Made by a program: the position numbers and the translations under genes. The notes under the pieces are model-generated. The model saw nothing but the letters and a program-made list of their open reading frames with translations. It was not told the DNA's origin and searched no databases. Of a stretch of DNA of 38,443 bases, positions 1-38,443 are shown in pieces. How positions within the stretch are numbered: the first letter of the stretch is position 1; every line of letters begins with the position of its first letter. Location of the stretch: positions 288 to 38,730 of the forward strand of contig CAZNBW010000002.1 in assembly GCA_964571585.1 (NCBI GenBank), read 5' to 3'. This DNA comes from an uncultured Candidatus Saccharibacteria bacterium. GTDB taxonomy: Bacteria; Patescibacteriota; Minisyncoccia; Minisyncoccales; GWA2-38-27.

Positions 1-771
1 GAATTGCGACCACCACATTCTCCACCAGCTTCTTGTGACAGGTAATATATATGCTATGAATGCAATCGGAGAGAGTATCACTAATATCCAGATAGCTATA
101 TATCTTAGCATAAATAATAAGGCGAAGATTAATAAAATAAAAGCTAATATGCCTAAAAATGGAACGAGAATCATCTTTTGCACAGCTATTTCTAATGCTT
201 GATCCCAGTTGCTTCTGCCGGGATCAAAAACCGTTCCTATGTCGTCCAGCTTTGGAACTATTTCATTTGCAAACCTGGTGGTTCCGTTTACTATTTGGCC
301 CACAAAGAAATTCATTATAATATTGGAAGCATCTACGATAACACCGCAAATAACAGGAGTAAAGTTTACCAAAAGAGCAATGATAATAAAAGTAGGTAAT
401 AGTTTTTGAGCTTGGTATTCTTGCAGTCTTAGAATAGTGGCTAAAGCAATGTATATCAAGATTAATATCAATATCATATTAACCAAACTTTGGGCAATGC
501 TTAAACCAACCTGTATAACGCGGTTTGTAGCGGGGTTGGTATAAGACATTGTTATAAAGTTTGGGTCTAAAACCCAGTTAACAGCCAAGCCAGCCACTTT
601 CACCAACAGGGTAGCAGAATATATAAGGATTTTGAGAACAAAAAAAGGTAAAAAAGTCGCGATGTTTACTACAAAGTCTGGAACGGCGTAGGATGTTCGA
701 GGAATAATAAAACCAACTATCGCGAACAACAACAGCAATAATGGTTTTTTAAACTTTTCCACAAACTTCAT
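1..771 (-). CDS. Polytopic membrane protein, N-terminus complete, C-terminal end runs off window; possibly TrbL/VirB6-like
   Basis: Minus-strand frame open from the ATG (rc of 769-771) to position 1, 257 codons with no stop. It is absent from the ORF track because it has no stop in the window. My translation MKFVEKFKKPLLLLLFAIVGFIIP...RYIAIWILVILSPIAFIAYILPVTRSWWRMWWSQF shows an N-terminal hydrophobic segment and several TM spans. The functional label rests only on general resemblance and the neighbouring pilin-like genes. Confidence 0.55.
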   Translation of the reverse strand, partial: MKFVEKFKKPLLLLLFAIVGFIIPRTSYAVPDFVVNIATFLPFFVLKILIYSATLLVKVAGLAVNWVLDPNFITMSYTNPATNRVIQVGLSIAQSLVNMILILILIYIALATILRLQEYQAQKLLPTFIIIALLVNFTPVICGVIVDASNIIMNFFVGQIVNGTTRFANEIVPKLDDIGTVFDPGRSNWDQALEIAVQKMILVPFLGILAFILLIFALLFMLRYIAIWILVILSPIAFIAYILPVTRSWWRMWWSQF

Positions 772-825
772 AATATTAAATTATTATACCATGATAAAAA
801 GTAAATCGTAAATAGTAAATAGTAA

Positions 826-1614
826 TCAAAAGCTAATTGTAAGATTTTTCCAGCCTTGAATCGTTAGAGTTTCTGCTCGTTGAGCTGGTTTAATGTTGTT
901 CTGTTTTAGCCATTTAATAGTTTGTTCCTTTTCTAATTTTAATCCTTTGCTCAAGTTATTTATAATCTGCTTTCTAGGACTGGAAAATCCAGCCTTCACA
1001 ATTTTAAAGAATAACCCTAAGCCTGGCTTAGCTAAACCAGGCTTAAGGAAAGGGGTGATTTTTAAGACAGCAGCATCTACTTTAGGCTTTGGTTGAAAAG
1101 AGTCTCTGGGGACATAGAACAGTATTTTGGGTTTAGCATAAACTTGCACAGAAACAGTTAATATGCTCATCTGTGGCGGCTTAGCTGTTATTTTTTGAGC
1201 CACTTCTTTTTGCACCATCAAGATCATTTCTTTTGGTTTATTCTTCTCTTCTAAAAGTTTTCTAATAACTGGAGAGGTTATATAAAAGGGGAGATTAGCA
1301 ACAATCTTATAACTTGGAACCTGGAATTTATAGCTCAAAATATCAGCGGCAATAACCTCAATATTATTATAATCTTTTAATTCTTGTTTTAGGATCTCGC
1401 AGATGTTCTTATCTTTTTCTATTGCAATTACCTTTTTTGTAATCCTAGCTAGTTCTTTTGTTAAAACCCCAAGGCCTGGTCCTATTTCTATGACAGTATC
1501 ATTTGGTTTTAAGTTAGCTGCTTTTATTATTTTATTAACAATGCTTTTATTTTTTAAAAAGTTTTGGCCTAGTCTTTTATTGGGTTTTATGTTATATTTC
1601 TTAAATATATTCAT
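826..1614 (-). CDS. rsmA: 16S rRNA (adenine1518/1519-N6)-dimethyltransferase RsmA/KsgA
   Basis: 262 aa. LGQNFL near the N-terminus, SAM-binding VIEIGPGLGVLT, and ANLPFYITSP (NLPY-type motif). Confidence 0.93.
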   Translation of the reverse strand: MNIFKKYNIKPNKRLGQNFLKNKSIVNKIIKAANLKPNDTVIEIGPGLGVLTKELARITKKVIAIEKDKNICEILKQELKDYNNIEVIAADILSYKFQVPSYKIVANLPFYITSPVIRKLLEEKNKPKEMILMVQKEVAQKITAKPPQMSILTVSVQVYAKPKILFYVPRDSFQPKPKVDAAVLKITPFLKPGLAKPGLGLFFKIVKAGFSSPRKQIINNLSKGLKLEKEQTIKWLKQNNIKPAQRAETLTIQGWKNLTISF

Positions 1615-1789
1615 TTTTATATATTAACACGTTTTTAACCTCTTTGATATTGACCACGCTTAACAAACAAGATATCATAGAAGAATAGGTTGAATTTAAA
1701 CAGGAGACCGAATTATTTCTAAAACTCAGCTGCTTGAAGCTGTTAAAAAGAAACTTAAAAAGAATCCTTTTTTTTATTTAATCATTGCA

Positions 1790-2776
1790 TTGATTGTTTT
1801 TTTCTTTGGATTTCTATGTTTCGGCTTAGATTCCCTTTCTTCAGAGAGCTTTTCTTTTTTGCAAGCTAATTTAAATAAAACAGAATCTTTATTTGCAAAG
1901 CCAGCCAGCAATTTTTTAAGAGAATCCCCTAATATTGCTTTGTTGGGAGAGAATAGCATAGTAGCTGTTTCACCGCCTTCTTCTATTGATACGCAGGTTT
2001 TAGGCTCTATTGTCGGAGGAGGAGAGATGGAGTCTGACGGGGGAAATAACGTTTTTGAATACATTGTTCAAGAAGGTGATACTATTTCTGCCATTGCTGA
2101 TAAATACGGAATAAGCACAGATACAATTCTTTGGGCAAATGAGCTTAGCTCCAAGTCAGTGATCAGCGCCGGCCAAAAGCTTGTTGTCTTGCCAGTTTCA
2201 GGAGTTTTATACTATGTAAAATCAGGAGATACTTTAAGCGAAATAGCAGAGATTTTTAAGGGTGAGTTGGATGAGATTGTTGAGTTTAATAGTCTTTCTA
2301 ATGAAGGAGATATGTTTGTAGGAGATATTTTAATTATTCCAGGAGGAAAAATGCCTGCAAAGCCAACAGCAACTTATACGGTTCCGCAAACGCCAATAGG
2401 TAATTCTTCCTTTATTTGTCCTCACGCAGATTGTTATATAACCCAAGGCTTGCATTGGTATAACGCCATTGATTTTGGAGGAAAATGCGGAGACCCAATA
2501 TATGCAGCAGCAGCTGGTACTGTTCAAAGAGTAGGTTACGGCTGGAACGGAGGAGCCGGCAATTATGTTAGAATAATACATCATTTTGCTGGTGGAGATG
2601 TAATAACGATGTATGGACACTTGCAGACAATTTTAGTTAAGCCCGACCAGCCGGTTTCTCAGGGAGAGATTATTGCTTTAATGGGAGGAAAGCCAGGTAT
2701 GGCAGGAGCTGGAATATCTACTGGCTGTCACGTGCATTTTGATGTAAGAGGTTCTAGAAATCCATTCTCAAAATAG
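1790..2776 (+). CDS. Membrane-anchored LysM-domain M23/LytM peptidoglycan metallopeptidase
   Basis: N-terminal TM segment. Two LysM repeats (YIVQEGDTISAIADKYGIS.., YYVKSGDTLSEIAEIFKGE..). C-terminal M23 motifs (LHWYNAIDFGG, GNYVRIIH, TGCHVHFDV). The exact start is uncertain. Confidence 0.88.
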   Translation: MIVFFFGFLCFGLDSLSSESFSFLQANLNKTESLFAKPASNFLRESPNIALLGENSIVAVSPPSSIDTQVLGSIVGGGEMESDGGNNVFEYIVQEGDTISAIADKYGISTDTILWANELSSKSVISAGQKLVVLPVSGVLYYVKSGDTLSEIAEIFKGELDEIVEFNSLSNEGDMFVGDILIIPGGKMPAKPTATYTVPQTPIGNSSFICPHADCYITQGLHWYNAIDFGGKCGDPIYAAAAGTVQRVGYGWNGGAGNYVRIIHHFAGGDVITMYGHLQTILVKPDQPVSQGEIIALMGGKPGMAGAGISTGCHVHFDVRGSRNPFSK

Positions 2777-2795
2777 AAATAAAGTAAATAAACAA

Positions 2796-2823
2796 CAGAG
2801 AGTATTTTATTCTCTGTTTTTTT
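2796..2823 (+). terminator. Rho-independent terminator after the M23 gene
   Basis: Stem cagagag / ttctctg (7 bp, one G-U) with a 7-nt loop, followed by a T7 run. Confidence 0.6.
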
Positions 2824-2837
2824 GTTATAATATTATA

Positions 2838-4418
2838 ATGAAAAAGATTATAATATTTTCTCTTGTGATTTTCTTGTTAGTTCCTGTTTTTGTTTCTGCT
2901 CAGCAATCATGCGTTCCATGTTCAGAGCCAGGAGGACTGGTCCCCTGCGGCAGAAAGTGCGATGATCTTTCTACTCCAAGAGATGAGTGTTTGCCTTGTA
3001 CTTTGTGTGACTTTTTTGTAGTGATTGATCAAATGATTGACATGATAATTTCAGGCCCTTTGTTAATTATCATGATTATTTTGATTATAGGGCTTATAAC
3101 TATAACAGCTTATGCCAGAAGAGGGTCTTCTGAAATAATTAATAAAGTTAAAAGAGCCTTAACAGGAGTAGTAATAGGAATTATTATTATTTATGGCGCC
3201 TGGGTTATTATTTACGCAGTTTTATTGGCAATAGGAGCTGTTACTTGGTCAGGATTAAATAATCTATGGATTATTAACTGTCCTGCTTATGTTCAGCCAG
3301 CGCCACCAGTATTAATAACAACCCATTGCGGAGATGGAATTATCCAAAGACCTAATAGCAGCGGTTTTATTGAAATCTGCGATGGAACTAGTTTAGGAGG
3401 ACAAAGTTGTAGAAGCAGGGGTTTTGAGTCAGGAGATCTTTTGTGTCTTGGGGATTGTTCTGGGTTTGATGAGTCTAACTGTGTTCCCTATGCCCAGCCC
3501 ATTGGGCCATCTTTGCCCACGCCTGTTCCTACGAATCCAACGCCTCTAGTAACTCTTCCCCCGCCAGGCAGCATGTCAGTAATAGTGACAGTTATGAATC
3601 TTGACGGAGCAGGGCTTCCTTATCCTTCAGGAGACGTTACCTGCGCTAAACTAGGTTATTCATATTGTGAAATAGTTGAAGGGGCAATAATCGGCAAACA
3701 CAGTGGCGGTTTTGATGTAGTAAATGCTGCTTGTAGCCGTGTTTTTGCAGACGGGAGGCATGCCAGGCCTATTCTAAGAGTTAGGTGCCACGTGTGTCCA
3801 ACTCCTTCGATGCTGAACCCAACCATACCATCTACTCAGCCTCCAATAGATAACGCTCCTACTATTTCTCCTATCGGACCTAAGTCTGTTGACGAGGGTC
3901 AGATGTTAAGTTTTACAGTATCGGGAACAGATCCAGACAATGATCCTTTAAATTATTCTACCCTTAACGCTCTTAACCAGGTTTCTCCAACTGATCCTCC
4001 AGGGGTTGCTCCCGGCTCTAACCTTAATCAGACAACAGGACTTTTTACATGGACGCCCACTTTTAACCAGGCAGGAACATATACTATTACATTTATTGTT
4101 TCAGACGGTCAGTTAACAGATATGGAAACGATAACTATCATTGTGAATAATGTAAATGGGGCTCCAACACTAAACAGCATAGGAGATAAAACAGTTGCTC
4201 AAAACAATGTTTTATCATTCATTATTACCGGTCAAGATCCAGACAACAATCCTTTAACCTATTCTGTTCAGGGGAATCCTATGGGAGCTAGTTTTAACAG
4301 CACAACAGGGCTTTTCACTTGGATACCAGTTATAACGGGCAGTTATAACATAACCTTTAGTGTTTCAGATGGTTCTCTTAGTGATTCAGAAGCAATAACT
4401 ATTACTGTTACACCCTAA
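2838..4418 (+). CDS. Secreted/membrane protein: VirB2/TrbC-type (T4SS) pilin-like N-terminal module fused to a Cys-rich repeat and two cadherin-like/He_PIG-type Ig domains
   Basis: Signal peptide. Cys-rich segment CVPCSEPGGLVPCGRKCDD..CLPCTLCDFF followed by two long TM helices (aa ~60-145), the architecture I recall for the CPR T4SS_pilin family. Then HCGDGIIQ..CDGTSLGGQSCRSRGFESGDLLCLGDCSGFDESNC. Then two ~90-aa repeats (PIGPKSVDEGQMLSFTVSGTDPDNDPLNYS..GLFTWTPT..YTITFIVSDG and SIGDKTVAQNNVLSFIITGQDPDNNPLTYS..GLFTWIPV..YNITFSVSDG). Confidence 0.85.
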   Translation: MKKIIIFSLVIFLLVPVFVSAQQSCVPCSEPGGLVPCGRKCDDLSTPRDECLPCTLCDFFVVIDQMIDMIISGPLLIIMIILIIGLITITAYARRGSSEIINKVKRALTGVVIGIIIIYGAWVIIYAVLLAIGAVTWSGLNNLWIINCPAYVQPAPPVLITTHCGDGIIQRPNSSGFIEICDGTSLGGQSCRSRGFESGDLLCLGDCSGFDESNCVPYAQPIGPSLPTPVPTNPTPLVTLPPPGSMSVIVTVMNLDGAGLPYPSGDVTCAKLGYSYCEIVEGAIIGKHSGGFDVVNAACSRVFADGRHARPILRVRCHVCPTPSMLNPTIPSTQPPIDNAPTISPIGPKSVDEGQMLSFTVSGTDPDNDPLNYSTLNALNQVSPTDPPGVAPGSNLNQTTGLFTWTPTFNQAGTYTITFIVSDGQLTDMETITIIVNNVNGAPTLNSIGDKTVAQNNVLSFIITGQDPDNNPLTYSVQGNPMGASFNSTTGLFTWIPVITGSYNITFSVSDGSLSDSEAITITVTP

Positions 4419-4460
4419 CATATATATGCAAATTATTACATTAAATGATATAATTGAAAA

Positions 4461-6296
4461 ATGAGGATTTTTGCAATAATTTTCTTAATAGTTATAGCCT
4501 TATCTTTTACTCCTGATTTTGTTTTTGCTCAAGTTCCGAGAACTAATTGCCCTACAGACATTGATCCAAACGCCCTGCTTCCTTGCGGAGGACCAACTTG
4601 TCCCTGCACCTTGTGTGATTTTTTTGTATTAATCCAAAACCTTGTTAATTTTGCCCTAACCAGGGTAGTACCTGCTATAGCAGCTTTAATGATACTAATA
4701 GCAGGCGCTATGATGGTTTCGGCTTATGCTGGTCAATCAGGACCTGAAATGATAAGCAGGGCAAAGAAGCTTTTAGGCGCCTTAGTAATAGGCCTTTTTA
4801 TTGTTTATCTTGCTTGGGTAATTATTAATATGTTTTTAATGTCTATCGGTGTAGCTTCATGGACTGGCTTGGGGCAATGGTGGACCATTAATTGCCAAGC
4901 TCCAGCAGGTACGCCCATACCTCCTATCACAATGCCAGGATGTACAGATTCTGCAGCTCTAAATTATAATCCGCTTGCTACTGTAGATGATGGAACTTGT
5001 GTCTACGCTCCTGTTACAGTATTAGGGTGTACAGATTCTGCAGCGACGAATTATAATCCAGCAGCTACGATAGACGACGGTTCTTGTATTTATCCTCCAA
5101 TCCCGATACCGGGTTGTACAGATCCTGTAGCTGTAAATTATAATCCTAGTGCCAGCTCGGATGATGGTTCTTGCAATTATTGTGGTAATAGTGTTTTTAA
5201 TTCTGGTGAACAATGTGACTGTGGAACAGATGGCGCTTGTACGTTTTCAGAATTAAACAATAATACATGTCAAAGCATAGGATCAGGGTTTACAGACGGA
5301 ATTTTATTTTGTAATAATAATTGTACATTTGATACAAGCGGTTGTACAACATGTAATAATGGATTAGCCCAAACGCCGATTGAAGAATGCGATATGTCTG
5401 ATTTGGACGGACAGGATTGTCAGTCCTTAGGATTTCCAGGAGGCGGAAATTTAATTTGTACTTCTTCTTGCACTTTTGATACGAGCGGTTGTATTAGTAC
5501 TCCGCCGGTGCAAGGATGTATGGATATTAATGCTATAAACTTTGATCCAGCAGCTACGGTAGATGACGGTTCTTGTAATTATTGCGGCAATAACATAATT
5601 AATTCAGGAGAAACATGCGATGGAACTACTCATGGAACTGCAACCTGCGCTGATTACGGTTTAGCTCCAGGAGCCTTAGCGTGTTTGCCAGACTGTTCAG
5701 GGTTTGATACAACAGGCTGCGGACCTGTTCTTCCGCCAACAGCAGGAGATCGCTTATGGAACTGCCAGTTTAACGGCGTTACAATGTCTAAATTGGCAGG
5801 GTTTGATCCAACAAACAACTCAGTTTATTTATTAGGTTATTGGTCAGTAAATATGATTAACTCAACAGACGGTTTTAATTGGTTCACTACATGCCAGCCA
5901 GGATGGTTTGGTATGGTTGGCAGCCAGGGGTGGAAAGATCTAGATAATTTTGCCAGCACTCATCCAGACGGGGACTATATAGCTTATGCTGGTTTTGACG
6001 GTTCTTATTTATTCTTTACAGTGCAAAGTGGTCTATTAACGCTTAATCAAGATCTTTGTTCAGCTTGTCCTAATAACAGTCAAGGATTGTGTGATCCGAC
6101 AGTATGTTCTAATCTGGGAAGCACCTGCCGCAACGTTGTGGTATCCATTCTGGGCGGGTCTTTTGGCAATATGTGTGTGAAAGAAAATAGTTGTAGTTCT
6201 TGCGGAATGGTTGTTGGAGATATATGTAACGCAATAGAGTGCACTGCTATTGGTCCTGCCTGTTCATATAATCCTGCCTTAGGAACTTGCCAGTAA
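4461..6296 (+). CDS. Secreted/membrane protein: second T4SS-pilin-like N-terminal module fused to multiple Cys-rich repeats and a novel C-terminal domain
   Basis: Signal peptide. LLPCGGPTCPCTLCDFFVLIQNLVNF plus two TM helices, paralogous to aa 1-147 of the 2838..4418 protein. Four GC[TM]D..A.N[YF][ND]P.A..DDG[ST]C.Y repeats. Three CGN..NSGE.CD...C..FDT.GC-type repeats. Aa 432-527 are homologous to the N-terminus of the 34573..36774 protein. Cys-rich tail. Confidence 0.85.
   Translation: MRIFAIIFLIVIALSFTPDFVFAQVPRTNCPTDIDPNALLPCGGPTCPCTLCDFFVLIQNLVNFALTRVVPAIAALMILIAGAMMVSAYAGQSGPEMISRAKKLLGALVIGLFIVYLAWVIINMFLMSIGVASWTGLGQWWTINCQAPAGTPIPPITMPGCTDSAALNYNPLATVDDGTCVYAPVTVLGCTDSAATNYNPAATIDDGSCIYPPIPIPGCTDPVAVNYNPSASSDDGSCNYCGNSVFNSGEQCDCGTDGACTFSELNNNTCQSIGSGFTDGILFCNNNCTFDTSGCTTCNNGLAQTPIEECDMSDLDGQDCQSLGFPGGGNLICTSSCTFDTSGCISTPPVQGCMDINAINFDPAATVDDGSCNYCGNNIINSGETCDGTTHGTATCADYGLAPGALACLPDCSGFDTTGCGPVLPPTAGDRLWNCQFNGVTMSKLAGFDPTNNSVYLLGYWSVNMINSTDGFNWFTTCQPGWFGMVGSQGWKDLDNFASTHPDGDYIAYAGFDGSYLFFTVQSGLLTLNQDLCSACPNNSQGLCDPTVCSNLGSTCRNVVVSILGGSFGNMCVKENSCSSCGMVVGDICNAIECTAIGPACSYNPALGTCQ
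4935..5180 (+). repeat. Tandem in-frame coding repeats (3 copies, plus a 4th at 5514-5582) of a ~25-aa Cys-bounded module
   Basis: GCTDSAALNYNPLATVDDGTCVY / GCTDSAATNYNPAATIDDGSCIY / GCTDPVAVNYNPSASSDDGSCNY, and later GCMDINAINFDPAATVDDGSCNY. The DNA-level similarity is visible (ggntgtacagattctgcagc...). Confidence 0.8.
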
Positions 6297-6349
6297 TATA
6301 TTTTAATTGACAAAAGCCATTAATTTTGTTATTTTTGAGCTATATTGTA

Positions 6350-6422
6350 GCCTCGCTAGCTCAATTGGCAGAGCAGATCCCTCTTAAGGATAAGGTTGAA
6401 GGTTCGAGTCCTTCGCGAGGCA
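6350..6422 (+). tRNA. tRNA-Lys (anticodon CTT)
   Basis: Hand-folded cloverleaf. Acceptor gcctcgc/gcgaggc, D arm gctc-aattggca-gagc, anticodon arm gatcc-CTCTTAA-ggata (one G.A at 27-43), T arm gaagg-ttcgagt-ccttc, discriminator A. No encoded CCA. Confidence 0.88.
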
Positions 6423-6473
6423 CAAGAAAGGGCTTGCCCCTTTTTTGTTTATTTGGTATAAATAAGAAAACAT

Positions 6474-6740
6474 ATGTTGAAACAAGAAGATAAATCAAAA
6501 TTAATACAAGAGAATAAGCTGCACGAGGCAGATACTGGTTCTGCGGATGTGCAGATTGTTTTGCTTTCAGAGGAAATAAAACAACTTTTGTCTCATTTAA
6601 AAAAACACCCAAAAGACTTTCATTCTAAAAGAGGCCTTTTAAAAATGGTTTCTAAGAGAAGAAAGCTGATGAAGTACTTAAAAAAAGAAGATGAAAAAAG
6701 ATATTCTGGCCTGGTTAAAAAAGTAGGGCTAAAGAAATAA
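6474..6740 (+). CDS. rpsO: 30S ribosomal protein S15
   Basis: 88 aa; ..TGSADVQIVLLSEEIKQLLSHLKKHPKDFHSKRGLLKMVSKRRKLMKYL.. is the canonical S15 signature. Confidence 0.95.
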   Translation: MLKQEDKSKLIQENKLHEADTGSADVQIVLLSEEIKQLLSHLKKHPKDFHSKRGLLKMVSKRRKLMKYLKKEDEKRYSGLVKKVGLKK

Positions 6741-6741
6741 T

Positions 6742-7245
6742 ATGATTAATAAACATTCAGGACATAGAGTGGCGGTGTTAATAGATGTTCAAAACCTTTA
6801 TCACTCAGCTAAAAATCTATACAATGCCAGGGTTAATTTCCGGGAGATTTTAAAAATAGCAGTTTCAGAGAGGTGTTTAATAAGGGCTTTTGGCTATGTT
6901 GTAAGTACTAAAACAGGAGAAGAAAAACCTTTCTTTGATGCTTTAACAAAACTAGGCATAGAAACCAGGGTAAGGGAGCTTCAAGAGTTTTACGGAGGAC
7001 AGAAAAAAGCTGATTGGGATGTAGGTATAGTAATTGATGCTATAAGGATTTCTCCGAGTGTTGATGTTTTAGTTCTGGTTTCAGGAGACGGAGATTTTAT
7101 TTCTTTAGTAGAATATTTAAAGAACCAGGGTAAAAGAGTAGAGGTTATGGCTTTTGGCAAGTCAGCCTCTGGAAAACTAAAAGAAGAAGCAGATGAATTT
7201 GTTGATTTTTGTGAAAATCCTAAGAAGTTCTTAATTAAAAAATGA
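6742..7245 (+). CDS. NYN/LabA-like (DUF88) domain protein, predicted RNase-fold
   Basis: VAVLIDVQNLYHSAK at the N-terminus and DVLVLVSGDGDFISLVEYLKNQGKRVEVMAF are typical of PIN-like NYN/LabA domains. Starts 2 nt after the rpsO stop and overlaps the pnp start (ATGA). Confidence 0.8.
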   Translation: MINKHSGHRVAVLIDVQNLYHSAKNLYNARVNFREILKIAVSERCLIRAFGYVVSTKTGEEKPFFDALTKLGIETRVRELQEFYGGQKKADWDVGIVIDAIRISPSVDVLVLVSGDGDFISLVEYLKNQGKRVEVMAFGKSASGKLKEEADEFVDFCENPKKFLIKK

Positions 7246-9338
7246 ATAGCAAAAAGTTTAGTTTAAAACTAGGAGAAAAAGATTTAGAAGTAGAGATTAA
7301 TGATTTGGCAGAGCAGGCAGCAGGATCTGCTTTTGTAAGATACGGAGATACTCTAATCTTAACTACCTGCTGCATGTCAAAACAAGACCGAGAGAACCTC
7401 GGCTTTTTTCCTTTAACTGTTGAATATCAGGAAAAATATTATGCTGCGGGAAAGATAAAAGGAGCTCGTTACGTAAGAAGAGAAGGAAAGCCTTCTGACG
7501 AGGCTATCTTAAACTCCAGATTAATAGACAGATCTATTAGGCCCTTGTTCCCAAAAGGTTTGAAGAGAGAGGTTCAGGTTATTTCCACTGTATTGGCCTG
7601 GGACGAAGAGAATGATCCGGATGTTTTAGCTTTAATTTCAGCCTCTATTGCTCTTTCTATTTCTAATATACCTTTCGCAGGCCCCATAGGAGCTGTGAGA
7701 GTTTCTAAGAAAGATAACGAATTATTGATTAATGCAAAATACGAAGACAGGAATAATAACGGATCAGGCGCTATTTTTGTAGGAACAGAAAGAGATAAGC
7801 AGATACTTATTAATATGATTGAAGGGGAGTTTGAAGAGTTTGAGGAAAAAGATGTTTTAGAATCCTTAAATTTTTCTTTAAAGGATATTAAAAGATTAAT
7901 TGATTTTCAAAAAGATATTCAAAAGAAACTTGGCAAAGAGAAGATTAAAATAGAAGAACCAGATCTAGAAGATCTTAAAAAGAAATCAGACAAGTTTTTA
8001 AAACAGGTGGAAAAGGTTTTCTTTGAGAAGGACAAAGGAAAAAGAAACAATGACTTAGATGAAATAAAGAATAATCTAATTGATTTTATTAAAGAGGAGT
8101 ATCCAGAAGATGACAGCAAAGTAGAACAGGCAAAAGAGCTTTTCGATCAAGAACAGGATAGATTACTTCACGAAAATATTATAAAATATGATAAGAGGCC
8201 GGATTTAAGAAAACTAGATGAAGTTAGAAAAATAGAGTGTCAAGTGGGAATTATCCCTAGAGCCCATGGATCAGGATTGTTCTCTAGGGGTCTTACAAAG
8301 GCATTATCTGTTTTAACTCTAGGACCTCCGGGAGACAAGCAGCTTTTAGAGGGCATGGAAATAGTCGGCCAGAAAAGATTTATGCACCATTATAATTTTC
8401 CTCCTTACTCTGCAGGAGAAACTGGTTTTTTAAGAGGTCCTGGCAGAAGGGAAATAGGTCATGGAATGTTGGTTGAAAAGGCCTTAAGGCCGCTGCTTCC
8501 TACTGTTGATGACTTTCCTTATACCATAAGGATTGTTACAGAGATACTGTCTTCAAACGGCTCTACATCCCAGGCTTCAGTCTCCAGTTCTTGCTTAGCC
8601 CTGCAAGATGCAGGAGTCCCGATTAAAGGAACGGCAGCTGGTATTGCTGTTGGCTTAGTCACCGAACAAGGAGTTAAAAAATGGAAAGTCCTGACAGATA
8701 TTCAGGGGCCAGAAGATCATCATGGAGACATGGACTTTAAAGTAGCTGGTACAGAAAAAGGGATTACAGCAATTCAAATGGATGTTAAAATAGATGGAAT
8801 AATACCAGAGATAGCTAAAGAAGCTTTAGAAAGAGCCAAAAAGGCAAGGCTGGAAATACTGTCTGCAATGAAAAAAACAATAGCTTCTCCGAGAGAAAGT
8901 CTTTCCCCTTATGCTCCAAGGATAATTACCTTGCAGATTAATCCTGAGAAGATAAGAGAAGTTATAGGCCCTGGAGGCAAAGTTATTAATGAGATTATTG
9001 ATAAAACAGGAGCTGCAATAGACATTGAAGATTCTGGCTTAATATTCGTTACAGGAGAAAAAGAAGAAGCTGCCAAAAAAGCAGTTTCCTGGATAAAAAG
9101 CATCACTAGGGAGGTTAAAGTTGGCGAGGTATTTGAAGGTAAGGTTAAAAGGATTCTTGTCTTCGGAGCTTTTGTTGAAATTCTGCCGGGCCAAGAAGGC
9201 TTAATTCATATATCAAAACTTTCTGATAAAAGAGTTAATAAAGTTGAAGATGTTTTGAAATTAGGAGATAAAGTTGTTGCAAAAGTAATTTCTATTGACG
9301 AGCAAGGAAGAATAAATCTGGCTCTTATTAAAAAATAA
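7242..9338 (+). CDS. pnp: Polyribonucleotide nucleotidyltransferase (PNPase)
   Basis: 698 aa. Two RNase PH-like cores (..RPLFPKG.., ..HHGDMDFKVAGT..GITAIQMDVK..), a KH motif (IGPGGKVINEI) and an S1 domain (VGEVFEGKVKRILVFGAFVEILPGQEGLIHIS). Confidence 0.96.
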   Translation: MNSKKFSLKLGEKDLEVEINDLAEQAAGSAFVRYGDTLILTTCCMSKQDRENLGFFPLTVEYQEKYYAAGKIKGARYVRREGKPSDEAILNSRLIDRSIRPLFPKGLKREVQVISTVLAWDEENDPDVLALISASIALSISNIPFAGPIGAVRVSKKDNELLINAKYEDRNNNGSGAIFVGTERDKQILINMIEGEFEEFEEKDVLESLNFSLKDIKRLIDFQKDIQKKLGKEKIKIEEPDLEDLKKKSDKFLKQVEKVFFEKDKGKRNNDLDEIKNNLIDFIKEEYPEDDSKVEQAKELFDQEQDRLLHENIIKYDKRPDLRKLDEVRKIECQVGIIPRAHGSGLFSRGLTKALSVLTLGPPGDKQLLEGMEIVGQKRFMHHYNFPPYSAGETGFLRGPGRREIGHGMLVEKALRPLLPTVDDFPYTIRIVTEILSSNGSTSQASVSSSCLALQDAGVPIKGTAAGIAVGLVTEQGVKKWKVLTDIQGPEDHHGDMDFKVAGTEKGITAIQMDVKIDGIIPEIAKEALERAKKARLEILSAMKKTIASPRESLSPYAPRIITLQINPEKIREVIGPGGKVINEIIDKTGAAIDIEDSGLIFVTGEKEEAAKKAVSWIKSITREVKVGEVFEGKVKRILVFGAFVEILPGQEGLIHISKLSDKRVNKVEDVLKLGDKVVAKVISIDEQGRINLALIKK

Positions 9339-9340
9339 TT

Positions 9341-12136
9341 ATGGATGAGCCGAAGGTTTTAATTTCAAAAAAATCCATTAGAACAATGGGAAAAGACATG
9401 GTTCGTGTTAAACGAGATGAACTTGACGTTGAAGAAAAGGGAAAAGATGATCAAAAAGCTTTATTTAAAGAGGTTGAAAAAAGAAAACAGGAGGAGGAAA
9501 GATTAATATCTTTGCAAGAGCAAGGAAAGAAAATTGTCCAAGAGGCCCGTCAAAAGCGGGAATCCGTTGACGTTAAAGCTTTGGCAGACAAGCAAGAAGA
9601 AATGAAAAAACAACAGGAAGCTAAGAGAACTGCAGCCTTGCAAGAATCAAGAAAAAAAGCAGAACAGGAAGATGAAAAAAGAGAACAAGAAGAAAGCAAG
9701 ATGGTAGAGACCAAAAGAATACCTGAAAAACCTGCAGCTATGCCAAAAGCTGTAGCTGAAAGAACAGAGAATGAAAAAGAAGAAATATCTCAAAAAGATA
9801 TGAAAAAGGAAGAGCTTTTAGAAAAAAGAAAAGCAATAGGGCAAGAAAAGACAAAAATCCAAGAAGAACTTAAAAGTTTGGACCCGGACAAAAAGCCTTT
9901 GGATATTAAGAAAAAGGCCATTTTAGAAGAGATAAGAACAGTCGAGCTTAGTTTTCAAGAAACTAAAATTAAAGAAGATGAAATAGAGCAAAAGCTTTCA
10001 GTGATTGAGAAAAGAGAAGCTCAGGCTAAAAACCCCCAGCAAAGAAGGTCTTTGGAAAAAAAGAGATGGAAACTCGAGAAAAAGAGAGAGGAAATAGAGA
10101 AAAAGAGATGGCCTGAAGATGAAAAATTAGAGCAGCTTGAGGCCAGGCTAAAGAGCATAGAAAGGGAAAGTAAGGGCATGGAAGCAAAAGAGCAGGAACT
10201 TTTAAGTAAACAAAAAGAGATTAATAAAAAAGAGCAGGATAATAATTTAAAAATAGAAAGAATTGATTTGGAAGAAACGTTAAAAGATATGGCAGAAAGC
10301 AAGGTCGTGTTTGAGGGTAAGGTGAACATTTTATTTAAGAATAATGAAGAGGCAAAAAACAACCTAAACGTTATTTTAGCAGAAGAAAAAAAGGTTGAGC
10401 AAGAAAAAGCAGAAACTGAGAATAAAGAAAGAGCAGCTGAGAGTAATTCTCAACGAAGAGAGCTGGAAAAAGCCAGATGGCAGATAGAAGAAAGAAGAAG
10501 ACAAACAGAGTCAAAGAGATGGAAGTTGGAGGAGGAAAGAGCAAAAATCTCCCAGGATTTAAAAGATTCTCAAAATAGATTGAAAGCTGTCTTAGATAAA
10601 AAGGAAAGCATTTCTAAGAGAATTGAAGAAATAGATCTTTTATTACAAGGGAAGACCCCGATTGTTCCACCAAAACCATTTATTCAGTCCACTGAACAAC
10701 CCAAAAGGGAGGAACCCAAAGAAGATCTAAAAAGGGGAGAACCTAAAGAAAAGCCTGAAAAAGAAGAACCTAAGAAAGAACCTAAAAAAGAAGAACCTTT
10801 GAAGGAAAAAACCAAGGAGGAAATCTTAAAAGAAGTAGAGGAAGAGAGAATAGTTAGAATAGAAGAAGCCAGAAAAAGAATAGATACCTTAAAAAAAGCA
10901 GCCCTAGAAAGAAAAGAAAGGCAGGAGCAGATGAAAAAAGCTGTCATGCCCTCAAATGCCAGGCAGAAATTGGAGCCTGTCCATGAAGATCCTGATCCTG
11001 GAAAAGAAGAGAGAAGAGCAGAAATAATGAGCCGTTTGAGAACGCCTGTTTCTATATATAAGAAGATTAGTAAATCTGATGATAGAAAACAGACAGGTGT
11101 TCCAACATCAGAAGAAATTATCAGGGTTGTCCCTAAAAAACCAAGTTTTAAAGAAAAGCTTTGGGTGAGGGCATTAATCGTTGCGGCCACCCTAGTTGTT
11201 TTAGCCGGGATACTTACTTTTTGGTATTGGTATTTTAGGATTAGAACTTCAGTTCCTGCTTACCCTCCAGGATATGAAAGGGAAAGAGAGGGAATCAGCA
11301 TTCCCACAGCTCTGTTTAACGTTACAGATACTACCATAATAACAATATCTGATAAAAAAGATCTTTCAGAATCTATCAAGAAGACCTTGGAGTCTTTCCA
11401 GCGTGTGGACAGATTTAAGCGCATAATTATTAAAAAAGAAGGAGAAATTGTTGGAGTAAAAGAATTATTTGAATTGTTAGAAGTTAATATTACAGAGAAC
11501 TTTTACGATAATATACTAGATGAGCCAACTATGTTTATATATTCACAGGGCCAGGGAAATAGATTTGGCTTTGTTGTTAAAACTTCTACTTCAGCTAAAG
11601 ATCTGAATATTGTTTTGAAGGCAGCAGAGCCTACAGCAGAGACAGACTTTGAACCTCTTTTTGTCTTAATGGGCAAAAAAGGTAAGGCCGTAGCCCCTTA
11701 TTTTAAAAATGCTGTAGACATGGAAGACTATACAGGCCTTGATTTTAGGTTCAAGACGTTGGATCAAAATGATCTGGCTATCACTTATGCTGCAACTGAT
11801 TATTATTTTGCATTTTCTTCTTCCTGGGAAAGCATGGAAAGTCTTTTAATGGAGCTTCAAAACTTTTTAGAAAACAAGGTTTTGACGAATGATTTAAAGC
11901 AGGGAGACCAGGGAAAGCAGGTTTCTCTTTTGCAGGGTTGGTTAGCAAAAGATTTAAGTATTGATAGCCCAGGATTTATTTCCGGCATTTACAACCAAGA
12001 AACAAAAGATTATGTTATTCTGTTTCAAGAGAAATATGCCTCAGACATATTAATACCCCAAGGTCAAACCAAAGGGACAGGAATTGTTGATTTAGCCACA
12101 AGAAGAAAACTAAACAATCTTTATTCTGATTTTTAA
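9341..12136 (+). CDS. Giant E/K-rich coiled-coil protein with one TM helix and a C-terminal peptidoglycan-binding (PG_binding_1-like) domain
   Basis: 931 aa. About 600 aa of charged low-complexity sequence with recurring ..RR.LEK.RW..E..R.. units. TM segment LWVRALIVAATLVVLAGILTFWYWYF. C-terminus LKQGDQGKQVSLLQGWLAKD..ISGIYNQETKDYVILFQEKY is PG-binding-like. Confidence 0.8.
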   Translation: MDEPKVLISKKSIRTMGKDMVRVKRDELDVEEKGKDDQKALFKEVEKRKQEEERLISLQEQGKKIVQEARQKRESVDVKALADKQEEMKKQQEAKRTAALQESRKKAEQEDEKREQEESKMVETKRIPEKPAAMPKAVAERTENEKEEISQKDMKKEELLEKRKAIGQEKTKIQEELKSLDPDKKPLDIKKKAILEEIRTVELSFQETKIKEDEIEQKLSVIEKREAQAKNPQQRRSLEKKRWKLEKKREEIEKKRWPEDEKLEQLEARLKSIERESKGMEAKEQELLSKQKEINKKEQDNNLKIERIDLEETLKDMAESKVVFEGKVNILFKNNEEAKNNLNVILAEEKKVEQEKAETENKERAAESNSQRRELEKARWQIEERRRQTESKRWKLEEERAKISQDLKDSQNRLKAVLDKKESISKRIEEIDLLLQGKTPIVPPKPFIQSTEQPKREEPKEDLKRGEPKEKPEKEEPKKEPKKEEPLKEKTKEEILKEVEEERIVRIEEARKRIDTLKKAALERKERQEQMKKAVMPSNARQKLEPVHEDPDPGKEERRAEIMSRLRTPVSIYKKISKSDDRKQTGVPTSEEIIRVVPKKPSFKEKLWVRALIVAATLVVLAGILTFWYWYFRIRTSVPAYPPGYEREREGISIPTALFNVTDTTIITISDKKDLSESIKKTLESFQRVDRFKRIIIKKEGEIVGVKELFELLEVNITENFYDNILDEPTMFIYSQGQGNRFGFVVKTSTSAKDLNIVLKAAEPTAETDFEPLFVLMGKKGKAVAPYFKNAVDMEDYTGLDFRFKTLDQNDLAITYAATDYYFAFSSSWESMESLLMELQNFLENKVLTNDLKQGDQGKQVSLLQGWLAKDLSIDSPGFISGIYNQETKDYVILFQEKYASDILIPQGQTKGTGIVDLATRRKLNNLYSDF

Positions 12137-12147
12137 TTAAAAACAAT

Positions 12148-12516
12148 ATGACAAAGGAGATATTAGACGAACTTAAAGAAAAGCTTAAAAAGCAAAAAGA
12201 GGTTTTAGAAAAAGAGCTTTCTGGGTTTGCCAAAAAAGATGAAAATCTTAAGGGCGACTGGGATACAAAGTACCCAAAAGCAAATGGAGCAACTGGCAGC
12301 GCGGCTTTAGAGGATGCAGCAGATCAGGTAGAAGCTTATGCCAATCTTCTTCCAGTAGAGCATGATATGGAGTTGCGTCTTCAGGATATAGATGCGGCTT
12401 TAGAGAAAATAAAGAAGGGTAATTACGGCAAATGCGACAAGTGCGGCAAGGATATTGATATAGAAAGATTAAAAGTATATCCAGAAGCAAGATTTTGCGT
12501 TAAATGTGAAAAGTAA
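12148..12516 (+). CDS. DksA/TraR-family C4 zinc-finger protein
   Basis: 122 aa. Coiled-coil N-terminus and C-terminal CDKCGKDIDIERLKVYPEARFCVKCE (CxxC-x17-CxxC of the DksA/TraR family). Confidence 0.8.
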   Translation: MTKEILDELKEKLKKQKEVLEKELSGFAKKDENLKGDWDTKYPKANGATGSAALEDAADQVEAYANLLPVEHDMELRLQDIDAALEKIKKGNYGKCDKCGKDIDIERLKVYPEARFCVKCEK

Positions 12517-12548
12517 GGCCGGCCTTGGCCTTAAGTTAATAAAAACAG

Positions 12549-12576
12549 CCCTGATGAACATCGGGGTTGTTTTTTT
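12549..12576 (+). terminator. Rho-independent terminator; also lies at the 3' end of the convergent tRNA-Arg
   Basis: Stem ccctgat / atcgggg (7 bp, one G-U), GAAC loop, then ttgttttttt. A second GC hairpin taaggcc-ggcctt-ggcctta lies just upstream at 12514-12533. Confidence 0.7.
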
Positions 12577-12577
12577 G

Positions 12578-12651
12578 AGCGCCTGGCAGGAGTTGAACCC
12601 GCAACCTCTGCGTCCGAAGCGCAGCGCTCTATCCAGTTGAGCTACAGGCGC
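12578..12651 (-). tRNA. tRNA-Arg (anticodon TCG)
   Basis: The reverse complement folds as acceptor gcgcctg/caggcgc, D arm gctc-aactggata-gagc, anticodon arm ctgcg-CTTCGGA-cgcag, variable aggtt, T arm gcggg-ttcaact-cctgc. No encoded CCA. Confidence 0.88.
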
Positions 12652-12714
12652 GCTTTTTTATCTTACCATATATTTTAATTGAAAAAAAGGGGGTTTTAGT
12701 ATAGGATAAAAGTA

Positions 12715-14148
12715 ATGAATATACCTAAAAATGTAAAAGATATTATCAAAAAGCTGGAGAATAAAAAATTCCAGGCCTATTTAGTTGGCGGTTGCGTAAG
12801 GGATTTGTTAAGGGGAGAAAAACCAAAGGACTGGGATATTTCTGTTTCAGCTAAGCCAGAAGATATTCAAAAGATATTTCCTGATAGTTTCTGCAACAAT
12901 GAATTCGGCACAGTTAATGTTGCGGGAGTGGAAATCACCCCTTTCAGAACAGAAGAAAAGTACACAGACAAAAGACATCCTGATAAGATTGAATGGGTTG
13001 AAACAATAGAACAAGATCTTTCTCGCAGAGACTTTACTGTAAATGCTTTAGCTCTTAGGGTTGGTCCAGGGCAAGCTACCGAAATAGTAGATCTATACGA
13101 TGGAAGAGAAGATGTAAAGAAGAAAATAATACGTGCTGTTGGTAAGCCAGAAGATAGGTTTTCAGAAGATGCTTTAAGAATGATGAGGGCAGTAAGATTT
13201 GCAACTGTTTTGGGCTGGAAAATAGAAGATAATACTAAAAAAGCAATTAAACAGAACTCTTCTTTGCTTAGGGCTATTTCCAAAGAAAGAATAAGGGATG
13301 AGCTTCTAAAGATTATTATGGCAGACAAAGCAGCTTTTGGAATAGAGTTATTAAGAGAGCTTGATCTTTTAATATATATTATCCCGGAGCTTGAAGAGAA
13401 TTACGGAGTTTCACAGAACAAGCATCATATTTATGACTGCTATAAGCATGCAGTACTATCTTTAGAATTTGCTGCTAAAAGGAAGTTTAATATGCATGTT
13501 AGAATGGCCTCTCTTTTGCACGATATTGGAAAACCGGCAGCCAAAAGAGGCAAGGGCGAAGATGCTACTTTTTACAACCATGAGATGATTGGAGCTAAAA
13601 TGACAGTTAAGATTCTTGATAGATTAAGGTTTCCCAAGAAAGACATAGAGAAAATATCAAAGCTTGTCAGGTACCATTTATTTTATTATAACGTAGGAGA
13701 GGTTTCAGAAGCTTCTGTTAGAAGATTATTAAGAAAAGTAGGTTCTGAGAACATAGATGAGCTTTTGCAGTTGAGAATGGCAGACAGGATTGGCTCTGGT
13801 TGTCCTAAGGCGGAACCCTACAAGCTGCGCCACTTAAGATATGTTATAGAAAAGGTTTCCAAAGACCCGGTTTCTGTAAATATGCTTAAGGTTTCAGGCG
13901 AGGATGTGATGAAAGAGCTAAAAGAAAAGCCAGGTCCCAAAATAGGCCAGGTTTTAGATATCCTTTTAGGCTATGTTTTAGCAGATCCTAAAAAGAATAA
14001 AAAGGATTTTCTTAAAAAAGAGATCACTAAATTAGGCAAATTAAAAGATAAGGAATTAGAAAGGGTAGCTTTTGATGCTAAAAAAGAGAGAGATGAGATT
14101 ATAACAAAAGAGGATAAAATGACCAAAGAAAAGTACTGGGTCACTTAA
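12715..14148 (+). CDS. cca: CCA-adding tRNA nucleotidyltransferase with HD domain
   Basis: 477 aa. AYLVGGCVRDLL..KDWD head-domain motif, RRDFTVNAL, and an HD domain (LLHDIGKP, ..HLFYYN..). Confidence 0.9.
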   Translation: MNIPKNVKDIIKKLENKKFQAYLVGGCVRDLLRGEKPKDWDISVSAKPEDIQKIFPDSFCNNEFGTVNVAGVEITPFRTEEKYTDKRHPDKIEWVETIEQDLSRRDFTVNALALRVGPGQATEIVDLYDGREDVKKKIIRAVGKPEDRFSEDALRMMRAVRFATVLGWKIEDNTKKAIKQNSSLLRAISKERIRDELLKIIMADKAAFGIELLRELDLLIYIIPELEENYGVSQNKHHIYDCYKHAVLSLEFAAKRKFNMHVRMASLLHDIGKPAAKRGKGEDATFYNHEMIGAKMTVKILDRLRFPKKDIEKISKLVRYHLFYYNVGEVSEASVRRLLRKVGSENIDELLQLRMADRIGSGCPKAEPYKLRHLRYVIEKVSKDPVSVNMLKVSGEDVMKELKEKPGPKIGQVLDILLGYVLADPKKNKKDFLKKEITKLGKLKDKELERVAFDAKKERDEIITKEDKMTKEKYWVT

Positions 14149-14219
14149 CGGGGCGTGGTGTAGTGGCAACACATACCCTTCGGGAGGGTATAATCTGAGT
14201 TCGATTCTCGGCGCCCCGA
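14149..14219 (+). tRNA. tRNA-Pro (anticodon CGG)
   Basis: Starts the base after the cca stop. Acceptor cggggcg/cgccccg (C1-G72, typical of bacterial tRNA-Pro), D arm gtgt-agtggca-acac, anticodon arm taccc-TTCGGGA-gggta, T arm ctgag-ttcgatt-ctcgg. No encoded CCA. Confidence 0.85.
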
Positions 14220-14243
14220 ATTAATTTAGTGTTTTTGTTAAAA

Positions 14244-14690
14244 ATGAAAAAGAAAATTTTCTTAATTGTTATCTTTCTATTTTTATTAACAATAATAGTA
14301 GTATTAAAAAATTACAGCGAAAAAAAACAAGGTCGGGTTTGTTTTGAAAGCTATTGCTTTAATGTCGAATTAGCTGTAACGCCTGAACAAAGAAGAAACG
14401 GTTTAATGTTTAGAGAAAATCTGGGCCCAAAAGAAGGAATGCTCTTTGTTTATGATAAAGAAGAAATGTATTATTTTTGGATGAAGAACACTTTGATTTC
14501 CTTGGATATAATATGGATTAATAACAACAAAGAAGTTGTTTTCATTAGCGAGAACGTTCAACCGTGCAAGAATGTTTCTTGTCCTGCTATAAAACCGTCT
14601 GAAAATGCAAAATATATTTTAGAGATAAATGGAGGCATTTGCCAAAAAATTGGACTAGCTATCGGGGATAAAATAAGTATAGAGTATTAA
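14244..14690 (+). CDS. DUF192 (COG1430) family protein with N-terminal TM/signal
   Basis: ELAVTPEQRRNGLMFRENLGPKEGMLFVY...FWMKNTLISLDIIWIN matches the DUF192 pattern. I prefer the ATG at 14244 (MKKKIFLIV..) to the GTG at 14229 in the track. Confidence 0.75.
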   Translation: MKKKIFLIVIFLFLLTIIVVLKNYSEKKQGRVCFESYCFNVELAVTPEQRRNGLMFRENLGPKEGMLFVYDKEEMYYFWMKNTLISLDIIWINNNKEVVFISENVQPCKNVSCPAIKPSENAKYILEINGGICQKIGLAIGDKISIEY

Positions 14691-14692
14691 TC

Positions 14693-14763
14693 GGGCTCAT
14701 AGTAAAGTGGTATTACGCGACATTCGCATTGTCGAGGCCTGGGTTCGATTCCCAGTGAGTCCA
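14693..14763 (+). tRNA. tRNA-Ala (anticodon CGC)
   Basis: Acceptor gggctca/tgagtcc with G3:U70 (the Ala identity pair), D arm gtaa-agtggta-ttac, anticodon arm cgaca-TTCGCAT-tgtcg, T arm ctggg-ttcgatt-cccag, discriminator A. Confidence 0.88.
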
Positions 14764-14766
14764 CAT

Positions 14767-15447
14767 ATGAACGGTTCAGGGTCAAGAGATTTTATTTTAG
14801 GGAAAGTAGAGTATTTTTTAATACCCAGGATTTTTTATTATTTTTTTTGTATTCCCTTTAAAGTTATTTTTAAGTTATTCTTTCAATTAGAAGTAGAAAC
14901 TCAAGAAGATTTAAAAAACCTTCAAGGTCCTTTAGTTCTTGCCTCTTCTCATGCTTCCTGGGTGGACCCCTTTTTAATAGGCGCTGCATTTCCTCTTTCA
15001 ACCAAAGTAGCTCCTATCCATTACGCAACTTGGTGGAAGTATTATTACTTTCCTCCTTTCATTCTGCTAATATGGCTTGTCGGGGGTTTTCCTGTTAGAA
15101 AGGGAGTTGGCTTAGACAAGTCATTAGTGGTAGCTTCAAGGATATTAAAGCAAGGAGGAACTATAGGAGTTTTTCCTTCTGGCAAAAGAGCTAGAAAGTG
15201 GAATGAATATTATCAGCCAAGAGCTAAAAGGGGGGCAGCTTATCTAGCTATTAAAAACAATGCTCCGGTTCTTCCTGTTAAAATAGAAGGAAATGTTGGG
15301 ATGAAATTTTCCGGGTTTTTAATAAGAAAATACAAGATCAAAGTTAAAGTTGGTAAGGCTTTTTATCTTGCTTCTCAGGATTTGAATAATCCAGAAAATC
15401 TTAATAATCCTTCTAATTTGATAATGGATAAGATAAGTGAATTATAG
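14767..15447 (+). CDS. Lysophospholipid (1-acyl-glycerol-3-phosphate) acyltransferase family protein
   Basis: HxxxxD motif (SSHASWVDPF) and FPSGKR motif of the PlsC/LPLAT family. The track ORF starts at 14707 inside tRNA-Ala, so I trimmed it to the ATG at 14767 (MNGSGSRDF..). Confidence 0.78.
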   Translation: MNGSGSRDFILGKVEYFLIPRIFYYFFCIPFKVIFKLFFQLEVETQEDLKNLQGPLVLASSHASWVDPFLIGAAFPLSTKVAPIHYATWWKYYYFPPFILLIWLVGGFPVRKGVGLDKSLVVASRILKQGGTIGVFPSGKRARKWNEYYQPRAKRGAAYLAIKNNAPVLPVKIEGNVGMKFSGFLIRKYKIKVKVGKAFYLASQDLNNPENLNNPSNLIMDKISEL

Positions 15448-15450
15448 AGC

Positions 15451-15478
15451 TTGACACCTTTTATTGGTAAGATATTAT
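15451..15478 (+). promoter_or_regulatory. Sigma70-like promoter (TTGACA-16 nt-TATTAT) with no conventional gene downstream
   Basis: TTGACA at 15451-15456 and TATTAT at 15473-15478. It would drive a ~160-nt transcript ending at the 15611-15641 terminator. Confidence 0.45.
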
Positions 15479-15610
15479 TATCTTATAGAGGATTCTACGG
15501 AGTGGTCATCCGTGTGGCCGCTTTTTAAAATTAAGAGAAATATAATGAACAAAGAAAGACTTTATTTCCAAGACGAAGAGGAAGAGGATACGGAAGACGA
15601 AGAATAAATA

Positions 15611-15641
15611 AAAACAACCCCGATTTAACGGGGTTGTTTTT
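15611..15641. terminator. Bidirectional rho-independent terminator
   Basis: acaaccccg-atttaa-cggggttgt with an A-run upstream and a T-run downstream. It sits between the short + transcript and the convergent minus-strand CxxC gene. Confidence 0.75.
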
Positions 15642-15649
15642 ATTCACGT

Positions 15650-15850
15650 TTAGCGTCCTCCAAACTTTCTATCTCTCTTGTTTCTCCAGCAGTCTCTGCA
15701 ATAGATTGGCCTGTCTGGAGCAGGTTCAAAAGGAAGTTCTGTTATCTTTGCTTGACACTCAGAACATTCCCAGTCACCCTGAACCATTTCTCTAGGTTCT
15801 CTTGGAGTAAAGTTTCTGTTTGGACGATCATTTGATCTGTCGAAATTCAT
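15650..15850 (-). CDS. CxxC-x17-CxxC-type small zinc-ribbon protein
   Basis: 66 aa. DWECSECQAKITELPFEPAPDRPIYCRDCWRNKR matches the ..C..C....VPF.P...RPVYC..C.. family pattern (18-residue spacer by my count). Confidence 0.75.
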   Translation of the reverse strand: MNFDRSNDRPNRNFTPREPREMVQGDWECSECQAKITELPFEPAPDRPIYCRDCWRNKRDRKFGGR

Positions 15851-16030
15851 ATATTTTGCTTTAAAAAAATAAAGCGACCTTTTTGACTTTTAAGCCGCCT
15901 ATCTACTTTGCCTATATTTTTTTAGAATATGACTCGTTAAAATACTCGACTCTATAGCCTTAAATACATTATACTCTTTATATAAAAAAAGTCAACCCCC
16001 TTGCCGTAACAAGCTAATTTTGTTGCAATC

Positions 16031-16059
16031 TTGTCTGGTCGCATCGTCAGTGGTATAAT
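16031..16059 (+). promoter_or_regulatory. Promoter with extended -10 (TTGTCT-17 nt-TGgTATAAT)
   Basis: TTGTCT at 16031-16036, TG at 16051-16052, TATAAT at 16054-16059, 30 nt upstream of the 16090 ATG. Confidence 0.5.
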
Positions 16060-16089
16060 TAAAATATTATAAATTAAACACATAATAAT

Positions 16090-16887
16090 ATGCAAGAATT
16101 TTTTCAAGGCAAAAAGCATGCAATAGCTGGATTAGCCGGCGTTTTAACTGTTTTTCTTTTAGTTTTAACAATTTCCAGCGGAGTGGACATTGTTAACAAA
16201 ATAAAACAGTCAAAGTATATTGGTCAAGACGCTGAGTTTAAAAATACTATTGTTATCACAGATACGGGGGAGGTTTATGCTGCTCCGGATCTGGCGTTAG
16301 TTAATTTAATGGTTGTTAATGAGGCCAAAACAGTTGCAGAGGCAATGTCAGAAAACGCAAAAAGAATGAACAAGGTTATAGAAGAAATGAAATCTTTGGA
16401 CATAGAAGAAAAAGACCTGAAAACTGTTTCTTACAACATTTATCCCCGCTATGAGTACGAAAGAGATCAATTTGGCAATACAATATACAGCAAGAGAATT
16501 TTAGCGGGCTATGAAGTCAGCCAAAGTCTGCAGATCAAAATAAGGAATTTAGAAAACATTGGTCAGGTTATAGAAAAAGGCACTGCTGTTGGAGCTAATG
16601 ATGTTGGCAATTTGCAGTTTACAATAGACAACCAGGACGATTTTAAAAAGCAAGCCAGAGAACAAGCAATAAACAAGGCAAGACAGAAAGCGGAGCAAAT
16701 GGCTTCTCAGCTAGGTGTTAGATTAGGTAGAGTGACAAGCTTTTCAGAAAATTTCTATGTCCCTTATTACGGAGCACTGGATTATGAAATGGAGTCAGGC
16801 AAAGGTGGGGCAGCGCCGGCTCCTGATATTCAGACAGGAGAGAATAAAATAAGCGTATCTGTTGTAATTACTTACGAGATATACTAA
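16090..16887 (+). CDS. SIMPL/DUF541 domain protein (periplasmic immunogenic-protein family), TM-anchored
   Basis: ..LKTVSYNIYPRYEYE.., GYEVSQSLQIKIRNLENIGQVIEKG, QFTIDNQDDFKKQAREQAINKARQKAEQMASQLGVRLGRV fit the SIMPL pattern. Confidence 0.75.
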   Translation: MQEFFQGKKHAIAGLAGVLTVFLLVLTISSGVDIVNKIKQSKYIGQDAEFKNTIVITDTGEVYAAPDLALVNLMVVNEAKTVAEAMSENAKRMNKVIEEMKSLDIEEKDLKTVSYNIYPRYEYERDQFGNTIYSKRILAGYEVSQSLQIKIRNLENIGQVIEKGTAVGANDVGNLQFTIDNQDDFKKQAREQAINKARQKAEQMASQLGVRLGRVTSFSENFYVPYYGALDYEMESGKGGAAPAPDIQTGENKISVSVVITYEIY

Positions 16888-17421
16888 ATGGAGCTTAAAA
16901 TAGGAGTAATACTGGGAATTGCATTCTTGGCAGTATACTTTTCACCAAGCACAGTAAAAGCTGCAGTTATTGGAGCACCTTTTGTGCCAGCTACTCTTAA
17001 AGCAGTTAAAAAAGGTCTTGAAATGGCTCGTTTAAGATCTGGAGAAACTTTTTATGATTTAGGTTCTGGCACAGGAAGAGTTTTAATTATCGCAGCCAAA
17101 AAGTTTTCTGCTAATGTTGTTGGTTTTGAATATTCAAGACCTCTTTATGTATTCTCTAGGATTAATATGTTTTTAAGAGGGATTAAGGGGAAAGTATATA
17201 ATAAGAACTTTTTTGAAGATGATATTGGTCTTGAAAAAGCAGACGTTATATTTTTATTCTTAACTTCCAAGGCTTTCCCCAAGCTTAGGTCAAGGCTGGA
17301 GAATGAAGTAAGGCCGGGCACAAGAATAATTGTTTATCTTTCCCCCTTGCTTTTCTGGGAGCCAGATGAAGAAATTACTTTAAAAGATAAAACAAAGGTT
17401 AGATTGTATATAAAAAGATGA
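16888..17421 (+). CDS. Class I SAM-dependent methyltransferase, membrane-anchored
   Basis: Motif I FYDLGSGTGRVLIIAA, post-I acidic VVGFE, and ADVIFLFL. Begins immediately after the preceding stop. Confidence 0.7.
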   Translation: MELKIGVILGIAFLAVYFSPSTVKAAVIGAPFVPATLKAVKKGLEMARLRSGETFYDLGSGTGRVLIIAAKKFSANVVGFEYSRPLYVFSRINMFLRGIKGKVYNKNFFEDDIGLEKADVIFLFLTSKAFPKLRSRLENEVRPGTRIIVYLSPLLFWEPDEEITLKDKTKVRLYIKR

Positions 17422-19151
17422 GCTTTATAAAAGACTTTAAAGTTATTTGGATTTATTTGAGAAAGTATAAAAAAGAGGTTGTTAAAATCTCTTTTTTAGC
17501 TGTGTTTTTTGCTGTTGCCTCAGGAATTATTCCATATATTTACGGCAGGCTGGTAGACATTGTTTCTTTAAGTTCTTTTTCTTCTCTCGTTCTGGCTTTT
17601 CTTGGATTGTGGGCTTTGCTTAGTTTGGTTTCAGAAGTTTTTAGAAGAGTAGTTGCTCTAAGGGGTGCTTTCTTAGGGTTTGAATCTTCGGCTGACCTGG
17701 TTTTAGAAAGCGCTTCTCATGTTATAAGCTTGCCGTTAAGTTTTCATAAAGAGAACAGAGTAGGAGAGGTTGTTTCCAGAATTACCAGAGCAGGAGATCA
17801 TTTGAGAGATATTATTGAGAATACTTTATTCTGGATACTTCCTCAATTTTTAACAGTTGCTATTGGTCTTATTGTTTTGTTTATAATAAACTGGCAGTTG
17901 TTTTTAGGTATAATTGTCATATTCGTCTTTTCTATTACAATAACTTTCCTAAGAGCTCCTCTTTTAATGAGGGGCCAAAAAGAAGTTAATAAGAGGTTTG
18001 ATTTTGCCGTTGGAACTTTGAACGACTCTTTTTTAAATATTCAGACAATAAAATCTTCTTCTGCAGAGGCTTTCCAGGGAGATAAAATAAGAGAAGTTTA
18101 TAAAAAAGAAATAGTTTCTTCTCAGAAAAAGGTTGCCTCTATTTGGGAGAACACAACTTTTTTCCAGGAAGTTATCTTTTCTTTGGGTTTTGTCCTGGTT
18201 TTTTCCTGGGCATTATTCCTTTTAAGCAACAAAACTATTAGTTCGGGCGTATTGATAATGTTCTTGGGCTATTTAAACCTCACTAGAATGCCCTTAAGGT
18301 TTATTTTATGGCAGTGGCTGGCAGTTCAAAGAGGATTAACAACTATTAAAAGATCCAGAGAGCTTTTAAAGATTAAAGCAGAAGATTATAATGACAAAGG
18401 AAGGGTTTTAGCTAACGTTAAAGGCAAGGTAGATTTTAAAAATGTTAGTTTTAACTATGAAGGCAAGTCCTTGGTTTTGAAGAGCATAAGCTTTAAAGCA
18501 AGGCCTGGAGAAAAGATTGCTTTGGTTGGAGGATCTGGGGGCGGTAAAACAACAGTAGCAGATCTTTTGTCTTTATATTATAAGGCGAAGAAAGGAGAGA
18601 TATTAATAGATGATGTTAATATCAAAAAGCTTAACCTTTCTTTTTTAAGAAGCATAATAGCCTATGTTCCCCAGGAAATCGTTCTGTTTAATGATACAAT
18701 TAAAAACAATATCTTGTACGGCAGGCCGTCAGCTTCAGAAAAAGATATTCTGGAGGCAGCTAGAATAGCTAACGCAGACCATTTTATATCCCGGCTTCCT
18801 CAAAAGTATGATACTTTGGTTGGAGAAAGAGGCATCAAGCTTTCTACCGGGCAGAAGCAGAGACTGGCAATTGCCAGGGCGGTCATAAGGAATCCCAAAA
18901 TACTTGTCTTAGATGAAGCAACCTCTTCTCTAGATGTTAAGTCAGAAAAGCTGGTTCAAGAAGCAATAGAGGCTTTAACAGAGAATAAAACGACATTTAT
19001 TATTGCCCATCGTTTGAGCACTGTTAGGAAAGCAGACAAAATACTTGTTATAGATAAAGGTAAAATAGCAGAACAGGGCAGGCACGAGCAGTTGATGAAG
19101 AAGAAAGGATTATATCATAGTTTTTATACCTTGCAGTTTTCCGAAGATTAA
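17418..19151 (+). CDS. ABC exporter, fused permease/ATPase (MsbA/type I exporter family)
   Basis: 577 aa. Six-TM N-terminal domain, Walker A GGSGGGKTT, signature LSTGQKQRLAIARA, Walker B ILVLDEATSSLD, H-loop IIAHRLST. Confidence 0.92.
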   Translation: MSFIKDFKVIWIYLRKYKKEVVKISFLAVFFAVASGIIPYIYGRLVDIVSLSSFSSLVLAFLGLWALLSLVSEVFRRVVALRGAFLGFESSADLVLESASHVISLPLSFHKENRVGEVVSRITRAGDHLRDIIENTLFWILPQFLTVAIGLIVLFIINWQLFLGIIVIFVFSITITFLRAPLLMRGQKEVNKRFDFAVGTLNDSFLNIQTIKSSSAEAFQGDKIREVYKKEIVSSQKKVASIWENTTFFQEVIFSLGFVLVFSWALFLLSNKTISSGVLIMFLGYLNLTRMPLRFILWQWLAVQRGLTTIKRSRELLKIKAEDYNDKGRVLANVKGKVDFKNVSFNYEGKSLVLKSISFKARPGEKIALVGGSGGGKTTVADLLSLYYKAKKGEILIDDVNIKKLNLSFLRSIIAYVPQEIVLFNDTIKNNILYGRPSASEKDILEAARIANADHFISRLPQKYDTLVGERGIKLSTGQKQRLAIARAVIRNPKILVLDEATSSLDVKSEKLVQEAIEALTENKTTFIIAHRLSTVRKADKILVIDKGKIAEQGRHEQLMKKKGLYHSFYTLQFSED

Positions 19152-19177
19152 TATAGTATTAGCATTAGTTATTTTTA

Positions 19178-19249
19178 GGGGCCATAGCTCAGTTGGTAGA
19201 GTGCCCCGCTTCGGTGGGGAGGTCGGGGGTTCAATTCCCTCTGGCTCCA
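19178..19249 (+). tRNA. tRNA-like gene with alanine acceptor identity (G3:U70, A73) but an aberrant anticodon arm
   Basis: 72 nt. Acceptor ggggcca/tggctcc with G3:U70, D arm gctc-agttggta-gagt, T arm ggggg-ttcaatt-ccctc, all close to canonical tRNA-Ala. The anticodon arm is ccccg-CTTCGG-tgggg, a 5-bp stem with only a 6-nt loop (equivalently a 6-bp stem capped by a UUCG tetraloop). The only 7-nt-loop register (CTTCGGT, anticodon TCG) leaves 3 Watson-Crick pairs. Confidence 0.7.
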
Positions 19250-19261
19250 GTTTTTTTTACA

Positions 19262-19284
19262 AGTCCTGTTATCAGGACTTTTTT
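19262..19284 (+). terminator. Rho-independent terminator after the tRNA-like gene
   Basis: agtcctg-ttat-caggact followed by T5. Confidence 0.7.
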
Positions 19285-19321
19285 CTTGAAATTATTTTCT
19301 AAAAAAGTTATAAATAAATAT

Positions 19322-20185
19322 ATGAGAAAAATTTTAATAATAGCTGTTCTAATAATAATTGTTATTGCAGCAGCAGTATACTGGTTTATATCCAAACCGG
19401 AATCGGTTGTTGAGCCAGAGGAAAATTATCTTTCTATTATAGAAACAGAAACCGTTTCTTTCGGCGAGGGGCATACCTATAGTATAGATTCAGCAGAGTT
19501 TATAATATATCCTCCTGATTTGGATAATTTTAACTTTGGCTATTTTGAAGCATATAATAATGGGGAACTAGTATATGAATCGGTTCCTCAATACGCTGTT
19601 TTAGATTTTTTAGCCTTTGAAACCAGTGATGGAAAGTATTTTGTTCTTAGTGATTATTCTGGCGGAGCTCACTGCTGTTTTAAGGAATACATCTTCTTTT
19701 TAAACGATGAAGAATTAAAGCCTATTAAAGAACTTTATACTGGAAATGCCAGTATAAGAGAAGAGGATTTAGTATTAAAGGATAATAATATTTACCTTCA
19801 GGTTTTTGATGACAGATTTGCCTATTTTTATACTCCTTATGCCAATTCTTACTTTTTCTTCCAGCATTTAAAGGTTGATGGAGATGAGATTGAAATAGCT
19901 AACAGTAGTTTTGTATTAGATCATTTACAGGAAGTTGAGAAGTGCGAAAACGAGATTGAAGAGATACTGCCAGATAGTTCTTTGGACTTTGAAAGTTATG
20001 CTCCAAAACTTGTCTGCATTGCAGTTAACTATATAATAGCAAGTCAGGAAGATAAGGCCTGGAACAAGGTGCAGGATTATTTTACCAAGATTCCTTTGGA
20101 GTTTTACGGCTTAAGTGTTGATTTTGAAACATTTAAGAATGAATTTCTTGATCTCTATCAATTAGAATCATTTTCAGAAAACTAA
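19322..20185 (+). CDS. Hypothetical membrane-anchored extracytoplasmic protein
   Basis: The track ORF begins inside the tRNA-like gene, so I trimmed it to the ATG at 19322 (MRKILIIAVLIIIVIAAAVYWFI..). I recognise no family. Confidence 0.7.
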   Translation: MRKILIIAVLIIIVIAAAVYWFISKPESVVEPEENYLSIIETETVSFGEGHTYSIDSAEFIIYPPDLDNFNFGYFEAYNNGELVYESVPQYAVLDFLAFETSDGKYFVLSDYSGGAHCCFKEYIFFLNDEELKPIKELYTGNASIREEDLVLKDNNIYLQVFDDRFAYFYTPYANSYFFFQHLKVDGDEIEIANSSFVLDHLQEVEKCENEIEEILPDSSLDFESYAPKLVCIAVNYIIASQEDKAWNKVQDYFTKIPLEFYGLSVDFETFKNEFLDLYQLESFSEN

Positions 20186-20189
20186 TAAT

Positions 20190-20756
20190 ATGAGAAAAAC
20201 AATATTTGTTATATTAATAATAGTTATTCTTTTTATCATCGCAGTTGTTATCTCTTCTTTTTCCAATCCAGAAGAAGAACAAAAGCCAGAAGATAAAATC
20301 TGCGCAGATTGTTCTATAACCAGTTTTGAAGAATGCGTAGCTGCTGGAAACCCCGTAATGGAAAGTTATCCTAGGCAGTGCAGAGTAGGTGGTCAATTAT
20401 TTGTGGAGGATATTGGCAATGAATTGGAGAAAATGGACTTAATAGTATTAGATAATCCTCGTCCCAATCAAGAAATAGAAAGTCCGCTTATAGTTCAAGG
20501 CAGAGCAAGGGGGTATTGGTTTTTTGAGGGAGATTTTCCAGTAGTTCTAGTTGATTGGGATGGCTTGATTATTGCCCAGGCAGTAGCTCAGGCCAAGTCT
20601 GACTGGATGACAGAAGATTTTGTTGAATTTGAAGCTGTTTTAGAGTTTGAAGAGCCAGACTACAGCAATAAGGGTGCATTGATTTTACAGAAAGACAATC
20701 CTTCTGGTTTACCAGAGAATGATGATGCTTTAGAGATACCCATTATTTTTAAATAA
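20190..20756 (+). CDS. Gmad2 immunoglobulin-like domain protein, TM-anchored
   Basis: ..QEIESPLIVQGRARGYWFFEGDFPVVLVDWDGLIIAQAVAQAKSDWMTEDFVEFEAVLEF.. matches the Gmad2 (GerM-associated) Ig-like domain pattern. Confidence 0.7.
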   Translation: MRKTIFVILIIVILFIIAVVISSFSNPEEEQKPEDKICADCSITSFEECVAAGNPVMESYPRQCRVGGQLFVEDIGNELEKMDLIVLDNPRPNQEIESPLIVQGRARGYWFFEGDFPVVLVDWDGLIIAQAVAQAKSDWMTEDFVEFEAVLEFEEPDYSNKGALILQKDNPSGLPENDDALEIPIIFK

Positions 20757-20765
20757 AAGAAGATT

Positions 20766-21365
20766 ATGAAAAAATTATACATCGTTCCATTATTATTAAT
20801 ATTAATCTCAGCTGGCTGTTCTACTGAAGAGCCAGTTAATGTTATTCCGAAAAATAACATCATTCAAGAAAAAAACATGACAGCTTTAATTCAAACAAAT
20901 AAAGGAGATATTAAAATAGAGCTATTTTCTCAAGATGCTCCAAACACAGTTGATAACTTTGTTAATTTGGCGAGGCAGGGTTTTTATAATGCTACAAAGT
21001 TTCACAGAGTCATTAAGGGTTTTATGATTCAAGGGGGAGATCCTTTAAGCAGGGATGATTCTAAAAAGGACTTATGGGGTACTGGCGGTCCAGATTATGT
21101 TTTTGCAGATGAGATTTATAAGAACAACAAGAATAATGCTGGTACTATTGCCATGGCTAACAGGGGGTCTGATACTAATGGCAGCCAATTCTTTATAAAT
21201 ACAGTGGATAATAATTATTTAGACGCAAAACATACTGTTTTTGGCAGAGTTATTGAGGGCATGAATGTTGTAATGGCTATTGAAAACACTCCTACAGATC
21301 AAGCTGACAGGCCCATTGAAGATATTGTTGTTCAAACAATAACAATTCAAGAAGATGAGCAGTAA
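20766..21365 (+). CDS. Cyclophilin-type peptidyl-prolyl cis-trans isomerase, lipoprotein
   Basis: Lipobox LISAGC, then FHRVIKGFMIQGGDP, ..GTIAMANRGSDTNGSQFFI.., HTVFGRV. Confidence 0.92.
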   Translation: MKKLYIVPLLLILISAGCSTEEPVNVIPKNNIIQEKNMTALIQTNKGDIKIELFSQDAPNTVDNFVNLARQGFYNATKFHRVIKGFMIQGGDPLSRDDSKKDLWGTGGPDYVFADEIYKNNKNNAGTIAMANRGSDTNGSQFFINTVDNNYLDAKHTVFGRVIEGMNVVMAIENTPTDQADRPIEDIVVQTITIQEDEQ

Positions 21366-21780
21366 AGAAGCCCCAGACTTTATTAACCTAGGCATAGTTG
21401 TTAATGATAACGGGGAGGTTTTAATGATCCGCAGGAAGAATAAAGAAAAGGGTAGGACAGGAGCAGTTTTAGAATGGGCTTTTCCTGGAGGAAGGCAGCA
21501 TTTGAACGAAAGCAGGAACGAGTGCGTTAAAAGAACCATATTAGGCGAGACCGGCTATAGCATTGAAGTTGTTAAGGAAATAGTTTTAAGGATAGAACAT
21601 GTTCAGTTTCCCATAATGGTAGCTTATCACCTTTGTGGGTTAAGGTCTGGAAAGCCGGTTGCTAAGCCAAAAGAGCCCAAGGAAATAGCCGAGATTAAAT
21701 GGATTAAAAAGCAAGATATAAGGGATGTTATTACAACTAATCTAGATAAAAAGGTAGCCCAAGAACTAAAGATAATATGA
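21355..21780 (+). CDS. NUDIX hydrolase
   Basis: Nudix box GGRQHLNESRNECVKRTILGETG. Confidence 0.8.
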   Translation: MSSKEAPDFINLGIVVNDNGEVLMIRRKNKEKGRTGAVLEWAFPGGRQHLNESRNECVKRTILGETGYSIEVVKEIVLRIEHVQFPIMVAYHLCGLRSGKPVAKPKEPKEIAEIKWIKKQDIRDVITTNLDKKVAQELKII

Positions 21781-21783
21781 AAT

Positions 21784-22179
21784 ATGAATAAAGTTGTTAA
21801 GGTTCTAATGTATGTTTATAGAAATAATAATGGAAAAAAAGAGTTCTTTGTATTGCATCGCAAAAGAGGAGATGTTGTTGTTCTGACTGGCCATGTAGAA
21901 GATGAAACCCTAGAACAAGCAGCAGCCAGGGAAGTTGAAGAGGAACTGGGCGTAAGGCCCGAAAATATAATAGATTTAGAAACGTTTATAGATGTTATTG
22001 TTCCAGACAAAGAAGTAAAATCAAGGGAACATGCTTTTTTAATAAAGATTCCTAATAAAGATGTTCATTTCTTAGAGGGAGACGAAAAACACCAATGGCA
22101 CTCTTTAGAAGAATTGCCAGATGTCCTAACTTATTCTAATCAAAAACAGCCACTTAAAAAACTTGACAAGGTTGTTTAA
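21784..22179 (+). CDS. NUDIX hydrolase
   Basis: Nudix box TGHVEDETLEQAAAREVEEELG. Confidence 0.8.
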   Translation: MNKVVKVLMYVYRNNNGKKEFFVLHRKRGDVVVLTGHVEDETLEQAAAREVEEELGVRPENIIDLETFIDVIVPDKEVKSREHAFLIKIPNKDVHFLEGDEKHQWHSLEELPDVLTYSNQKQPLKKLDKVV

Positions 22180-22250
22180 ATATAGTAAATTAATAATAGT
22201 TCTATGTGATTCTATTTAACCAAACAAGGCTCTTTTGAAAGGAGAAAAGA

Positions 22251-22706
22251 ATGTTAAAGAGAATGATGTTTGTATTGTTGTCAGTTGTTGTTTTGATGGG
22301 ATGTTTGTTCGTTACAGGCTGTGAGTCTGATGCAGGCACGGGAGCCGGCGTTGGTGCCCTTGCCGGAGGAGGTCTTGGGGCAATAATTGGTCACCAGTCA
22401 GGACATACTACAGAAGGTGCATTAATCGGCGCAGCAGTGGGCGGAGGAACCGGCTATGTTATCGGCAACGAGACCGATAAAAAGAAAAAGCAAGCTCAGC
22501 AAGCTCAGGTTCAGGCCCAAAACCAGGCCGCCATTCAGGCCGCCAACCAGAATGCAAATACTTTCTATGTGAACGTAACGAACAGCAACGGCTCTGTCAT
22601 TCCTGTCAGAATTATGAAGCAAGGCGCTACTTACGTGGGGCCCAGAGGAGAGCAGTACGCAAAATTGCCCACCGAAGACGAACTGAAACCGATCTACGGT
22701 TTCTAA
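22251..22706 (+). CDS. Glycine-zipper lipoprotein with Q/A-rich linker
   Basis: Signal peptide with lipobox (VLMGC / VTGC). Glycine-zipper segments GAGVGALAGGGLGAIIG and GALIGAAVGGGTGYVIG. KKKKQAQQAQVQAQNQAAIQAANQ linker. Strong RBS gaaAGGAGaaaaga-ATG. Visibly more G/C-ending codons than the flanking genes. Confidence 0.8.
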   Translation: MLKRMMFVLLSVVVLMGCLFVTGCESDAGTGAGVGALAGGGLGAIIGHQSGHTTEGALIGAAVGGGTGYVIGNETDKKKKQAQQAQVQAQNQAAIQAANQNANTFYVNVTNSNGSVIPVRIMKQGATYVGPRGEQYAKLPTEDELKPIYGF

Positions 22707-22736
22707 TCGTGCAACAGCTAATCTGAACAATCGCAA

Positions 22737-22769
22737 GGGTATGTATAATAATATACATACCCTCTTTTT
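22737..22769 (+). terminator. Rho-independent terminator
   Basis: 11-bp stem gggtatgtata / tatacataccc, loop ataa, then tcttttt. Confidence 0.75.
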
Positions 22770-22827
22770 ATTTCTGTTTATCTCGGGCAAGTTTTTATTT
22801 TACGTTATTTTTGATATAGTGGAAAAC

Positions 22828-22856
22828 TTGACAAAGGTATTTAAAATTGGTAAATT
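22828..22856 (+). promoter_or_regulatory. Promoter TTGACA-17 nt-TAAATT with TGn
   Basis: TTGACA at 22828-22833, tgg-TAAATT at 22848-22856, upstream of the 22926 ORF. Confidence 0.4.
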
Positions 22857-22925
22857 AAAATTAGAACGCTGAGAGTATTTCTTGGCTTTAACAATTAATT
22901 ATTTTAGAAGAGAAAGGAGATAAAA

Positions 22926-23123
22926 ATGAAACTTTTCTTTGGATTGATTTTTGCTTTAATCGGAGTTATTCTTTGCGTAACGATAGTTGGAGCCATAATC
23001 GGAATTCCTTTACTAATCTTGGGAAGCTGGTTAATTTATAGTTGGCGTATCAACAAGCTCCACGATGCTATCAAAAGAGGTATTGTCGACGGGTCCCATG
23101 AGATCGCTCAGAAGAGTATTTGA
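22926..23123 (+). CDS. Small two-TM membrane protein
   Basis: 65 aa. MKLFFGLIFALIGVILCVTIVGAIIGIPLLILGSWLIY.. RBS gaaAGGAGataaaa-ATG. Terminator hairpin at 23165-23196 (aaagtgaat...attcacttt + T run). Confidence 0.6.
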   Translation: MKLFFGLIFALIGVILCVTIVGAIIGIPLLILGSWLIYSWRINKLHDAIKRGIVDGSHEIAQKSI

Positions 23124-23214
23124 TTACAAGTTTCAAGGTAGGGCAAACCCATAAATTAATGGGAAAAGTGAATGGATCAGTTCTATTCACTTTTTTATTA
23201 TATAGAGATTTGCT

Positions 23215-23398
23215 TTTTGTTTTTGGGTTGTTTTTGTTTTAAGGATATTTAAGGATATTTTTTACGGCACAATATTAGGAGGCGACGCTTCCTAAGTCTT
23301 GCCTCCTAATTTCTATGTAATAAGCCGGGCTTATCACATAGATTAAACCAGGCTTAGCGCGAATCTTATGCTTGCCTCAGGCAAGTTTTTGTTTTAAG
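23215..23398 (+). repeat. 184-bp direct repeat, copy 1 (identical to 29046..29229)
   Basis: Base-by-base comparison shows identity with copy 2 at an offset of 5831 nt. Contains tandem aaggatattt x2, hairpins ttaggaggc..gcctcctaa and ctatgtaataagcc-g-ggcttatcacatag, and a terminal terminator-like cttgcc-tca-ggcaag+T5. Confidence 0.9.
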
Positions 23399-23676
23399 CT
23401 CATTTTTAAGGCGGCAGAAAATTTGACAAGATTATCTAATTATGATTAAAATAAACCAGTGTGTTTTGAATGTACTTTGACAATTTAAAAAATGAAAGGG
23501 AAACAGAAAAAAGGCAGTACGTATGTTTTAGATATACTAGAGACTAAAAAGATGCAAAAGAGGATCGTTTATTTGTAGCGTCGCATTGGAATATCTATTG
23601 CGTTTTACAAATTTGTTGTAATTGGAACCATCCAAATTAGTACCAGCAAGGTACAAATATAAAAGGAGATAGTATC

Positions 23677-24729
23677 ATGAAAATCAGAGTTGCTATAGTC
23701 GGCGTGGGAAATTGTGCCAGTTCATTTCTTCAAGGTATTGAATATTATAAAAATGTTGATGAAAATTCTCCTCCGGTGCCGGGATTGATGCACAGTAATC
23801 TTGGAGGATATCTTATTCGCGACATTGAAGTTGTCGCAGCTTTTGATGTAAACAGTAACAAAATTGGCAAGGACATTTCCGAATCCATTTGGATGTCACC
23901 GACGAATTCTCGTAAATTTGCCGATGTTCCAAATAAGAGCATTTTTGTAAGCGCGGGTTTTCTTGGAGACGGGATTGCTCCTCATATGCAGAGCTACTTT
24001 CCACTTCGTGAAGATCCGAAACGTGTCGTTGAGGTAATAAAAAACAGCGGGACAGAAATATTAATTTCATTTCTTCCCGTTGGGTCACAAAAAGCAACTC
24101 GGTTCTATGCTCAGGCTTGTCTTGACTCTAAAGTAGCTTTTATCAATGGCGTTCCAGAGTTTATCGCATCCGATTATGAATGGGCGGAGAAATTTAAACA
24201 AGCAGGAATTCCGTGTGCGGGTGATGATATTCAAAGCCAGGTTGGTGCAACCATTCTTCATCGTGTGCTTGTGAGTCTTGTGCGTGAACGCGGACAGACA
24301 ATAGAAAACTCGTATCAACTTGATATTGGCGGTAATATGGATTTCGATAATCTGACGGACCGTCAGAGGCTTACCTCAAAAAAAATTTCAAAGACCGGTC
24401 CGATTATCTTTGAAGCAGGCACAAAAGATGTTAAGGTTGTTCCGGCGGATTATATTCCCTTTCTTGCCGATAACAAAATTGCTTACATTAATATTAAAGG
24501 AAGACAATTTGGCGATTTTCCTTTTGAAATTGAGCTTAAGATGTCAGTTGAAGACTCTCCAAACAATGCCGGAGTTATGGTTGATGCGGTCCGTGCCATG
24601 AAGCTTTCTCTCGACAGAGGGCTTAGTGGATATCAGGATTGGAGCGCATACTTTTTCAAGCACCCCCTTCATCTTCTTCCATTAGTAAAAGCAAGAAGTG
24701 TAGTAGAAGGTTTTATTAATGGTAAGTAA
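23677..24729 (+). CDS. ino1: myo-Inositol-1-phosphate (inositol-3-phosphate) synthase, short bacterial/archaeal type
   Basis: 350 aa. Colinear with the mycobacterial Ino1 as I recall it: IRVAIVGVGNCASSFLQGIEYY, PGLMH, LPVGS..ATRFYAQACLD..VAFINGVPEFIAS, GDDIQSQVGATILHRVL, GGNMDF.N..DR.RL.SKKISKT, DSPNNAGVMVDAVRA. RBS aaAGGAGatagtatc-ATG. Confidence 0.9.
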   Translation: MKIRVAIVGVGNCASSFLQGIEYYKNVDENSPPVPGLMHSNLGGYLIRDIEVVAAFDVNSNKIGKDISESIWMSPTNSRKFADVPNKSIFVSAGFLGDGIAPHMQSYFPLREDPKRVVEVIKNSGTEILISFLPVGSQKATRFYAQACLDSKVAFINGVPEFIASDYEWAEKFKQAGIPCAGDDIQSQVGATILHRVLVSLVRERGQTIENSYQLDIGGNMDFDNLTDRQRLTSKKISKTGPIIFEAGTKDVKVVPADYIPFLADNKIAYINIKGRQFGDFPFEIELKMSVEDSPNNAGVMVDAVRAMKLSLDRGLSGYQDWSAYFFKHPLHLLPLVKARSVVEGFINGK

Positions 24730-24743
24730 CAAAAAAGTTCATG

Positions 24744-24786
24744 AAAAAAAGGGTAATCACATAAATGTGGTTACCCTTTTTTATTT
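24744..24786. terminator. Bidirectional terminator between convergent ino1 and the minus-strand operon
   Basis: 11-bp stem gggtaatcaca / tgtggttaccc (one G-U), loop taaa, A7 upstream and T6 downstream. Confidence 0.75.
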
Positions 24787-24791
24787 GTTCC

Positions 24792-25466
24792 CTACATGAG
24801 TTTAATTGAATGGTTTGGATTAACTAAATTTACTTGATTTTCTAGTACAATAGTCAGTGGTTCTGTTCCGTAGTTAGTAAGTGTCTGTTTCTCAATATAT
24901 CCGCCAGATTTTTCTGGGATGGCGATGATATCTCTGTTTAGGGTTTTAGAAAGTTTTTGTACTATTTTTTCATCAGAGGTTTTGTAATGGCATGCGATTG
25001 AGAATCCTTTAATGATTTTGAGTCCTACTGCCTCTGAAGAGGTGAGGTTTTTTGCCTCTGTTGTAGTGCGTATGTCTTCGCCGAGAATGATAGCTCCAGC
25101 GCTACCACCATAAAGCGGTATACCCCTTTGAGCCGCTTCACGAAGATAATTCTCAAAACCTGATTCGCGGATTTCTTTAAGAAGTTTTATCGTGTTGCCT
25201 CCGCCGATGTATACACCAGCAATATTGTTTACTTTATGGCGTGGATTAAGATCTTCCCACATTTCAATGGTCACAACGCCGAGTGGAGTCATGGATGAGC
25301 GAAACCATTTTAAGCAAGATTGGTACGGTTTAGAACGTATAGCGTTCGGAATATATACAAGAGGTTTTGCAAGGTTCAGTTTTTTAACGAATTGTTCGTC
25401 AAGAAGCTTCGAGTCTTTCTCGTCTCCACCTCCTGCCAGAAAAATATGTGTAGTTTTTCTATTCAT
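24792..25466 (-). CDS. Peptidase S51 (dipeptidase E/cyanophycinase-like, class I GATase-like fold) family protein
   Basis: ..HIFLAGGG.., VYIGGGNT, PLYGGSAGAIILG (nucleophile-elbow Ser). I prefer the ATG at 25466 (AAGGAG 6 nt upstream; ATGA overlap with the upstream stop) to the track start at 25490. Confidence 0.75.
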   Translation of the reverse strand: MNRKTTHIFLAGGGDEKDSKLLDEQFVKKLNLAKPLVYIPNAIRSKPYQSCLKWFRSSMTPLGVVTIEMWEDLNPRHKVNNIAGVYIGGGNTIKLLKEIRESGFENYLREAAQRGIPLYGGSAGAIILGEDIRTTTEAKNLTSSEAVGLKIIKGFSIACHYKTSDEKIVQKLSKTLNRDIIAIPEKSGGYIEKQTLTNYGTEPLTIVLENQVNLVNPNHSIKLM

Positions 25467-26638
25467 TTTATTCTCCTTTTGATTTTCCATACCCGTGTTA
25501 TGGGAATAACTTTTTTCTTTATTGCTTTACGTAGAAATTCTTCGTGACTTTGTTCAAATGATTCATCAATTCTCAAGACACGGTTGGCTTCAAGATTAAA
25601 ATCCCGATTTACTTCTCGCCAAATCACAGAATACGTATGTTCTTGTGATACTATGAGATCTGTAAAGGATGACCATTGTTTATGGTAATAACGTACGAGC
25701 TCATAGAGATTAAGACATTGTGCTTCTTCCATAATTAATCTAATCATGGTGCGGAGTTTTGATCCTTGATTTTTGTGATTAGGCACAACATCGGATCCTG
25801 CCATTAGTGTCGCCGTCCGGATTGCATCAAGTGTCACTCTTTTATGTATTATAACACACGAGAGCGGCCCGATGCTATCAAAATAGGAAGGGGACTTGTT
25901 TATAGCCCATATAAGACGTTCAAATCCTACGCCGATATCGCTCAAAGTTGCTACGGTATTGAATGGTTGAGGTATGTTGAAGAAGAAATTCGCAACACCA
26001 ATTTCCAGTCCGCCGTAGTTTATTTTGATCATCTCTGATGTTACTATGCGCCCGGTCCAATCATTATCGGCACGTTTAACCTTAAGACAAAGACCACTAA
26101 CATAAAGACCAAGATTTGAGAATAAATTTAACCAATGGTCTAGCGTGTTGAAATGGTCTTTTATCGTGGCATTCCAACATTCTGTTGCGCTATGTATGAA
26201 CGATGTGGAAGCACCATCAATCGTATCAACGAAGTCGATACCTTGCAATCGGATAACTGGTTGAAGCATTGAACATTGTTGTTGGTCGTCCTTTAAAGAT
26301 TTGCCATAGATTAGATCATCATAGATTTGACCAGCAGTGCTCGCGAAGAGAGTCCGTTCGTCGTTGCGAATAATTGCAATGGGTGTTTCTAGTTGATATC
26401 CTTGCGCAGGAAAGAATTTACGGAAAATTTCTGCGCATTCTTTTAGTTCAAGATATAACCTGGGGGCAGGAATATTAAGAAATTGGTAGCTGTTCGCACA
26501 ACTATATGAACCACAATGTGGTAAATCTCGTTTTGTGTAGTATTCCTCAAAACAAACGGGACACCGTTTTAGTTGCCAGTTTCGGCTGGCGAAAAAGTCA
26601 TTGCGTGCGGCGATTATAACGGAATATAGTTCTTTCAT
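25463..26638 (-). CDS. Stand-alone alanyl-tRNA-synthetase catalytic-core paralogue with N-terminal Cys4 zinc-ribbon-like segment; no editing or C-Ala domains
   Basis: Colinear with the E. coli AlaRS N-terminal domain as I recall it. FRKFFPAQGYQLETPIAIIRNDERTLFASTAGQIYDDLIYG vs [41 protein letters not shown]. QPVIR vs QRCVR. LEIGVANFFFN vs IEIWNIVFMQFN. LSDIGVGFERLIWAI vs SVDTGMGLERIAAVL. LDAIRTATLMAGSDVVPNHKNQGSKLRTMIRLI vs [35 protein letters not shown]. N-terminus has CPVC..x14..HCGSYSC. The ATG at 26638 has AAGGAG 8 nt upstream; the track start is a TTG at 26656. Confidence 0.75.
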   Translation of the reverse strand: MKELYSVIIAARNDFFASRNWQLKRCPVCFEEYYTKRDLPHCGSYSCANSYQFLNIPAPRLYLELKECAEIFRKFFPAQGYQLETPIAIIRNDERTLFASTAGQIYDDLIYGKSLKDDQQQCSMLQPVIRLQGIDFVDTIDGASTSFIHSATECWNATIKDHFNTLDHWLNLFSNLGLYVSGLCLKVKRADNDWTGRIVTSEMIKINYGGLEIGVANFFFNIPQPFNTVATLSDIGVGFERLIWAINKSPSYFDSIGPLSCVIIHKRVTLDAIRTATLMAGSDVVPNHKNQGSKLRTMIRLIMEEAQCLNLYELVRYYHKQWSSFTDLIVSQEHTYSVIWREVNRDFNLEANRVLRIDESFEQSHEEFLRKAIKKKVIPITRVWKIKRRIK

Positions 26639-26652
26639 TTTACATTCTCCTT

Positions 26653-27876
26653 TCAATAAAGCTTGATGGTTTTTGTCAGTAATTCTTCTGTAATTTTTGG
26701 AATTCGTTCCAGCTCTTCTTTTGTTATCCGCATAATAGTTTTCTCGTCGTATTTATTAGCGATGCGGACAATTGTTTGCCATGGTTTAGTTAGCAGTTGA
26801 CCGGCTTGGCTAATTAGCAATACTTCGCAAGCGCTTTGTGTCTCTTGGTAGATTCGTTTCGCTATTTTATGCGCTGCAACATTGTATAACTTGCCAGTAT
26901 AATATTTTGGATTTTTACCACACGCACCTTCAAGATTTATCGGCCTAAGTGGCGTAATTAGACCATTGATCCGATTGCCGCGGCCGACAATTCCTTCATC
27001 ACCGGACTCAATTGATGAACCTATGGCAGTAAGGTATACATCGTTTCGTGTAAAATCATCTCTTGTATTAAGCCAAAGAGTTATTTCTGTCTCGGGGAGA
27101 AGTACACTTAGTCTGTTTTCAATCAATACTCTTGTCTCTGCGAGATTTTCTCGATAAACATCAATCGATTGAACATATTGGGCAATCTGTGGTAAACAGA
27201 TGGTTATTCCGCATTGATGCCCGATTTTTGTTGCCATGATCTTTATATCGGTTCCGAGCCAAGGATATTTTTGTTTAGTGAGGACGGAATTAAGTTCTTC
27301 TTCAATCTTGAGTACCATTTGTTCAAGTGGAGATAGTGGAGCATATCCACATCCTATAGAAGTATCATTATTGAGAAGACGGTCGTATCCTTTCACTTCA
27401 CTGATATTTCGTGGTGTAAAAAGATGAGCACGAGAACCAGTGCTCTGCTTAGTTTTTCCGGGGCCGCTTGCGCTACTAACAAACCAGTGTGTCTTTATAT
27501 CTTGTTTAGAATTGATAAGGTCTCCGAACATTTTGGAAAAAAAGTTCCTGGTTTCTAGTTCAAGCAGGTCGCGCACGGGAATTTTTTCATTAGCAAAAGA
27601 TACCGAAGCGCGACCGTTGAGAATTACTCGAATAGGACTTGTAATTTTTCCTTTGCCGAAATCAACTTCCGTAGTGCCACCAAGCACCGATACTTTGTCG
27701 AAGTTATGGTGCATTATAGCTCCGAAATGATTCTGTGTATAACGTGAGTACGCCACAGATAAGTTTTCAGCTAATGCATCAGCGATAGTATCGGGATGTC
27801 CAATGCCTTTTCGTTCAATAACTTCAATTTTTAGTTCGTCTAATTGAGGGGTGTGTATTATATTCAGACTTTTCAT
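26653..27876 (-). CDS. Archaeal-type S-adenosylmethionine synthetase (MAT, AdoMet_Synthase family) homologue, divergent
   Basis: 407 aa. VIERKGIGHPDTIAD, HHNFDKVSVLGG, NDTSIGCGYAPLSPLEQMVL, GTDIKIM, VYLTAIGSSIESGDEGIVGRGNRINGLITPLRPINLEGACGKNP..GKLYNVAAHKIA are colinear with the M. jannaschii-type MAT as I recall it. There is a distinct insert (SSASGPGKTKQSTGSRAHLFTPRNISEVKGYDRL) where the archaeal enzyme has IGQGS.DL. RBS aAAGGAGaaaaa-ATG. Confidence 0.8.
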   Translation of the reverse strand: MKSLNIIHTPQLDELKIEVIERKGIGHPDTIADALAENLSVAYSRYTQNHFGAIMHHNFDKVSVLGGTTEVDFGKGKITSPIRVILNGRASVSFANEKIPVRDLLELETRNFFSKMFGDLINSKQDIKTHWFVSSASGPGKTKQSTGSRAHLFTPRNISEVKGYDRLLNNDTSIGCGYAPLSPLEQMVLKIEEELNSVLTKQKYPWLGTDIKIMATKIGHQCGITICLPQIAQYVQSIDVYRENLAETRVLIENRLSVLLPETEITLWLNTRDDFTRNDVYLTAIGSSIESGDEGIVGRGNRINGLITPLRPINLEGACGKNPKYYTGKLYNVAAHKIAKRIYQETQSACEVLLISQAGQLLTKPWQTIVRIANKYDEKTIMRITKEELERIPKITEELLTKTIKLY

Positions 27877-28048
27877 TTTTTCTCCTTTTGAACATAGATT
27901 TAATTTTCAATGAACTTTTTGTTCTTTAAGATTATCCCAAAGAATATAATAGTTTAACACTTATATGTTTTTTTGTAAAGCAATTTTAAGTAATTTATTC
28001 TTAGGCAAGCTTTTATTCTGAGACCGTTTTCAAGGTATAATTAAGCAG

Positions 28049-28318
28049 TATGAAATTAAAGATTAATCCATATAACAAAAAGGTTAAAAAAGTTTCAAAA
28101 AGAAAAAGACAGAATATTAAAAGCTATTGGCAATTTTGAAATTCATCATATTGGAAGTACAGCGGTGCCTGGTTTAGGGGGTAAGGGAACTGTAGATATA
28201 TTAATTGGCGTAGATAATTGGAAACAAACAAAGGAAACTATCGAGAAATTAAAAAAGATTGGCTTTTTTCACTTTCATCCAAAAGAAAAAGGCAGAATGT
28301 TATTTTGTGTAAAGCCAG
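28049..28318 (+). pseudogene. GrpB/UPF0157-family gene remnant, frameshifted and 3'-truncated
   Basis: ATG at 28049 gives MKLKINPYNKK.. and then hits a stop. The family-typical ..KFQKEKDRILKAIGNFEIHHIGSTAVPGLGGKGTVDILIGVDNW.. continues in another frame after the A-runs at ~28075-28095. Homology ends after ..HFHPKEKGRMLF where the hairpin repeat begins, so roughly half of a normal GrpB protein is missing. Confidence 0.7.
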
Positions 28319-28354
28319 TTATTTTGTGTGAAGCCAGGCTTCACACAAGTTTTT
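28299..28354 (+). repeat. Hairpin repeat family, copy A (partial 5' half plus full palindrome)
   Basis: gttattttgtgtaaagccag followed by ttattttgtgtgaagcc-a-ggcttcacacaa + gttttt. The 12-bp perfect stem spans 28324-28348. Related to the copy at 28989-29020. Confidence 0.8.
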
Positions 28355-28363
28355 AATTGTTAG

Positions 28364-28945
28364 TTATTTTCTAGATAAAACAAAAATCCAGTTCATTTCA
28401 CTGAAAGAAAATACTTCATAGTACAATATATTAAAGCCAGTATTATTTAAATAATTCTTTAACTCCCTTTTTTTAAACATAGAGAAAATTCTAGTATCAT
28501 TTTTATTCTTTTTTCTATTCTGATTTTCCGGGACTATTATCGCGAGGATGCCGTTTTTCTTTAATATTCTCCTAAAATCCAAAAGTGTGTTTGGTAAATC
28601 AGATTTATCAATATGAGTAAATGCAGAAGAACACCATATACCGTCGAATGATTTTTCATTGAACTTTAAATCAAGAAAGTCTGCTATTTCGAATTTTCCT
28701 TTACGATTTTTCTTGGCGAAATCTACCATTTTTTTTGATAAGTCAATTCCCAAACAATCTAATCCTTTTTTTGTTAAATAATCAGTATCATGACCAGAAC
28801 CACAGGCAATGTCAAGAACTTTTTTCCCTGGAAGTAATTTGATGAATCTATTAATTTTATCCCCTAAAACAACAGAACCATTTTTAGTATATTCTTTAAT
28901 ATATTTATCGTAAAATTCTATAGTTTTTTTTGTATATTGTTTCAT
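28364..28945 (-). CDS. Class I SAM-dependent methyltransferase
   Basis: Motif I VLDIACGSGHDTDYL, DLSKKM, FDGIWCSSAFTHI. AT-rich, with no RBS upstream, unlike its neighbours in this segment. Confidence 0.8.
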   Translation of the reverse strand: MKQYTKKTIEFYDKYIKEYTKNGSVVLGDKINRFIKLLPGKKVLDIACGSGHDTDYLTKKGLDCLGIDLSKKMVDFAKKNRKGKFEIADFLDLKFNEKSFDGIWCSSAFTHIDKSDLPNTLLDFRRILKKNGILAIIVPENQNRKKNKNDTRIFSMFKKRELKNYLNNTGFNILYYEVFSFSEMNWIFVLSRK

Positions 28946-28988
28946 CTATTTTTATTTATTATAACATGGTAAAAATAAAAAGAGCAGT

Positions 28989-29045
28989 TGTTATTTTGTG
29001 TAAAGCCAGGCTTTACACAAATCTTGTGCTTGCCTTGGGCAAGTC
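28989..29045 (+). repeat. Hairpin repeat family, copy B, plus a terminator-like hairpin
   Basis: gttattttgtgtaaagcc-a-ggctttacacaa (stem 28996-29020), then cttgcc-ttg-ggcaag + tctttt (29029-29049). The latter resembles the cttgcc-tca-ggcaag+T5 at the end of the 184-bp repeat; a partial copy (ctcgggcaagttttt) lies at ~22781-22795. Confidence 0.8.
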
Positions 29046-29229
29046 TTTTGTTTTTGGGTTGTTTTTGTTTTAAGGATATTTAAGGATATTTTTTACGGCA
29101 CAATATTAGGAGGCGACGCTTCCTAAGTCTTGCCTCCTAATTTCTATGTAATAAGCCGGGCTTATCACATAGATTAAACCAGGCTTAGCGCGAATCTTAT
29201 GCTTGCCTCAGGCAAGTTTTTGTTTTAAG
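29046..29229 (+). repeat. 184-bp direct repeat, copy 2 (identical to 23215..23398)
   Basis: See copy 1. After copy 1 there is a 12-nt insert (ctcatttttaag) before the shared gcgg. The motif aagggaaacagaaaaa recurs downstream of both copies (about 23505 and 29259). Confidence 0.9.
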
Positions 29230-29349
29230 GCGGAATGTTTTAGGTCAGAATTAGATTAAAGGGAAACAGAAAAATAAATAACTTTGTTTTATAACGAAAT
29301 CCATATATAATAGATATATAGGAATAAGAAGCAAAGCGCGGAAAAGGTA

Positions 29350-29377
29350 TTGCCAAAATATATATTTATGGTATAAT
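29350..29377 (+). promoter_or_regulatory. Promoter TTGCCA-16 nt-TGgTATAAT
   Basis: TTGCCA at 29350-29355, TG at 29369-29370, TATAAT at 29372-29377, 23 nt before the coaC ATG. Confidence 0.5.
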
Positions 29378-29400
29378 AAAGTATAATTTAAATAAAAGCC

Positions 29401-29949
29401 ATGAAAAACAAAAAAGTTTTAATAGGCGTAACAGCAGGAATAGCTATATATAAAGCATGTAGTTTGGTTCGGATGTTTATCAAAAATGGTGCTGAGGTTA
29501 AAGTAGTAATGACTGATTCTGCTACTAAGTTTATCTCTCCCATTGTATTCCAGTCTTTATCTGGGAATACGGTTTATGTAGAAATGTTTAAACCAATTAG
29601 GGAGAATGCAGTTAATCATATTAATCTAGCTACTTGGTGTGATATATTTATTTTAGCACCAGCTAGCGCAAATACTATTGGGAAGATAGTTAATGGTATT
29701 GCTGATAATCTTTTAACCACCACAATTATGGCCTTGCCTAAAGATAAACCAGTTGTTATCGCTCCTGCCATGAATACAAATATGTGGGAGAATGAATTTG
29801 TTAAGAAAAATATGGACATTATTAAAAATGTAGATAATTACTATTTAATTGAACCAGAAACTGGTTTATTGGCAGAAGGACATGAGGGAAAAGGAATCTT
29901 AGCTGATATTACTAAGATATTCGATAAATCAAAAGAACTTATAAAATAA
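29401..29949 (+). CDS. coaC: Phosphopantothenoylcysteine decarboxylase (flavoprotein, CoaC-type)
   Basis: KKVLIGVTAGIAIYKACSLVR, ..VVMTDSATKFISP.., APASANTIGKIVNGIADNLLTTT, APAMN..MW. Confidence 0.85.
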   Translation: MKNKKVLIGVTAGIAIYKACSLVRMFIKNGAEVKVVMTDSATKFISPIVFQSLSGNTVYVEMFKPIRENAVNHINLATWCDIFILAPASANTIGKIVNGIADNLLTTTIMALPKDKPVVIAPAMNTNMWENEFVKKNMDIIKNVDNYYLIEPETGLLAEGHEGKGILADITKIFDKSKELIK

Positions 29950-29952
29950 AAA

Positions 29953-30738
29953 ATGTATCAAAATCAAGAATACAATTTAAATGAATTCTTGCAAGAAACA
30001 AGATATTGCGATTGCAGCGAACCAATAATTAAAAGTTTGGCCCATGAATTGACTAAGCATTGTTCTTCGGACACAGAAAAAGCTGTAGTTTTATTTGAAT
30101 ATGTTCGCGATAATATTTTATATGGATTCGGAGAATGGGGTAAAAAAGCATCTACTATTTTAGCGGAGAGAAAGGGAATGTGTACAAATAGTGCGAATTT
30201 GTTGATCGCTCTTCTCAGGGCAATTGGAATACCAAGCGGTTATGGAATTATGAGAGTTGATACCAGAGAATACTTTGGTCCTATTATGCTCCCCATGTTT
30301 AAAGATTTAGTTTCTGAGCAATCCGTACATATATATACGTATGTTTATCTTGGTGGTAGATGGGTGAAATGTGATCCTTCTGTAGACAAAGTTTTTTCAG
30401 AAAAAACCAGTTATTTTAGTCCTACAACAGAGTTGTTGATGTGGAACGGGTTAAATGATAGGGTTGATAATATAGATACTGAATATATATACAGCGATTC
30501 AGGCCCTTTTTCAAATATCGACGATAAACTCGACAAAAAACCTAGAAGTAGCACCAAAAATGCCATTAAAATAGGTAATCTATACTTAGATTTTTTAAGA
30601 GAAAATACTGTAAAAATTGACAATACAGAACAGTTGCAACCGATGTTCTTGTCTTGGCTAAAAAATAGATATCCTATTTCTTACATGTCTTTTTTACCAA
30701 TAATCAAATTCAAATCTCTTGTCAGAAAAACTTCTTAA
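29953..30738 (+). CDS. Transglutaminase-like cysteine peptidase superfamily protein
   Basis: Core KGMCTNSANLLIALLRAIGIPSGYG (Cys), HIYTYVYLGGRWVKCDPS (His/Asp). Confidence 0.75.
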   Translation: MYQNQEYNLNEFLQETRYCDCSEPIIKSLAHELTKHCSSDTEKAVVLFEYVRDNILYGFGEWGKKASTILAERKGMCTNSANLLIALLRAIGIPSGYGIMRVDTREYFGPIMLPMFKDLVSEQSVHIYTYVYLGGRWVKCDPSVDKVFSEKTSYFSPTTELLMWNGLNDRVDNIDTEYIYSDSGPFSNIDDKLDKKPRSSTKNAIKIGNLYLDFLRENTVKIDNTEQLQPMFLSWLKNRYPISYMSFLPIIKFKSLVRKTS

Positions 30739-31378
30739 AAATAAAAAAATATTGATAACCGGAGGGCCCGTTTGGGTTCCTGTTGATAAGGTTAGGGTAA
30801 TGACAAATATATTTGGAGGTTCGTTAGGATTAGAAATAGCTAAAAAGGCAGCTAAAATTGGAGGAGCTGTTGTTTTTTTATTAGGTCCTAGTAAAATAGA
30901 TATTCCTCAGAATCTCCCTAAAAATTTAAAAATAATCAGATTTAAATACTTTGACGATCTTTTAAGTTTGATGAAAAAGAATATATCAGATAGATGTGAT
31001 ATTGTTATTCATTCTGCAGCAGTTCCCGACTATGCTCCTAAAAAAATCTATAATGGTAAAATAAAATCAGGGAAGAAAGAATTAATTATTAGCTTTAAGC
31101 CTACAATTAAAATAGTTGACCTAATAAAAAAGTGGAATTCTTCTGTATTTTTGGTAAAATTTAAATTAGAGGTAGGCTTAAGCAAAAAAGAATTAATAGA
31201 TACTGCTTATAAGAGCATGATTTTTTCTAAAGCAGATTTGATGGTAGCCAACGATCTTAAAAATACATCTGGTAAACACGAAGCTTTTATTATAGATAAA
31301 AACAAAGATATAATTGAGTGCGAAGGAAAGAATATAATCGCCCAAAAGTTACTTCATAAAATAAAAAATCTGGTATGA
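30719..31378 (+). CDS. coaB: Phosphopantothenate--cysteine ligase (CoaB-type)
   Basis: KKILITGGPVWVPVDKVRVMTNIFGGSLGLEIAKKA, HSAAVPDY, GKIKSG. TTG start per the track; overlaps the previous gene by 20 nt. Confidence 0.8.
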   Translation: MSEKLLKNKKILITGGPVWVPVDKVRVMTNIFGGSLGLEIAKKAAKIGGAVVFLLGPSKIDIPQNLPKNLKIIRFKYFDDLLSLMKKNISDRCDIVIHSAAVPDYAPKKIYNGKIKSGKKELIISFKPTIKIVDLIKKWNSSVFLVKFKLEVGLSKKELIDTAYKSMIFSKADLMVANDLKNTSGKHEAFIIDKNKDIIECEGKNIIAQKLLHKIKNLV

Positions 31379-32991
31379 GTTTATTTGCTATTTCATGTCT
31401 TGTTACAGCTGTTTTAACAGCTATACTTGGATTTTTAACTTTATTTAAGAATCCTAGCGATAGAATAAATCGTTCCTGGTTTTTGGTTAGTTGTGCTGTT
31501 TTTCTTTGGACAATTGGTCTTTTCGGAACGGTTGTTGCTAATAGTTCTTGGATTGCACTTTTTTTTCAGAGAGTTTTATATATAGGCACAGTCCTTATCC
31601 CAATATTATTTTTCAACTTCGCCATCATTATTTTAAAAAGAGAGGGACGCGAAAGGAGAGTTTTTTATGGTGGTTGTGTTTTAGCAATAGTATTTCTCAT
31701 TCTGCTATTTAGTAAGCATTTTATCGATATAATTCCAGAAAGAACAAGCTTGAATTATTGGCCAGTTGAGACTGGTCTTTTTTATTGGTCATTTTTATTC
31801 TATTTCGCTCTCTATATGATTTATTCTCTTGTTATGCTGAAAACTGATTCTAAAAAATACGGTGGAGTTTACCAAAAGCAAATCCAATTTGTATATTATG
31901 CCGTACTTATTGGTTTTGCAGGAGGTTCTACAAATTTTTTACTAGATTTTGATCTTAATATTTATCCAGTGGGTAATCTTTTTGTTTCTCTTTATGTAGT
32001 ATTAGTAGCGTACGCAGTTTTCAAGTATCAACTAATGAATATAAGATTTATTGCCACAGAGATTTTAGTTGGACTAGTGAGTGTTGTTTTGTTAGTTGAT
32101 CTGTTTGTTTCTCAAAACTCTCTGCCAATATTATTATTAAAGTTAATAATTCTGATCGTTTTTGTATATTTAGGAATTTCTCTGGTGAAAAGTGTTTTAA
32201 GAGAGGTAAAACAACGCGAAGAAATGGAGATATTAACAAAGAAAGTACAAAAAGCTTATGAGGTGGAAAAGAAGGCGACCAGAGAGCTAAAGAGGTTGGG
32301 AGAGGTGAAGAATCAGTTTATTATGGCCTCCCAACACCATTTAAGAACTCCTTTAACTTCTATGAGAGGATATATTGATTTGGTTCTTACTGGTTCTTAT
32401 GGCAAGGTTCCTATAAAAATTAAAGAGGCTTTAACTAAATTTGAAACATCAATAAAGAGGTTGAATAGGGTCATTAATGAATTCTTGGATATTACTCAAT
32501 TTCAACTTGGCAAAGAAGTGGTAACTTTGAAGGAAGGAGTTGATTTGACGCCCATTTTTCAAGAAGTCCAGGAAGAACTAGGGTATGAGGCAAAAGCCAG
32601 GGGTATCAATCTTGAGTTTAAAATACCAAGTAACATTCCTAAGATTAAAGCAGACTCAGAAAAGCTTAAGATAGGAATGTTTAATATAGTAGATAATGCT
32701 ATAAAGTATACTCAGGAGGGTAGTGTTTCTGTTGATCTTTCTGCTACAGATCATAAATTATTAATTAAGGTAAAAGATACAGGAGTAGGGATAGCGAAGG
32801 AGAACCAAAAAGAGTTGTTTAATAAGTTGTTTGAAAGGGGTCAGGACGCAATGAAGGTTCACGGTACAGGCAAGGGCATAGGTCTGTTTATAACCTCACA
32901 TATTATTAAAGCCCATAACGGCAGAATTTGGGCAGAATCTGAGGGACGTGGAAAAGGAAGTACGTTCTTTATAGAATTACCTATAAAATAA
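31375..32991 (+). CDS. Sensor histidine kinase with N-terminal multi-TM (7TM-type) sensor domain
   Basis: About 8 TM helices. H-box SQHHLRTPLTSMRGYIDL, N box NIVDNAIKYT, G1 DTGVGI, G2 GTGKGIGL. ATGA overlap with coaB. Confidence 0.9.
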   Translation: MSLFAISCLVTAVLTAILGFLTLFKNPSDRINRSWFLVSCAVFLWTIGLFGTVVANSSWIALFFQRVLYIGTVLIPILFFNFAIIILKREGRERRVFYGGCVLAIVFLILLFSKHFIDIIPERTSLNYWPVETGLFYWSFLFYFALYMIYSLVMLKTDSKKYGGVYQKQIQFVYYAVLIGFAGGSTNFLLDFDLNIYPVGNLFVSLYVVLVAYAVFKYQLMNIRFIATEILVGLVSVVLLVDLFVSQNSLPILLLKLIILIVFVYLGISLVKSVLREVKQREEMEILTKKVQKAYEVEKKATRELKRLGEVKNQFIMASQHHLRTPLTSMRGYIDLVLTGSYGKVPIKIKEALTKFETSIKRLNRVINEFLDITQFQLGKEVVTLKEGVDLTPIFQEVQEELGYEAKARGINLEFKIPSNIPKIKADSEKLKIGMFNIVDNAIKYTQEGSVSVDLSATDHKLLIKVKDTGVGIAKENQKELFNKLFERGQDAMKVHGTGKGIGLFITSHIIKAHNGRIWAESEGRGKGSTFFIELPIK

Positions 32992-33066
32992 AAAAACTGA
33001 AATAAGGCATTGATATATTTCAGAAAATCAGCAAAAACTGAAATATGGGGTTATGTATTTTGCAAT

Positions 33067-33110
33067 CTGTATGTTTTTAGTATACAATTGTATGTAGATA
33101 ACATACAATT
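33067..33110. promoter_or_regulatory. Candidate operator: 12-bp palindrome ATACAATTGTAT plus extra CATACAAT half-sites upstream of the MNT-HEPN pair
   Basis: Palindrome at 33082-33093, half-site catacaat at 33102-33109, partial tgtatg at 33069-33074. Ends 14 nt before the ATG at 33124. Confidence 0.35.
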
Positions 33111-33123
33111 TATTTTTTTGTTT

Positions 33124-33675
33124 ATGCCTCTAAGATTTACTAAAAACCAAAGCTTAATACTCGAGTTGTTTTTTAGTGACCCAAATAAAAAGTATTATTT
33201 AAGAGAGATAGGAAAAATTCTTGGTAAGGAACCGGGTGTTTTTCAAAAAGACATTAATAAACTAGTTGATGGCGGTATTTTGTTTAGCGAATTTATTGCC
33301 AACAGCCGTTTTTTTGAATTGAATAAAGGTTATTCTCTATACGAAGAGCTAAAAAGTGTCTTTTTTAAAACAGTGGGCGTTGAGGGCAGTTTAAGAGATA
33401 TACTGCGAAAAATTAAAGGCATAAATGTTGCTTTTATTTTCGGTTCTTTCGCGAAAAACAAAGAAGACTCTTTATCTGATGTTGATTTAATGATAATAGG
33501 CAAGCCGGATGATGATTTGCTTATTGGGGAGATTTCTAAATTAGAGAAAAAAATTAATAGAGAGATTAATTATCATATTTTTTCTAAAGAAGAAATTAGC
33601 AGAAAAGATTCTTTTATGATAGGCATATTGGGCGGTCCGAAAATATTTTTAATAGGCGGAGAAAATGAACTATAA
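33124..33675 (+). CDS. wHTH + minimal nucleotidyltransferase (MNT) domain protein, antitoxin-type
   Basis: N-terminal wHTH-like segment (YLREIGKILGKEPGVFQKDINKLVDGGIL). NTase motif FIFGSFAKNKEDSLSDVDLMIIG. Start trimmed to the ATG at 33124 (MPLRFTKNQ..). Confidence 0.75.
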   Translation: MPLRFTKNQSLILELFFSDPNKKYYLREIGKILGKEPGVFQKDINKLVDGGILFSEFIANSRFFELNKGYSLYEELKSVFFKTVGVEGSLRDILRKIKGINVAFIFGSFAKNKEDSLSDVDLMIIGKPDDDLLIGEISKLEKKINREINYHIFSKEEISRKDSFMIGILGGPKIFLIGGENEL

Positions 33676-34117
33676 AGAATTTATCGAAAAAGGACTTGTC
33701 CAAGAAGATAATATCGGTTTTGGCCAAGTAAGTAAATTACTGGAGAGGAGTTTTAGGAACATTAAAAGCGCTAAGACTCTAGTTAAAGATGATGATAAAG
33801 AAGGAGCTTTTCGTTTCGCTTATGATGCAATGCTTTTAGCCGGCAGGGCCTTAGTTTTTTCTTATAATTTAAGACCAAGAAGTATAGGTTCTCATAAAAT
33901 TGTAGTAGATTTTACAGAAGAAGTTATGGGAAAAGATTATAAGATATTAATTCAGAAATTTGATAGAATGAGAAGAAAAAGAAACTATTTGATTTACGGA
34001 GTTGGCTTGGCGGTTTCTTCAACAGAGGCAGAGAACGCAATTGATACGGCCGAAGAATTTCTGAAAACAATTAAATATTTTATTAAAAAGAAAAATCCCC
34101 AAATAGAATTATTATAG
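33665..34117 (+). CDS. HEPN domain protein, toxin-type partner of the MNT
   Basis: 150 aa, predicted helical. Rx4H motif (RSIGSH) and ..MRRKRNYLIYG.. typical of HEPN. 11-nt overlap with the MNT gene. Confidence 0.75.
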   Translation: MNYKEFIEKGLVQEDNIGFGQVSKLLERSFRNIKSAKTLVKDDDKEGAFRFAYDAMLLAGRALVFSYNLRPRSIGSHKIVVDFTEEVMGKDYKILIQKFDRMRRKRNYLIYGVGLAVSSTEAENAIDTAEEFLKTIKYFIKKKNPQIELL

Positions 34118-34165
34118 AATAATTATTGACAGGTAGGGTTTTGGGGAGTTAAATGAGGTAAGGAC

Positions 34166-34561
34166 ATGAAAAAGAAGAAATATATATTATCAGTTTTTGT
34201 TATAGCTATTGTCATATTTATCTTGGTTGGTGGATATATAATTTATAGGATGTCATTTGACTATATATCTTATAGTATAAAAACTTTTGGCCAGGATAAA
34301 TATAGGCTAATTATTAATACTAAAGATAAAATTACAAATAATCCTATTGGCAATGTCACGATAGATGTAATTTATATAACTGATTCTGAGGAGAAGAAAA
34401 TAGTTAGTGGAAAATCAAATCGAGATGGTACGATAGTTTTTTATTTATTGCCAGGATATTATAAATGTGAAGGCAGTGGTATTTTTTTAGGAGAAACGGA
34501 TATTTTAGATTTAAGAGAAAATGAAGAAATTGATTTAAAGATATGGATTCCTATTAGGTAG
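34166..34561 (+). CDS. Small TM-anchored protein with carboxypeptidase-regulatory-like beta-sandwich motif
   Basis: 131 aa. TM segment YILSVFVIAIVIFILVGGYIIY. ..VTIDVIYI..GKSNRDGTIVFYLLPGYYKCE.. RBS gaggtaagga. Confidence 0.6.
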   Translation: MKKKKYILSVFVIAIVIFILVGGYIIYRMSFDYISYSIKTFGQDKYRLIINTKDKITNNPIGNVTIDVIYITDSEEKKIVSGKSNRDGTIVFYLLPGYYKCEGSGIFLGETDILDLRENEEIDLKIWIPIR

Positions 34562-34572
34562 TTTTTATTTTA

Positions 34573-36774
34573 ATGTATTTGACAGATATGTTAATTATGT
34601 TAATAAGAAAGATGAAGGAAAATTTACTAAAAAAGCATACAGCAGTTTTTGTCTGTATTTTGTTAATAGCTCTTTGGGCGCCAAGGAGTTTTGTTTTTGC
34701 TTCAGATTATAAGATTTATAACTGTCAATTTAGTGGTGCGTCTATGACCCAAGAGGCAGAATTTAATCCAGAAACTGGCATGGTTTCCCTAAAGGGTTTT
34801 TGGTCAATAAATAAAATAGATTATATAGATGGCGATAATTGGTTTACTACTTGTGTAGATGGTTGGTATGGTCCTGGTCCTTTTGGCAGCTATCCATGGA
34901 GAGATTTAGTCTTCTTTGCCAGCACTCATGAAGACGGAGATTATTTGGCCTATGCTGGTTATGACGGTTCTTATTTATTCTTTTCTGTGCAGAATAATAT
35001 TTTAATATATCCTTTACTTTTTTCTGTTTTTCAGCCAAACGAAGATGGATTTAGTTTTGAAAATCACTGTCCAGTGTATTTTGATGAACAGCTTAACATG
35101 CCAGTAGCAAGAACTTGGGATATGTTTGTTCAGTTTTTCGGCGAAAATGCAACAATGGTAGGAGATAATAGAGGTTTTACTGCGGAACGTTATTTTGAAG
35201 AAGAATATGCTAAATATTATTCAAAATGCGGTGCTTGCGATGGTTTTTCTGGAACAAGTTTGATAAATTTTGAAAACTTAGAACAGTTAAATTCAGGAAT
35301 TTTTAATATGCCTTATTACGATAATTTATATTCTCAAAACATTAATGATGATATCAGAGAAGCAATAGCATACCAACAAGGGTTTCAGTTTAGCCAAGAA
35401 TCGATTTCTTATTTTAATAATTTAGAAAGACAGTCTAATAAGTCGCCCAAATTCTTTTATGAGAGAATAAAGCAATCTATTGATAATAATGAAATGTTAG
35501 TTGTTTGGATTCGAGAAATACCTAAATTTTGGGAGTTATTAAAAAAGGAGGGTGGTCATGCTCTTGTGCCTTATAAATATGAAGAAGATAATTTAAATAA
35601 TAAAGGATATGTATATGTTTATGATTCTAACTATCCTGGAGACAATAATAGAATTATAGAATTTGATTTAGAAAAAGATGAATGGGCCTTTGAATTTGAA
35701 AAAGATTTTCTAATTTGGGACGGAGATATATTTGATTCTTATTTAACTATAGCGACGATTCCTTTAGATATGCGTTTGGATAGAGGTATTGCTCCTTGGG
35801 GAGTAGAAGTTCCACCATATTATTATATCGCCAGTGTTAATGAAACGATTGACCCTTTTTTTGATAATGGAAAAGGAAAAAAGATTGGTTTTCTAGACGG
35901 TGAATTTGTAGACGAATTCGAAGATGGTTTATATTTTAATATTCTAGCTCAAGGCCAAGGAGAACCTCCTGGATTTTATTATTTGCCCCAGAAAGATGTT
36001 TATGATTTAAATCTTTATGGGAGAGAAGAAGATGATATAGATTTTGTTGTATTTGGTAATCAGTTTTCAGCAAAGCTTAAGGCTGATATTGATTTGAACG
36101 CAACAGACAATATTAAATTAGATCAAAATTCTTTAACATATAGTACAGATGATGATTATAAGAATTATTCAGTTAGTTTTACAAAAGAGTTTGATAATTT
36201 GAGTAGGCTTATAGAAATTAATACAAGCATCTCAAAAGAAGATATTGATACAATAAAATTAACAGAAGGTGGTTTAGAATATATTAATAACGGAGGCGCC
36301 AAAACTTATGATTTGTTATTTAAGCAAAGGGGTGTAGATAGGGGGGAAGTTTCTTTCTCTGGCATAGAGATTAGCCAAAATGAAACTCAGGTCATTGAGA
36401 TATTAAATCAAGATGACATTAATAGCTCTGAAATAATTATTGAAATTGATAAAGACAGTGATGGAATAACTGACGAGATAAAAGGAATACAGTTATTTTT
36501 TGAAGATCCGAAAAGAGAAACTAAATTGATTGTTAATACCACTAGTGAAACTTTTCATTTTATTGCTCAAGATAAAGACTCCGGAGTTTTAAAAGCAGAT
36601 AAGATGGAAATTAAAAATAAGGCGGGGGTAATTTTAATAGATTATAAAAGCGAAGACATTAGTTTTAAAGCAACAATAAAAACTGGGCACAAGGATTTTT
36701 GTTCAGCTTTGATGAAAGATAAAAAAGATAAAAGGCATTATCTATTAATAGATAAACCAGGGGAAGAATTATGA
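34573..36774 (+). CDS. Large secreted protein: novel N-terminal domain shared with the 4461..6296 protein, plus a papain-like Cys/His signature region
   Basis: 733 aa. Signal/TM (HTAVFVCILLIALWAP). Aa 47-140 are ~50% identical by eye to aa 432-527 of the second pilin fusion. KCGACDGFSGTS (aa 218-229), GGHALVPYKY (aa 327-336), YDSNYPG. The true start may be the ATG at 34612. Confidence 0.8.
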   Translation: MYLTDMLIMLIRKMKENLLKKHTAVFVCILLIALWAPRSFVFASDYKIYNCQFSGASMTQEAEFNPETGMVSLKGFWSINKIDYIDGDNWFTTCVDGWYGPGPFGSYPWRDLVFFASTHEDGDYLAYAGYDGSYLFFSVQNNILIYPLLFSVFQPNEDGFSFENHCPVYFDEQLNMPVARTWDMFVQFFGENATMVGDNRGFTAERYFEEEYAKYYSKCGACDGFSGTSLINFENLEQLNSGIFNMPYYDNLYSQNINDDIREAIAYQQGFQFSQESISYFNNLERQSNKSPKFFYERIKQSIDNNEMLVVWIREIPKFWELLKKEGGHALVPYKYEEDNLNNKGYVYVYDSNYPGDNNRIIEFDLEKDEWAFEFEKDFLIWDGDIFDSYLTIATIPLDMRLDRGIAPWGVEVPPYYYIASVNETIDPFFDNGKGKKIGFLDGEFVDEFEDGLYFNILAQGQGEPPGFYYLPQKDVYDLNLYGREEDDIDFVVFGNQFSAKLKADIDLNATDNIKLDQNSLTYSTDDDYKNYSVSFTKEFDNLSRLIEINTSISKEDIDTIKLTEGGLEYINNGGAKTYDLLFKQRGVDRGEVSFSGIEISQNETQVIEILNQDDINSSEIIIEIDKDSDGITDEIKGIQLFFEDPKRETKLIVNTTSETFHFIAQDKDSGVLKADKMEIKNKAGVILIDYKSEDISFKATIKTGHKDFCSALMKDKKDKRHYLLIDKPGEEL

Positions 36775-37031
36775 AAAAGAAAATACTGGTCATAGCTGTA
36801 ATGATTATAATTTTACTTTTAGTGGGTGTTGGTTTTTTTGCCTGGAATAATAAACATAAAGAAGCTATTAGCTTCTGCGAGAACGATTGTAAATACCGTT
36901 TAGGAAATTGGCGCTTTTCTACAGACGATTCGATAACTTTTGCTATGACTTTTTTTCATACAAAAAAAGAGTGTATTGATGTTTGTATAGATTTTAATTA
37001 TTTTTTAAGGGCTTTTAAAAGAATAAAATAG
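36771..37031 (+). CDS. Small TM-anchored Cys-containing protein
   Basis: 86 aa. ATGA overlap with the preceding gene. TM segment ILVIAVMIIILLLVGVGFFAW. Confidence 0.55.
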   Translation: MKKKILVIAVMIIILLLVGVGFFAWNNKHKEAISFCENDCKYRLGNWRFSTDDSITFAMTFFHTKKECIDVCIDFNYFLRAFKRIK

Positions 37032-37050
37032 TTAAATGAAGTAAAGAAAC

Positions 37051-37449
37051 ATGACGAAGACAAAGAAGAAAATTTTGCTAATTGAAGACGATGTAGCTAC
37101 TATTGAAGTGTACAAAATAGGTTTGGAGCGGGCAGGTTTTGATGTTGACCCGATTATTACAGGACAAGAAGCTATAAGGCTGTTTGAGGAGGTAAATAAA
37201 GAGCCGAAGAGTAAGCCGGATATGGTTCTATTAGATATTCTTCTGCCCGACATGAATGGTATAGATGTTTTGAAAAAAATAAGAGAGCTTGAGAATACAA
37301 AGGATTTAAGAGTTTTAATTCTAACCAATTATTCAAGCAAGGAATTGGAGAAAAAAGGAATATTTTTGAAAACAGAAAGATATCTTTTAAAAACAGAACA
37401 TAAGCCAAGCGATTTGGTGAAACTGATAAAGGAAGAGTTAAAGAATTGA
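37051..37449 (+). CDS. Stand-alone response-regulator receiver (CheY-like) protein
   Basis: ILLIEDD, phospho-acceptor context MVLLDILLPDMNGIDV, ILTN, and the conserved Lys region. No output domain. Confidence 0.85.
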   Translation: MTKTKKKILLIEDDVATIEVYKIGLERAGFDVDPIITGQEAIRLFEEVNKEPKSKPDMVLLDILLPDMNGIDVLKKIRELENTKDLRVLILTNYSSKELEKKGIFLKTERYLLKTEHKPSDLVKLIKEELKN

Positions 37450-37479
37450 TTTATTTTTTGTATTTGATAAAATTAAAAC

Positions 37480-37800
37480 ATGGTAAAAAAAGTTTTACAA
37501 CAACCAACATTAAAAGAAATTGATAAGCTTCTTGGACAACAAACTGTGGTTATTCTTAATGCGGTAGACGAAAAGTTGAAAAATCGGCAAAAATATACTG
37601 ACTATAAAATATCTGCTGTAGAAAAGAGATTAGGCAGAATGGAGATTAGAATAAATAGGAAAATTGATAAATTGATTACGTCAATTGATAAATTTTTAAA
37701 GAAAACCACTGATTTAGATGATGAATTTACCCTGATGAAAGCCGATTTAAAAAAAGTAAAAGCGGTTTTGAAAGAAAAATTAGGGGTAGCGTTAGACTAA
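37480..37800 (+). CDS. Hypothetical coiled-coil protein
   Basis: 106 aa, heptad-like charged sequence. I recognise no family. Confidence 0.5.
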   Translation: MVKKVLQQPTLKEIDKLLGQQTVVILNAVDEKLKNRQKYTDYKISAVEKRLGRMEIRINRKIDKLITSIDKFLKKTTDLDDEFTLMKADLKKVKAVLKEKLGVALD

Positions 37801-37805
37801 ATACC

Positions 37806-37833
37806 CTTGACAGATATTCTGGGTTTGTTATTA
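37806..37833 (+). promoter_or_regulatory. Promoter TTGACA-16 nt-TATTAT for the T-box leader
   Basis: TTGACA at 37806-37811, TATTAT at 37828-37833. Same hexamers and spacing as the orphan promoter at 15451. Confidence 0.5.
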
Positions 37834-37844
37834 TTGAAATATCT

Positions 37845-38135
37845 TTAAAAATTCACCCCGTTAAATAATTTCGCTAGAGCGAAATTGCTGAAAACAGCAT
37901 TTAACAGGGTAAAAAACCTATGAACCGGGTCCCCTAAGTTTATCAAAGGGGATTGGGCCCGGGGAGGTGGCTTCTGCAAGAGTGGAAGCCCGGCTTCCTC
38001 CGTAACCAGAGGATAACTGTTGAGTTCGCCCTTTAGGCGAAACAAGTCAGCGAAAGCGGTCCGATGAACATCGGACAATCAGGGTGGTACCGCGGGTACT
38101 TCAGTGCTTCAGCACAAGAAGACTTCTCGTCCCTG
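37845..38135 (+). promoter_or_regulatory. T-box riboswitch leader (tRNA-sensing), specifier not assigned
   Basis: AATCAGGGTGGTACCGCG at 38077-38094 matches the T-box consensus AAnnnGGGTGGTACCGCG. Antiterminator geometry ggg-[tggtacc]-gcg ... cgt-ccc (38082-38133). Stem III gtccgat-gaac-atcggac lies immediately upstream (38059-38076). The ~230-nt upstream region is G+C-rich and highly paired. Confidence 0.7.
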
Positions 38136-38176
38136 TTGTTTATTTTTTAATAAACTCCAGAGATGAGAAGTTTTTT
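38123..38176 (+). terminator. T-box-controlled intrinsic terminator
   Basis: cttctcgtccctg (38123-38135, which is the 3' strand of the antiterminator) pairs with cagagatgagaag (38158-38170): 13 bp with one mismatch and one G-U. Followed by T6. Mutually exclusive with the antiterminator. Confidence 0.65.
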
Positions 38177-38238
38177 GTTACTTCTTTAATTGTTCTTTAG
38201 AAAGCACATTAAAAACTAAAAATAGAAAGGAGGCTATA

Positions 38239-38412
38239 GTGGCAGAAGAAAGAAAATGTCCTGTTTGTTCGGGAGGAAAAAAATGTAGAATGTGTAATGG
38301 CAGTGGCAAAAATGGAGATAAGGATTGTCAAATCTGTGACGGTACTGGAAAGTGTCCCAGATGCAAGGGAAGGCCAACGGGTTTTAATCTCTTTACTCAC
38401 GAAAAATCTTAG
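38239..38412 (+). CDS. 57-aa DnaJ-type CxxCxGxG zinc-finger mini-protein
   Basis: GTG start with RBS gaAAGGAGGctata. Translation VAEERKCPVCSGGKKCRMCNGSGKNGDKDCQICDGTGKCPRCKGRPTGFNLFTHEKS has nine Cys, eight of them in four CxxC units. Below the 60-aa cutoff of the ORF track. Confidence 0.5.
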   Translation: MAEERKCPVCSGGKKCRMCNGSGKNGDKDCQICDGTGKCPRCKGRPTGFNLFTHEKS

Positions 38413-38443
38413 CTGGCAACAGACGCTTCTTTACGAAGGGGAG

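Follow-up and report, generated by a model that had tools for sequence, protein, structure and literature searches.

Transfer RNA is the link between an anticodon and an amino acid, and the known natural exceptions to this rule either keep their anticodon, as does the staphylococcal cell-wall tRNA-Gly, or have become another machine, as has tmRNA. Other tRNA mimics that are handled by tRNA enzymes and have non-decoding functions include the tRNA-like structures of plant RNA viruses and mascRNA (Rfam RF01684). They differ from the 72-nt RNA analysed here in that they sit within longer transcripts, eukaryotic or viral, and adopt pseudoknotted or divergent folds; to our knowledge none of them has alanine identity. 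The mascRNA model gave only 12 bits on the 72-nt RNA.

The tRNA-like domain of tmRNA is a natural bacterial RNA with an alanine acceptor stem containing G3·U70, which is charged by AlaRS in the absence of an anticodon (PMC4151336, PMC2175365). The 72-nt RNA resembles it in lacking an anticodon and in having G3·U70, and tmRNA has a long helix in the place of the anticodon arm. However, tmRNA has no D stem, needs SmpB at the anticodon-arm position and contains pseudoknots and a tag-encoding frame, whereas in the RNA described here the D arm and variable loop are complete and there is no reading frame, 72 nt being too short to hold a tag frame. Identity with tmRNA was rejected: ARAGORN made no tmRNA call, and the best Rfam score, 9.5 bits for tmRNA_permuted (gathering threshold 47), was obtained on a 104-nt orthologue. 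In S. aureus, extra genes for non-proteinogenic tRNA-Gly are charged by the normal synthetase and their product is diverted to FemXAB (PMC7826273, PMC9976931). In contrast to our RNA, those tRNAs have a normal anticodon loop, are excluded from translation by weak EF-Tu binding and carry glycine; a Fem-type enzyme is linked there, while none was found in the DNA analysed here or at the loci of nine relatives. Charging with alanine is governed by G3·U70, and AlaRS ignores the anticodon (PMC9976931). As summarized in that work, an anticodon is dispensable for the alanylation of acceptor/T-arm helices that carry G3·U70 and A73 (Francklyn and Schimmel 1989, via PMC9976931). FemX(Wv) reads the acceptor arm alone, with G2-C71 as the main determinant, and also accepts acceptor/T-arm helices (PMC2655667). 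Alanine minihelices are, however, laboratory constructs, whereas the capped RNA is the product of a gene in a genome, and its full L-shaped body has been kept by selection. In the literature on anticodon-less tRNAs, tRNA-like RNAs, CPR bacteria and alanylation, we found no account of such genes.

A tRNA-Ala gene with a capped anticodon arm

The window, i.e. the whole stretch of 38,443 nucleotides that was analysed, contains a 72-nt gene whose sequence reads, 5′ to 3′, GGGGCCA UA GCUC AGUUGGUA GAGU G CCCCG CUUCGG UGGGG in its first half and AGGUC GGGGG UUCAAUU CCCUC UGGCUCC A in the remainder. Coordinates of the gene, its parts and its surroundings are collected in Table 1. An earlier note on this DNA, made from the letters alone, had described a tRNA-Ala body that is close to canonical and contains G3:U70 and A73, and had proposed checking it with ARAGORN and a covariance model. 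Both the sequence and the check agree with this description. The Rfam tRNA model RF00005 scored 58.1 bits on the gene (gathering threshold 29) and placed the deletion in the anticodon loop, while ARAGORN reported “tRNA-??? anticodon (tc)”, corresponding to a loop of 6 nt and a 2-nt anticodon. The acceptor stem begins with G1:C72, G2:C71, G3·U70 and G4:C69, and the full alanine identity set (G3·U70, A73 and G2:C71) is present. All parts that are read by processing and charging enzymes are kept, including the 7-bp acceptor stem, the D arm with G18 and G19, the 5-nt variable loop and the T arm. The D arm has an unusual G10·U25 pair, which is also found in a canonical tRNA-Ala(UGC) orthologue (locus L040, see below). 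The minimum free energy and centroid structures are both cloverleaves (−33.6 kcal/mol), with an anticodon stem of 6 bp closed by UUCG. When searched with a pattern specific for tRNA-Ala but with an arm shortened by one base, the window gave a single match, and 100 shuffled sequences gave none.

Table 1. Features of the window discussed in the text
Feature	Position	Strand	Remarks
tRNA-Arg(TCG)	12577	−	ARAGORN
CCA-adding enzyme gene	12715-14148		
tRNA-Ala(CGC)	14693		ARAGORN
ABC transporter gene (fused permease/ATPase)	17418..19151	+	upstream of the tRNA-like gene; synteny anchor; Pfam ABC_membrane and ABC_tran
Conserved 5′ flank	19131..19177	+	TTGCAG at 19131-19136; −10-like TAGTAT at 19154-19159; short leader
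tRNA-Ala-derived gene without anticodon	19178..19249	+	72 nt; no encoded CCA; Rfam, ARAGORN, fold
Acceptor stem, 5′ strand GGGGCCA	19178..19184	+	pairs with UGGCUCC at 19242-19248; discriminator A73 at 19249
D arm GCUC / AGUUGGUA / GAGU	19187..19202	+	G18 G19, G10·U25; sequence, Rfam, fold
Capped “anticodon” arm CCCCGC-UUCG-GUGGGG	19204..19219	+	UUCG tetraloop at 19210-19213
Variable loop AGGUC and T arm GGGGG / UUCAAUU / CCCUC	19220..19241	+	sequence, Rfam
Intrinsic-terminator-like hairpin and U-run	19261..19286	+	hairpin at 19261-19280; scan match
Truncated AlaRS paralogue ORF	25463-26656	−	distant homologue of the archaeal-type AlaRS catalytic domain

The arm in the place of the anticodon arm is 16 nt long rather than the usual 17 and consists of a 5-bp stem extended by a C:G closing pair, with pair probabilities of 0.98–0.99. 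Folded alone, it reaches −10.1 kcal/mol, compared to −2.8 to −5.9 kcal/mol for nearby canonical arms, and it is more stable than its shuffled versions (z = −2.8). A functional decoder would present a 7-nt loop with U33 and three free bases; here, the loop has 6 nt and closes to C(UUCG)G. Because this hyperstable cap replaces the anticodon loop, no three bases are offered for codon pairing. The claim that the arm is one base short, capped and devoid of an anticodon is thus borne out by both the 2-nt anticodon of ARAGORN and the fold. An intron-containing tRNA (archaeal BHB or group I) was also considered and rejected, since the gene is one base short and nothing can be removed from it. The gene and its flanks recur letter for letter in two further assemblies, one from ENA (L001) and one from JGI (L002); the three agreeing assemblies stem from at least two different samples and assemblers.

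The tRNA-like gene starts 26 nt past the stop codon of the ABC transporter gene. The 5′ flank has 90% mean column identity over five syntenic loci, compared to 49–68% in the 3′ flank, and its TAGTAT box sits directly past the ABC stop codon. A conserved −10-like box in the spacer suggests that the gene has its own promoter; a consensus promoter scan of the window did not list this site. The flank is a possible promoter together with an RNase P leader. A T-run and terminator of the gene's own had also been claimed, and a hairpin, AAGUCCUG-UUAU-CAGGACUU, followed by a U-run was indeed found (−12.2 kcal/mol, z = −4.3). Its counterparts are present at all five syntenic loci, with stem sequences that differ.

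The tRNA-Ala(CGC) and tRNA-Arg(TCG) genes that had been seen nearby were both recovered, and to this extent the view of the capped gene as an extra one stands. It needs qualifying in that the gene is the positional orthologue of the tRNA-Ala(UGC) in L040, and no tRNA-Ala(UGC) able to decode was found in the 38-kb window. GCA is heavily used (88 of the 254 alanine codons) and, therefore, must be decoded by the product of another gene, presumably a separate tRNA-Ala(UGC) encoded elsewhere in this genome.

Orthologues at the same locus and the wider family

The genes for homologues of the window ABC protein with 88–78% identity are accompanied by a tRNA or tRNA-like gene in the same position. Relatives had been expected to reveal whether the variant recurs. 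Anticodon-less genes were found at the same locus, but the exact 6-nt-loop form is rare, and one relative, L040, carries an ordinary canonical tRNA-Ala(UGC) at this position after the ABC gene. The L039 orthologue is 81 nt long and has a 24-nt arm, UCCC-GA-CCUC-ACGU-GAGG-GA-GGGA. Orthologues in L044, L079 and L045-48 are 104 nt long with a 47-nt arm; the L045-type gene was seen in four JGI samples, and its arm retains vestiges (UUUGC..CGCGA) of a canonical arm. The ABC reading frame in L044 and L045 extends into the tRNA-like gene. Both the 24-nt and the 47-nt arms are hairpins unrelated to the 16-nt arm of the window, and the orthologues score 45–49 bits with RF00005. The arms of L039, L044 and L045 contain no intact anticodon loop, and an intron in them was rejected. 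More distant ABC homologues (66–75% identity; L041, L043, L049, L085 and L086) were tried as anchors and rejected, synteny being lost.

Identity of the tRNA body between these lineages is 0.76–0.89, compared to 0.46–0.64 at four-fold sites and 0.49–0.68 in the 3′ flank. All five syntenic lineages retain G3·U70 and A73, even as both partners of pairs 5:68 and 7:66 vary; among the anticodon-less orthologues compensatory changes occur at 7:66, 50:64 and 51:63. Across the wider family described below, the T-stem pairs 49:65, 50:64 and 51:63 covary. Of the stem cells in the alignment of the whole family, 99.8% are paired; double-change cells number 61, compared to 18.6 in shuffles (none of 500 shuffles reached 61). 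A pseudogene would decay over its whole length and lose stem complementarity, which is not what the alignment shows. Judged from these sequence comparisons, the body has been held by purifying selection in at least four diverged lineages, while the arm has been free to diverge. In a tree of the ABC proteins, the canonical L040 is nested among the anticodon-less orthologues (97% bootstrap), and the locus therefore tolerates either form; its history may be one of repeated loss, replacement or gene conversion.

Pattern scans revealed about 25 further G3·U70 genes with rod-like arms of 16–50 nt, some of them UNCG-capped. They include a gene with a C(UACG)G cap in a Patescibacteria MAG (L006), a gene with a rod-like arm in a Saccharibacteria MAG (L021) and genes with rod-like arms at some 20 metagenome loci. 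The rod-like arms are mostly significantly more stable than shuffled sequences. Large parts of the D arm and T loop are prescribed by the search patterns, and matches were then filtered for G3:U70, so the conservation of all these positions in this possibly heterogeneous set is partly by construction. Matches with G3:C70 (e.g. L062, an Ile UAU gene with an insert) fit the intron class and were excluded. T-stem pairs, in which changes could weaken EF-Tu binding, are G:C, G·U, A:U and U·U in the family with no obvious trend. The family extends to at least one giant phage: one member (L057/L090) lies within a 20-tRNA array on a 288-kb viral contig. In L054, L057/L090 and L060 the family member is adjoined by a normal, non-identical tRNA-Ala(UGC), and the two are not recent duplicates. 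In L068 and L074/75 the Ala-like gene follows tRNA-Arg(UCG) at a distance of 9–10 nt, and the same order is kept with wider spacing in L043. Beside nine diverse family members no recurrent partner gene was found, only unrelated housekeeping genes.

A scan of 185,579 species genomes for the one-base-short form gave 36 matches, about 30 of which are ordinary tRNA-Ala genes with deletions; the same scan of viral contigs gave none. No match was obtained in a UNCG-cap scan of the metagenome_contigs collection, which evidently does not include the JGI contig known to carry the gene. Frameshift-suppressor and “tRNA-???” genes in phage arrays are reported by ARAGORN in the same way, and the L057/L090 member does lie in a viral array. 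However, suppressor tRNAs have enlarged loops of 8–9 nt that still present bases, whereas here the loop closes into a tetraloop or gives way to a long rod.

Proposed function and alternative explanations

Taken as a sequence-based prediction, the gene probably encodes a functional tRNA-Ala derivative that is unable to decode. Its transcript would be processed by RNase P and RNase Z, receive CCA from the CCA-adding enzyme encoded in the window and, following the alanine identity rules (PMC9976931), be alanylated by the housekeeping AlaRS. The product should not be accepted in the 70S decoding site. By analogy with enzymes of the Fem/MurM or MprF type, our preferred guess is that it would serve as a ribosome-independent carrier or donor of the alanyl group, a use that the earlier note had listed among several possible roles. 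Since arms in relatives reach about 20 bp and share no tip motif, the user would recognize the acceptor/T/D “top” of the RNA alone. Domains of the Fem, MprF, L/F-transferase or CDPS kind were found neither in the 38-kb window nor beside the nine relatives. RqcH-type alanine tailing, which needs no mRNA, was considered as well; a role in it is unlikely, since the part of tRNA-Ala(UGC) that RqcH reads is the anticodon loop and the family arms have no tip motif in common.

Several other explanations were weighed against a non-decoding tRNA-Ala derivative. Many one-base-short tRNA-Ala matches in long-read MAGs resemble sequencing errors, and an assembly deletion masking a 7-nt loop had been raised as something to check for this gene. 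Yet a normal tRNA gene with an artefactual one-base deletion is almost certainly not what we see: the sequence is the same in all three assemblies, despite their different samples and assemblers, one base added to CUUCGG yields no alanine anticodon, and the anticodon is missing in the orthologues too. It is also extremely improbable that the gene decodes, either by inserting alanine at CGA/CGG through a UCG anticodon in a 7-nt register or by reading a doublet with its 6-nt loop and shifting the frame. The loops CUUCGG (window and L057) and CUACGG (L006) do look like Arg-type anticodon loops minus one base, and ARAGORN called the L057 copy tRNA-Arg(tcg). However, the 7-nt register comprises 3 bp only and is less stable by 7.3 kcal/mol, with pair probabilities of ~5e-5. 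An NCG loop is absent from the orthologues in L039, L044 and L045, arms of up to 50 nt in relatives are too long for the 30S decoding site, and the window already has a normal tRNA-Arg(UCG). The unfavourable register and the lack of a UCG-like loop in orthologues speak against the Ala-identity/Arg-anticodon chimera that the earlier note had envisaged; a functional non-decoding RNA explains the gene better than a decoder does.

The gene might instead be a non-functional relic, a redundant tRNA-Ala(UGC) copy that lost its anticodon and is now decaying, with hairpin arms that are accidental. This would fit the confinement of the exact 6-nt-loop form to the window lineage in the collections searched, the plain deletions in ordinary genes that make up most one-base-short matches elsewhere, the normal gene in L040 and the canonical-arm vestiges in L045. 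We nevertheless regard decay, including the fresh pseudogene once suggested, as quite unlikely, given that in four lineages divergence of the body lags far behind that of four-fold sites and of the 3′ flank, that stem changes are compensatory, and that in every lineage only the anticodon arm is damaged. Moreover, the arm caps are unusually stable and include three independent occurrences of UNCG, conservation extends to the 5′ flank and the terminator, and capped genes and adjoining normal tRNA-Ala(UGC) genes are not recent duplicates. A tRNA-shaped processing or stability element, at which RNase P/RNase Z cleavage would set the 3′ end of the ABC mRNA or separate neighbouring tRNAs with aminoacylation being irrelevant, is an unlikely explanation. 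The short distance to the ABC gene and the entry of its frame into the tRNA-like gene in L044 and L045, the conserved terminator that closes the unit, the normal tRNA-Ala that occupies the same slot in L040, as if any tRNA fold sufficed, and the lack of a partner enzyme in the window and at the nine relatives' loci are all consistent with it. On the other hand, G3·U70 and A73, which are not needed by RNase P, are kept in all syntenic lineages while other acceptor pairs vary, and a G·U pair without selection would be expected to turn into G:C or A:U. The D arm and elbow are likewise retained in full, the members in L043, L068 and L074 follow a tRNA rather than an mRNA, and the −10-like box points to a separate promoter. 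Lastly, a truncated AlaRS paralogue had been noticed about 6 kb downstream and thought a conceivable partner of the RNA. The paralogue, of 397 aa, is a real distant AlaRS homologue that includes the aminoacylation domain together with a portion of the domain for tRNA recognition. It retains the catalytic signature (QPxxR, GLE, D234 and GxER) and four invariant N-terminal cysteines, which may bind zinc. Although this protein shares the 38-kb window with the tRNA-like gene, it is very unlikely that the RNA is its dedicated substrate. The conserved neighbour of the paralogue is a Peptidase_S51 gene, to which it is fused in P0160 and P0169, and no tRNA-like gene was found by ARAGORN, a regular expression or Rfam within 10 kb of it in L082, L083 and L084 (two of them near-identical). 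In addition, no paralogue more than 74% identical was present in the protein database, yet the ABC proteins of the closest carriers of tRNA-like genes are 78–88% identical, and the normal AlaRS should already charge the RNA.

If the predicted tRNA-Ala derivative is charged, it would be the first case known to us of a complete tRNA body under selection with its anticodon sealed off. It would suggest that organisms of minimal metabolism carry out a reaction that depends on alanine but not on the ribosome, and it would constitute a natural “orthogonal” non-decoding Ala-tRNA scaffold. More tentatively, and with rather more doubt than confidence, we suggest that candidate-phyla bacteria and some large phages may keep a class of full-length anticodon-less Ala-tRNAs with an inert, fast-evolving cap, which would be dedicated alanyl carriers or have another function that uses only the acceptor arm, and which tRNA finders miss or mislabel. 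ARAGORN labelled relatives identified here as tRNAs for Arg, Val, Phe, Gly, Thr, Glu, Asp or Leu, or did not report them at all; errors of this kind can bias tRNA surveys and the inference of genetic codes from metagenome-assembled genomes.

Fold and identity of the capped gene

Five tRNA genes were found in the window with ARAGORN. One of them, the tRNA-Ala-like gene hereafter referred to as the capped gene, was labelled 'tRNA-???' with a two-base anticodon. Against the Rfam tRNA model it scored 58.1 bits (gathering threshold 29), in an alignment that required an anticodon-loop deletion. When the sequence was folded alone, both the minimum free energy and the centroid structures were a cloverleaf (-33.6 kcal/mol) with an anticodon stem of six pairs closed by UUCG, the arm pairs having probabilities of 0.98-0.99. 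These tRNA-finder and covariance-model checks had been proposed in an earlier note made from the sequence alone, and they bear out its description of a tRNA-Ala-like gene with the anticodon loop replaced by a CUUCGG cap. The neighbouring tRNA-Ala(CGC) and tRNA-Arg(UCG), the T-run and the terminator hairpin that it listed are likewise all present. Its alternative register, with three pairs and a seven-base loop presenting 'UCG', is disfavoured by 7.3 kcal/mol, its pairs having probabilities of about 5e-5. The capped gene has the fold and the alanine identity set, and no presentable anticodon.

The protein of the ABC gene directly upstream is encoded residue for residue on two more contigs (ENA ERZ27248922 and JGI 3300005645), in which the capped gene with 150-nt flanks is also identical to the window. 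Since these contigs come from different sources, an assembly artefact is ruled out.

Features of the window and of loci (L) from other assemblies
Source	Position	Strand	Feature
Window	9341-12136	+	931-aa ORF, no Pfam match
Window	12715-14148		CCA-adding enzyme
Window	17418-19151	+	ABC gene (fused ABC transporter)
Window	19178-19249	+	Capped gene, GGGGCCA-UA-GCUC-AGUUGGUA-GAGU-G-CCCCG-CUUCGG-UGGGG-AGGUC-GGGGG-UUCAAUU-CCCUC-UGGCUCC-A
Window	24792-25490	-	Peptidase_S51 (PepE/cyanophycinase-like) gene
Window	25463-26656	-	AlaRS paralogue: genuine, highly diverged homologue of the archaeal-type AlaRS aminoacylation domain
Window	33010-34117	+	Adjacent nucleotidyltransferase (Polbeta/NTP_transf_2) and HEPN-domain genes
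L039			ABC 88% identity; 81-nt gene, identical acceptor stem, rod arm UCCC-GA-CCUC-ACGU-GAGG-GA-GGGA
L044			ABC 80%; 104-nt gene, 47-nt arm (also L079, from metagenome scan)
L044	10001-11770		ABC frame ending ...HFQGP*
L045-L048 (four JGI samples)			ABC 79%; 104-nt gene, arm homologous to that of L044
L045	7565-9310		ABC frame ending ...SEDSYNI*
L040			ABC 78%; canonical tRNA-Ala(UGC), loop UUUGCAC
L006	1790-2268		tRNA cluster with several aberrant genes
L021	4330-4401	-	Short-looped Ala-like gene, G3·U70 and A73
L034	6264-6844		Five tandem truncated tRNA 5' portions, cut within T arm
L050	552-632		G3·U70/A73 gene, encoded CCA, 20-nt arm
L053	6566-6646		As L050
L070	188-268		As L050
L054	915-995	-	ARAGORN tRNA-Ala(UGC), unusual 5' half
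L087 (viral contig)	1686-1763	-	As L054
L090	4539-4615	-	CUUCGG-capped Ala-like gene ~50 nt from normal tRNA-Ala(UGC); ARAGORN label tRNA-Arg(tcg)
L082	5359-5490	+	LOOT RNA (RF03000, 76.6 bits) upstream of trypsin-like protease gene

Conservation of the syntenic locus

An archaeal-type SAM synthetase, together with the labels given to the sources of homologous proteins, places the organism among candidate-phyla (Patescibacteria/Parcubacteria-type) bacteria. Syntenic relatives were located with ABC-protein homologues as anchors, and the gene immediately downstream was read. Below about 75% ABC identity synteny was gone. The relatives' genes are all still recognised as tRNA by Rfam (45-49 bits); ARAGORN missed the 104-nt genes and called the L039 gene 'tRNA-Val'. 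With the anticodon arm removed, the remaining body is 76-89% identical between syntenic lineages, compared with 46-64% for third codon positions with four-fold degeneracy in the neighbouring ABC gene and 49-68% for the 3' flank. Stem changes are compensatory (7:66 A:U to G:C; 50:64 G·U, G:C or A:U; 51:63 G:C to A:U), and G3·U70 and A73 are unchanged throughout. The 80 nt 5' of the gene are 90% identical across lineages, with a TA[G/A]TAT box just past the ABC stop codon, and a terminator (hairpin and U-run) with a different stem sequence each time follows the gene in every lineage. At the level of sequence comparison, the body is conserved while the arm evolves freely, and the pattern is that of an RNA, transcribed and structured, on which purifying selection acts everywhere but in the anticodon arm. 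The slow divergence of the body, the compensatory stems, the 5' flank and the terminators argue against a pseudogene.

Neighbour joining with bootstrapping on the ABC proteins gave the tree ((window, L039) 100, (L044, (L045, L040) 97) 98) 98, which nests the canonical tRNA-Ala(UGC) of L040 among anticodon-less genes. The L045 arm retains UUUGC..CGCGA, matching the loop and 3' stem strand of L040, followed by an insert of about 33 nt common to L044. On this single-gene tree the choice is between two histories: repeated loss of the anticodon, or replacement or conversion of L040's capped copy by a decoding one. In L044 and L045 the ABC frame lacks the ancestral stop and continues to the start of the tRNA-like gene or into it.

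Related genes in other genomes

In 185,579 species genomes, a tRNA-Ala-like pattern with the arm one base short matched at 36 loci. Some 30 of these are tRNA-Ala(UGC/GGC) genes of the usual kind that have suffered a deletion; most are from 'MFD'-labelled MAGs, and they are therefore probably assembly errors or pseudogenes. The exceptions were candidate-phyla genomes; a C(UACG)G-capped copy was found in a Patescibacteria MAG (L006) and a short-looped copy in a Saccharibacteria MAG (L021). The L006 Ala-like gene has U73. Its cluster also includes a normal tRNA-Phe, a 'tRNA-Gly(ACC)' whose loop ACACCAU has C33, and a second non-Ala gene whose loop (in UUCGAC-CGCCAA-GUCGAA) spans 6 or 8 nt. ARAGORN reads the L021 gene as tRNA-Stop(UUA) using a C33 loop; it folds instead into 6 bp and a UUA triloop. 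Candidate readings are a capped Ala-like gene and a UAA suppressor that inserts Ala. The tandem truncated copies of L034, a Chitinophagaceae long-read MAG, precede an intact tRNA-Ala(GGC) and may represent an array of repeats at an integration site or an error of assembly.

An expanded-arm pattern matched 32 metagenome loci and four viral contigs. G3:C70 genes, some of them clearly intron-containing tRNAs of other identities, were removed, leaving about 20 distinct G3·U70 genes, most with A73. Their arms, of 20-50 nt, form rods whose stability in most cases significantly exceeds that of shuffles. In 25 different sequences taken without their arms, pairing held in 99.8% of the stem cells and 61 cells had double changes, against 18.6 in shuffles (0 of 500 reached 61); the set had been collected with patterns in which D arm and T loop are partly fixed, and pre-filtered for paired stems and G3:U70. 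The 3' acceptor strand, absent from the pattern, was intact in 31 of the 32 metagenome matches. The UNCG cap recurs in L057 (7 bp and CUUCGG), a contig also present as viral contig L090 (IMGVR_UViG_3300028177_000001, 288,255 bp, viral according to IMG/VR), where the gene sits inside an array of 20 tRNAs in 9.3 kb.

In L054, L057/L090 and L060 the capped gene is an extra one, adjoined by a normal tRNA-Ala(UGC) that is not a recent duplicate of it. A tRNA-Arg(UCG) precedes the capped gene by 9-10 nt in L068 and L074/75, an order kept with wider spacing in L043. In L043 and L074 it stands inside a block of a large protein, a DksA-like protein, tRNA-Arg and CCA-adding enzyme, of which the window's version has the tRNA-Arg only, without the capped gene. 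One candidate-phyla group thus carries the capped gene at either of two alternative loci. The large protein is the 931-aa ORF of the window, and its block is syntenic in L039, L040, L043, L044 and L074.

The related genes of L050, L053 and L070 are perhaps not capped genes but Ala-identity tRNAs with expanded loops: their arms form 5 bp and a 10-nt loop or 7 bp and a 6-nt loop, every loop has UGU then RA, and the stems are compensatory (CAACG/CGUUG versus CAGCG/CGCUG). The L054 and L087 genes have a very unusual 5' half (GGGGAAUGGGACUGCUAUGGGGUGGUC...) with no standard D arm.

Possible function and partners

Alanine charging is governed by G3·U70; AlaRS ignores the anticodon and also accepts minihelices (PMC9976931). 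By these rules the capped RNA would be processed, given CCA by the enzyme encoded in the window and alanylated by the normal AlaRS. It would not be selectable on any codon, and its long-armed relatives would not fit the 30S decoding site. GCA makes up 88 of 254 alanine codons sampled in the genome, so a decoding tRNA-Ala(UGC) must presumably be encoded elsewhere. Since the arm tips have no common motif, a user of the RNA would read the acceptor/T/D part only.

Our preferred guess, by analogy, is a ribosome-independent alanyl donor. FemX(Wv) requires the acceptor arm only, with G2-C71 as the main determinant (PMC2655667), and staphylococci have dedicated cell-wall tRNAs (PMC7826273); no Fem-type or cell-wall-type aminoacyl transferase is encoded in the window or beside nine relatives. 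The main rival is that the RNA serves purely as an RNase P/Z 'punctuation' element, a role weakened by the retention of G3·U70 and A73 and by the copies linked to tRNA-Arg. Among known systems, the tRNA-like domain of tmRNA comes closest in function, being Ala-charged and devoid of an anticodon; the capped RNA has a complete D arm, and no tmRNA model scores on it. The nearest conceptual analogue, staphylococcal non-proteinogenic tRNA-Gly, retains its anticodon. Literature searches turned up no description of genomic anticodon-less alanine tRNAs. We place the capped gene among non-decoding tRNA derivatives and regard its structure and conservation as solid and surprising.

The earlier note had also called it conceivable that the AlaRS paralogue and the capped RNA form a dedicated pair. 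The paralogue, a stand-alone version of the catalytic domain of 391-397 aa, matches PDB 2ztg and 3wqy with E about 1e-11; its match to TIGR03683, at E 1.6e-15, falls well short of that model's cut-off. Across its family (67 clusters of about 391 aa, mostly CPR-labelled), four cysteines of the N-terminal region are invariant and the AlaRS catalytic residues are retained, with the motif-2/motif-3 signature QPxxR, GLE, N..F, D234 and GxER. The gene block comprises SAM synthetase, AlaRS-like and S51 genes; the S51 gene always adjoins the AlaRS-like gene (28-nt overlap here), and in database proteins P0160 and P0169 the two are fused. In three other contigs, two of them near-identical, the 10 kb around the paralogue on each side contain no tRNA-like gene. 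With Peptidase_S51 as the conserved neighbour, the enzyme/RNA pair is unsupported at the level of gene neighbourhood, and AlaRS-like and S51 proteins may form an uncharacterised amino-acid ligase/peptidase pair. The LOOT RNA of L082 is on a contig that carries an AlaRS-like gene. Elsewhere in the window, the nucleotidyltransferase and HEPN-domain genes have an MNT-HEPN toxin-antitoxin layout.

Follow-up and report, generated by a model that had tools for sequence, protein, structure and literature searches.

Perfect 184-nt direct repeats around accessory genes in a Saccharibacteria genome: an older native duplication at an insertion hot spot, most likely homogenized by recent gene conversion

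Results

We analyzed a 38,443-nt stretch of a contig (the window) from an uncultured Candidatus Saccharibacteria bacterium, a tiny cell of the CPR type. Upstream of a conserved block that begins with coaC, two identical non-coding units enclose 5.6 kb of accessory genes. The features are as follows.

22926–23123, + strand: left neighbor, a 65-aa ORF with its own terminator-like hairpin at ~23167–23200 (read by eye)
23215–23398, + strand: repeat copy 1 (U1), 184 nt, non-coding; a 175-nt variant in sibling assemblies
23274–23310, + strand: hairpin 1, ATTAGGAGGC...GCCTCCTAAT, with a 10-bp perfect outer stem; twin at 29105–29141
23313–23341, + strand: hairpin 2, CTATGTAATAAGCCGGGCTTATCACATAG, which is a variant of the AAGCCNGGCTT palindromes found across the genome; twin at 29144–29172
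23317–23382, no strand: minimal tract of the proposed gene conversion, holding all five differences from the sibling haplotype
23370–23396, + strand: intrinsic terminator at the 3' end of the unit, GCTTGCCTCAGGCAAGT plus TTTTTGTTTT; twin from 29201
23399–23511, + strand: ext', degenerate continuation of the duplication beyond U1, carrying TTTTAAGGCGG, GAATGT and AAAGGGAAACAGAAAAA
23626–27876, both strands: conserved, horizontally acquired cluster; ino1 (+) convergent on the MAT-like/AlaRS-like/S51 operon (−)
23677–24729, + strand: ino1 (Pfam)
24792–25490, − strand: S51 peptidase-like gene (Pfam)
25463–26656, − strand: AlaRS-core-like gene (Pfam)
26653–27876, − strand: gene of the archaeal-type SAM synthetase family (MAT-like; Pfam)
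28165–28356, + strand: GrpB remnant (weak PF04229)
28364–28945, − strand: class I SAM methyltransferase (Pfam), 27% GC
28995–29053, + strand: older, incomplete copy of the 3' module of the unit, immediately upstream of U2 (repeat search)
29046–29229, + strand: repeat copy 2 (U2); in this assembly, no difference from U1
29230–29274, + strand: ext, native coaC-upstream sequence beyond U2, orthologous to sister contig L050 and paralogous to ext'
29350–32991, + strand: right neighbor, the coaC promoter (29350–29377) and then the coaC-transglutaminase-coaB-histidine kinase (HK) block (Pfam)

Both a repeat search and direct reading found U1 and U2 identical at 184 of 184 positions, with a start-to-start spacing of 5831 nt. 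An earlier note on this DNA had described perfect, non-coding 184-bp direct repeats at that offset around ino1, a three-gene operon, a GrpB remnant and a methyltransferase, and the description is confirmed: no ORF of at least 50 aa overlaps either copy, and Pfam scans recover the bracketed gene set. Such a run of identical bases cannot have arisen by chance. The bases that border the copies differ (CT at 23213–23214 against TC at 29044–29045; C at 23399 against G at 29230). A search of the whole genome (580,362 bp in 70 contigs) returned exactly two full copies, all remaining matches being confined to a 19–23-nt hairpin core; the unit is therefore not the many-copy intergenic repeat that the note had considered. 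The other doubt raised there, that the second copy was an assembler artefact, is countered by an independently assembled sibling contig (L022), which spans copy 1 and runs 100 nt into copy 2; this independent coverage of copy 2 spans its first half only.

From 5' to 3', the unit comprises a T-rich head, two copies of AAGGATATTT, hairpin 1, hairpin 2, a degenerate H hairpin and the intrinsic terminator with its T-tail. It probably acts mainly as a terminator or insulator. The 10-mers of the two hairpin 1 arms have 2 and 3 hits in the genome; both occur in both units, and the extra hit is GCCTCCTAAT at C51:851. Hairpin 2 has relatives at C1:14668 and C37:4378, and AAGCCNGGCTT occurs 39 times in the genome against 0.2 expected. 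The unit contains a variant of a species-specific family of 21–27-nt palindromes (GTGTRAAGCCNGGCTTYACAC), whose 21-mer occurs 17 times in the genome and 0 times in 60 relatives. The older partial copy next to U2 consists of an H hairpin (28995–29021) and a T' terminator hairpin (29028–29044) with a T-tail; it matches the final 51 nt of the unit at 78% identity. We rejected a composite transposon or MITE-bracketed cassette: the unit ends are direct repeats (GTTTTTGTTTTAAG near both) and not inverted, the outer flanks of the pair share no sequence (TTGCT versus GCGGA), and no similarity was found between the unit and the genome's IS200/IS605 contigs.

The duplication runs on for ~45 nt past the unit in degenerate form, with indels. 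On the left, ext' is broken by insertions of 12 nt and ~55 nt, and the ino1 promoter (TTGACA-18-TAAAAT, 23423–23452) lies within them. On the right, orthology with the closest sister contig, L050 (83% nt identity), begins at 29211, inside the U2 terminator, and takes in the last ~19 nt of U2 (the 3' terminator arm and T-tail). The terminator tail and the extension are thus native coaC-upstream sequence with an ortholog in the sister species. Since ext and ext' share window-specific states (AAAGGGAAACAGAAAAA) where L050 has GAGGGGGAACAGAGAAA, the duplication took place after the split from L050 and before the conversion discussed below.

The bracketed cargo is composite and partly imported: it combines the ino1 cluster, the GrpB remnant and a methyltransferase of the kind found next to coaC. 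In other MAGs, nucleotide homology to the ino1 cluster spans 23626–27846, and matches at 57–84% aa identity occur in MAGs labelled as Saccharibacteria as well as in others. In the 36 further genomes of the family that we searched, ino1 is missing; the MAT-like gene turned up in 4 of 60 relatives. The cluster of four genes (ino1, MAT-like, AlaRS-like and S51) was acquired horizontally. GC content is 39.8% in the cluster versus 27% in the methyltransferase, whose 5' 335 nt are orthologous (74.6% nt) to a methyltransferase adjoining coaC in L051 and L052. This gene is bracketed by H-hairpin repeats at 28281–28353 and 28972–29025, and the GrpB remnant ends in 1.5 H-hairpin copies (28296–28349). 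Pfam scans detected no integrase or recombinase among all cargo ORFs and their neighbors, and the sole tyrosine recombinase gene of the genome (PF00589) is on contig C7. No viral or plasmid-like relatives were found.

Sibling assemblies of the same strain place the perfect identity in a different light. Four contigs (L017, L018, L020 and L021) are 100% identical to the window. Copy 1 in three independent assemblies (L022, 6392 bp, ENA ERZ27248922; L023, ENA ERZ27248965; L024, JGI 3300028193) is a 175-nt variant, 93.5% identical to copy 2; the 184/184 identity is specific to this assembly. The variant has 4 SNPs and a 9-nt deletion within 66 nt (window/sibling: 23317 G/A, 23335 C/T, the 9-nt indel at 23359–23367, 23369 T/C and 23382 C/T). 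Outside copy 1, the three contigs match the window everywhere, with the exception of one SNP in L024 at 22904. We take the 175-nt form to be the unconverted haplotype. RecA (PF00154, 420 bits) is encoded on contig C9.

The MAG has eight perfect 55-bp contig-end overlaps (seven between two ends; in the eighth, an end overlaps an internal site) as well as a scaffold gap of 100 N, and looks like a k=55 SPAdes-type assembly. We compared the two forms by k-mers. Past their point of divergence they have no 33-mer or 55-mer in common, and 38 55-mers of the window's copy 1 (starts 23345–23382), which link the tail of the 184-nt form to copy-1-specific downstream sequence, are absent from both contexts of the sibling haplotype. 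No de Bruijn assembler can create 55-mers that are missing from the reads. These 38 chimeric 55-mers should therefore derive from reads, which argues against de Bruijn invention of the window's copy 1, a form seen in one assembly.

The coaC-HK block is 76–83% identical at the nucleotide level in sister species (L050–L057), and its surroundings vary. Between a point 124 nt upstream of coaC and the HK stop, L053 and L051 share 98.1% identity; beyond either end they are unrelated. Several different left neighbors of coaC occur among the relatives. In L051 and L052, four cassettes lie downstream of HK, and after each of them the HK 3' end recurs in direct orientation (70–147 nt, 86–92%); L054 has one such cassette and L055 none, and no HK fragment lies downstream of the window's own HK. 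The locus is a hot spot, and sister strains swap cassettes at both edges of the block. In L055 and L056, both conserved blocks lie ~3 kb apart without any cargo; since the genes in between are different ones, with a non-orthologous NUDIX gene, they offer no base-precise empty site. The right-hand boundary is precise at 29211. All three sibling contigs that are informative on the cargo are occupied; neither variable presence nor amplification, as the note had predicted, was seen among them, and no empty-site contig was found.

Discussion

Based on these findings, the repeat pair is an older duplication of native sequence, located at a hot spot for gene insertion: an ordinary process seen unusually cleanly rather than a self-mobile element. 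We propose the following course of events. Palindromic hairpins make up the unit, a non-coding and lineage-specific mosaic with an intrinsic terminator at its end. Accessory DNA would have entered the cassette hot spot just upstream of the coaC-HK block, and a native piece of ~230 nt would have been duplicated in the process, most likely through RecA-dependent insertion-duplication (a Campbell-like single crossover) that needs no dedicated recombinase. Both copies would then have drifted to 93.5% identity, with indels accumulating in the extension, until copy 2 recently overwrote copy 1 in the population of this assembly by intrachromosomal gene conversion, with a tract of at least 66 nt, giving the 184-nt identity. 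For this scenario as a whole (native duplication, divergence and recent conversion), we judge the balance to be slightly in its favor.

Of the origins offered in the earlier note, recent duplication finds no support, since the sibling copies are 93.5% identical and the homology beyond the unit is much more degraded, while gene conversion is supported by the five clustered differences in copy 1. Because these differences are clustered, the siblings are otherwise identical but for one SNP and the k-mer check favors a read-derived junction, recent conversion of copy 1 by copy 2 is the best reading and most likely gave the perfect identity; its direction is suggested by parsimony only, the alternative being that the other strains imported a diverged tract. 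Campbell-type integration holds in part: insertion-duplication is reasonable in view of the duplicated native coaC-upstream DNA and the HK 3'-end arrays of sister strains, but a single 5.8-kb circular element does not fit a composite cargo that lacks a recombinase and includes a methyltransferase that neighbors coaC in relatives. Since that methyltransferase looks native, a single clean insertion of 5.8 kb cannot explain everything.

The perfect identity might instead be an artefact, the true genome having the 175/184 haplotype and copy 1 having been overwritten with copy 2 sequence during assembly, scaffolding, bin re-assembly or consensus polishing. The 184/184 state is indeed found in this assembly alone, whereas three samples of the same strain background, processed with two or more pipelines (contigs with k141 MEGAHIT names and JGI contigs), gave the 175-nt form, and the short k of the MAG copes poorly with near-repeats. 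However, once diverged, the two forms stay separate both at k=33 and at k=55, and only 16 nt are common from the last difference to the unique downstream sequence, so that no closed bubble could be collapsed; together with the 38 55-mers foreign to the sibling haplotype and with other near-repeats of the MAG that stay diverged (407 bp at 96.6%; 150 bp at 90.7%), this makes an artefact unlikely. We think it less probable still that the cargo and one repeat now form a mobile 5.8-kb unit that recently integrated as a circle by single crossover and is still excising or amplifying. Direct repeats of 175–184 nt would suffice as RecA substrates, analogous repeat-followed cassettes differ between 98%-identical sister strains, and the ends of L022 (100 nt into copy 2) and L023 (beginning 2 nt past the first variable site) are compatible with a graph branch. 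Yet, besides the composite cargo and the absence of a recombinase and of viral or plasmid-like relatives, every informative sibling contig is occupied; and because the repeats of the common haplotype are only 93.5% identical and their extension is degraded, the integration is not recent.

A functional RNA or regulatory module (a small RNA, an insulator/terminator cassette or an operator-bearing leader) that sits ahead of ino1 as well as coaC, with selection and not recombination alone maintaining the similarity of the copies, seems very improbable to us. Folding of the unit is far stronger than that of shuffled sequence, with z = −4.2 and −4.9 on the two strands, the 175-nt variant retains the architecture (z = −3.9), shifting rather than adding a mismatch in the hairpin 2 stem and turning one terminator G-C into G-U, and both copies lie upstream of a same-strand promoter. 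However, the generic REP-like palindromes of the genome account for the strong folding, the distances from unit end to promoter are unequal (~25 versus 120 nt), and promoter calling found none inside the unit. Two copies yield no covariation signal, and homologues of the unit are absent from 60 relatives, from JGI metagenomes (the same strain aside) and from viral contigs. An Rfam search gave nothing beyond tRNAs at the gathering score, the best other hits in the region (E = 0.45–4.6) falling far short of the cut-offs. The palindromes themselves recall REPs and BIMEs in being numerous, extragenic and imperfect, and the unit, a palindrome variant joined to other hairpins, is a BIME-like mosaic; the likeness concerns its sub-elements only, since the 184-nt mosaic has just two copies. 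A RAYT is a single-copy Y1 transposase flanked by REPs. None was identified here: each of the three PF01797 (Y1 transposase) genes adjoins a tnpB-like ORF on a short palindrome-free contig, a pairing as in IS200/IS605.

The preferred reading, duplication followed by conversion, has parallels in known systems. As in ectopic gene conversion and concerted evolution of bacterial dispersed repeats, a patch of identity lies between older, diverged paralogous sequence (29230–29274 and 23399–23511 are partly alike, with indels), near-identical strains keep the putative unconverted haplotype, and RecA is present; unlike those cases, the partners are terminator/hairpin modules that are non-coding and separated by 5.8 kb, the genome is that of an ultra-small uncultured bacterium, and the event is deduced from metagenome assemblies, not seen in culture. 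In laboratory insertion-duplication mutagenesis, a circular molecule bearing a target fragment recombines into the target. Here too, direct copies of native target sequence flank the insert, and the serial cassettes of sister strains, each followed by an HK 3'-end fragment, favor the same Campbell-like origin for the repeat. These fragments usually have a fixed outer end on the stop codon or close to it (3 of 4 in L051), and their inner end varies, consistent with that model; the differences are that our insert is composite, that the window lacks HK fragments and that the circular intermediate is postulated. Islands bounded by att sites likewise have direct repeats at both borders, imported cargo and a site beside a conserved block, but here an integrase and a tRNA target are both lacking, the repeat is diverged and far longer than a typical att core, and the variable inner boundaries of the HK arrays argue against site-specific recombination. 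Minimal mobile elements (MMEs) are swapped by double crossover in their flanks and are not known to leave a target duplication, whereas the edges of the conserved block are duplicated here. The MMEs of Neisseria (Saunders & Snyder 2002, pmid 12480877, cited in PMC1538595) are otherwise similar: alternative small cassettes without mobility genes lie between conserved flanks and differ between close strains, with exchange presumably through DNA uptake and homologous recombination.

A broader version of this idea, which we regard as doubtful, is that both sides of the coaC-HK block in this CPR genus are bordered by integrase-less cassette arrays, each with an edge duplication of 50–230 nt, in a RecA-driven cycle; the edge duplications may be the unit plus extension on the left and the HK 3' end on the right. 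If that is so, the repeats would serve as the substrate of the cycle and also be its scar: a cassette would excise as a one-repeat circle, enter a relative and re-integrate at the homologous edge, while gene conversion would keep the repeats recombination-competent. Such a cycle would offer ultra-small bacteria a general, enzyme-free way to acquire genes.

The repeat pair and the structure of the unit

The 184-nt unit occurs twice in the window, 5831 nt apart, and its two copies are identical at 184/184 positions, as the earlier note had claimed, while direct comparison shows that the bases adjoining them differ on either side. The unit is also non-coding, as described there: no ORF of at least 50 aa overlaps either copy. 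Our Pfam analysis returned the same bracketed genes (the cargo):

23215-23398, copy 1 of the unit, before ino1
ino1, inside the bracket
Three-gene operon, minus strand: archaeal-type SAM-synthetase family (MAT-like), weak AlaRS-core-like and S51 peptidase-like genes
GrpB remnant, inside the bracket
28364-28945, class I methyltransferase
29046-29229, copy 2 of the unit, before coaC

A genome-wide copy count, which the earlier note had proposed, gave exactly 2 full copies in the 580,362 bp of the metagenome-assembled genome (MAG) G000 (70 contigs, estimated completeness 93%); a 19-23-nt hairpin core is the sole part of the unit recurring elsewhere in it. The window is C2:288-38730 of this genome, whose size and bacterial TTGACA/TATAAT promoters, along with the labels that its closest homologues carry, indicate a CPR/Patescibacteria bacterium. 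The unit has the following parts, in order:

T-rich head: TTTTGTTTTTGGGTT, then GTTTTTGTTTTAAGG
Two tandem AAGGATATTT
Hairpin 1: ATTAGGAGGC...GCCTCCTAAT
Hairpin 2: CTATGTAATAAGCCGGGCTTATCACATAG
Third hairpin, degenerate
Intrinsic terminator: GCTTGCCTCAGGCAAGT + TTTTTGTTTT, then AAG

With this layout, the 14-15-nt string GTTTTTGTTTTAAG(G) is therefore present near either end. The unit folds far better than shuffled sequence (z = -4.2 and -4.9 for the two strands) because of its generic palindromes. No homologue was found in 60 related genomes, and the sole match in the JGI metagenomes searched was the same strain. Several identities were rejected: a known RNA family (no Rfam match), a promoter of its own (none called, the best by-eye candidate agreeing at 7/12 positions), a tRNA or att site (no tRNA within or adjoining the unit) and a MITE or composite transposon (neither terminal inverted repeats, nor a target-site duplication, nor likeness to the IS200/IS605 contigs of this genome). 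An integron-like attC was likewise rejected, since the hairpins recurring in the locus have no GTTRRRY cores by eye and there is no integron integrase, as was a phage or plasmid origin, since hairpin 1 and the AlaRS-like gene are found in no viral contig.

Probable gene conversion between the two copies

Exact-protein look-ups led to assemblies of this strain made independently from four further samples. Contigs L017, L018, L020 and L021 match the window at 100% identity. L022, a 6392-bp k141-named contig (ERZ27248922) covering 22745-29145, extends from the left flank through copy 1 and the whole cargo to nt 100 of copy 2; it shows only five clustered differences, every one in copy 1.

Differences in copy 1, L022 relative to the window
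23317 G>A
23335 C>T
23359-23367 deleted
23369 T>C
23382 C>T

The same 175-nt variant of copy 1 is found in L023 (ERZ27248965) and in L024 (JGI 3300028193), which has one additional SNP at 22904; in these populations the identity between copy 1 and copy 2 is thus 93.5%. The 175-nt form matches the other copy over its first 102 nt, and all differences lie inside the following 66 nt. Five changes within 66 nt, on an otherwise identical background and with the sequence of the other copy as the result, are the signature of gene conversion. Gene conversion had been one of the origins offered in the earlier note, and it is supported here: copy 1 was most likely converted by copy 2, and the unconverted haplotype would be the one carried by L022, L023 and L024. 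RecA is encoded in the genome.

The perfect identity in the window could instead have been produced during assembly. Contig ends in the MAG show perfect overlaps of 55 bp in eight cases, seven of them between two ends (C11/C14, C18/C27, C23/C66, C24/C47, C31/C55, C55/C57 and C12/C58), and a 47-bp repeat flanks a 100-N scaffold gap (C11:11497-11596), features that we take to mark a scaffold-level assembly of SPAdes type with k=55; the overlaps, together with the 175-nt variant in the siblings, at first favored the collapse of a bubble in a k=55 metagenome assembler. However, the two forms never re-converge: only 16 nt lie between the last difference and the start of unrelated downstream sequence (CTCATTT vs GCGGAAT), and the 184- and 175-nt forms have no common 33- or 55-mers past the divergence point. 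Collapse would also require 38 chimeric 55-mers, starting at 23345-23382 in the window's copy 1, that are absent from both contexts of the sibling haplotype. To our knowledge, de Bruijn assemblers cannot create k-mers lacking in the reads, so these must derive from reads unless later polishing changed the contig. Further near-repeats in the MAG stayed diverged. Bubble collapse was therefore dropped as the main reading, we regard an artefact as unlikely, and we take the window's 184/184 haplotype as real. Of additional note, several G000 contigs could be joined via their 55-bp overlaps.

With gene conversion as the preferred reading, the locus provides a clean natural case of gene conversion within the chromosome of an ultra-small, uncultured bacterium. 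Public metagenomes yielded both the converted and the unconverted haplotype, a natural before-and-after pair of unusual clarity. When a "perfect repeat" is called in a MAG, it needs checking against sibling assemblies.

Age and origin of the duplication

The homology of the two copies extends past the unit. After copy 2 it continues as GCGG-AATGT...AAAGGGAAACAGAAAAA (29230-29274), and the same strings follow copy 1 (23399-23511), broken by insertions of 12 and ~55 nt that hold a strong ino1 promoter, TTGACA-18-TAAAAT. The duplication must be old enough to have accumulated these indels, which built up past the unit after it took place; the recent duplication suggested in the earlier note is thus not supported. 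In L050, the closest sister-species contig (coaC 88% identical in aa; 83% in nt over 3.8 kb), orthology with the window starts at 29211, in the 3' arm of the copy 2 terminator, and runs across the extension into coaC and further. Hence both the terminator tail and the extension are native to the region upstream of coaC, which makes the copy before ino1 the paralogue. Since the two window copies have common derived states relative to L050, the duplication is later than the split from L050.

A cassette hot spot at the edges of the coaC-histidine kinase block

We located contigs of sister species (L050-L057) via coaC homologues. The block coaC-transglutaminase-coaB-histidine kinase (HK) is kept in all of those found, and its left neighbors vary:

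L051/L052: Cupin + methyltransferase
L050, L053: 201-aa gene
L055-L057: small ORFs after a NUDIX gene (non-orthologous)

The coaC and coaB genes are separate, with a transglutaminase-core gene between them (window 29401-31378), in the same order in L050-L057. L055/L056 retain the window's left block (SIMPL, ABC transporter, Gmad2, cyclophilin and a homologue of the 330-aa protein) ~3 kb from coaC, without any of the window's cargo and with different intervening genes. In all relatives the conserved sequence starts at the T-tail motif TTTGTTTTG/AAGG. Between a point 124 nt 5' of coaC and the HK stop codon (L051:1368-5058 vs L053:1060-4750), L053 and L051 share 98.1% identity; outside they are unrelated, the breaks falling exactly at the T-tail motif and the HK stop codon.

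The 3' side of HK is also variable, with 0, 1 or 4 cassettes between HK and a response regulator:

L051:5059-10822 (= L052): four cassettes (CYTH; Exo_endo_phos + radical SAM; NTase + HEPN; HIT)
L054:3747-4861: one cassette and a fragment
L055:13571-13603: none

Behind each cassette in L051/L052 lies a directly repeated copy of the 3' end of HK (70-147 nt, 86-92%). The outer end of these copies is at or near the HK stop codon in three of the four, their inner boundary is variable, and the copy closest to HK is the most similar one. This is the pattern expected of serial insertion-duplication and not of site-specific recombination; the arrays fit Campbell-like insertion-duplication, that is, single crossovers with a molecule bearing a piece of the target. 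The left edge, with the unit and its extension, looks like a mirror image of these arrays. By this analogy only, the Campbell-type integration put forward in the earlier note is supported as the origin of the repeat. In the window itself no HK fragment follows HK. The variably present cargo predicted in the earlier note found no counterpart: the left junction is occupied in all 3 informative sibling contigs, and none of the contigs found joins the left flank via a single unit to coaC. A family-level empty-site synteny test failed because coaC is present in only 1/38 other family genomes.

The best explanation, which we hold with moderate confidence, combines an old insertion-linked duplication, divergence and then gene conversion. 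Native intergenic sequence at the hot spot would have been duplicated in an older insertion event, the two copies would have drifted apart to 93.5%, and gene conversion would then have re-homogenized them in the population from which the window was assembled. The history of the repeat pair is a fresh instance of known processes. The hot spot combines direct repeats derived from its target with a lack of mobility genes, an architecture suggesting that CPR bacteria may gain and lose genes without integrases, by uptake and homologous recombination alone.

Composite nature of the cargo

Nucleotide and protein comparison showed that 23626-27846 is a conserved cluster in which ino1 is convergent on the MAT-like/AlaRS-like/S51 operon. 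The related loci are:

Window 23626-27876
L036:257-5100
L037:7328-10197
L039:8001-13697

A 5.1-kb contig labelled Bacteroidetes UBA9647 has aa identities of 84/74/72/67% (ino1/MAT-like/AlaRS-like/S51). Two Saccharibacteria-labelled MAGs have 57-82% for the ino1, AlaRS-like and S51 genes, with the MAT-like gene at 41% in one (L039) and missing from the other contig; no repeats flank the cluster in these other MAGs. Within the set of 60 relatives, none of the 36 other family members searched has ino1, and six other families have copies of just 50-54% identity, the level seen in same-order relatives; the MAT-like gene is present in four of the 60. The GC content of the cluster is 39.8%, vs 36.4% for the genome. 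This sharing pattern suggests that the genes passed recently from one CPR lineage to another and act in a joint pathway. The cassette hot spot thereby houses a metabolic cluster (ino1, MAT-like, AlaRS-like, S51) that moves horizontally.

The methyltransferase has a GC content of 27%, like the right flank (31.8%), and over its 5' 335 nt it shares 74.6% identity with the methyltransferase gene immediately beside coaC in L051/L052. This stretch is close to the level of the flank, whereas the proteins of the window and L051 are just 51% identical overall, implying a mosaic gene with a recombination breakpoint within it. Given these differences from the cluster, the bracket encloses composite DNA, some of which looks native. 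No recombinase is encoded in or beside it; the sole tyrosine recombinase of the genome is located on C7.

Palindromes and insertion sequences in the genome

Hairpin 2 is a member of a palindrome family spread over the genome. The family's core AAGCCNGGCTT occurs 39 times in G000 vs 0.2 expected, and the 21-mer GTGTRAAGCCNGGCTTYACAC is present 17 times in the 580 kb but in none of 60 related genomes; the family is species-specific and REP-like. Examples lie at window 28323-28349 and 28995-29021, C1:40317, C3:34889, C12:56 and 753, and C27:11 and 619. Copies flank the methyltransferase gene on both sides (28281-28353 and 28972-29025, 82-89%), and one copy with an older version of the terminator lies immediately 5' of copy 2 (28995-29053, 78% identical to the last 51 nt of the unit). 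The locus is thus a nest of terminator and hairpin modules. Literature searches for REP elements and for ino1 in CPR gave nothing relevant.

Several palindrome copies are located at contig ends. A second subfamily, CTAAGCCWGGCTTAG, frequently forms inverted doublets, such as the 38-bp perfect palindrome at C3:38132-38169. The 0.58-Mb genome also has three IS200/IS605-type pairs, each a Y1 transposase of 144-150 aa adjoining a tnpB-like ORF of 312-404 aa, all on short contigs without the AAGCCNGGCTT palindrome: C62 (144-1771), C49 (596-2124) and C69 (173-1554). Elsewhere in the window, ARAGORN called a tRNA-like gene at 19178-19249 with an undetermined anticodon (2-nt 'tc'), which scores 58 bits against the Rfam tRNA model.

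Follow-up and report, generated by a model that had tools for sequence, protein, structure and literature searches.

A mobile cassette of MAT-like, AlaRS-like and S51 genes proposed to make a nucleoside conjugate

Three adjacent minus-strand genes of an uncultured Candidatus Saccharibacteria bacterium encode a MAT-like enzyme, a stand-alone AlaRS paralogue and an S51 protein. What could these three proteins do together? The window in which they lie is the whole stretch of DNA analyzed, 38,443 nucleotides long. A first, sequence-only reading knew of no described pathway that combines these families, and neither such a pathway nor the cassette itself was found described in the literature.

The operon and its spread

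All three open reading frames were re-read at their positions, each with the AAGGAG ribosome binding site first noticed there. The MAT-like gene (26653-27876, minus strand, 407 aa) starts with the ATG at 27876, 5 nt after its ribosome binding site (27882-27887), and stops with the TGA at 26655-26653. The AlaRS-like gene (25463-26638, minus strand, 391 aa) was expected to start with the ATG at 26638, and the ribosome binding site at 26652-26647 and the length of the database protein P0001 bear this out; nearly all of the closest homologues (~60-74% identity) are also 391 aa long. Its stop overlaps the start of the S51 gene (24792-25466, minus strand, ribosome binding site at 25478-25473) in an ATGA, re-read at 25466-25463, that couples both genes; counted from this ATG at 25466 the S51 protein has 224 aa. 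A hairpin with a 17-bp stem (24745-24782), a bidirectional intrinsic terminator, ends the operon and also the convergent MIPS (myo-inositol-phosphate synthase) gene (23677-24729, plus strand), which matches PF01658 and TIGR03450 (387 bits, cut-off 638). A consensus scan gave a weak promoter-like site, TTTACA-17-TAAACT with an extended TG (27951-27979, minus strand), but sites of this kind are no more numerous in the region than shuffling predicts. A class-I SAM-dependent methyltransferase gene (Methyltransf_11/25; 28364-28945, minus strand), lying between repeats, is a possible accessory tailoring gene whose link to the cassette is tentative.

Neighborhood analysis, suggested by the sequence-only reading, found the three genes conserved together in about 45 independent bacterial and archaeal loci, and on contigs of sufficient length their order is unchanged. 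Of the 35 loci with room for a MAT-like gene 33 have one, in most directly upstream of the AlaRS-like gene; of the 38 with room for an S51 gene 34 have one. The hosts include CPR bacteria, Woese- and Aenigmarchaeota (DPANN-type archaea), Nitrososphaeria-type contigs and Gracilibacteria, among others. Fusions join AlaRS-like to S51 (P0040, P0048, L032), S51 to a methyltransferase (L043) and AlaRS-like to a methyltransferase (P0283). Cassettes without S51 occur in Bacillus and, by the hundreds, on mobile elements of Streptomyces and Kitasatospora.

The trio is a horizontally mobile gene cassette. Its neighbors include integrases (L016, L041), a resolvase/MTase/HTH block (L048) and transposases (L014), the Streptomyces cassettes are carried on relaxase/MobC/SPDY elements, and the island in the window has a higher GC content than its surroundings and an inverted orientation relative to them. 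These features would also suit a mobile-element conflict system, directed against phages or other cells, that makes a nucleotide or nucleoside poison; the biosynthesis would then hold and the role would be immunity. A dTMP-kinase-like partner in 13 loci and a radical-SAM partner with weak scores to prokaryotic viperin and MoaA point the same way. That partner, however, has a SPASM domain, unlike viperins, PADLOC and PHROGs models match none of the three core proteins, and neither effector nor sensor domains are apparent, which leaves a conflict role quite improbable.

The three core proteins

The MAT-like protein matches PF01941 (E=4e-101, 339 bits in a profile search), and its AF2 model (pLDDT 93.9) shares the fold of the archaeal MATs (MjMAT 7P83, SsMAT 4HPV, PfMAT 6S81, TkMAT 4L4Q) with TM 0.87-0.91 at 32-33% identity, as the assignment to the archaeal fold had anticipated. 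It stays below every NCBIfam MAT cut-off (344 bits vs a 435-bit cut-off). Like the archaeal enzymes, for which residue roles have been assigned (PMC3853416, PMC9298006), the subfamily keeps the catalytic His, the adenine-stacking Tyr, the ribose Asp residues, the GRGNR triphosphate motif and the His/Asn/Asn of the methionine head group. The differences lie elsewhere. Alignment with the Mj, Ss and Pf MATs showed a remodeled flexible (gating) loop, residues 134-168 (27373-27477, minus strand), with 35 aa in place of the canonical 21-aa loop "GQGS.DLV..F"; the insert of about 35 aa first noticed here, in place of a conserved loop, thus has the right length, and the net gain is 14 aa. In TkMAT, D144 of this loop binds the adenine N6 and L145 contacts the methionine side chain (PMC3853416); the Asp-Leu pair is missing from all 82 members of the subfamily. 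The position of MjMAT I351 is S, N, A or T in 82 of 82, small or polar as in the engineered L147A/I351A enlarged pocket of an archaeal MAT, and the basic residues R83, K141 and R/K143 have been gained. The flexible loop controls the choice of substrate and nucleotide in MATs (bioRxiv 10.64898/2026.07.10.737877).

Judged by these residue patterns, the MAT-like proteins are a dedicated, distinct subfamily and not a copy of the housekeeping MAT, and their genes, unlike those of the archaeal MATs, always come with a linked AlaRS paralogue. The same subfamily is found in Bacillus sp. A116_S68 and in the Kitasatospora and Streptomyces cassettes, so the caveat that this might simply be the housekeeping SAM synthetase is rejected. 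Loss of the methionine side-chain and adenine-N6 contacts suggests instead that the enzyme nucleosidylates a pathway nucleophile, and we propose a 5'-nucleosidyl transferase whose substrate is an intermediate of the pathway. H56, N58, N170 and D293, which bind the carboxylate and amino group of methionine in archaeal MATs (PMC3853416), are still conserved, so the enzyme may still bind an alpha-amino acid and not a cyclitol.

The AlaRS-like protein has low scores with family profiles (PF01411, 19.6 bits; TIGR03683, 56 bits vs a cut-off of 745). Profile comparison matched it to the archaeal AlaRS 2zze/2ztg (E about 3e-16), its AF2 model (pLDDT 92) gave TM 0.68-0.74 to archaeal AlaRS in Foldseek, and R130, W194, D234, E240 and R241 are invariant across 59 sequences. 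It was correctly recognized as an AlaRS catalytic-core paralogue: a stand-alone archaeal-type core plus a helical domain. The N-terminal Cys4 ribbon (C26, C29, C42, C47; 26498-26563, minus strand), nearly invariant in the family, is not the extra feature it was taken for. The CxxC...CGSYxC ribbon aligns with a CxxC...CGDPPC ribbon in P. horikoshii and A. fulgidus AlaRS, and by this alignment the Zn ribbon is an ancestral trait of archaeal AlaRS. Motif 2 had been called lost; its strand has indeed diverged, but the motif-2 Arg, R130, is still there. The motif-3 segment D234-R241 (DIGVGFER; 25916-25939, minus strand) aligns with VDTGYGLER of archaeal AlaRS; G238 is nearly invariant. As to the Ala pocket, the residues for the alpha-amino group and ATP are kept, but the position of E. 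coli G237 (G236) varies among G, S and N, and the side-chain pocket has turned polar (M43 to Q104, V214 to N217). With the motif-2 Arg, W194, D234 and the motif-3 ER invariant, adenylation is plausible, and an ATP-dependent amino-acid ligase is proposed.

Could the three be ordinary genes adjacent by chance, the first for the housekeeping SAM synthetase, the second a split or decayed alaS and the third for a dipeptidase? NCBI and JGI do annotate the MAT homologues as "methionine adenosyltransferase", and N. equitans has a split AlaRS. But across two domains of life the gene order is conserved and fusions occur, the MAT-like protein scores under all equivalog cut-offs and has an altered loop, and the window nowhere encodes an editing or C-Ala domain. 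The AlaRS-like protein, far below the AlaRS cut-off, belongs to a distinct family with 281 or more 50%-identity clusters (281 cluster representatives at E<=1e-30), which rules out the decayed N-terminus of a sole alaS. The cassette is also found in Bacillus and Streptomyces, which should already have metK, alaS and serS. A chance assembly is hardly credible and already contradicted.

A more serious alternative, though still unlikely, is that the MAT-like enzyme makes SAM or an S-, O- or N-adenosyl amino acid (from Met, homocysteine, homoserine or diaminobutyrate) and that the AlaRS-like ligase activates this product. Once attached to an acceptor with an amine or hydroxyl, for example GlcN-inositol, it would give a mycothiol-like conjugate with a SAM-like head, whose amide S51 would cleave. 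The conserved methionine head-group binders, the MAT-like gene immediately 5' of the AlaRS-like gene in most loci and the remodeled, polar motif-2 region of the AlaRS-like pocket fit this, and methyltransferase and radical-SAM partners together with the methyltransferase fusions suggest SAM chemistry. The AlaRS pocket is small, however, with no sign of opening enough for an adenosyl side chain, and the Kitasatospora and Streptomyces cassettes have no SAM-using enzyme. We know of no natural product of the adenosyl-amino-acid-conjugate type.

The third protein was rightly called S51-like. It matches PF03575 (88.5 bits, over the Pfam gathering score), its Ser, His and Glu are invariant in 32 of 32 relatives, and the nucleophile Ser (codon AGC, 25103-25101) sits in a GGSAGA elbow. 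Peptidase E and cyanophycinase (MEROPS S51) share this elbow and the conserved His and Glu, but the protein scores far under both equivalog cut-offs (PepE model, 61 bits vs 156) and has an aaRS paralogue as its fusion or coupling partner. Instead of Asp-X dipeptides, the S51 protein is predicted to cleave aminoacyl-sugar or aminoacyl-nucleoside amides or esters. GATase_3 and SNO profiles also match, and the AlaRS-like+S51 fusions mirror a synthetase-GATase architecture, as in a two-part amidotransferase with AsnA-like carboxylate adenylation and ammonia drawn from glutamine by S51. An invariant Ser in an S51-typical elbow in place of the Cys of triad glutaminases, GATase scores at or below the gathering cut-offs, and actinomycete and Bacillus versions that do without S51 make that very improbable. 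The protein is proposed to be a PepE/cyanophycinase-type serine hydrolase that deacylates the pathway product.

Accessory genes and a proposed pathway

Of 47 non-duplicate loci, 14 (about a third) have MIPS no more than 4 kb from the AlaRS-like gene, and many of those contigs are short. GT4 and PIG-L genes directly follow S51 in L018, L047 and L048, and the PIG-L partner has weak best matches to MshB/Mca. The Bacillus cassette has an IolI/IolE-like TIM barrel and an SDR. Further recurrent partners are an APH(6)-like kinase, a His_Phos_1 phosphatase, the radical-SAM/SPASM enzyme and ABC exporters; methyltransferases homologous to that of the window are found near the cassette in L005, L007 and L039. 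Five loci encode a SerRS, and the loci without S51 are precisely four of these five. In Bacillus the AlaRS-like gene adjoins one for a full SerRS (TIGR00414, 504 bits); in Kitasatospora, Streptomyces and Gracilibacteria, SerRS genes annotated by Pfam (430-431 aa) are found close to it. An analogy drawn with microcin C is not supported, since neither an MccB-type enzyme nor a precursor peptide was seen in the annotated loci.

The idea of an aminoacyl-nucleoside or aminoacyl-polyol pathway fits the MIPS, GT4, PIG-L, kinase, phosphatase, second SerRS and ABC exporter genes; its chemistry is inferred. We put at about even the chance that the trio is the core of a self-contained mobile biosynthetic cassette for a nucleoside conjugate with an amino acid, mostly with a cyclitol and/or amino sugar as well; a route of the mycothiol or adenomycin kind is the best reading. 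Building on the observed co-conservation, fusions, folds and residue patterns, the pathway would run as follows. First, MIPS would supply the cyclitol as inositol phosphate. Second, the MAT-like enzyme would use the retained MAT catalytic machinery, in which C5' of an NTP is attacked in an SN2 reaction and triphosphate leaves, to nucleosidylate a pathway nucleophile; a cyclitol hydroxyl is the most attractive candidate and would give a 5'-O-inosityl-adenosine ether, as in the antibiotic adenomycin. Third, where present, GT4 would add a hexosamine and PIG-L would de-N-acetylate it, as MshA and MshB do in mycothiol synthesis. Fourth, the AlaRS-like protein with ATP would activate an amino acid and ligate it to the intermediate in an MshC-like manner; the polar pocket and the linked SerRS make serine the best guess. 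Fifth, the Ser-His-Glu hydrolase would strip this aminoacyl group off again, which could serve self-protection, proofreading or activation. That a hydrolase should be fused to the very ligase whose product it would destroy is a paradox, which only selectivity of the hydrolase would resolve. Sixth, in Firmicutes and Actinobacteria a cluster-borne SerRS would replace S51. GT4, PIG-L, a kinase and an extra SerRS are absent near the trio in the window, so the product made here may be simpler or different.

Comparison with known systems

Mycothiol synthesis (Ino1, the GT4 MshA, the phosphatase MshA2, the PIG-L deacetylase MshB, the CysRS-like ligase MshC) matches in logic and parts list: the cassette loci have inositol-phosphate synthase, GT4, PIG-L, phosphatase and an aaRS paralogue as would-be tRNA-free ligase to a pseudodisaccharide. 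However, the cassette has a class II archaeal AlaRS paralogue where mycothiol synthesis has the class I CysRS paralogue MshC, nothing in the mycothiol pathway corresponds to the MAT paralogue or the S51 hydrolase, MshD is absent, and the GT and PIG-L scores are far under the Msh equivalog cut-offs.

In the ascamycin cluster, also for a nucleoside antibiotic, a truncated AlaRS-like protein with catalytic and tRNA-recognition parts and no editing or C-Ala domain (AcmF) adjoins a complete aaRS copy (AcmD). This AlaRS copy and truncated transferase (PMC12945691) are the precedent for reading the cassette protein as a tRNA-dependent aminoacyl transferase, which would pass Ser or Ala from a tRNA charged by a linked or housekeeping aaRS to a nucleoside intermediate. 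The nearby SerRS genes and the retained helical domain of tRNA-recognition type agree with it. Yet AcmF is bacterial-type and has lost its ATP-binding residues (D to E, N to Q), whereas the cassette family is archaeal-type and keeps the motif-2 Arg, D234 and the motif-3 ER for adenylation. A His aligns with N359 of A. fulgidus AlaRS, the Asn that presumably reads G3:U70. SerRS pairing is limited to a minority of loci and a dedicated aaRS is absent from most CPR/DPANN loci, and tRNA dependence is, on balance, improbable. Clusters for aaRS inhibitors with target-copy self-resistance, such as the second SerRS of albomycin producers, resemble the cassettes of Bacillus, Kitasatospora, Streptomyces and Gracilibacteria with their embedded extra full-length SerRS, although this SerRS could instead supply Ser-tRNA.

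Adenomycin, a cyclitol nucleoside antibiotic of Streptomyces griseoflavus, also contains serine and a sulfate. No description of its gene cluster was found in the searchable literature, the Kitasatospora locus yielded no sulfotransferase, the window has no GT or PIG-L, and the L-chiro and L-gulo stereochemistry would require epimerases, seen in some loci only. Its building blocks nevertheless map one-to-one onto the cassette-linked gene families. Its adenosine is ether-linked through C5' to a chiro-inositol that bears gulosamine (PMC6540904), and such a C5' ether is the product expected of MAT-type SN2 chemistry with an O-nucleophile.

Layout and setting of the three-gene unit

The MAT-like, AlaRS-like and S51 ORFs are consecutive on the minus strand. 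The MAT-like ORF (26653-27876, 407 aa) is followed by the AlaRS-like ORF (25463-26656; 397 aa from a TTG, 391 aa from the ATG at 26638) and the S51 ORF (24792-25490; 232 aa, or 224 aa from the ATG at 25466). Read directly from the strand, the MAT-like gene has an AAGGAG ribosome-binding site at 27887-27882, 5 nt 5' of its first ATG. Its stop codon, TGA (26655-26653), is followed by AAGGAG at 26652-26647 and then by the ATG at 26638. The S51 ribosome-binding site, also AAGGAG (25478-25473), precedes an ATGA overlap at 25466-25463. The ATG at 26638, preferred in the sequence-only reading, is taken as the real AlaRS-like start because P0001, the database copy of the protein, and its closest homologues (~60-74% identity) are nearly all 391 aa long. 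A hairpin with a 17-bp stem and T-tracts on both sides (24745-24782) closes both the operon and the convergent myo-inositol-phosphate synthase (MIPS) gene (23677-24729, plus strand). Nearly all other genes of the window are on the plus strand, unlike the trio, and the G+C content of the unit is 0.39-0.40 versus ~0.28-0.35 on its 3' side.

The methyltransferase gene adjoining the trio (28364-28945) matches mad2 in PADLOC-DB v2. It is bracketed by direct repeats of ~70 nt that are 82-89% identical (28281-28353 and 28972-29025). Each repeat contains a palindrome with a 12-bp stem, TGTGTRAAGCCAGGCTTYACACA, found at only these two places in the window, with none expected by chance; further, more degenerate repeat copies lie at 29140-29226. 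Their arrangement resembles the insertion of a cassette or else a terminator element present in several copies. Between the methyltransferase and MAT-like genes, a 63-aa plus-strand ORF (28165-28356) that is weakly similar to GrpB is probably a gene remnant and suggests a rearrangement at the upstream end of the island.

Beyond the convergent MIPS gene come two tandem NUDIX hydrolase genes (21355-22179), at a distance of 2.6-3.4 kb from S51 on its downstream side. In one of the loci compared (L048) the cassette is likewise followed by a NUDIX gene, in a second (L052) one lies nearby, and a link of these hydrolases to the pathway is possible. A tRNA-like gene at 19178-19249 reaches 58 bits against the Rfam tRNA model, but no normal anticodon could be assigned to it by ARAGORN ('tc', tRNA-???); it overlaps the ORF at 19193-20185 at that ORF's TTG start. 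Two large ORFs have no Pfam match: 9341-12136 (931 aa), where the AT skew is extreme (+0.36 to +0.48) and the GC skew strong, and 34573-36774 (733 aa).

Families and active sites of the three proteins

The profile HMM search places the MAT-like protein in the expected family (PF01941, AdoMet_Synthase, 339 bits), but it falls under all five NCBIfam MAT equivalog and subfamily cut-offs (343.6 bits versus 435 at best; 281-323 versus 481-577 for the remaining models). Its AF2 model (pLDDT 93.9) has the three-domain MAT fold and matches the archaeal MATs 4HPV, 7P83 and 6S81 with TM 0.87-0.91 at 32-33% identity. H27, Y281, D210, D293, H56, N58 and N170 are invariant in 49 sequences of the subfamily; its subclade B has Q at the N58 position. 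These residues correspond to H33, Y271, D201/D283, H62, N64 and N161 of the archaeal reference TkMAT, which are the catalytic His, the adenine-stacking Tyr, the ribose/amino Asp residues and the His, Asn and Asn that bind the Met carboxylate. The catalytic His, which is part of GHPD, and the two ribose Asp are thereby kept, as is GRGNR. The conserved Met head-group binders speak for a rival: the molecule that the enzyme adenosylates would still be an alpha-amino acid, and the resulting SAM or O, N or S analogue would be coupled onward by the AlaRS-like ligase. That rival is considered somewhat improbable.

The flexible loop shows the largest change. A 35-aa segment ('SGPGKT..S.GSRAHLF.PR...VKGYD') stands in place of the 21-aa loop 'GQGS.DLV..F', and the loop Asp and Leu are gone, the aligned positions being R/K/E and E/W/Q. 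In TkMAT, the Asp (D144) hydrogen-bonds adenine N6 and the Leu (L145) packs on the Met side chain (PMC3853416). The equivalents in MjMAT are D146 and L147, and L147A/I351A is an engineered pair that enlarges the S-alkyl pocket (PMC9298006). The MjMAT I351 position is S/N/A/T in 82 MAT-like sequences; this natural change and the loss of the loop Leu fall at the same positions as the engineered pair. The subfamily also gains the basic residues R83, K141 and R/K143. Its signature is present in every MAT linked to an AlaRS-like gene and absent from the Mj, Ss, Pf and Tk MATs. Nucleotide specificity of MATs is gated by the flexible loop (bioRxiv 10.64898/2026.07.10.737877, a 2026 preprint), and in MAT chemistry a nucleophile attacks C5' of ATP and the triphosphate leaves (PMC3853416).

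The best 120 database matches to the window MAT (at least 47% identity) all belong to the same subfamily (120/120), and the five subfamily MATs that were looked up in their loci (P0134, P0189, P0194, P0195, P0213) all adjoin an AlaRS-like gene. Many Kitasatospora and Streptomyces carry the subfamily too, as does Bacillus sp. A116_S68, whose 4.38-Mb genome is complete. All of these organisms should also have a bacterial metK. The actinomycete cassette has no SAM-consuming enzyme; thus a local supply of SAM fails to explain the MAT-like gene there. The linkage, the signature residues and the occurrence in Bacillus and Streptomyces argue against the caveat, raised from the sequence, that the gene is simply a housekeeping SAM synthetase, and that candidate was rejected. 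That housekeeping genes are adjacent by chance is effectively ruled out.

The AlaRS-like protein scores very low with AlaRS models (PF01411, 19.6 bits versus 30.3; TIGR03683, 56.5 versus 744.7; TIGR00344, 22 versus 457). A profile of its own family finds the P. horikoshii and A. fulgidus AlaRS with E ~3e-16. The AF2 model (pLDDT 92.3) has the class II catalytic fold, and its top Foldseek matches are 2ZZE, 2ZTG and 3WQY (E ~1e-18, TM 0.68-0.74). An exhaustive profile search of 50%-identity cluster representatives gave 281 members at E<=1e-30 and 506 at E<=1e-10, with canonical AlaRS sequences mostly below threshold. Among the best 150 matches listed, most full-length proteins have ~320-440 aa; three are longer, at 568-674 aa, and a few are shorter fragments. 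Judged by sequence, the family is distinct and of considerable size. The window protein stops at 391 aa, and no tRNA_SAD or DHHA1 match was found in any window ORF scanned, in line with the earlier statement that the editing and C-Ala domains are missing. A split or decayed alaS, of which this would be the N-terminus, was rejected on the very low model scores, the large family of its own and the lack of an editing or C-Ala domain in the window. The N-terminal CxxC...CGSYxC ribbon had been called an extra element; alignment shows the same Zn ribbon in archaeal AlaRS ('W.RKKC.VC......CGDPPC'), and it is inherited.

The motif-2 Arg R130, W194, D234 and the motif-3 pair E240-R241 are invariant in 59 members of the family. 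The E. coli AlaRS residues M43, N212, V214, D235 and G237, which form the alanine pocket, were placed by motif correspondence. Only D235 is kept, as D234; M43 is replaced by an invariant Q104, V214 by N217 and N212 by V215, and G237 varies (G/S/N). Whether such pocket residues are kept had been proposed as a check in the sequence-only reading; among these five, it holds for the Asp alone. This pattern indicates that the ATP and alpha-amino machinery has been kept and the alanine side-chain pocket turned polar. At the position aligned with A. fulgidus AlaRS N359, presumably the Asn that reads G3:U70, the family consensus has His. As a second rival, the protein could be a tRNA-dependent transferase, with a precedent in AcmD and AcmF, the AlaRS copy and truncated AlaRS-like transferase of ascamycin biosynthesis (PMC12945691). 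AcmF, however, has lost ATP/alanine-activation residues, including active-site D->E and N->Q (PMC12945691), whereas the present family shows no variation at the motif-2 Arg, D234 or motif-3 ER. With the adenylation residues kept, such a transferase is unlikely.

The S51 protein was correctly assigned from sequence. It scores 88.5 bits with Pfam S51 (gathering 23.9), and its Ser (in GGSAGA), His and Glu are invariant in 32/32 relatives. The catalytic residues are S130, H168 and E193 (numbering of the 232-aa ORF), of which, in alignments with S51 peptidases of solved structure, S130 matches the catalytic Ser of PepE and H168 the catalytic His of 7C9B. The equivalog cut-offs that mark Asp-X and beta-Asp-Arg specificity are not reached (PepE, 61.2 bits versus 156; cyanophycinase, 35.6 versus 126.6). 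Because its nucleophile is Ser, a joint role of the AlaRS-like and S51 proteins as an amidotransferase is very improbable.

Co-conservation, neighbour genes and mobility

A scan with the family alignment of one genome per species and of JGI metagenomes gave 10 + 28 loci, exact-protein look-ups added further ones, and counts were made over 47 non-duplicate loci. Whether the trio co-occurs elsewhere had been raised as a check, and it does. Of the 35 loci that extend 1.3 kb or more upstream of the AlaRS-like gene, 33 have a MAT-like gene no further than 8 kb from it, mostly as its immediate upstream neighbour in the same orientation; of the 38 that extend 0.8 kb or more downstream, 34 have S51 after the AlaRS-like gene. 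The recorded hosts include Saccharibacteria, Patescibacteria and Gracilibacteria MAGs, Woesearchaeota, Aenigmatarchaeota, an uncultured archaeon (791-kb contig) and a JGI contig whose backbone is archaeal (family-B DNA polymerase, EF-2). For the MAT-like and the AlaRS-like protein alike, some of the nearest relatives come from Nitrososphaerales MAGs. Gene fusions tie the parts of the cassette together: AlaRS-like with S51 (P0040, 617 aa; P0048; L032), S51 with a methyltransferase (L043) and AlaRS-like with a methyltransferase (P0283). Two ENA metagenome contigs (L050/L051) carry a divergent AlaRS-like branch (P0092) in the order unknown 532-aa protein, radical SAM (314 aa), AlaRS-like, His_Phos_1 and S51. 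The MAT-like gene is absent from the 6.9-kb contig; thus AlaRS-like and S51 can occur as a pair with no MAT beside them.

The recurrent neighbours of the cassette are MIPS (14 loci, the window among them), a dTMP-kinase-like P-loop kinase (13 loci), a radical-SAM/SPASM enzyme (10), a His_Phos_1 phosphatase (7), a GT4 glycosyltransferase (6) and, in several loci, class-I methyltransferases. A PIG-L deacetylase gene comes directly after the GT4 gene that follows S51 in L018, L047 and L048. A second MAT-like subclade (L004, L006, L010, L032, L035-L037) has 'HHQxDK', 'SQNGG' and a 'GASL-SGDIG' with one residue deleted, and a radical-SAM/SPASM gene is directly upstream in six of its seven loci (not L004). 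The subclade of the window ('HHNFDK') is usually paired with the dTMP-kinase-like gene and MIPS.

Three arrangements tell the most. Gracilibacteria (L018) has SerRS-MIPS-MAT-AlaRSlike-S51-GT4-PIG-L-His_Phos_1. Bacillus (L014) has SerRS-AlaRSlike-MIPSlike-MAT, then an IolI/IolE-like TIM barrel, an SDR and an ABC transporter. Six genes, encoding in this order MAT-like, an APH(6)-like kinase, His_Phos_1, SerRS, GT4 and AlaRS-like, form the cassette of Kitasatospora (L049), Streptomyces albidoflavus and S. noursei (L052/L053). Actinomycetes have 392 homologues of the AlaRS-like protein, and every one bears the annotation 'hypothetical protein'. S51 is missing from four loci, precisely the four from Firmicutes and actinomycetes that contain SerRS; the Gracilibacteria locus has both. 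The cluster SerRS of Bacillus and Kitasatospora are 48% identical, and each is 33-35% identical to that of Gracilibacteria.

The six-gene actinomycete set lies among relaxase, MobC, SPDY and IS genes, which indicates that its carriers are conjugative or integrative elements. In L016, L041 and L048 the cassette has integrase or resolvase genes at its flanks, and it is thus mobile cargo. This context, a radical-SAM partner weakly similar to viperin/MoaA and a nucleotide-kinase-like partner could fit a role in defence or antagonism. Against that role, PADLOC-DB v2 has no match for MAT-like, AlaRS-like, S51 or MIPS, and PHROGs has none for the core genes. A known defence system or phage protein was rejected on these searches, and the role itself is regarded as quite unlikely.

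Proposed pathway and comparison with known systems

The preferred general model is that neofunctionalised MAT and AlaRS paralogues make a dedicated conjugate of nucleoside, amino acid and cyclitol, and the balance of probability for it is about even. MIPS, GT4, PIG-L, the phosphatase and the aaRS-paralogue ligase would follow the logic of mycothiol synthesis (Ino1, MshA, MshB, MshA2 and MshC, respectively), with an archaeal AlaRS paralogue standing where that pathway has a CysRS paralogue. The MAT paralogue would be the extra element, a cyclitol hydroxyl serving as its nucleophile to give a 5'-O-inosityl-adenosine ether. The S51 hydrolase would take off the aminoacyl group, and the spare SerRS would either confer self-resistance in another way or supply Ser-tRNA. 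In the window, only MIPS and the repeat-bracketed methyltransferase stand beside the trio; the product there may be a simpler aminoacyl-cyclitol-nucleoside, or the missing steps may be encoded elsewhere.

A full-text literature search found nothing on the trio combination, a non-SAM MAT paralogue or adenomycin biosynthesis. The chance of a new reaction on the MAT fold is appreciable. Public labels are 'methionine adenosyltransferase' for the MAT subfamily (>120 sequence clusters, at least 47% identity), 'hypothetical protein' for AlaRS-like and 'Type 1 glutamine amidotransferase-like' or 'dipeptidase E' for S51. Because of the first two, metabolic reconstructions of genomes with the cassette may be wrong. 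If the model is true, SAM synthetase and an aminoacyl-tRNA synthetase, highly conserved central enzymes, have been co-recruited into a compact and widely transferred pathway. The MAT fold would gain a new type of reaction, the mycothiol-style ligases a second, independent aaRS paralogue, and cyclitol-nucleoside antibiotics such as adenomycin a set of candidate genes. In CPR bacteria and DPANN archaea, generally viewed as metabolically minimal, this would be among the few candidate specialised-metabolite pathways.

The boldest reading is held only tentatively. The MAT paralogue would be the first in the SAM-synthetase superfamily with a product other than SAM, transferring a 5'-adenosyl or nucleosidyl group from an NTP to a cyclitol oxygen (an adenomycin-type C5'-O ether). 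The AlaRS paralogue would be a tRNA-independent Ser ligase convergent with MshC, and the two would define the biosynthesis of this antibiotic class. Ultra-small CPR bacteria and DPANN archaea, as well as conjugative elements of Streptomyces, would then carry a mobile weapon against SerRS, with immunity through S51 or the spare SerRS.

Microcin C, which the sequence-only reading had offered as an analogy, is made and processed with MccB (E1/ThiF-like), a precursor peptide and the S66 peptidase MccF, whereas the peptidase here is S51. The gene tables of the loci annotated contain no MccB-type enzyme, precursor peptide or S66 peptidase, and a microcin-C-like system was rejected since the first two are absent from these loci. 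The likeness to mycothiol synthesis is, as far as the analogy goes, functional and not one of membership. There are no MshA, MshB or MshC orthologues; the cassette GT matches generic GT4 models only, its PIG-L reaches 42.7 bits versus the MshB cut-off of 224, and its ligase, unlike MshC, is not CysRS-like.

Adenomycin (C25H39N7O18S) includes an L-serine amide and a sulfate. Its adenosine is ether-linked through C5' to C3 of L-chiro-inositol, which also bears L-gulosamine (PMC6540904). The adenosine block would be set by MAT-like, the cyclitol by MIPS with IolI-like/SDR or radical-SAM enzymes for epimerisation, the amino sugar by GT4 and PIG-L, the serine by AlaRS-like and/or SerRS, and the anionic ester by the kinase. 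No sulfotransferase was recognised in the Kitasatospora locus, where a 274-aa ORF of unknown kind has no Pfam match. An adenomycin-type ether as the specific product is a speculative proposal. The C5' ether of adenomycin, a rare linkage, is the one that would be expected from MAT chemistry with a cyclitol hydroxyl.
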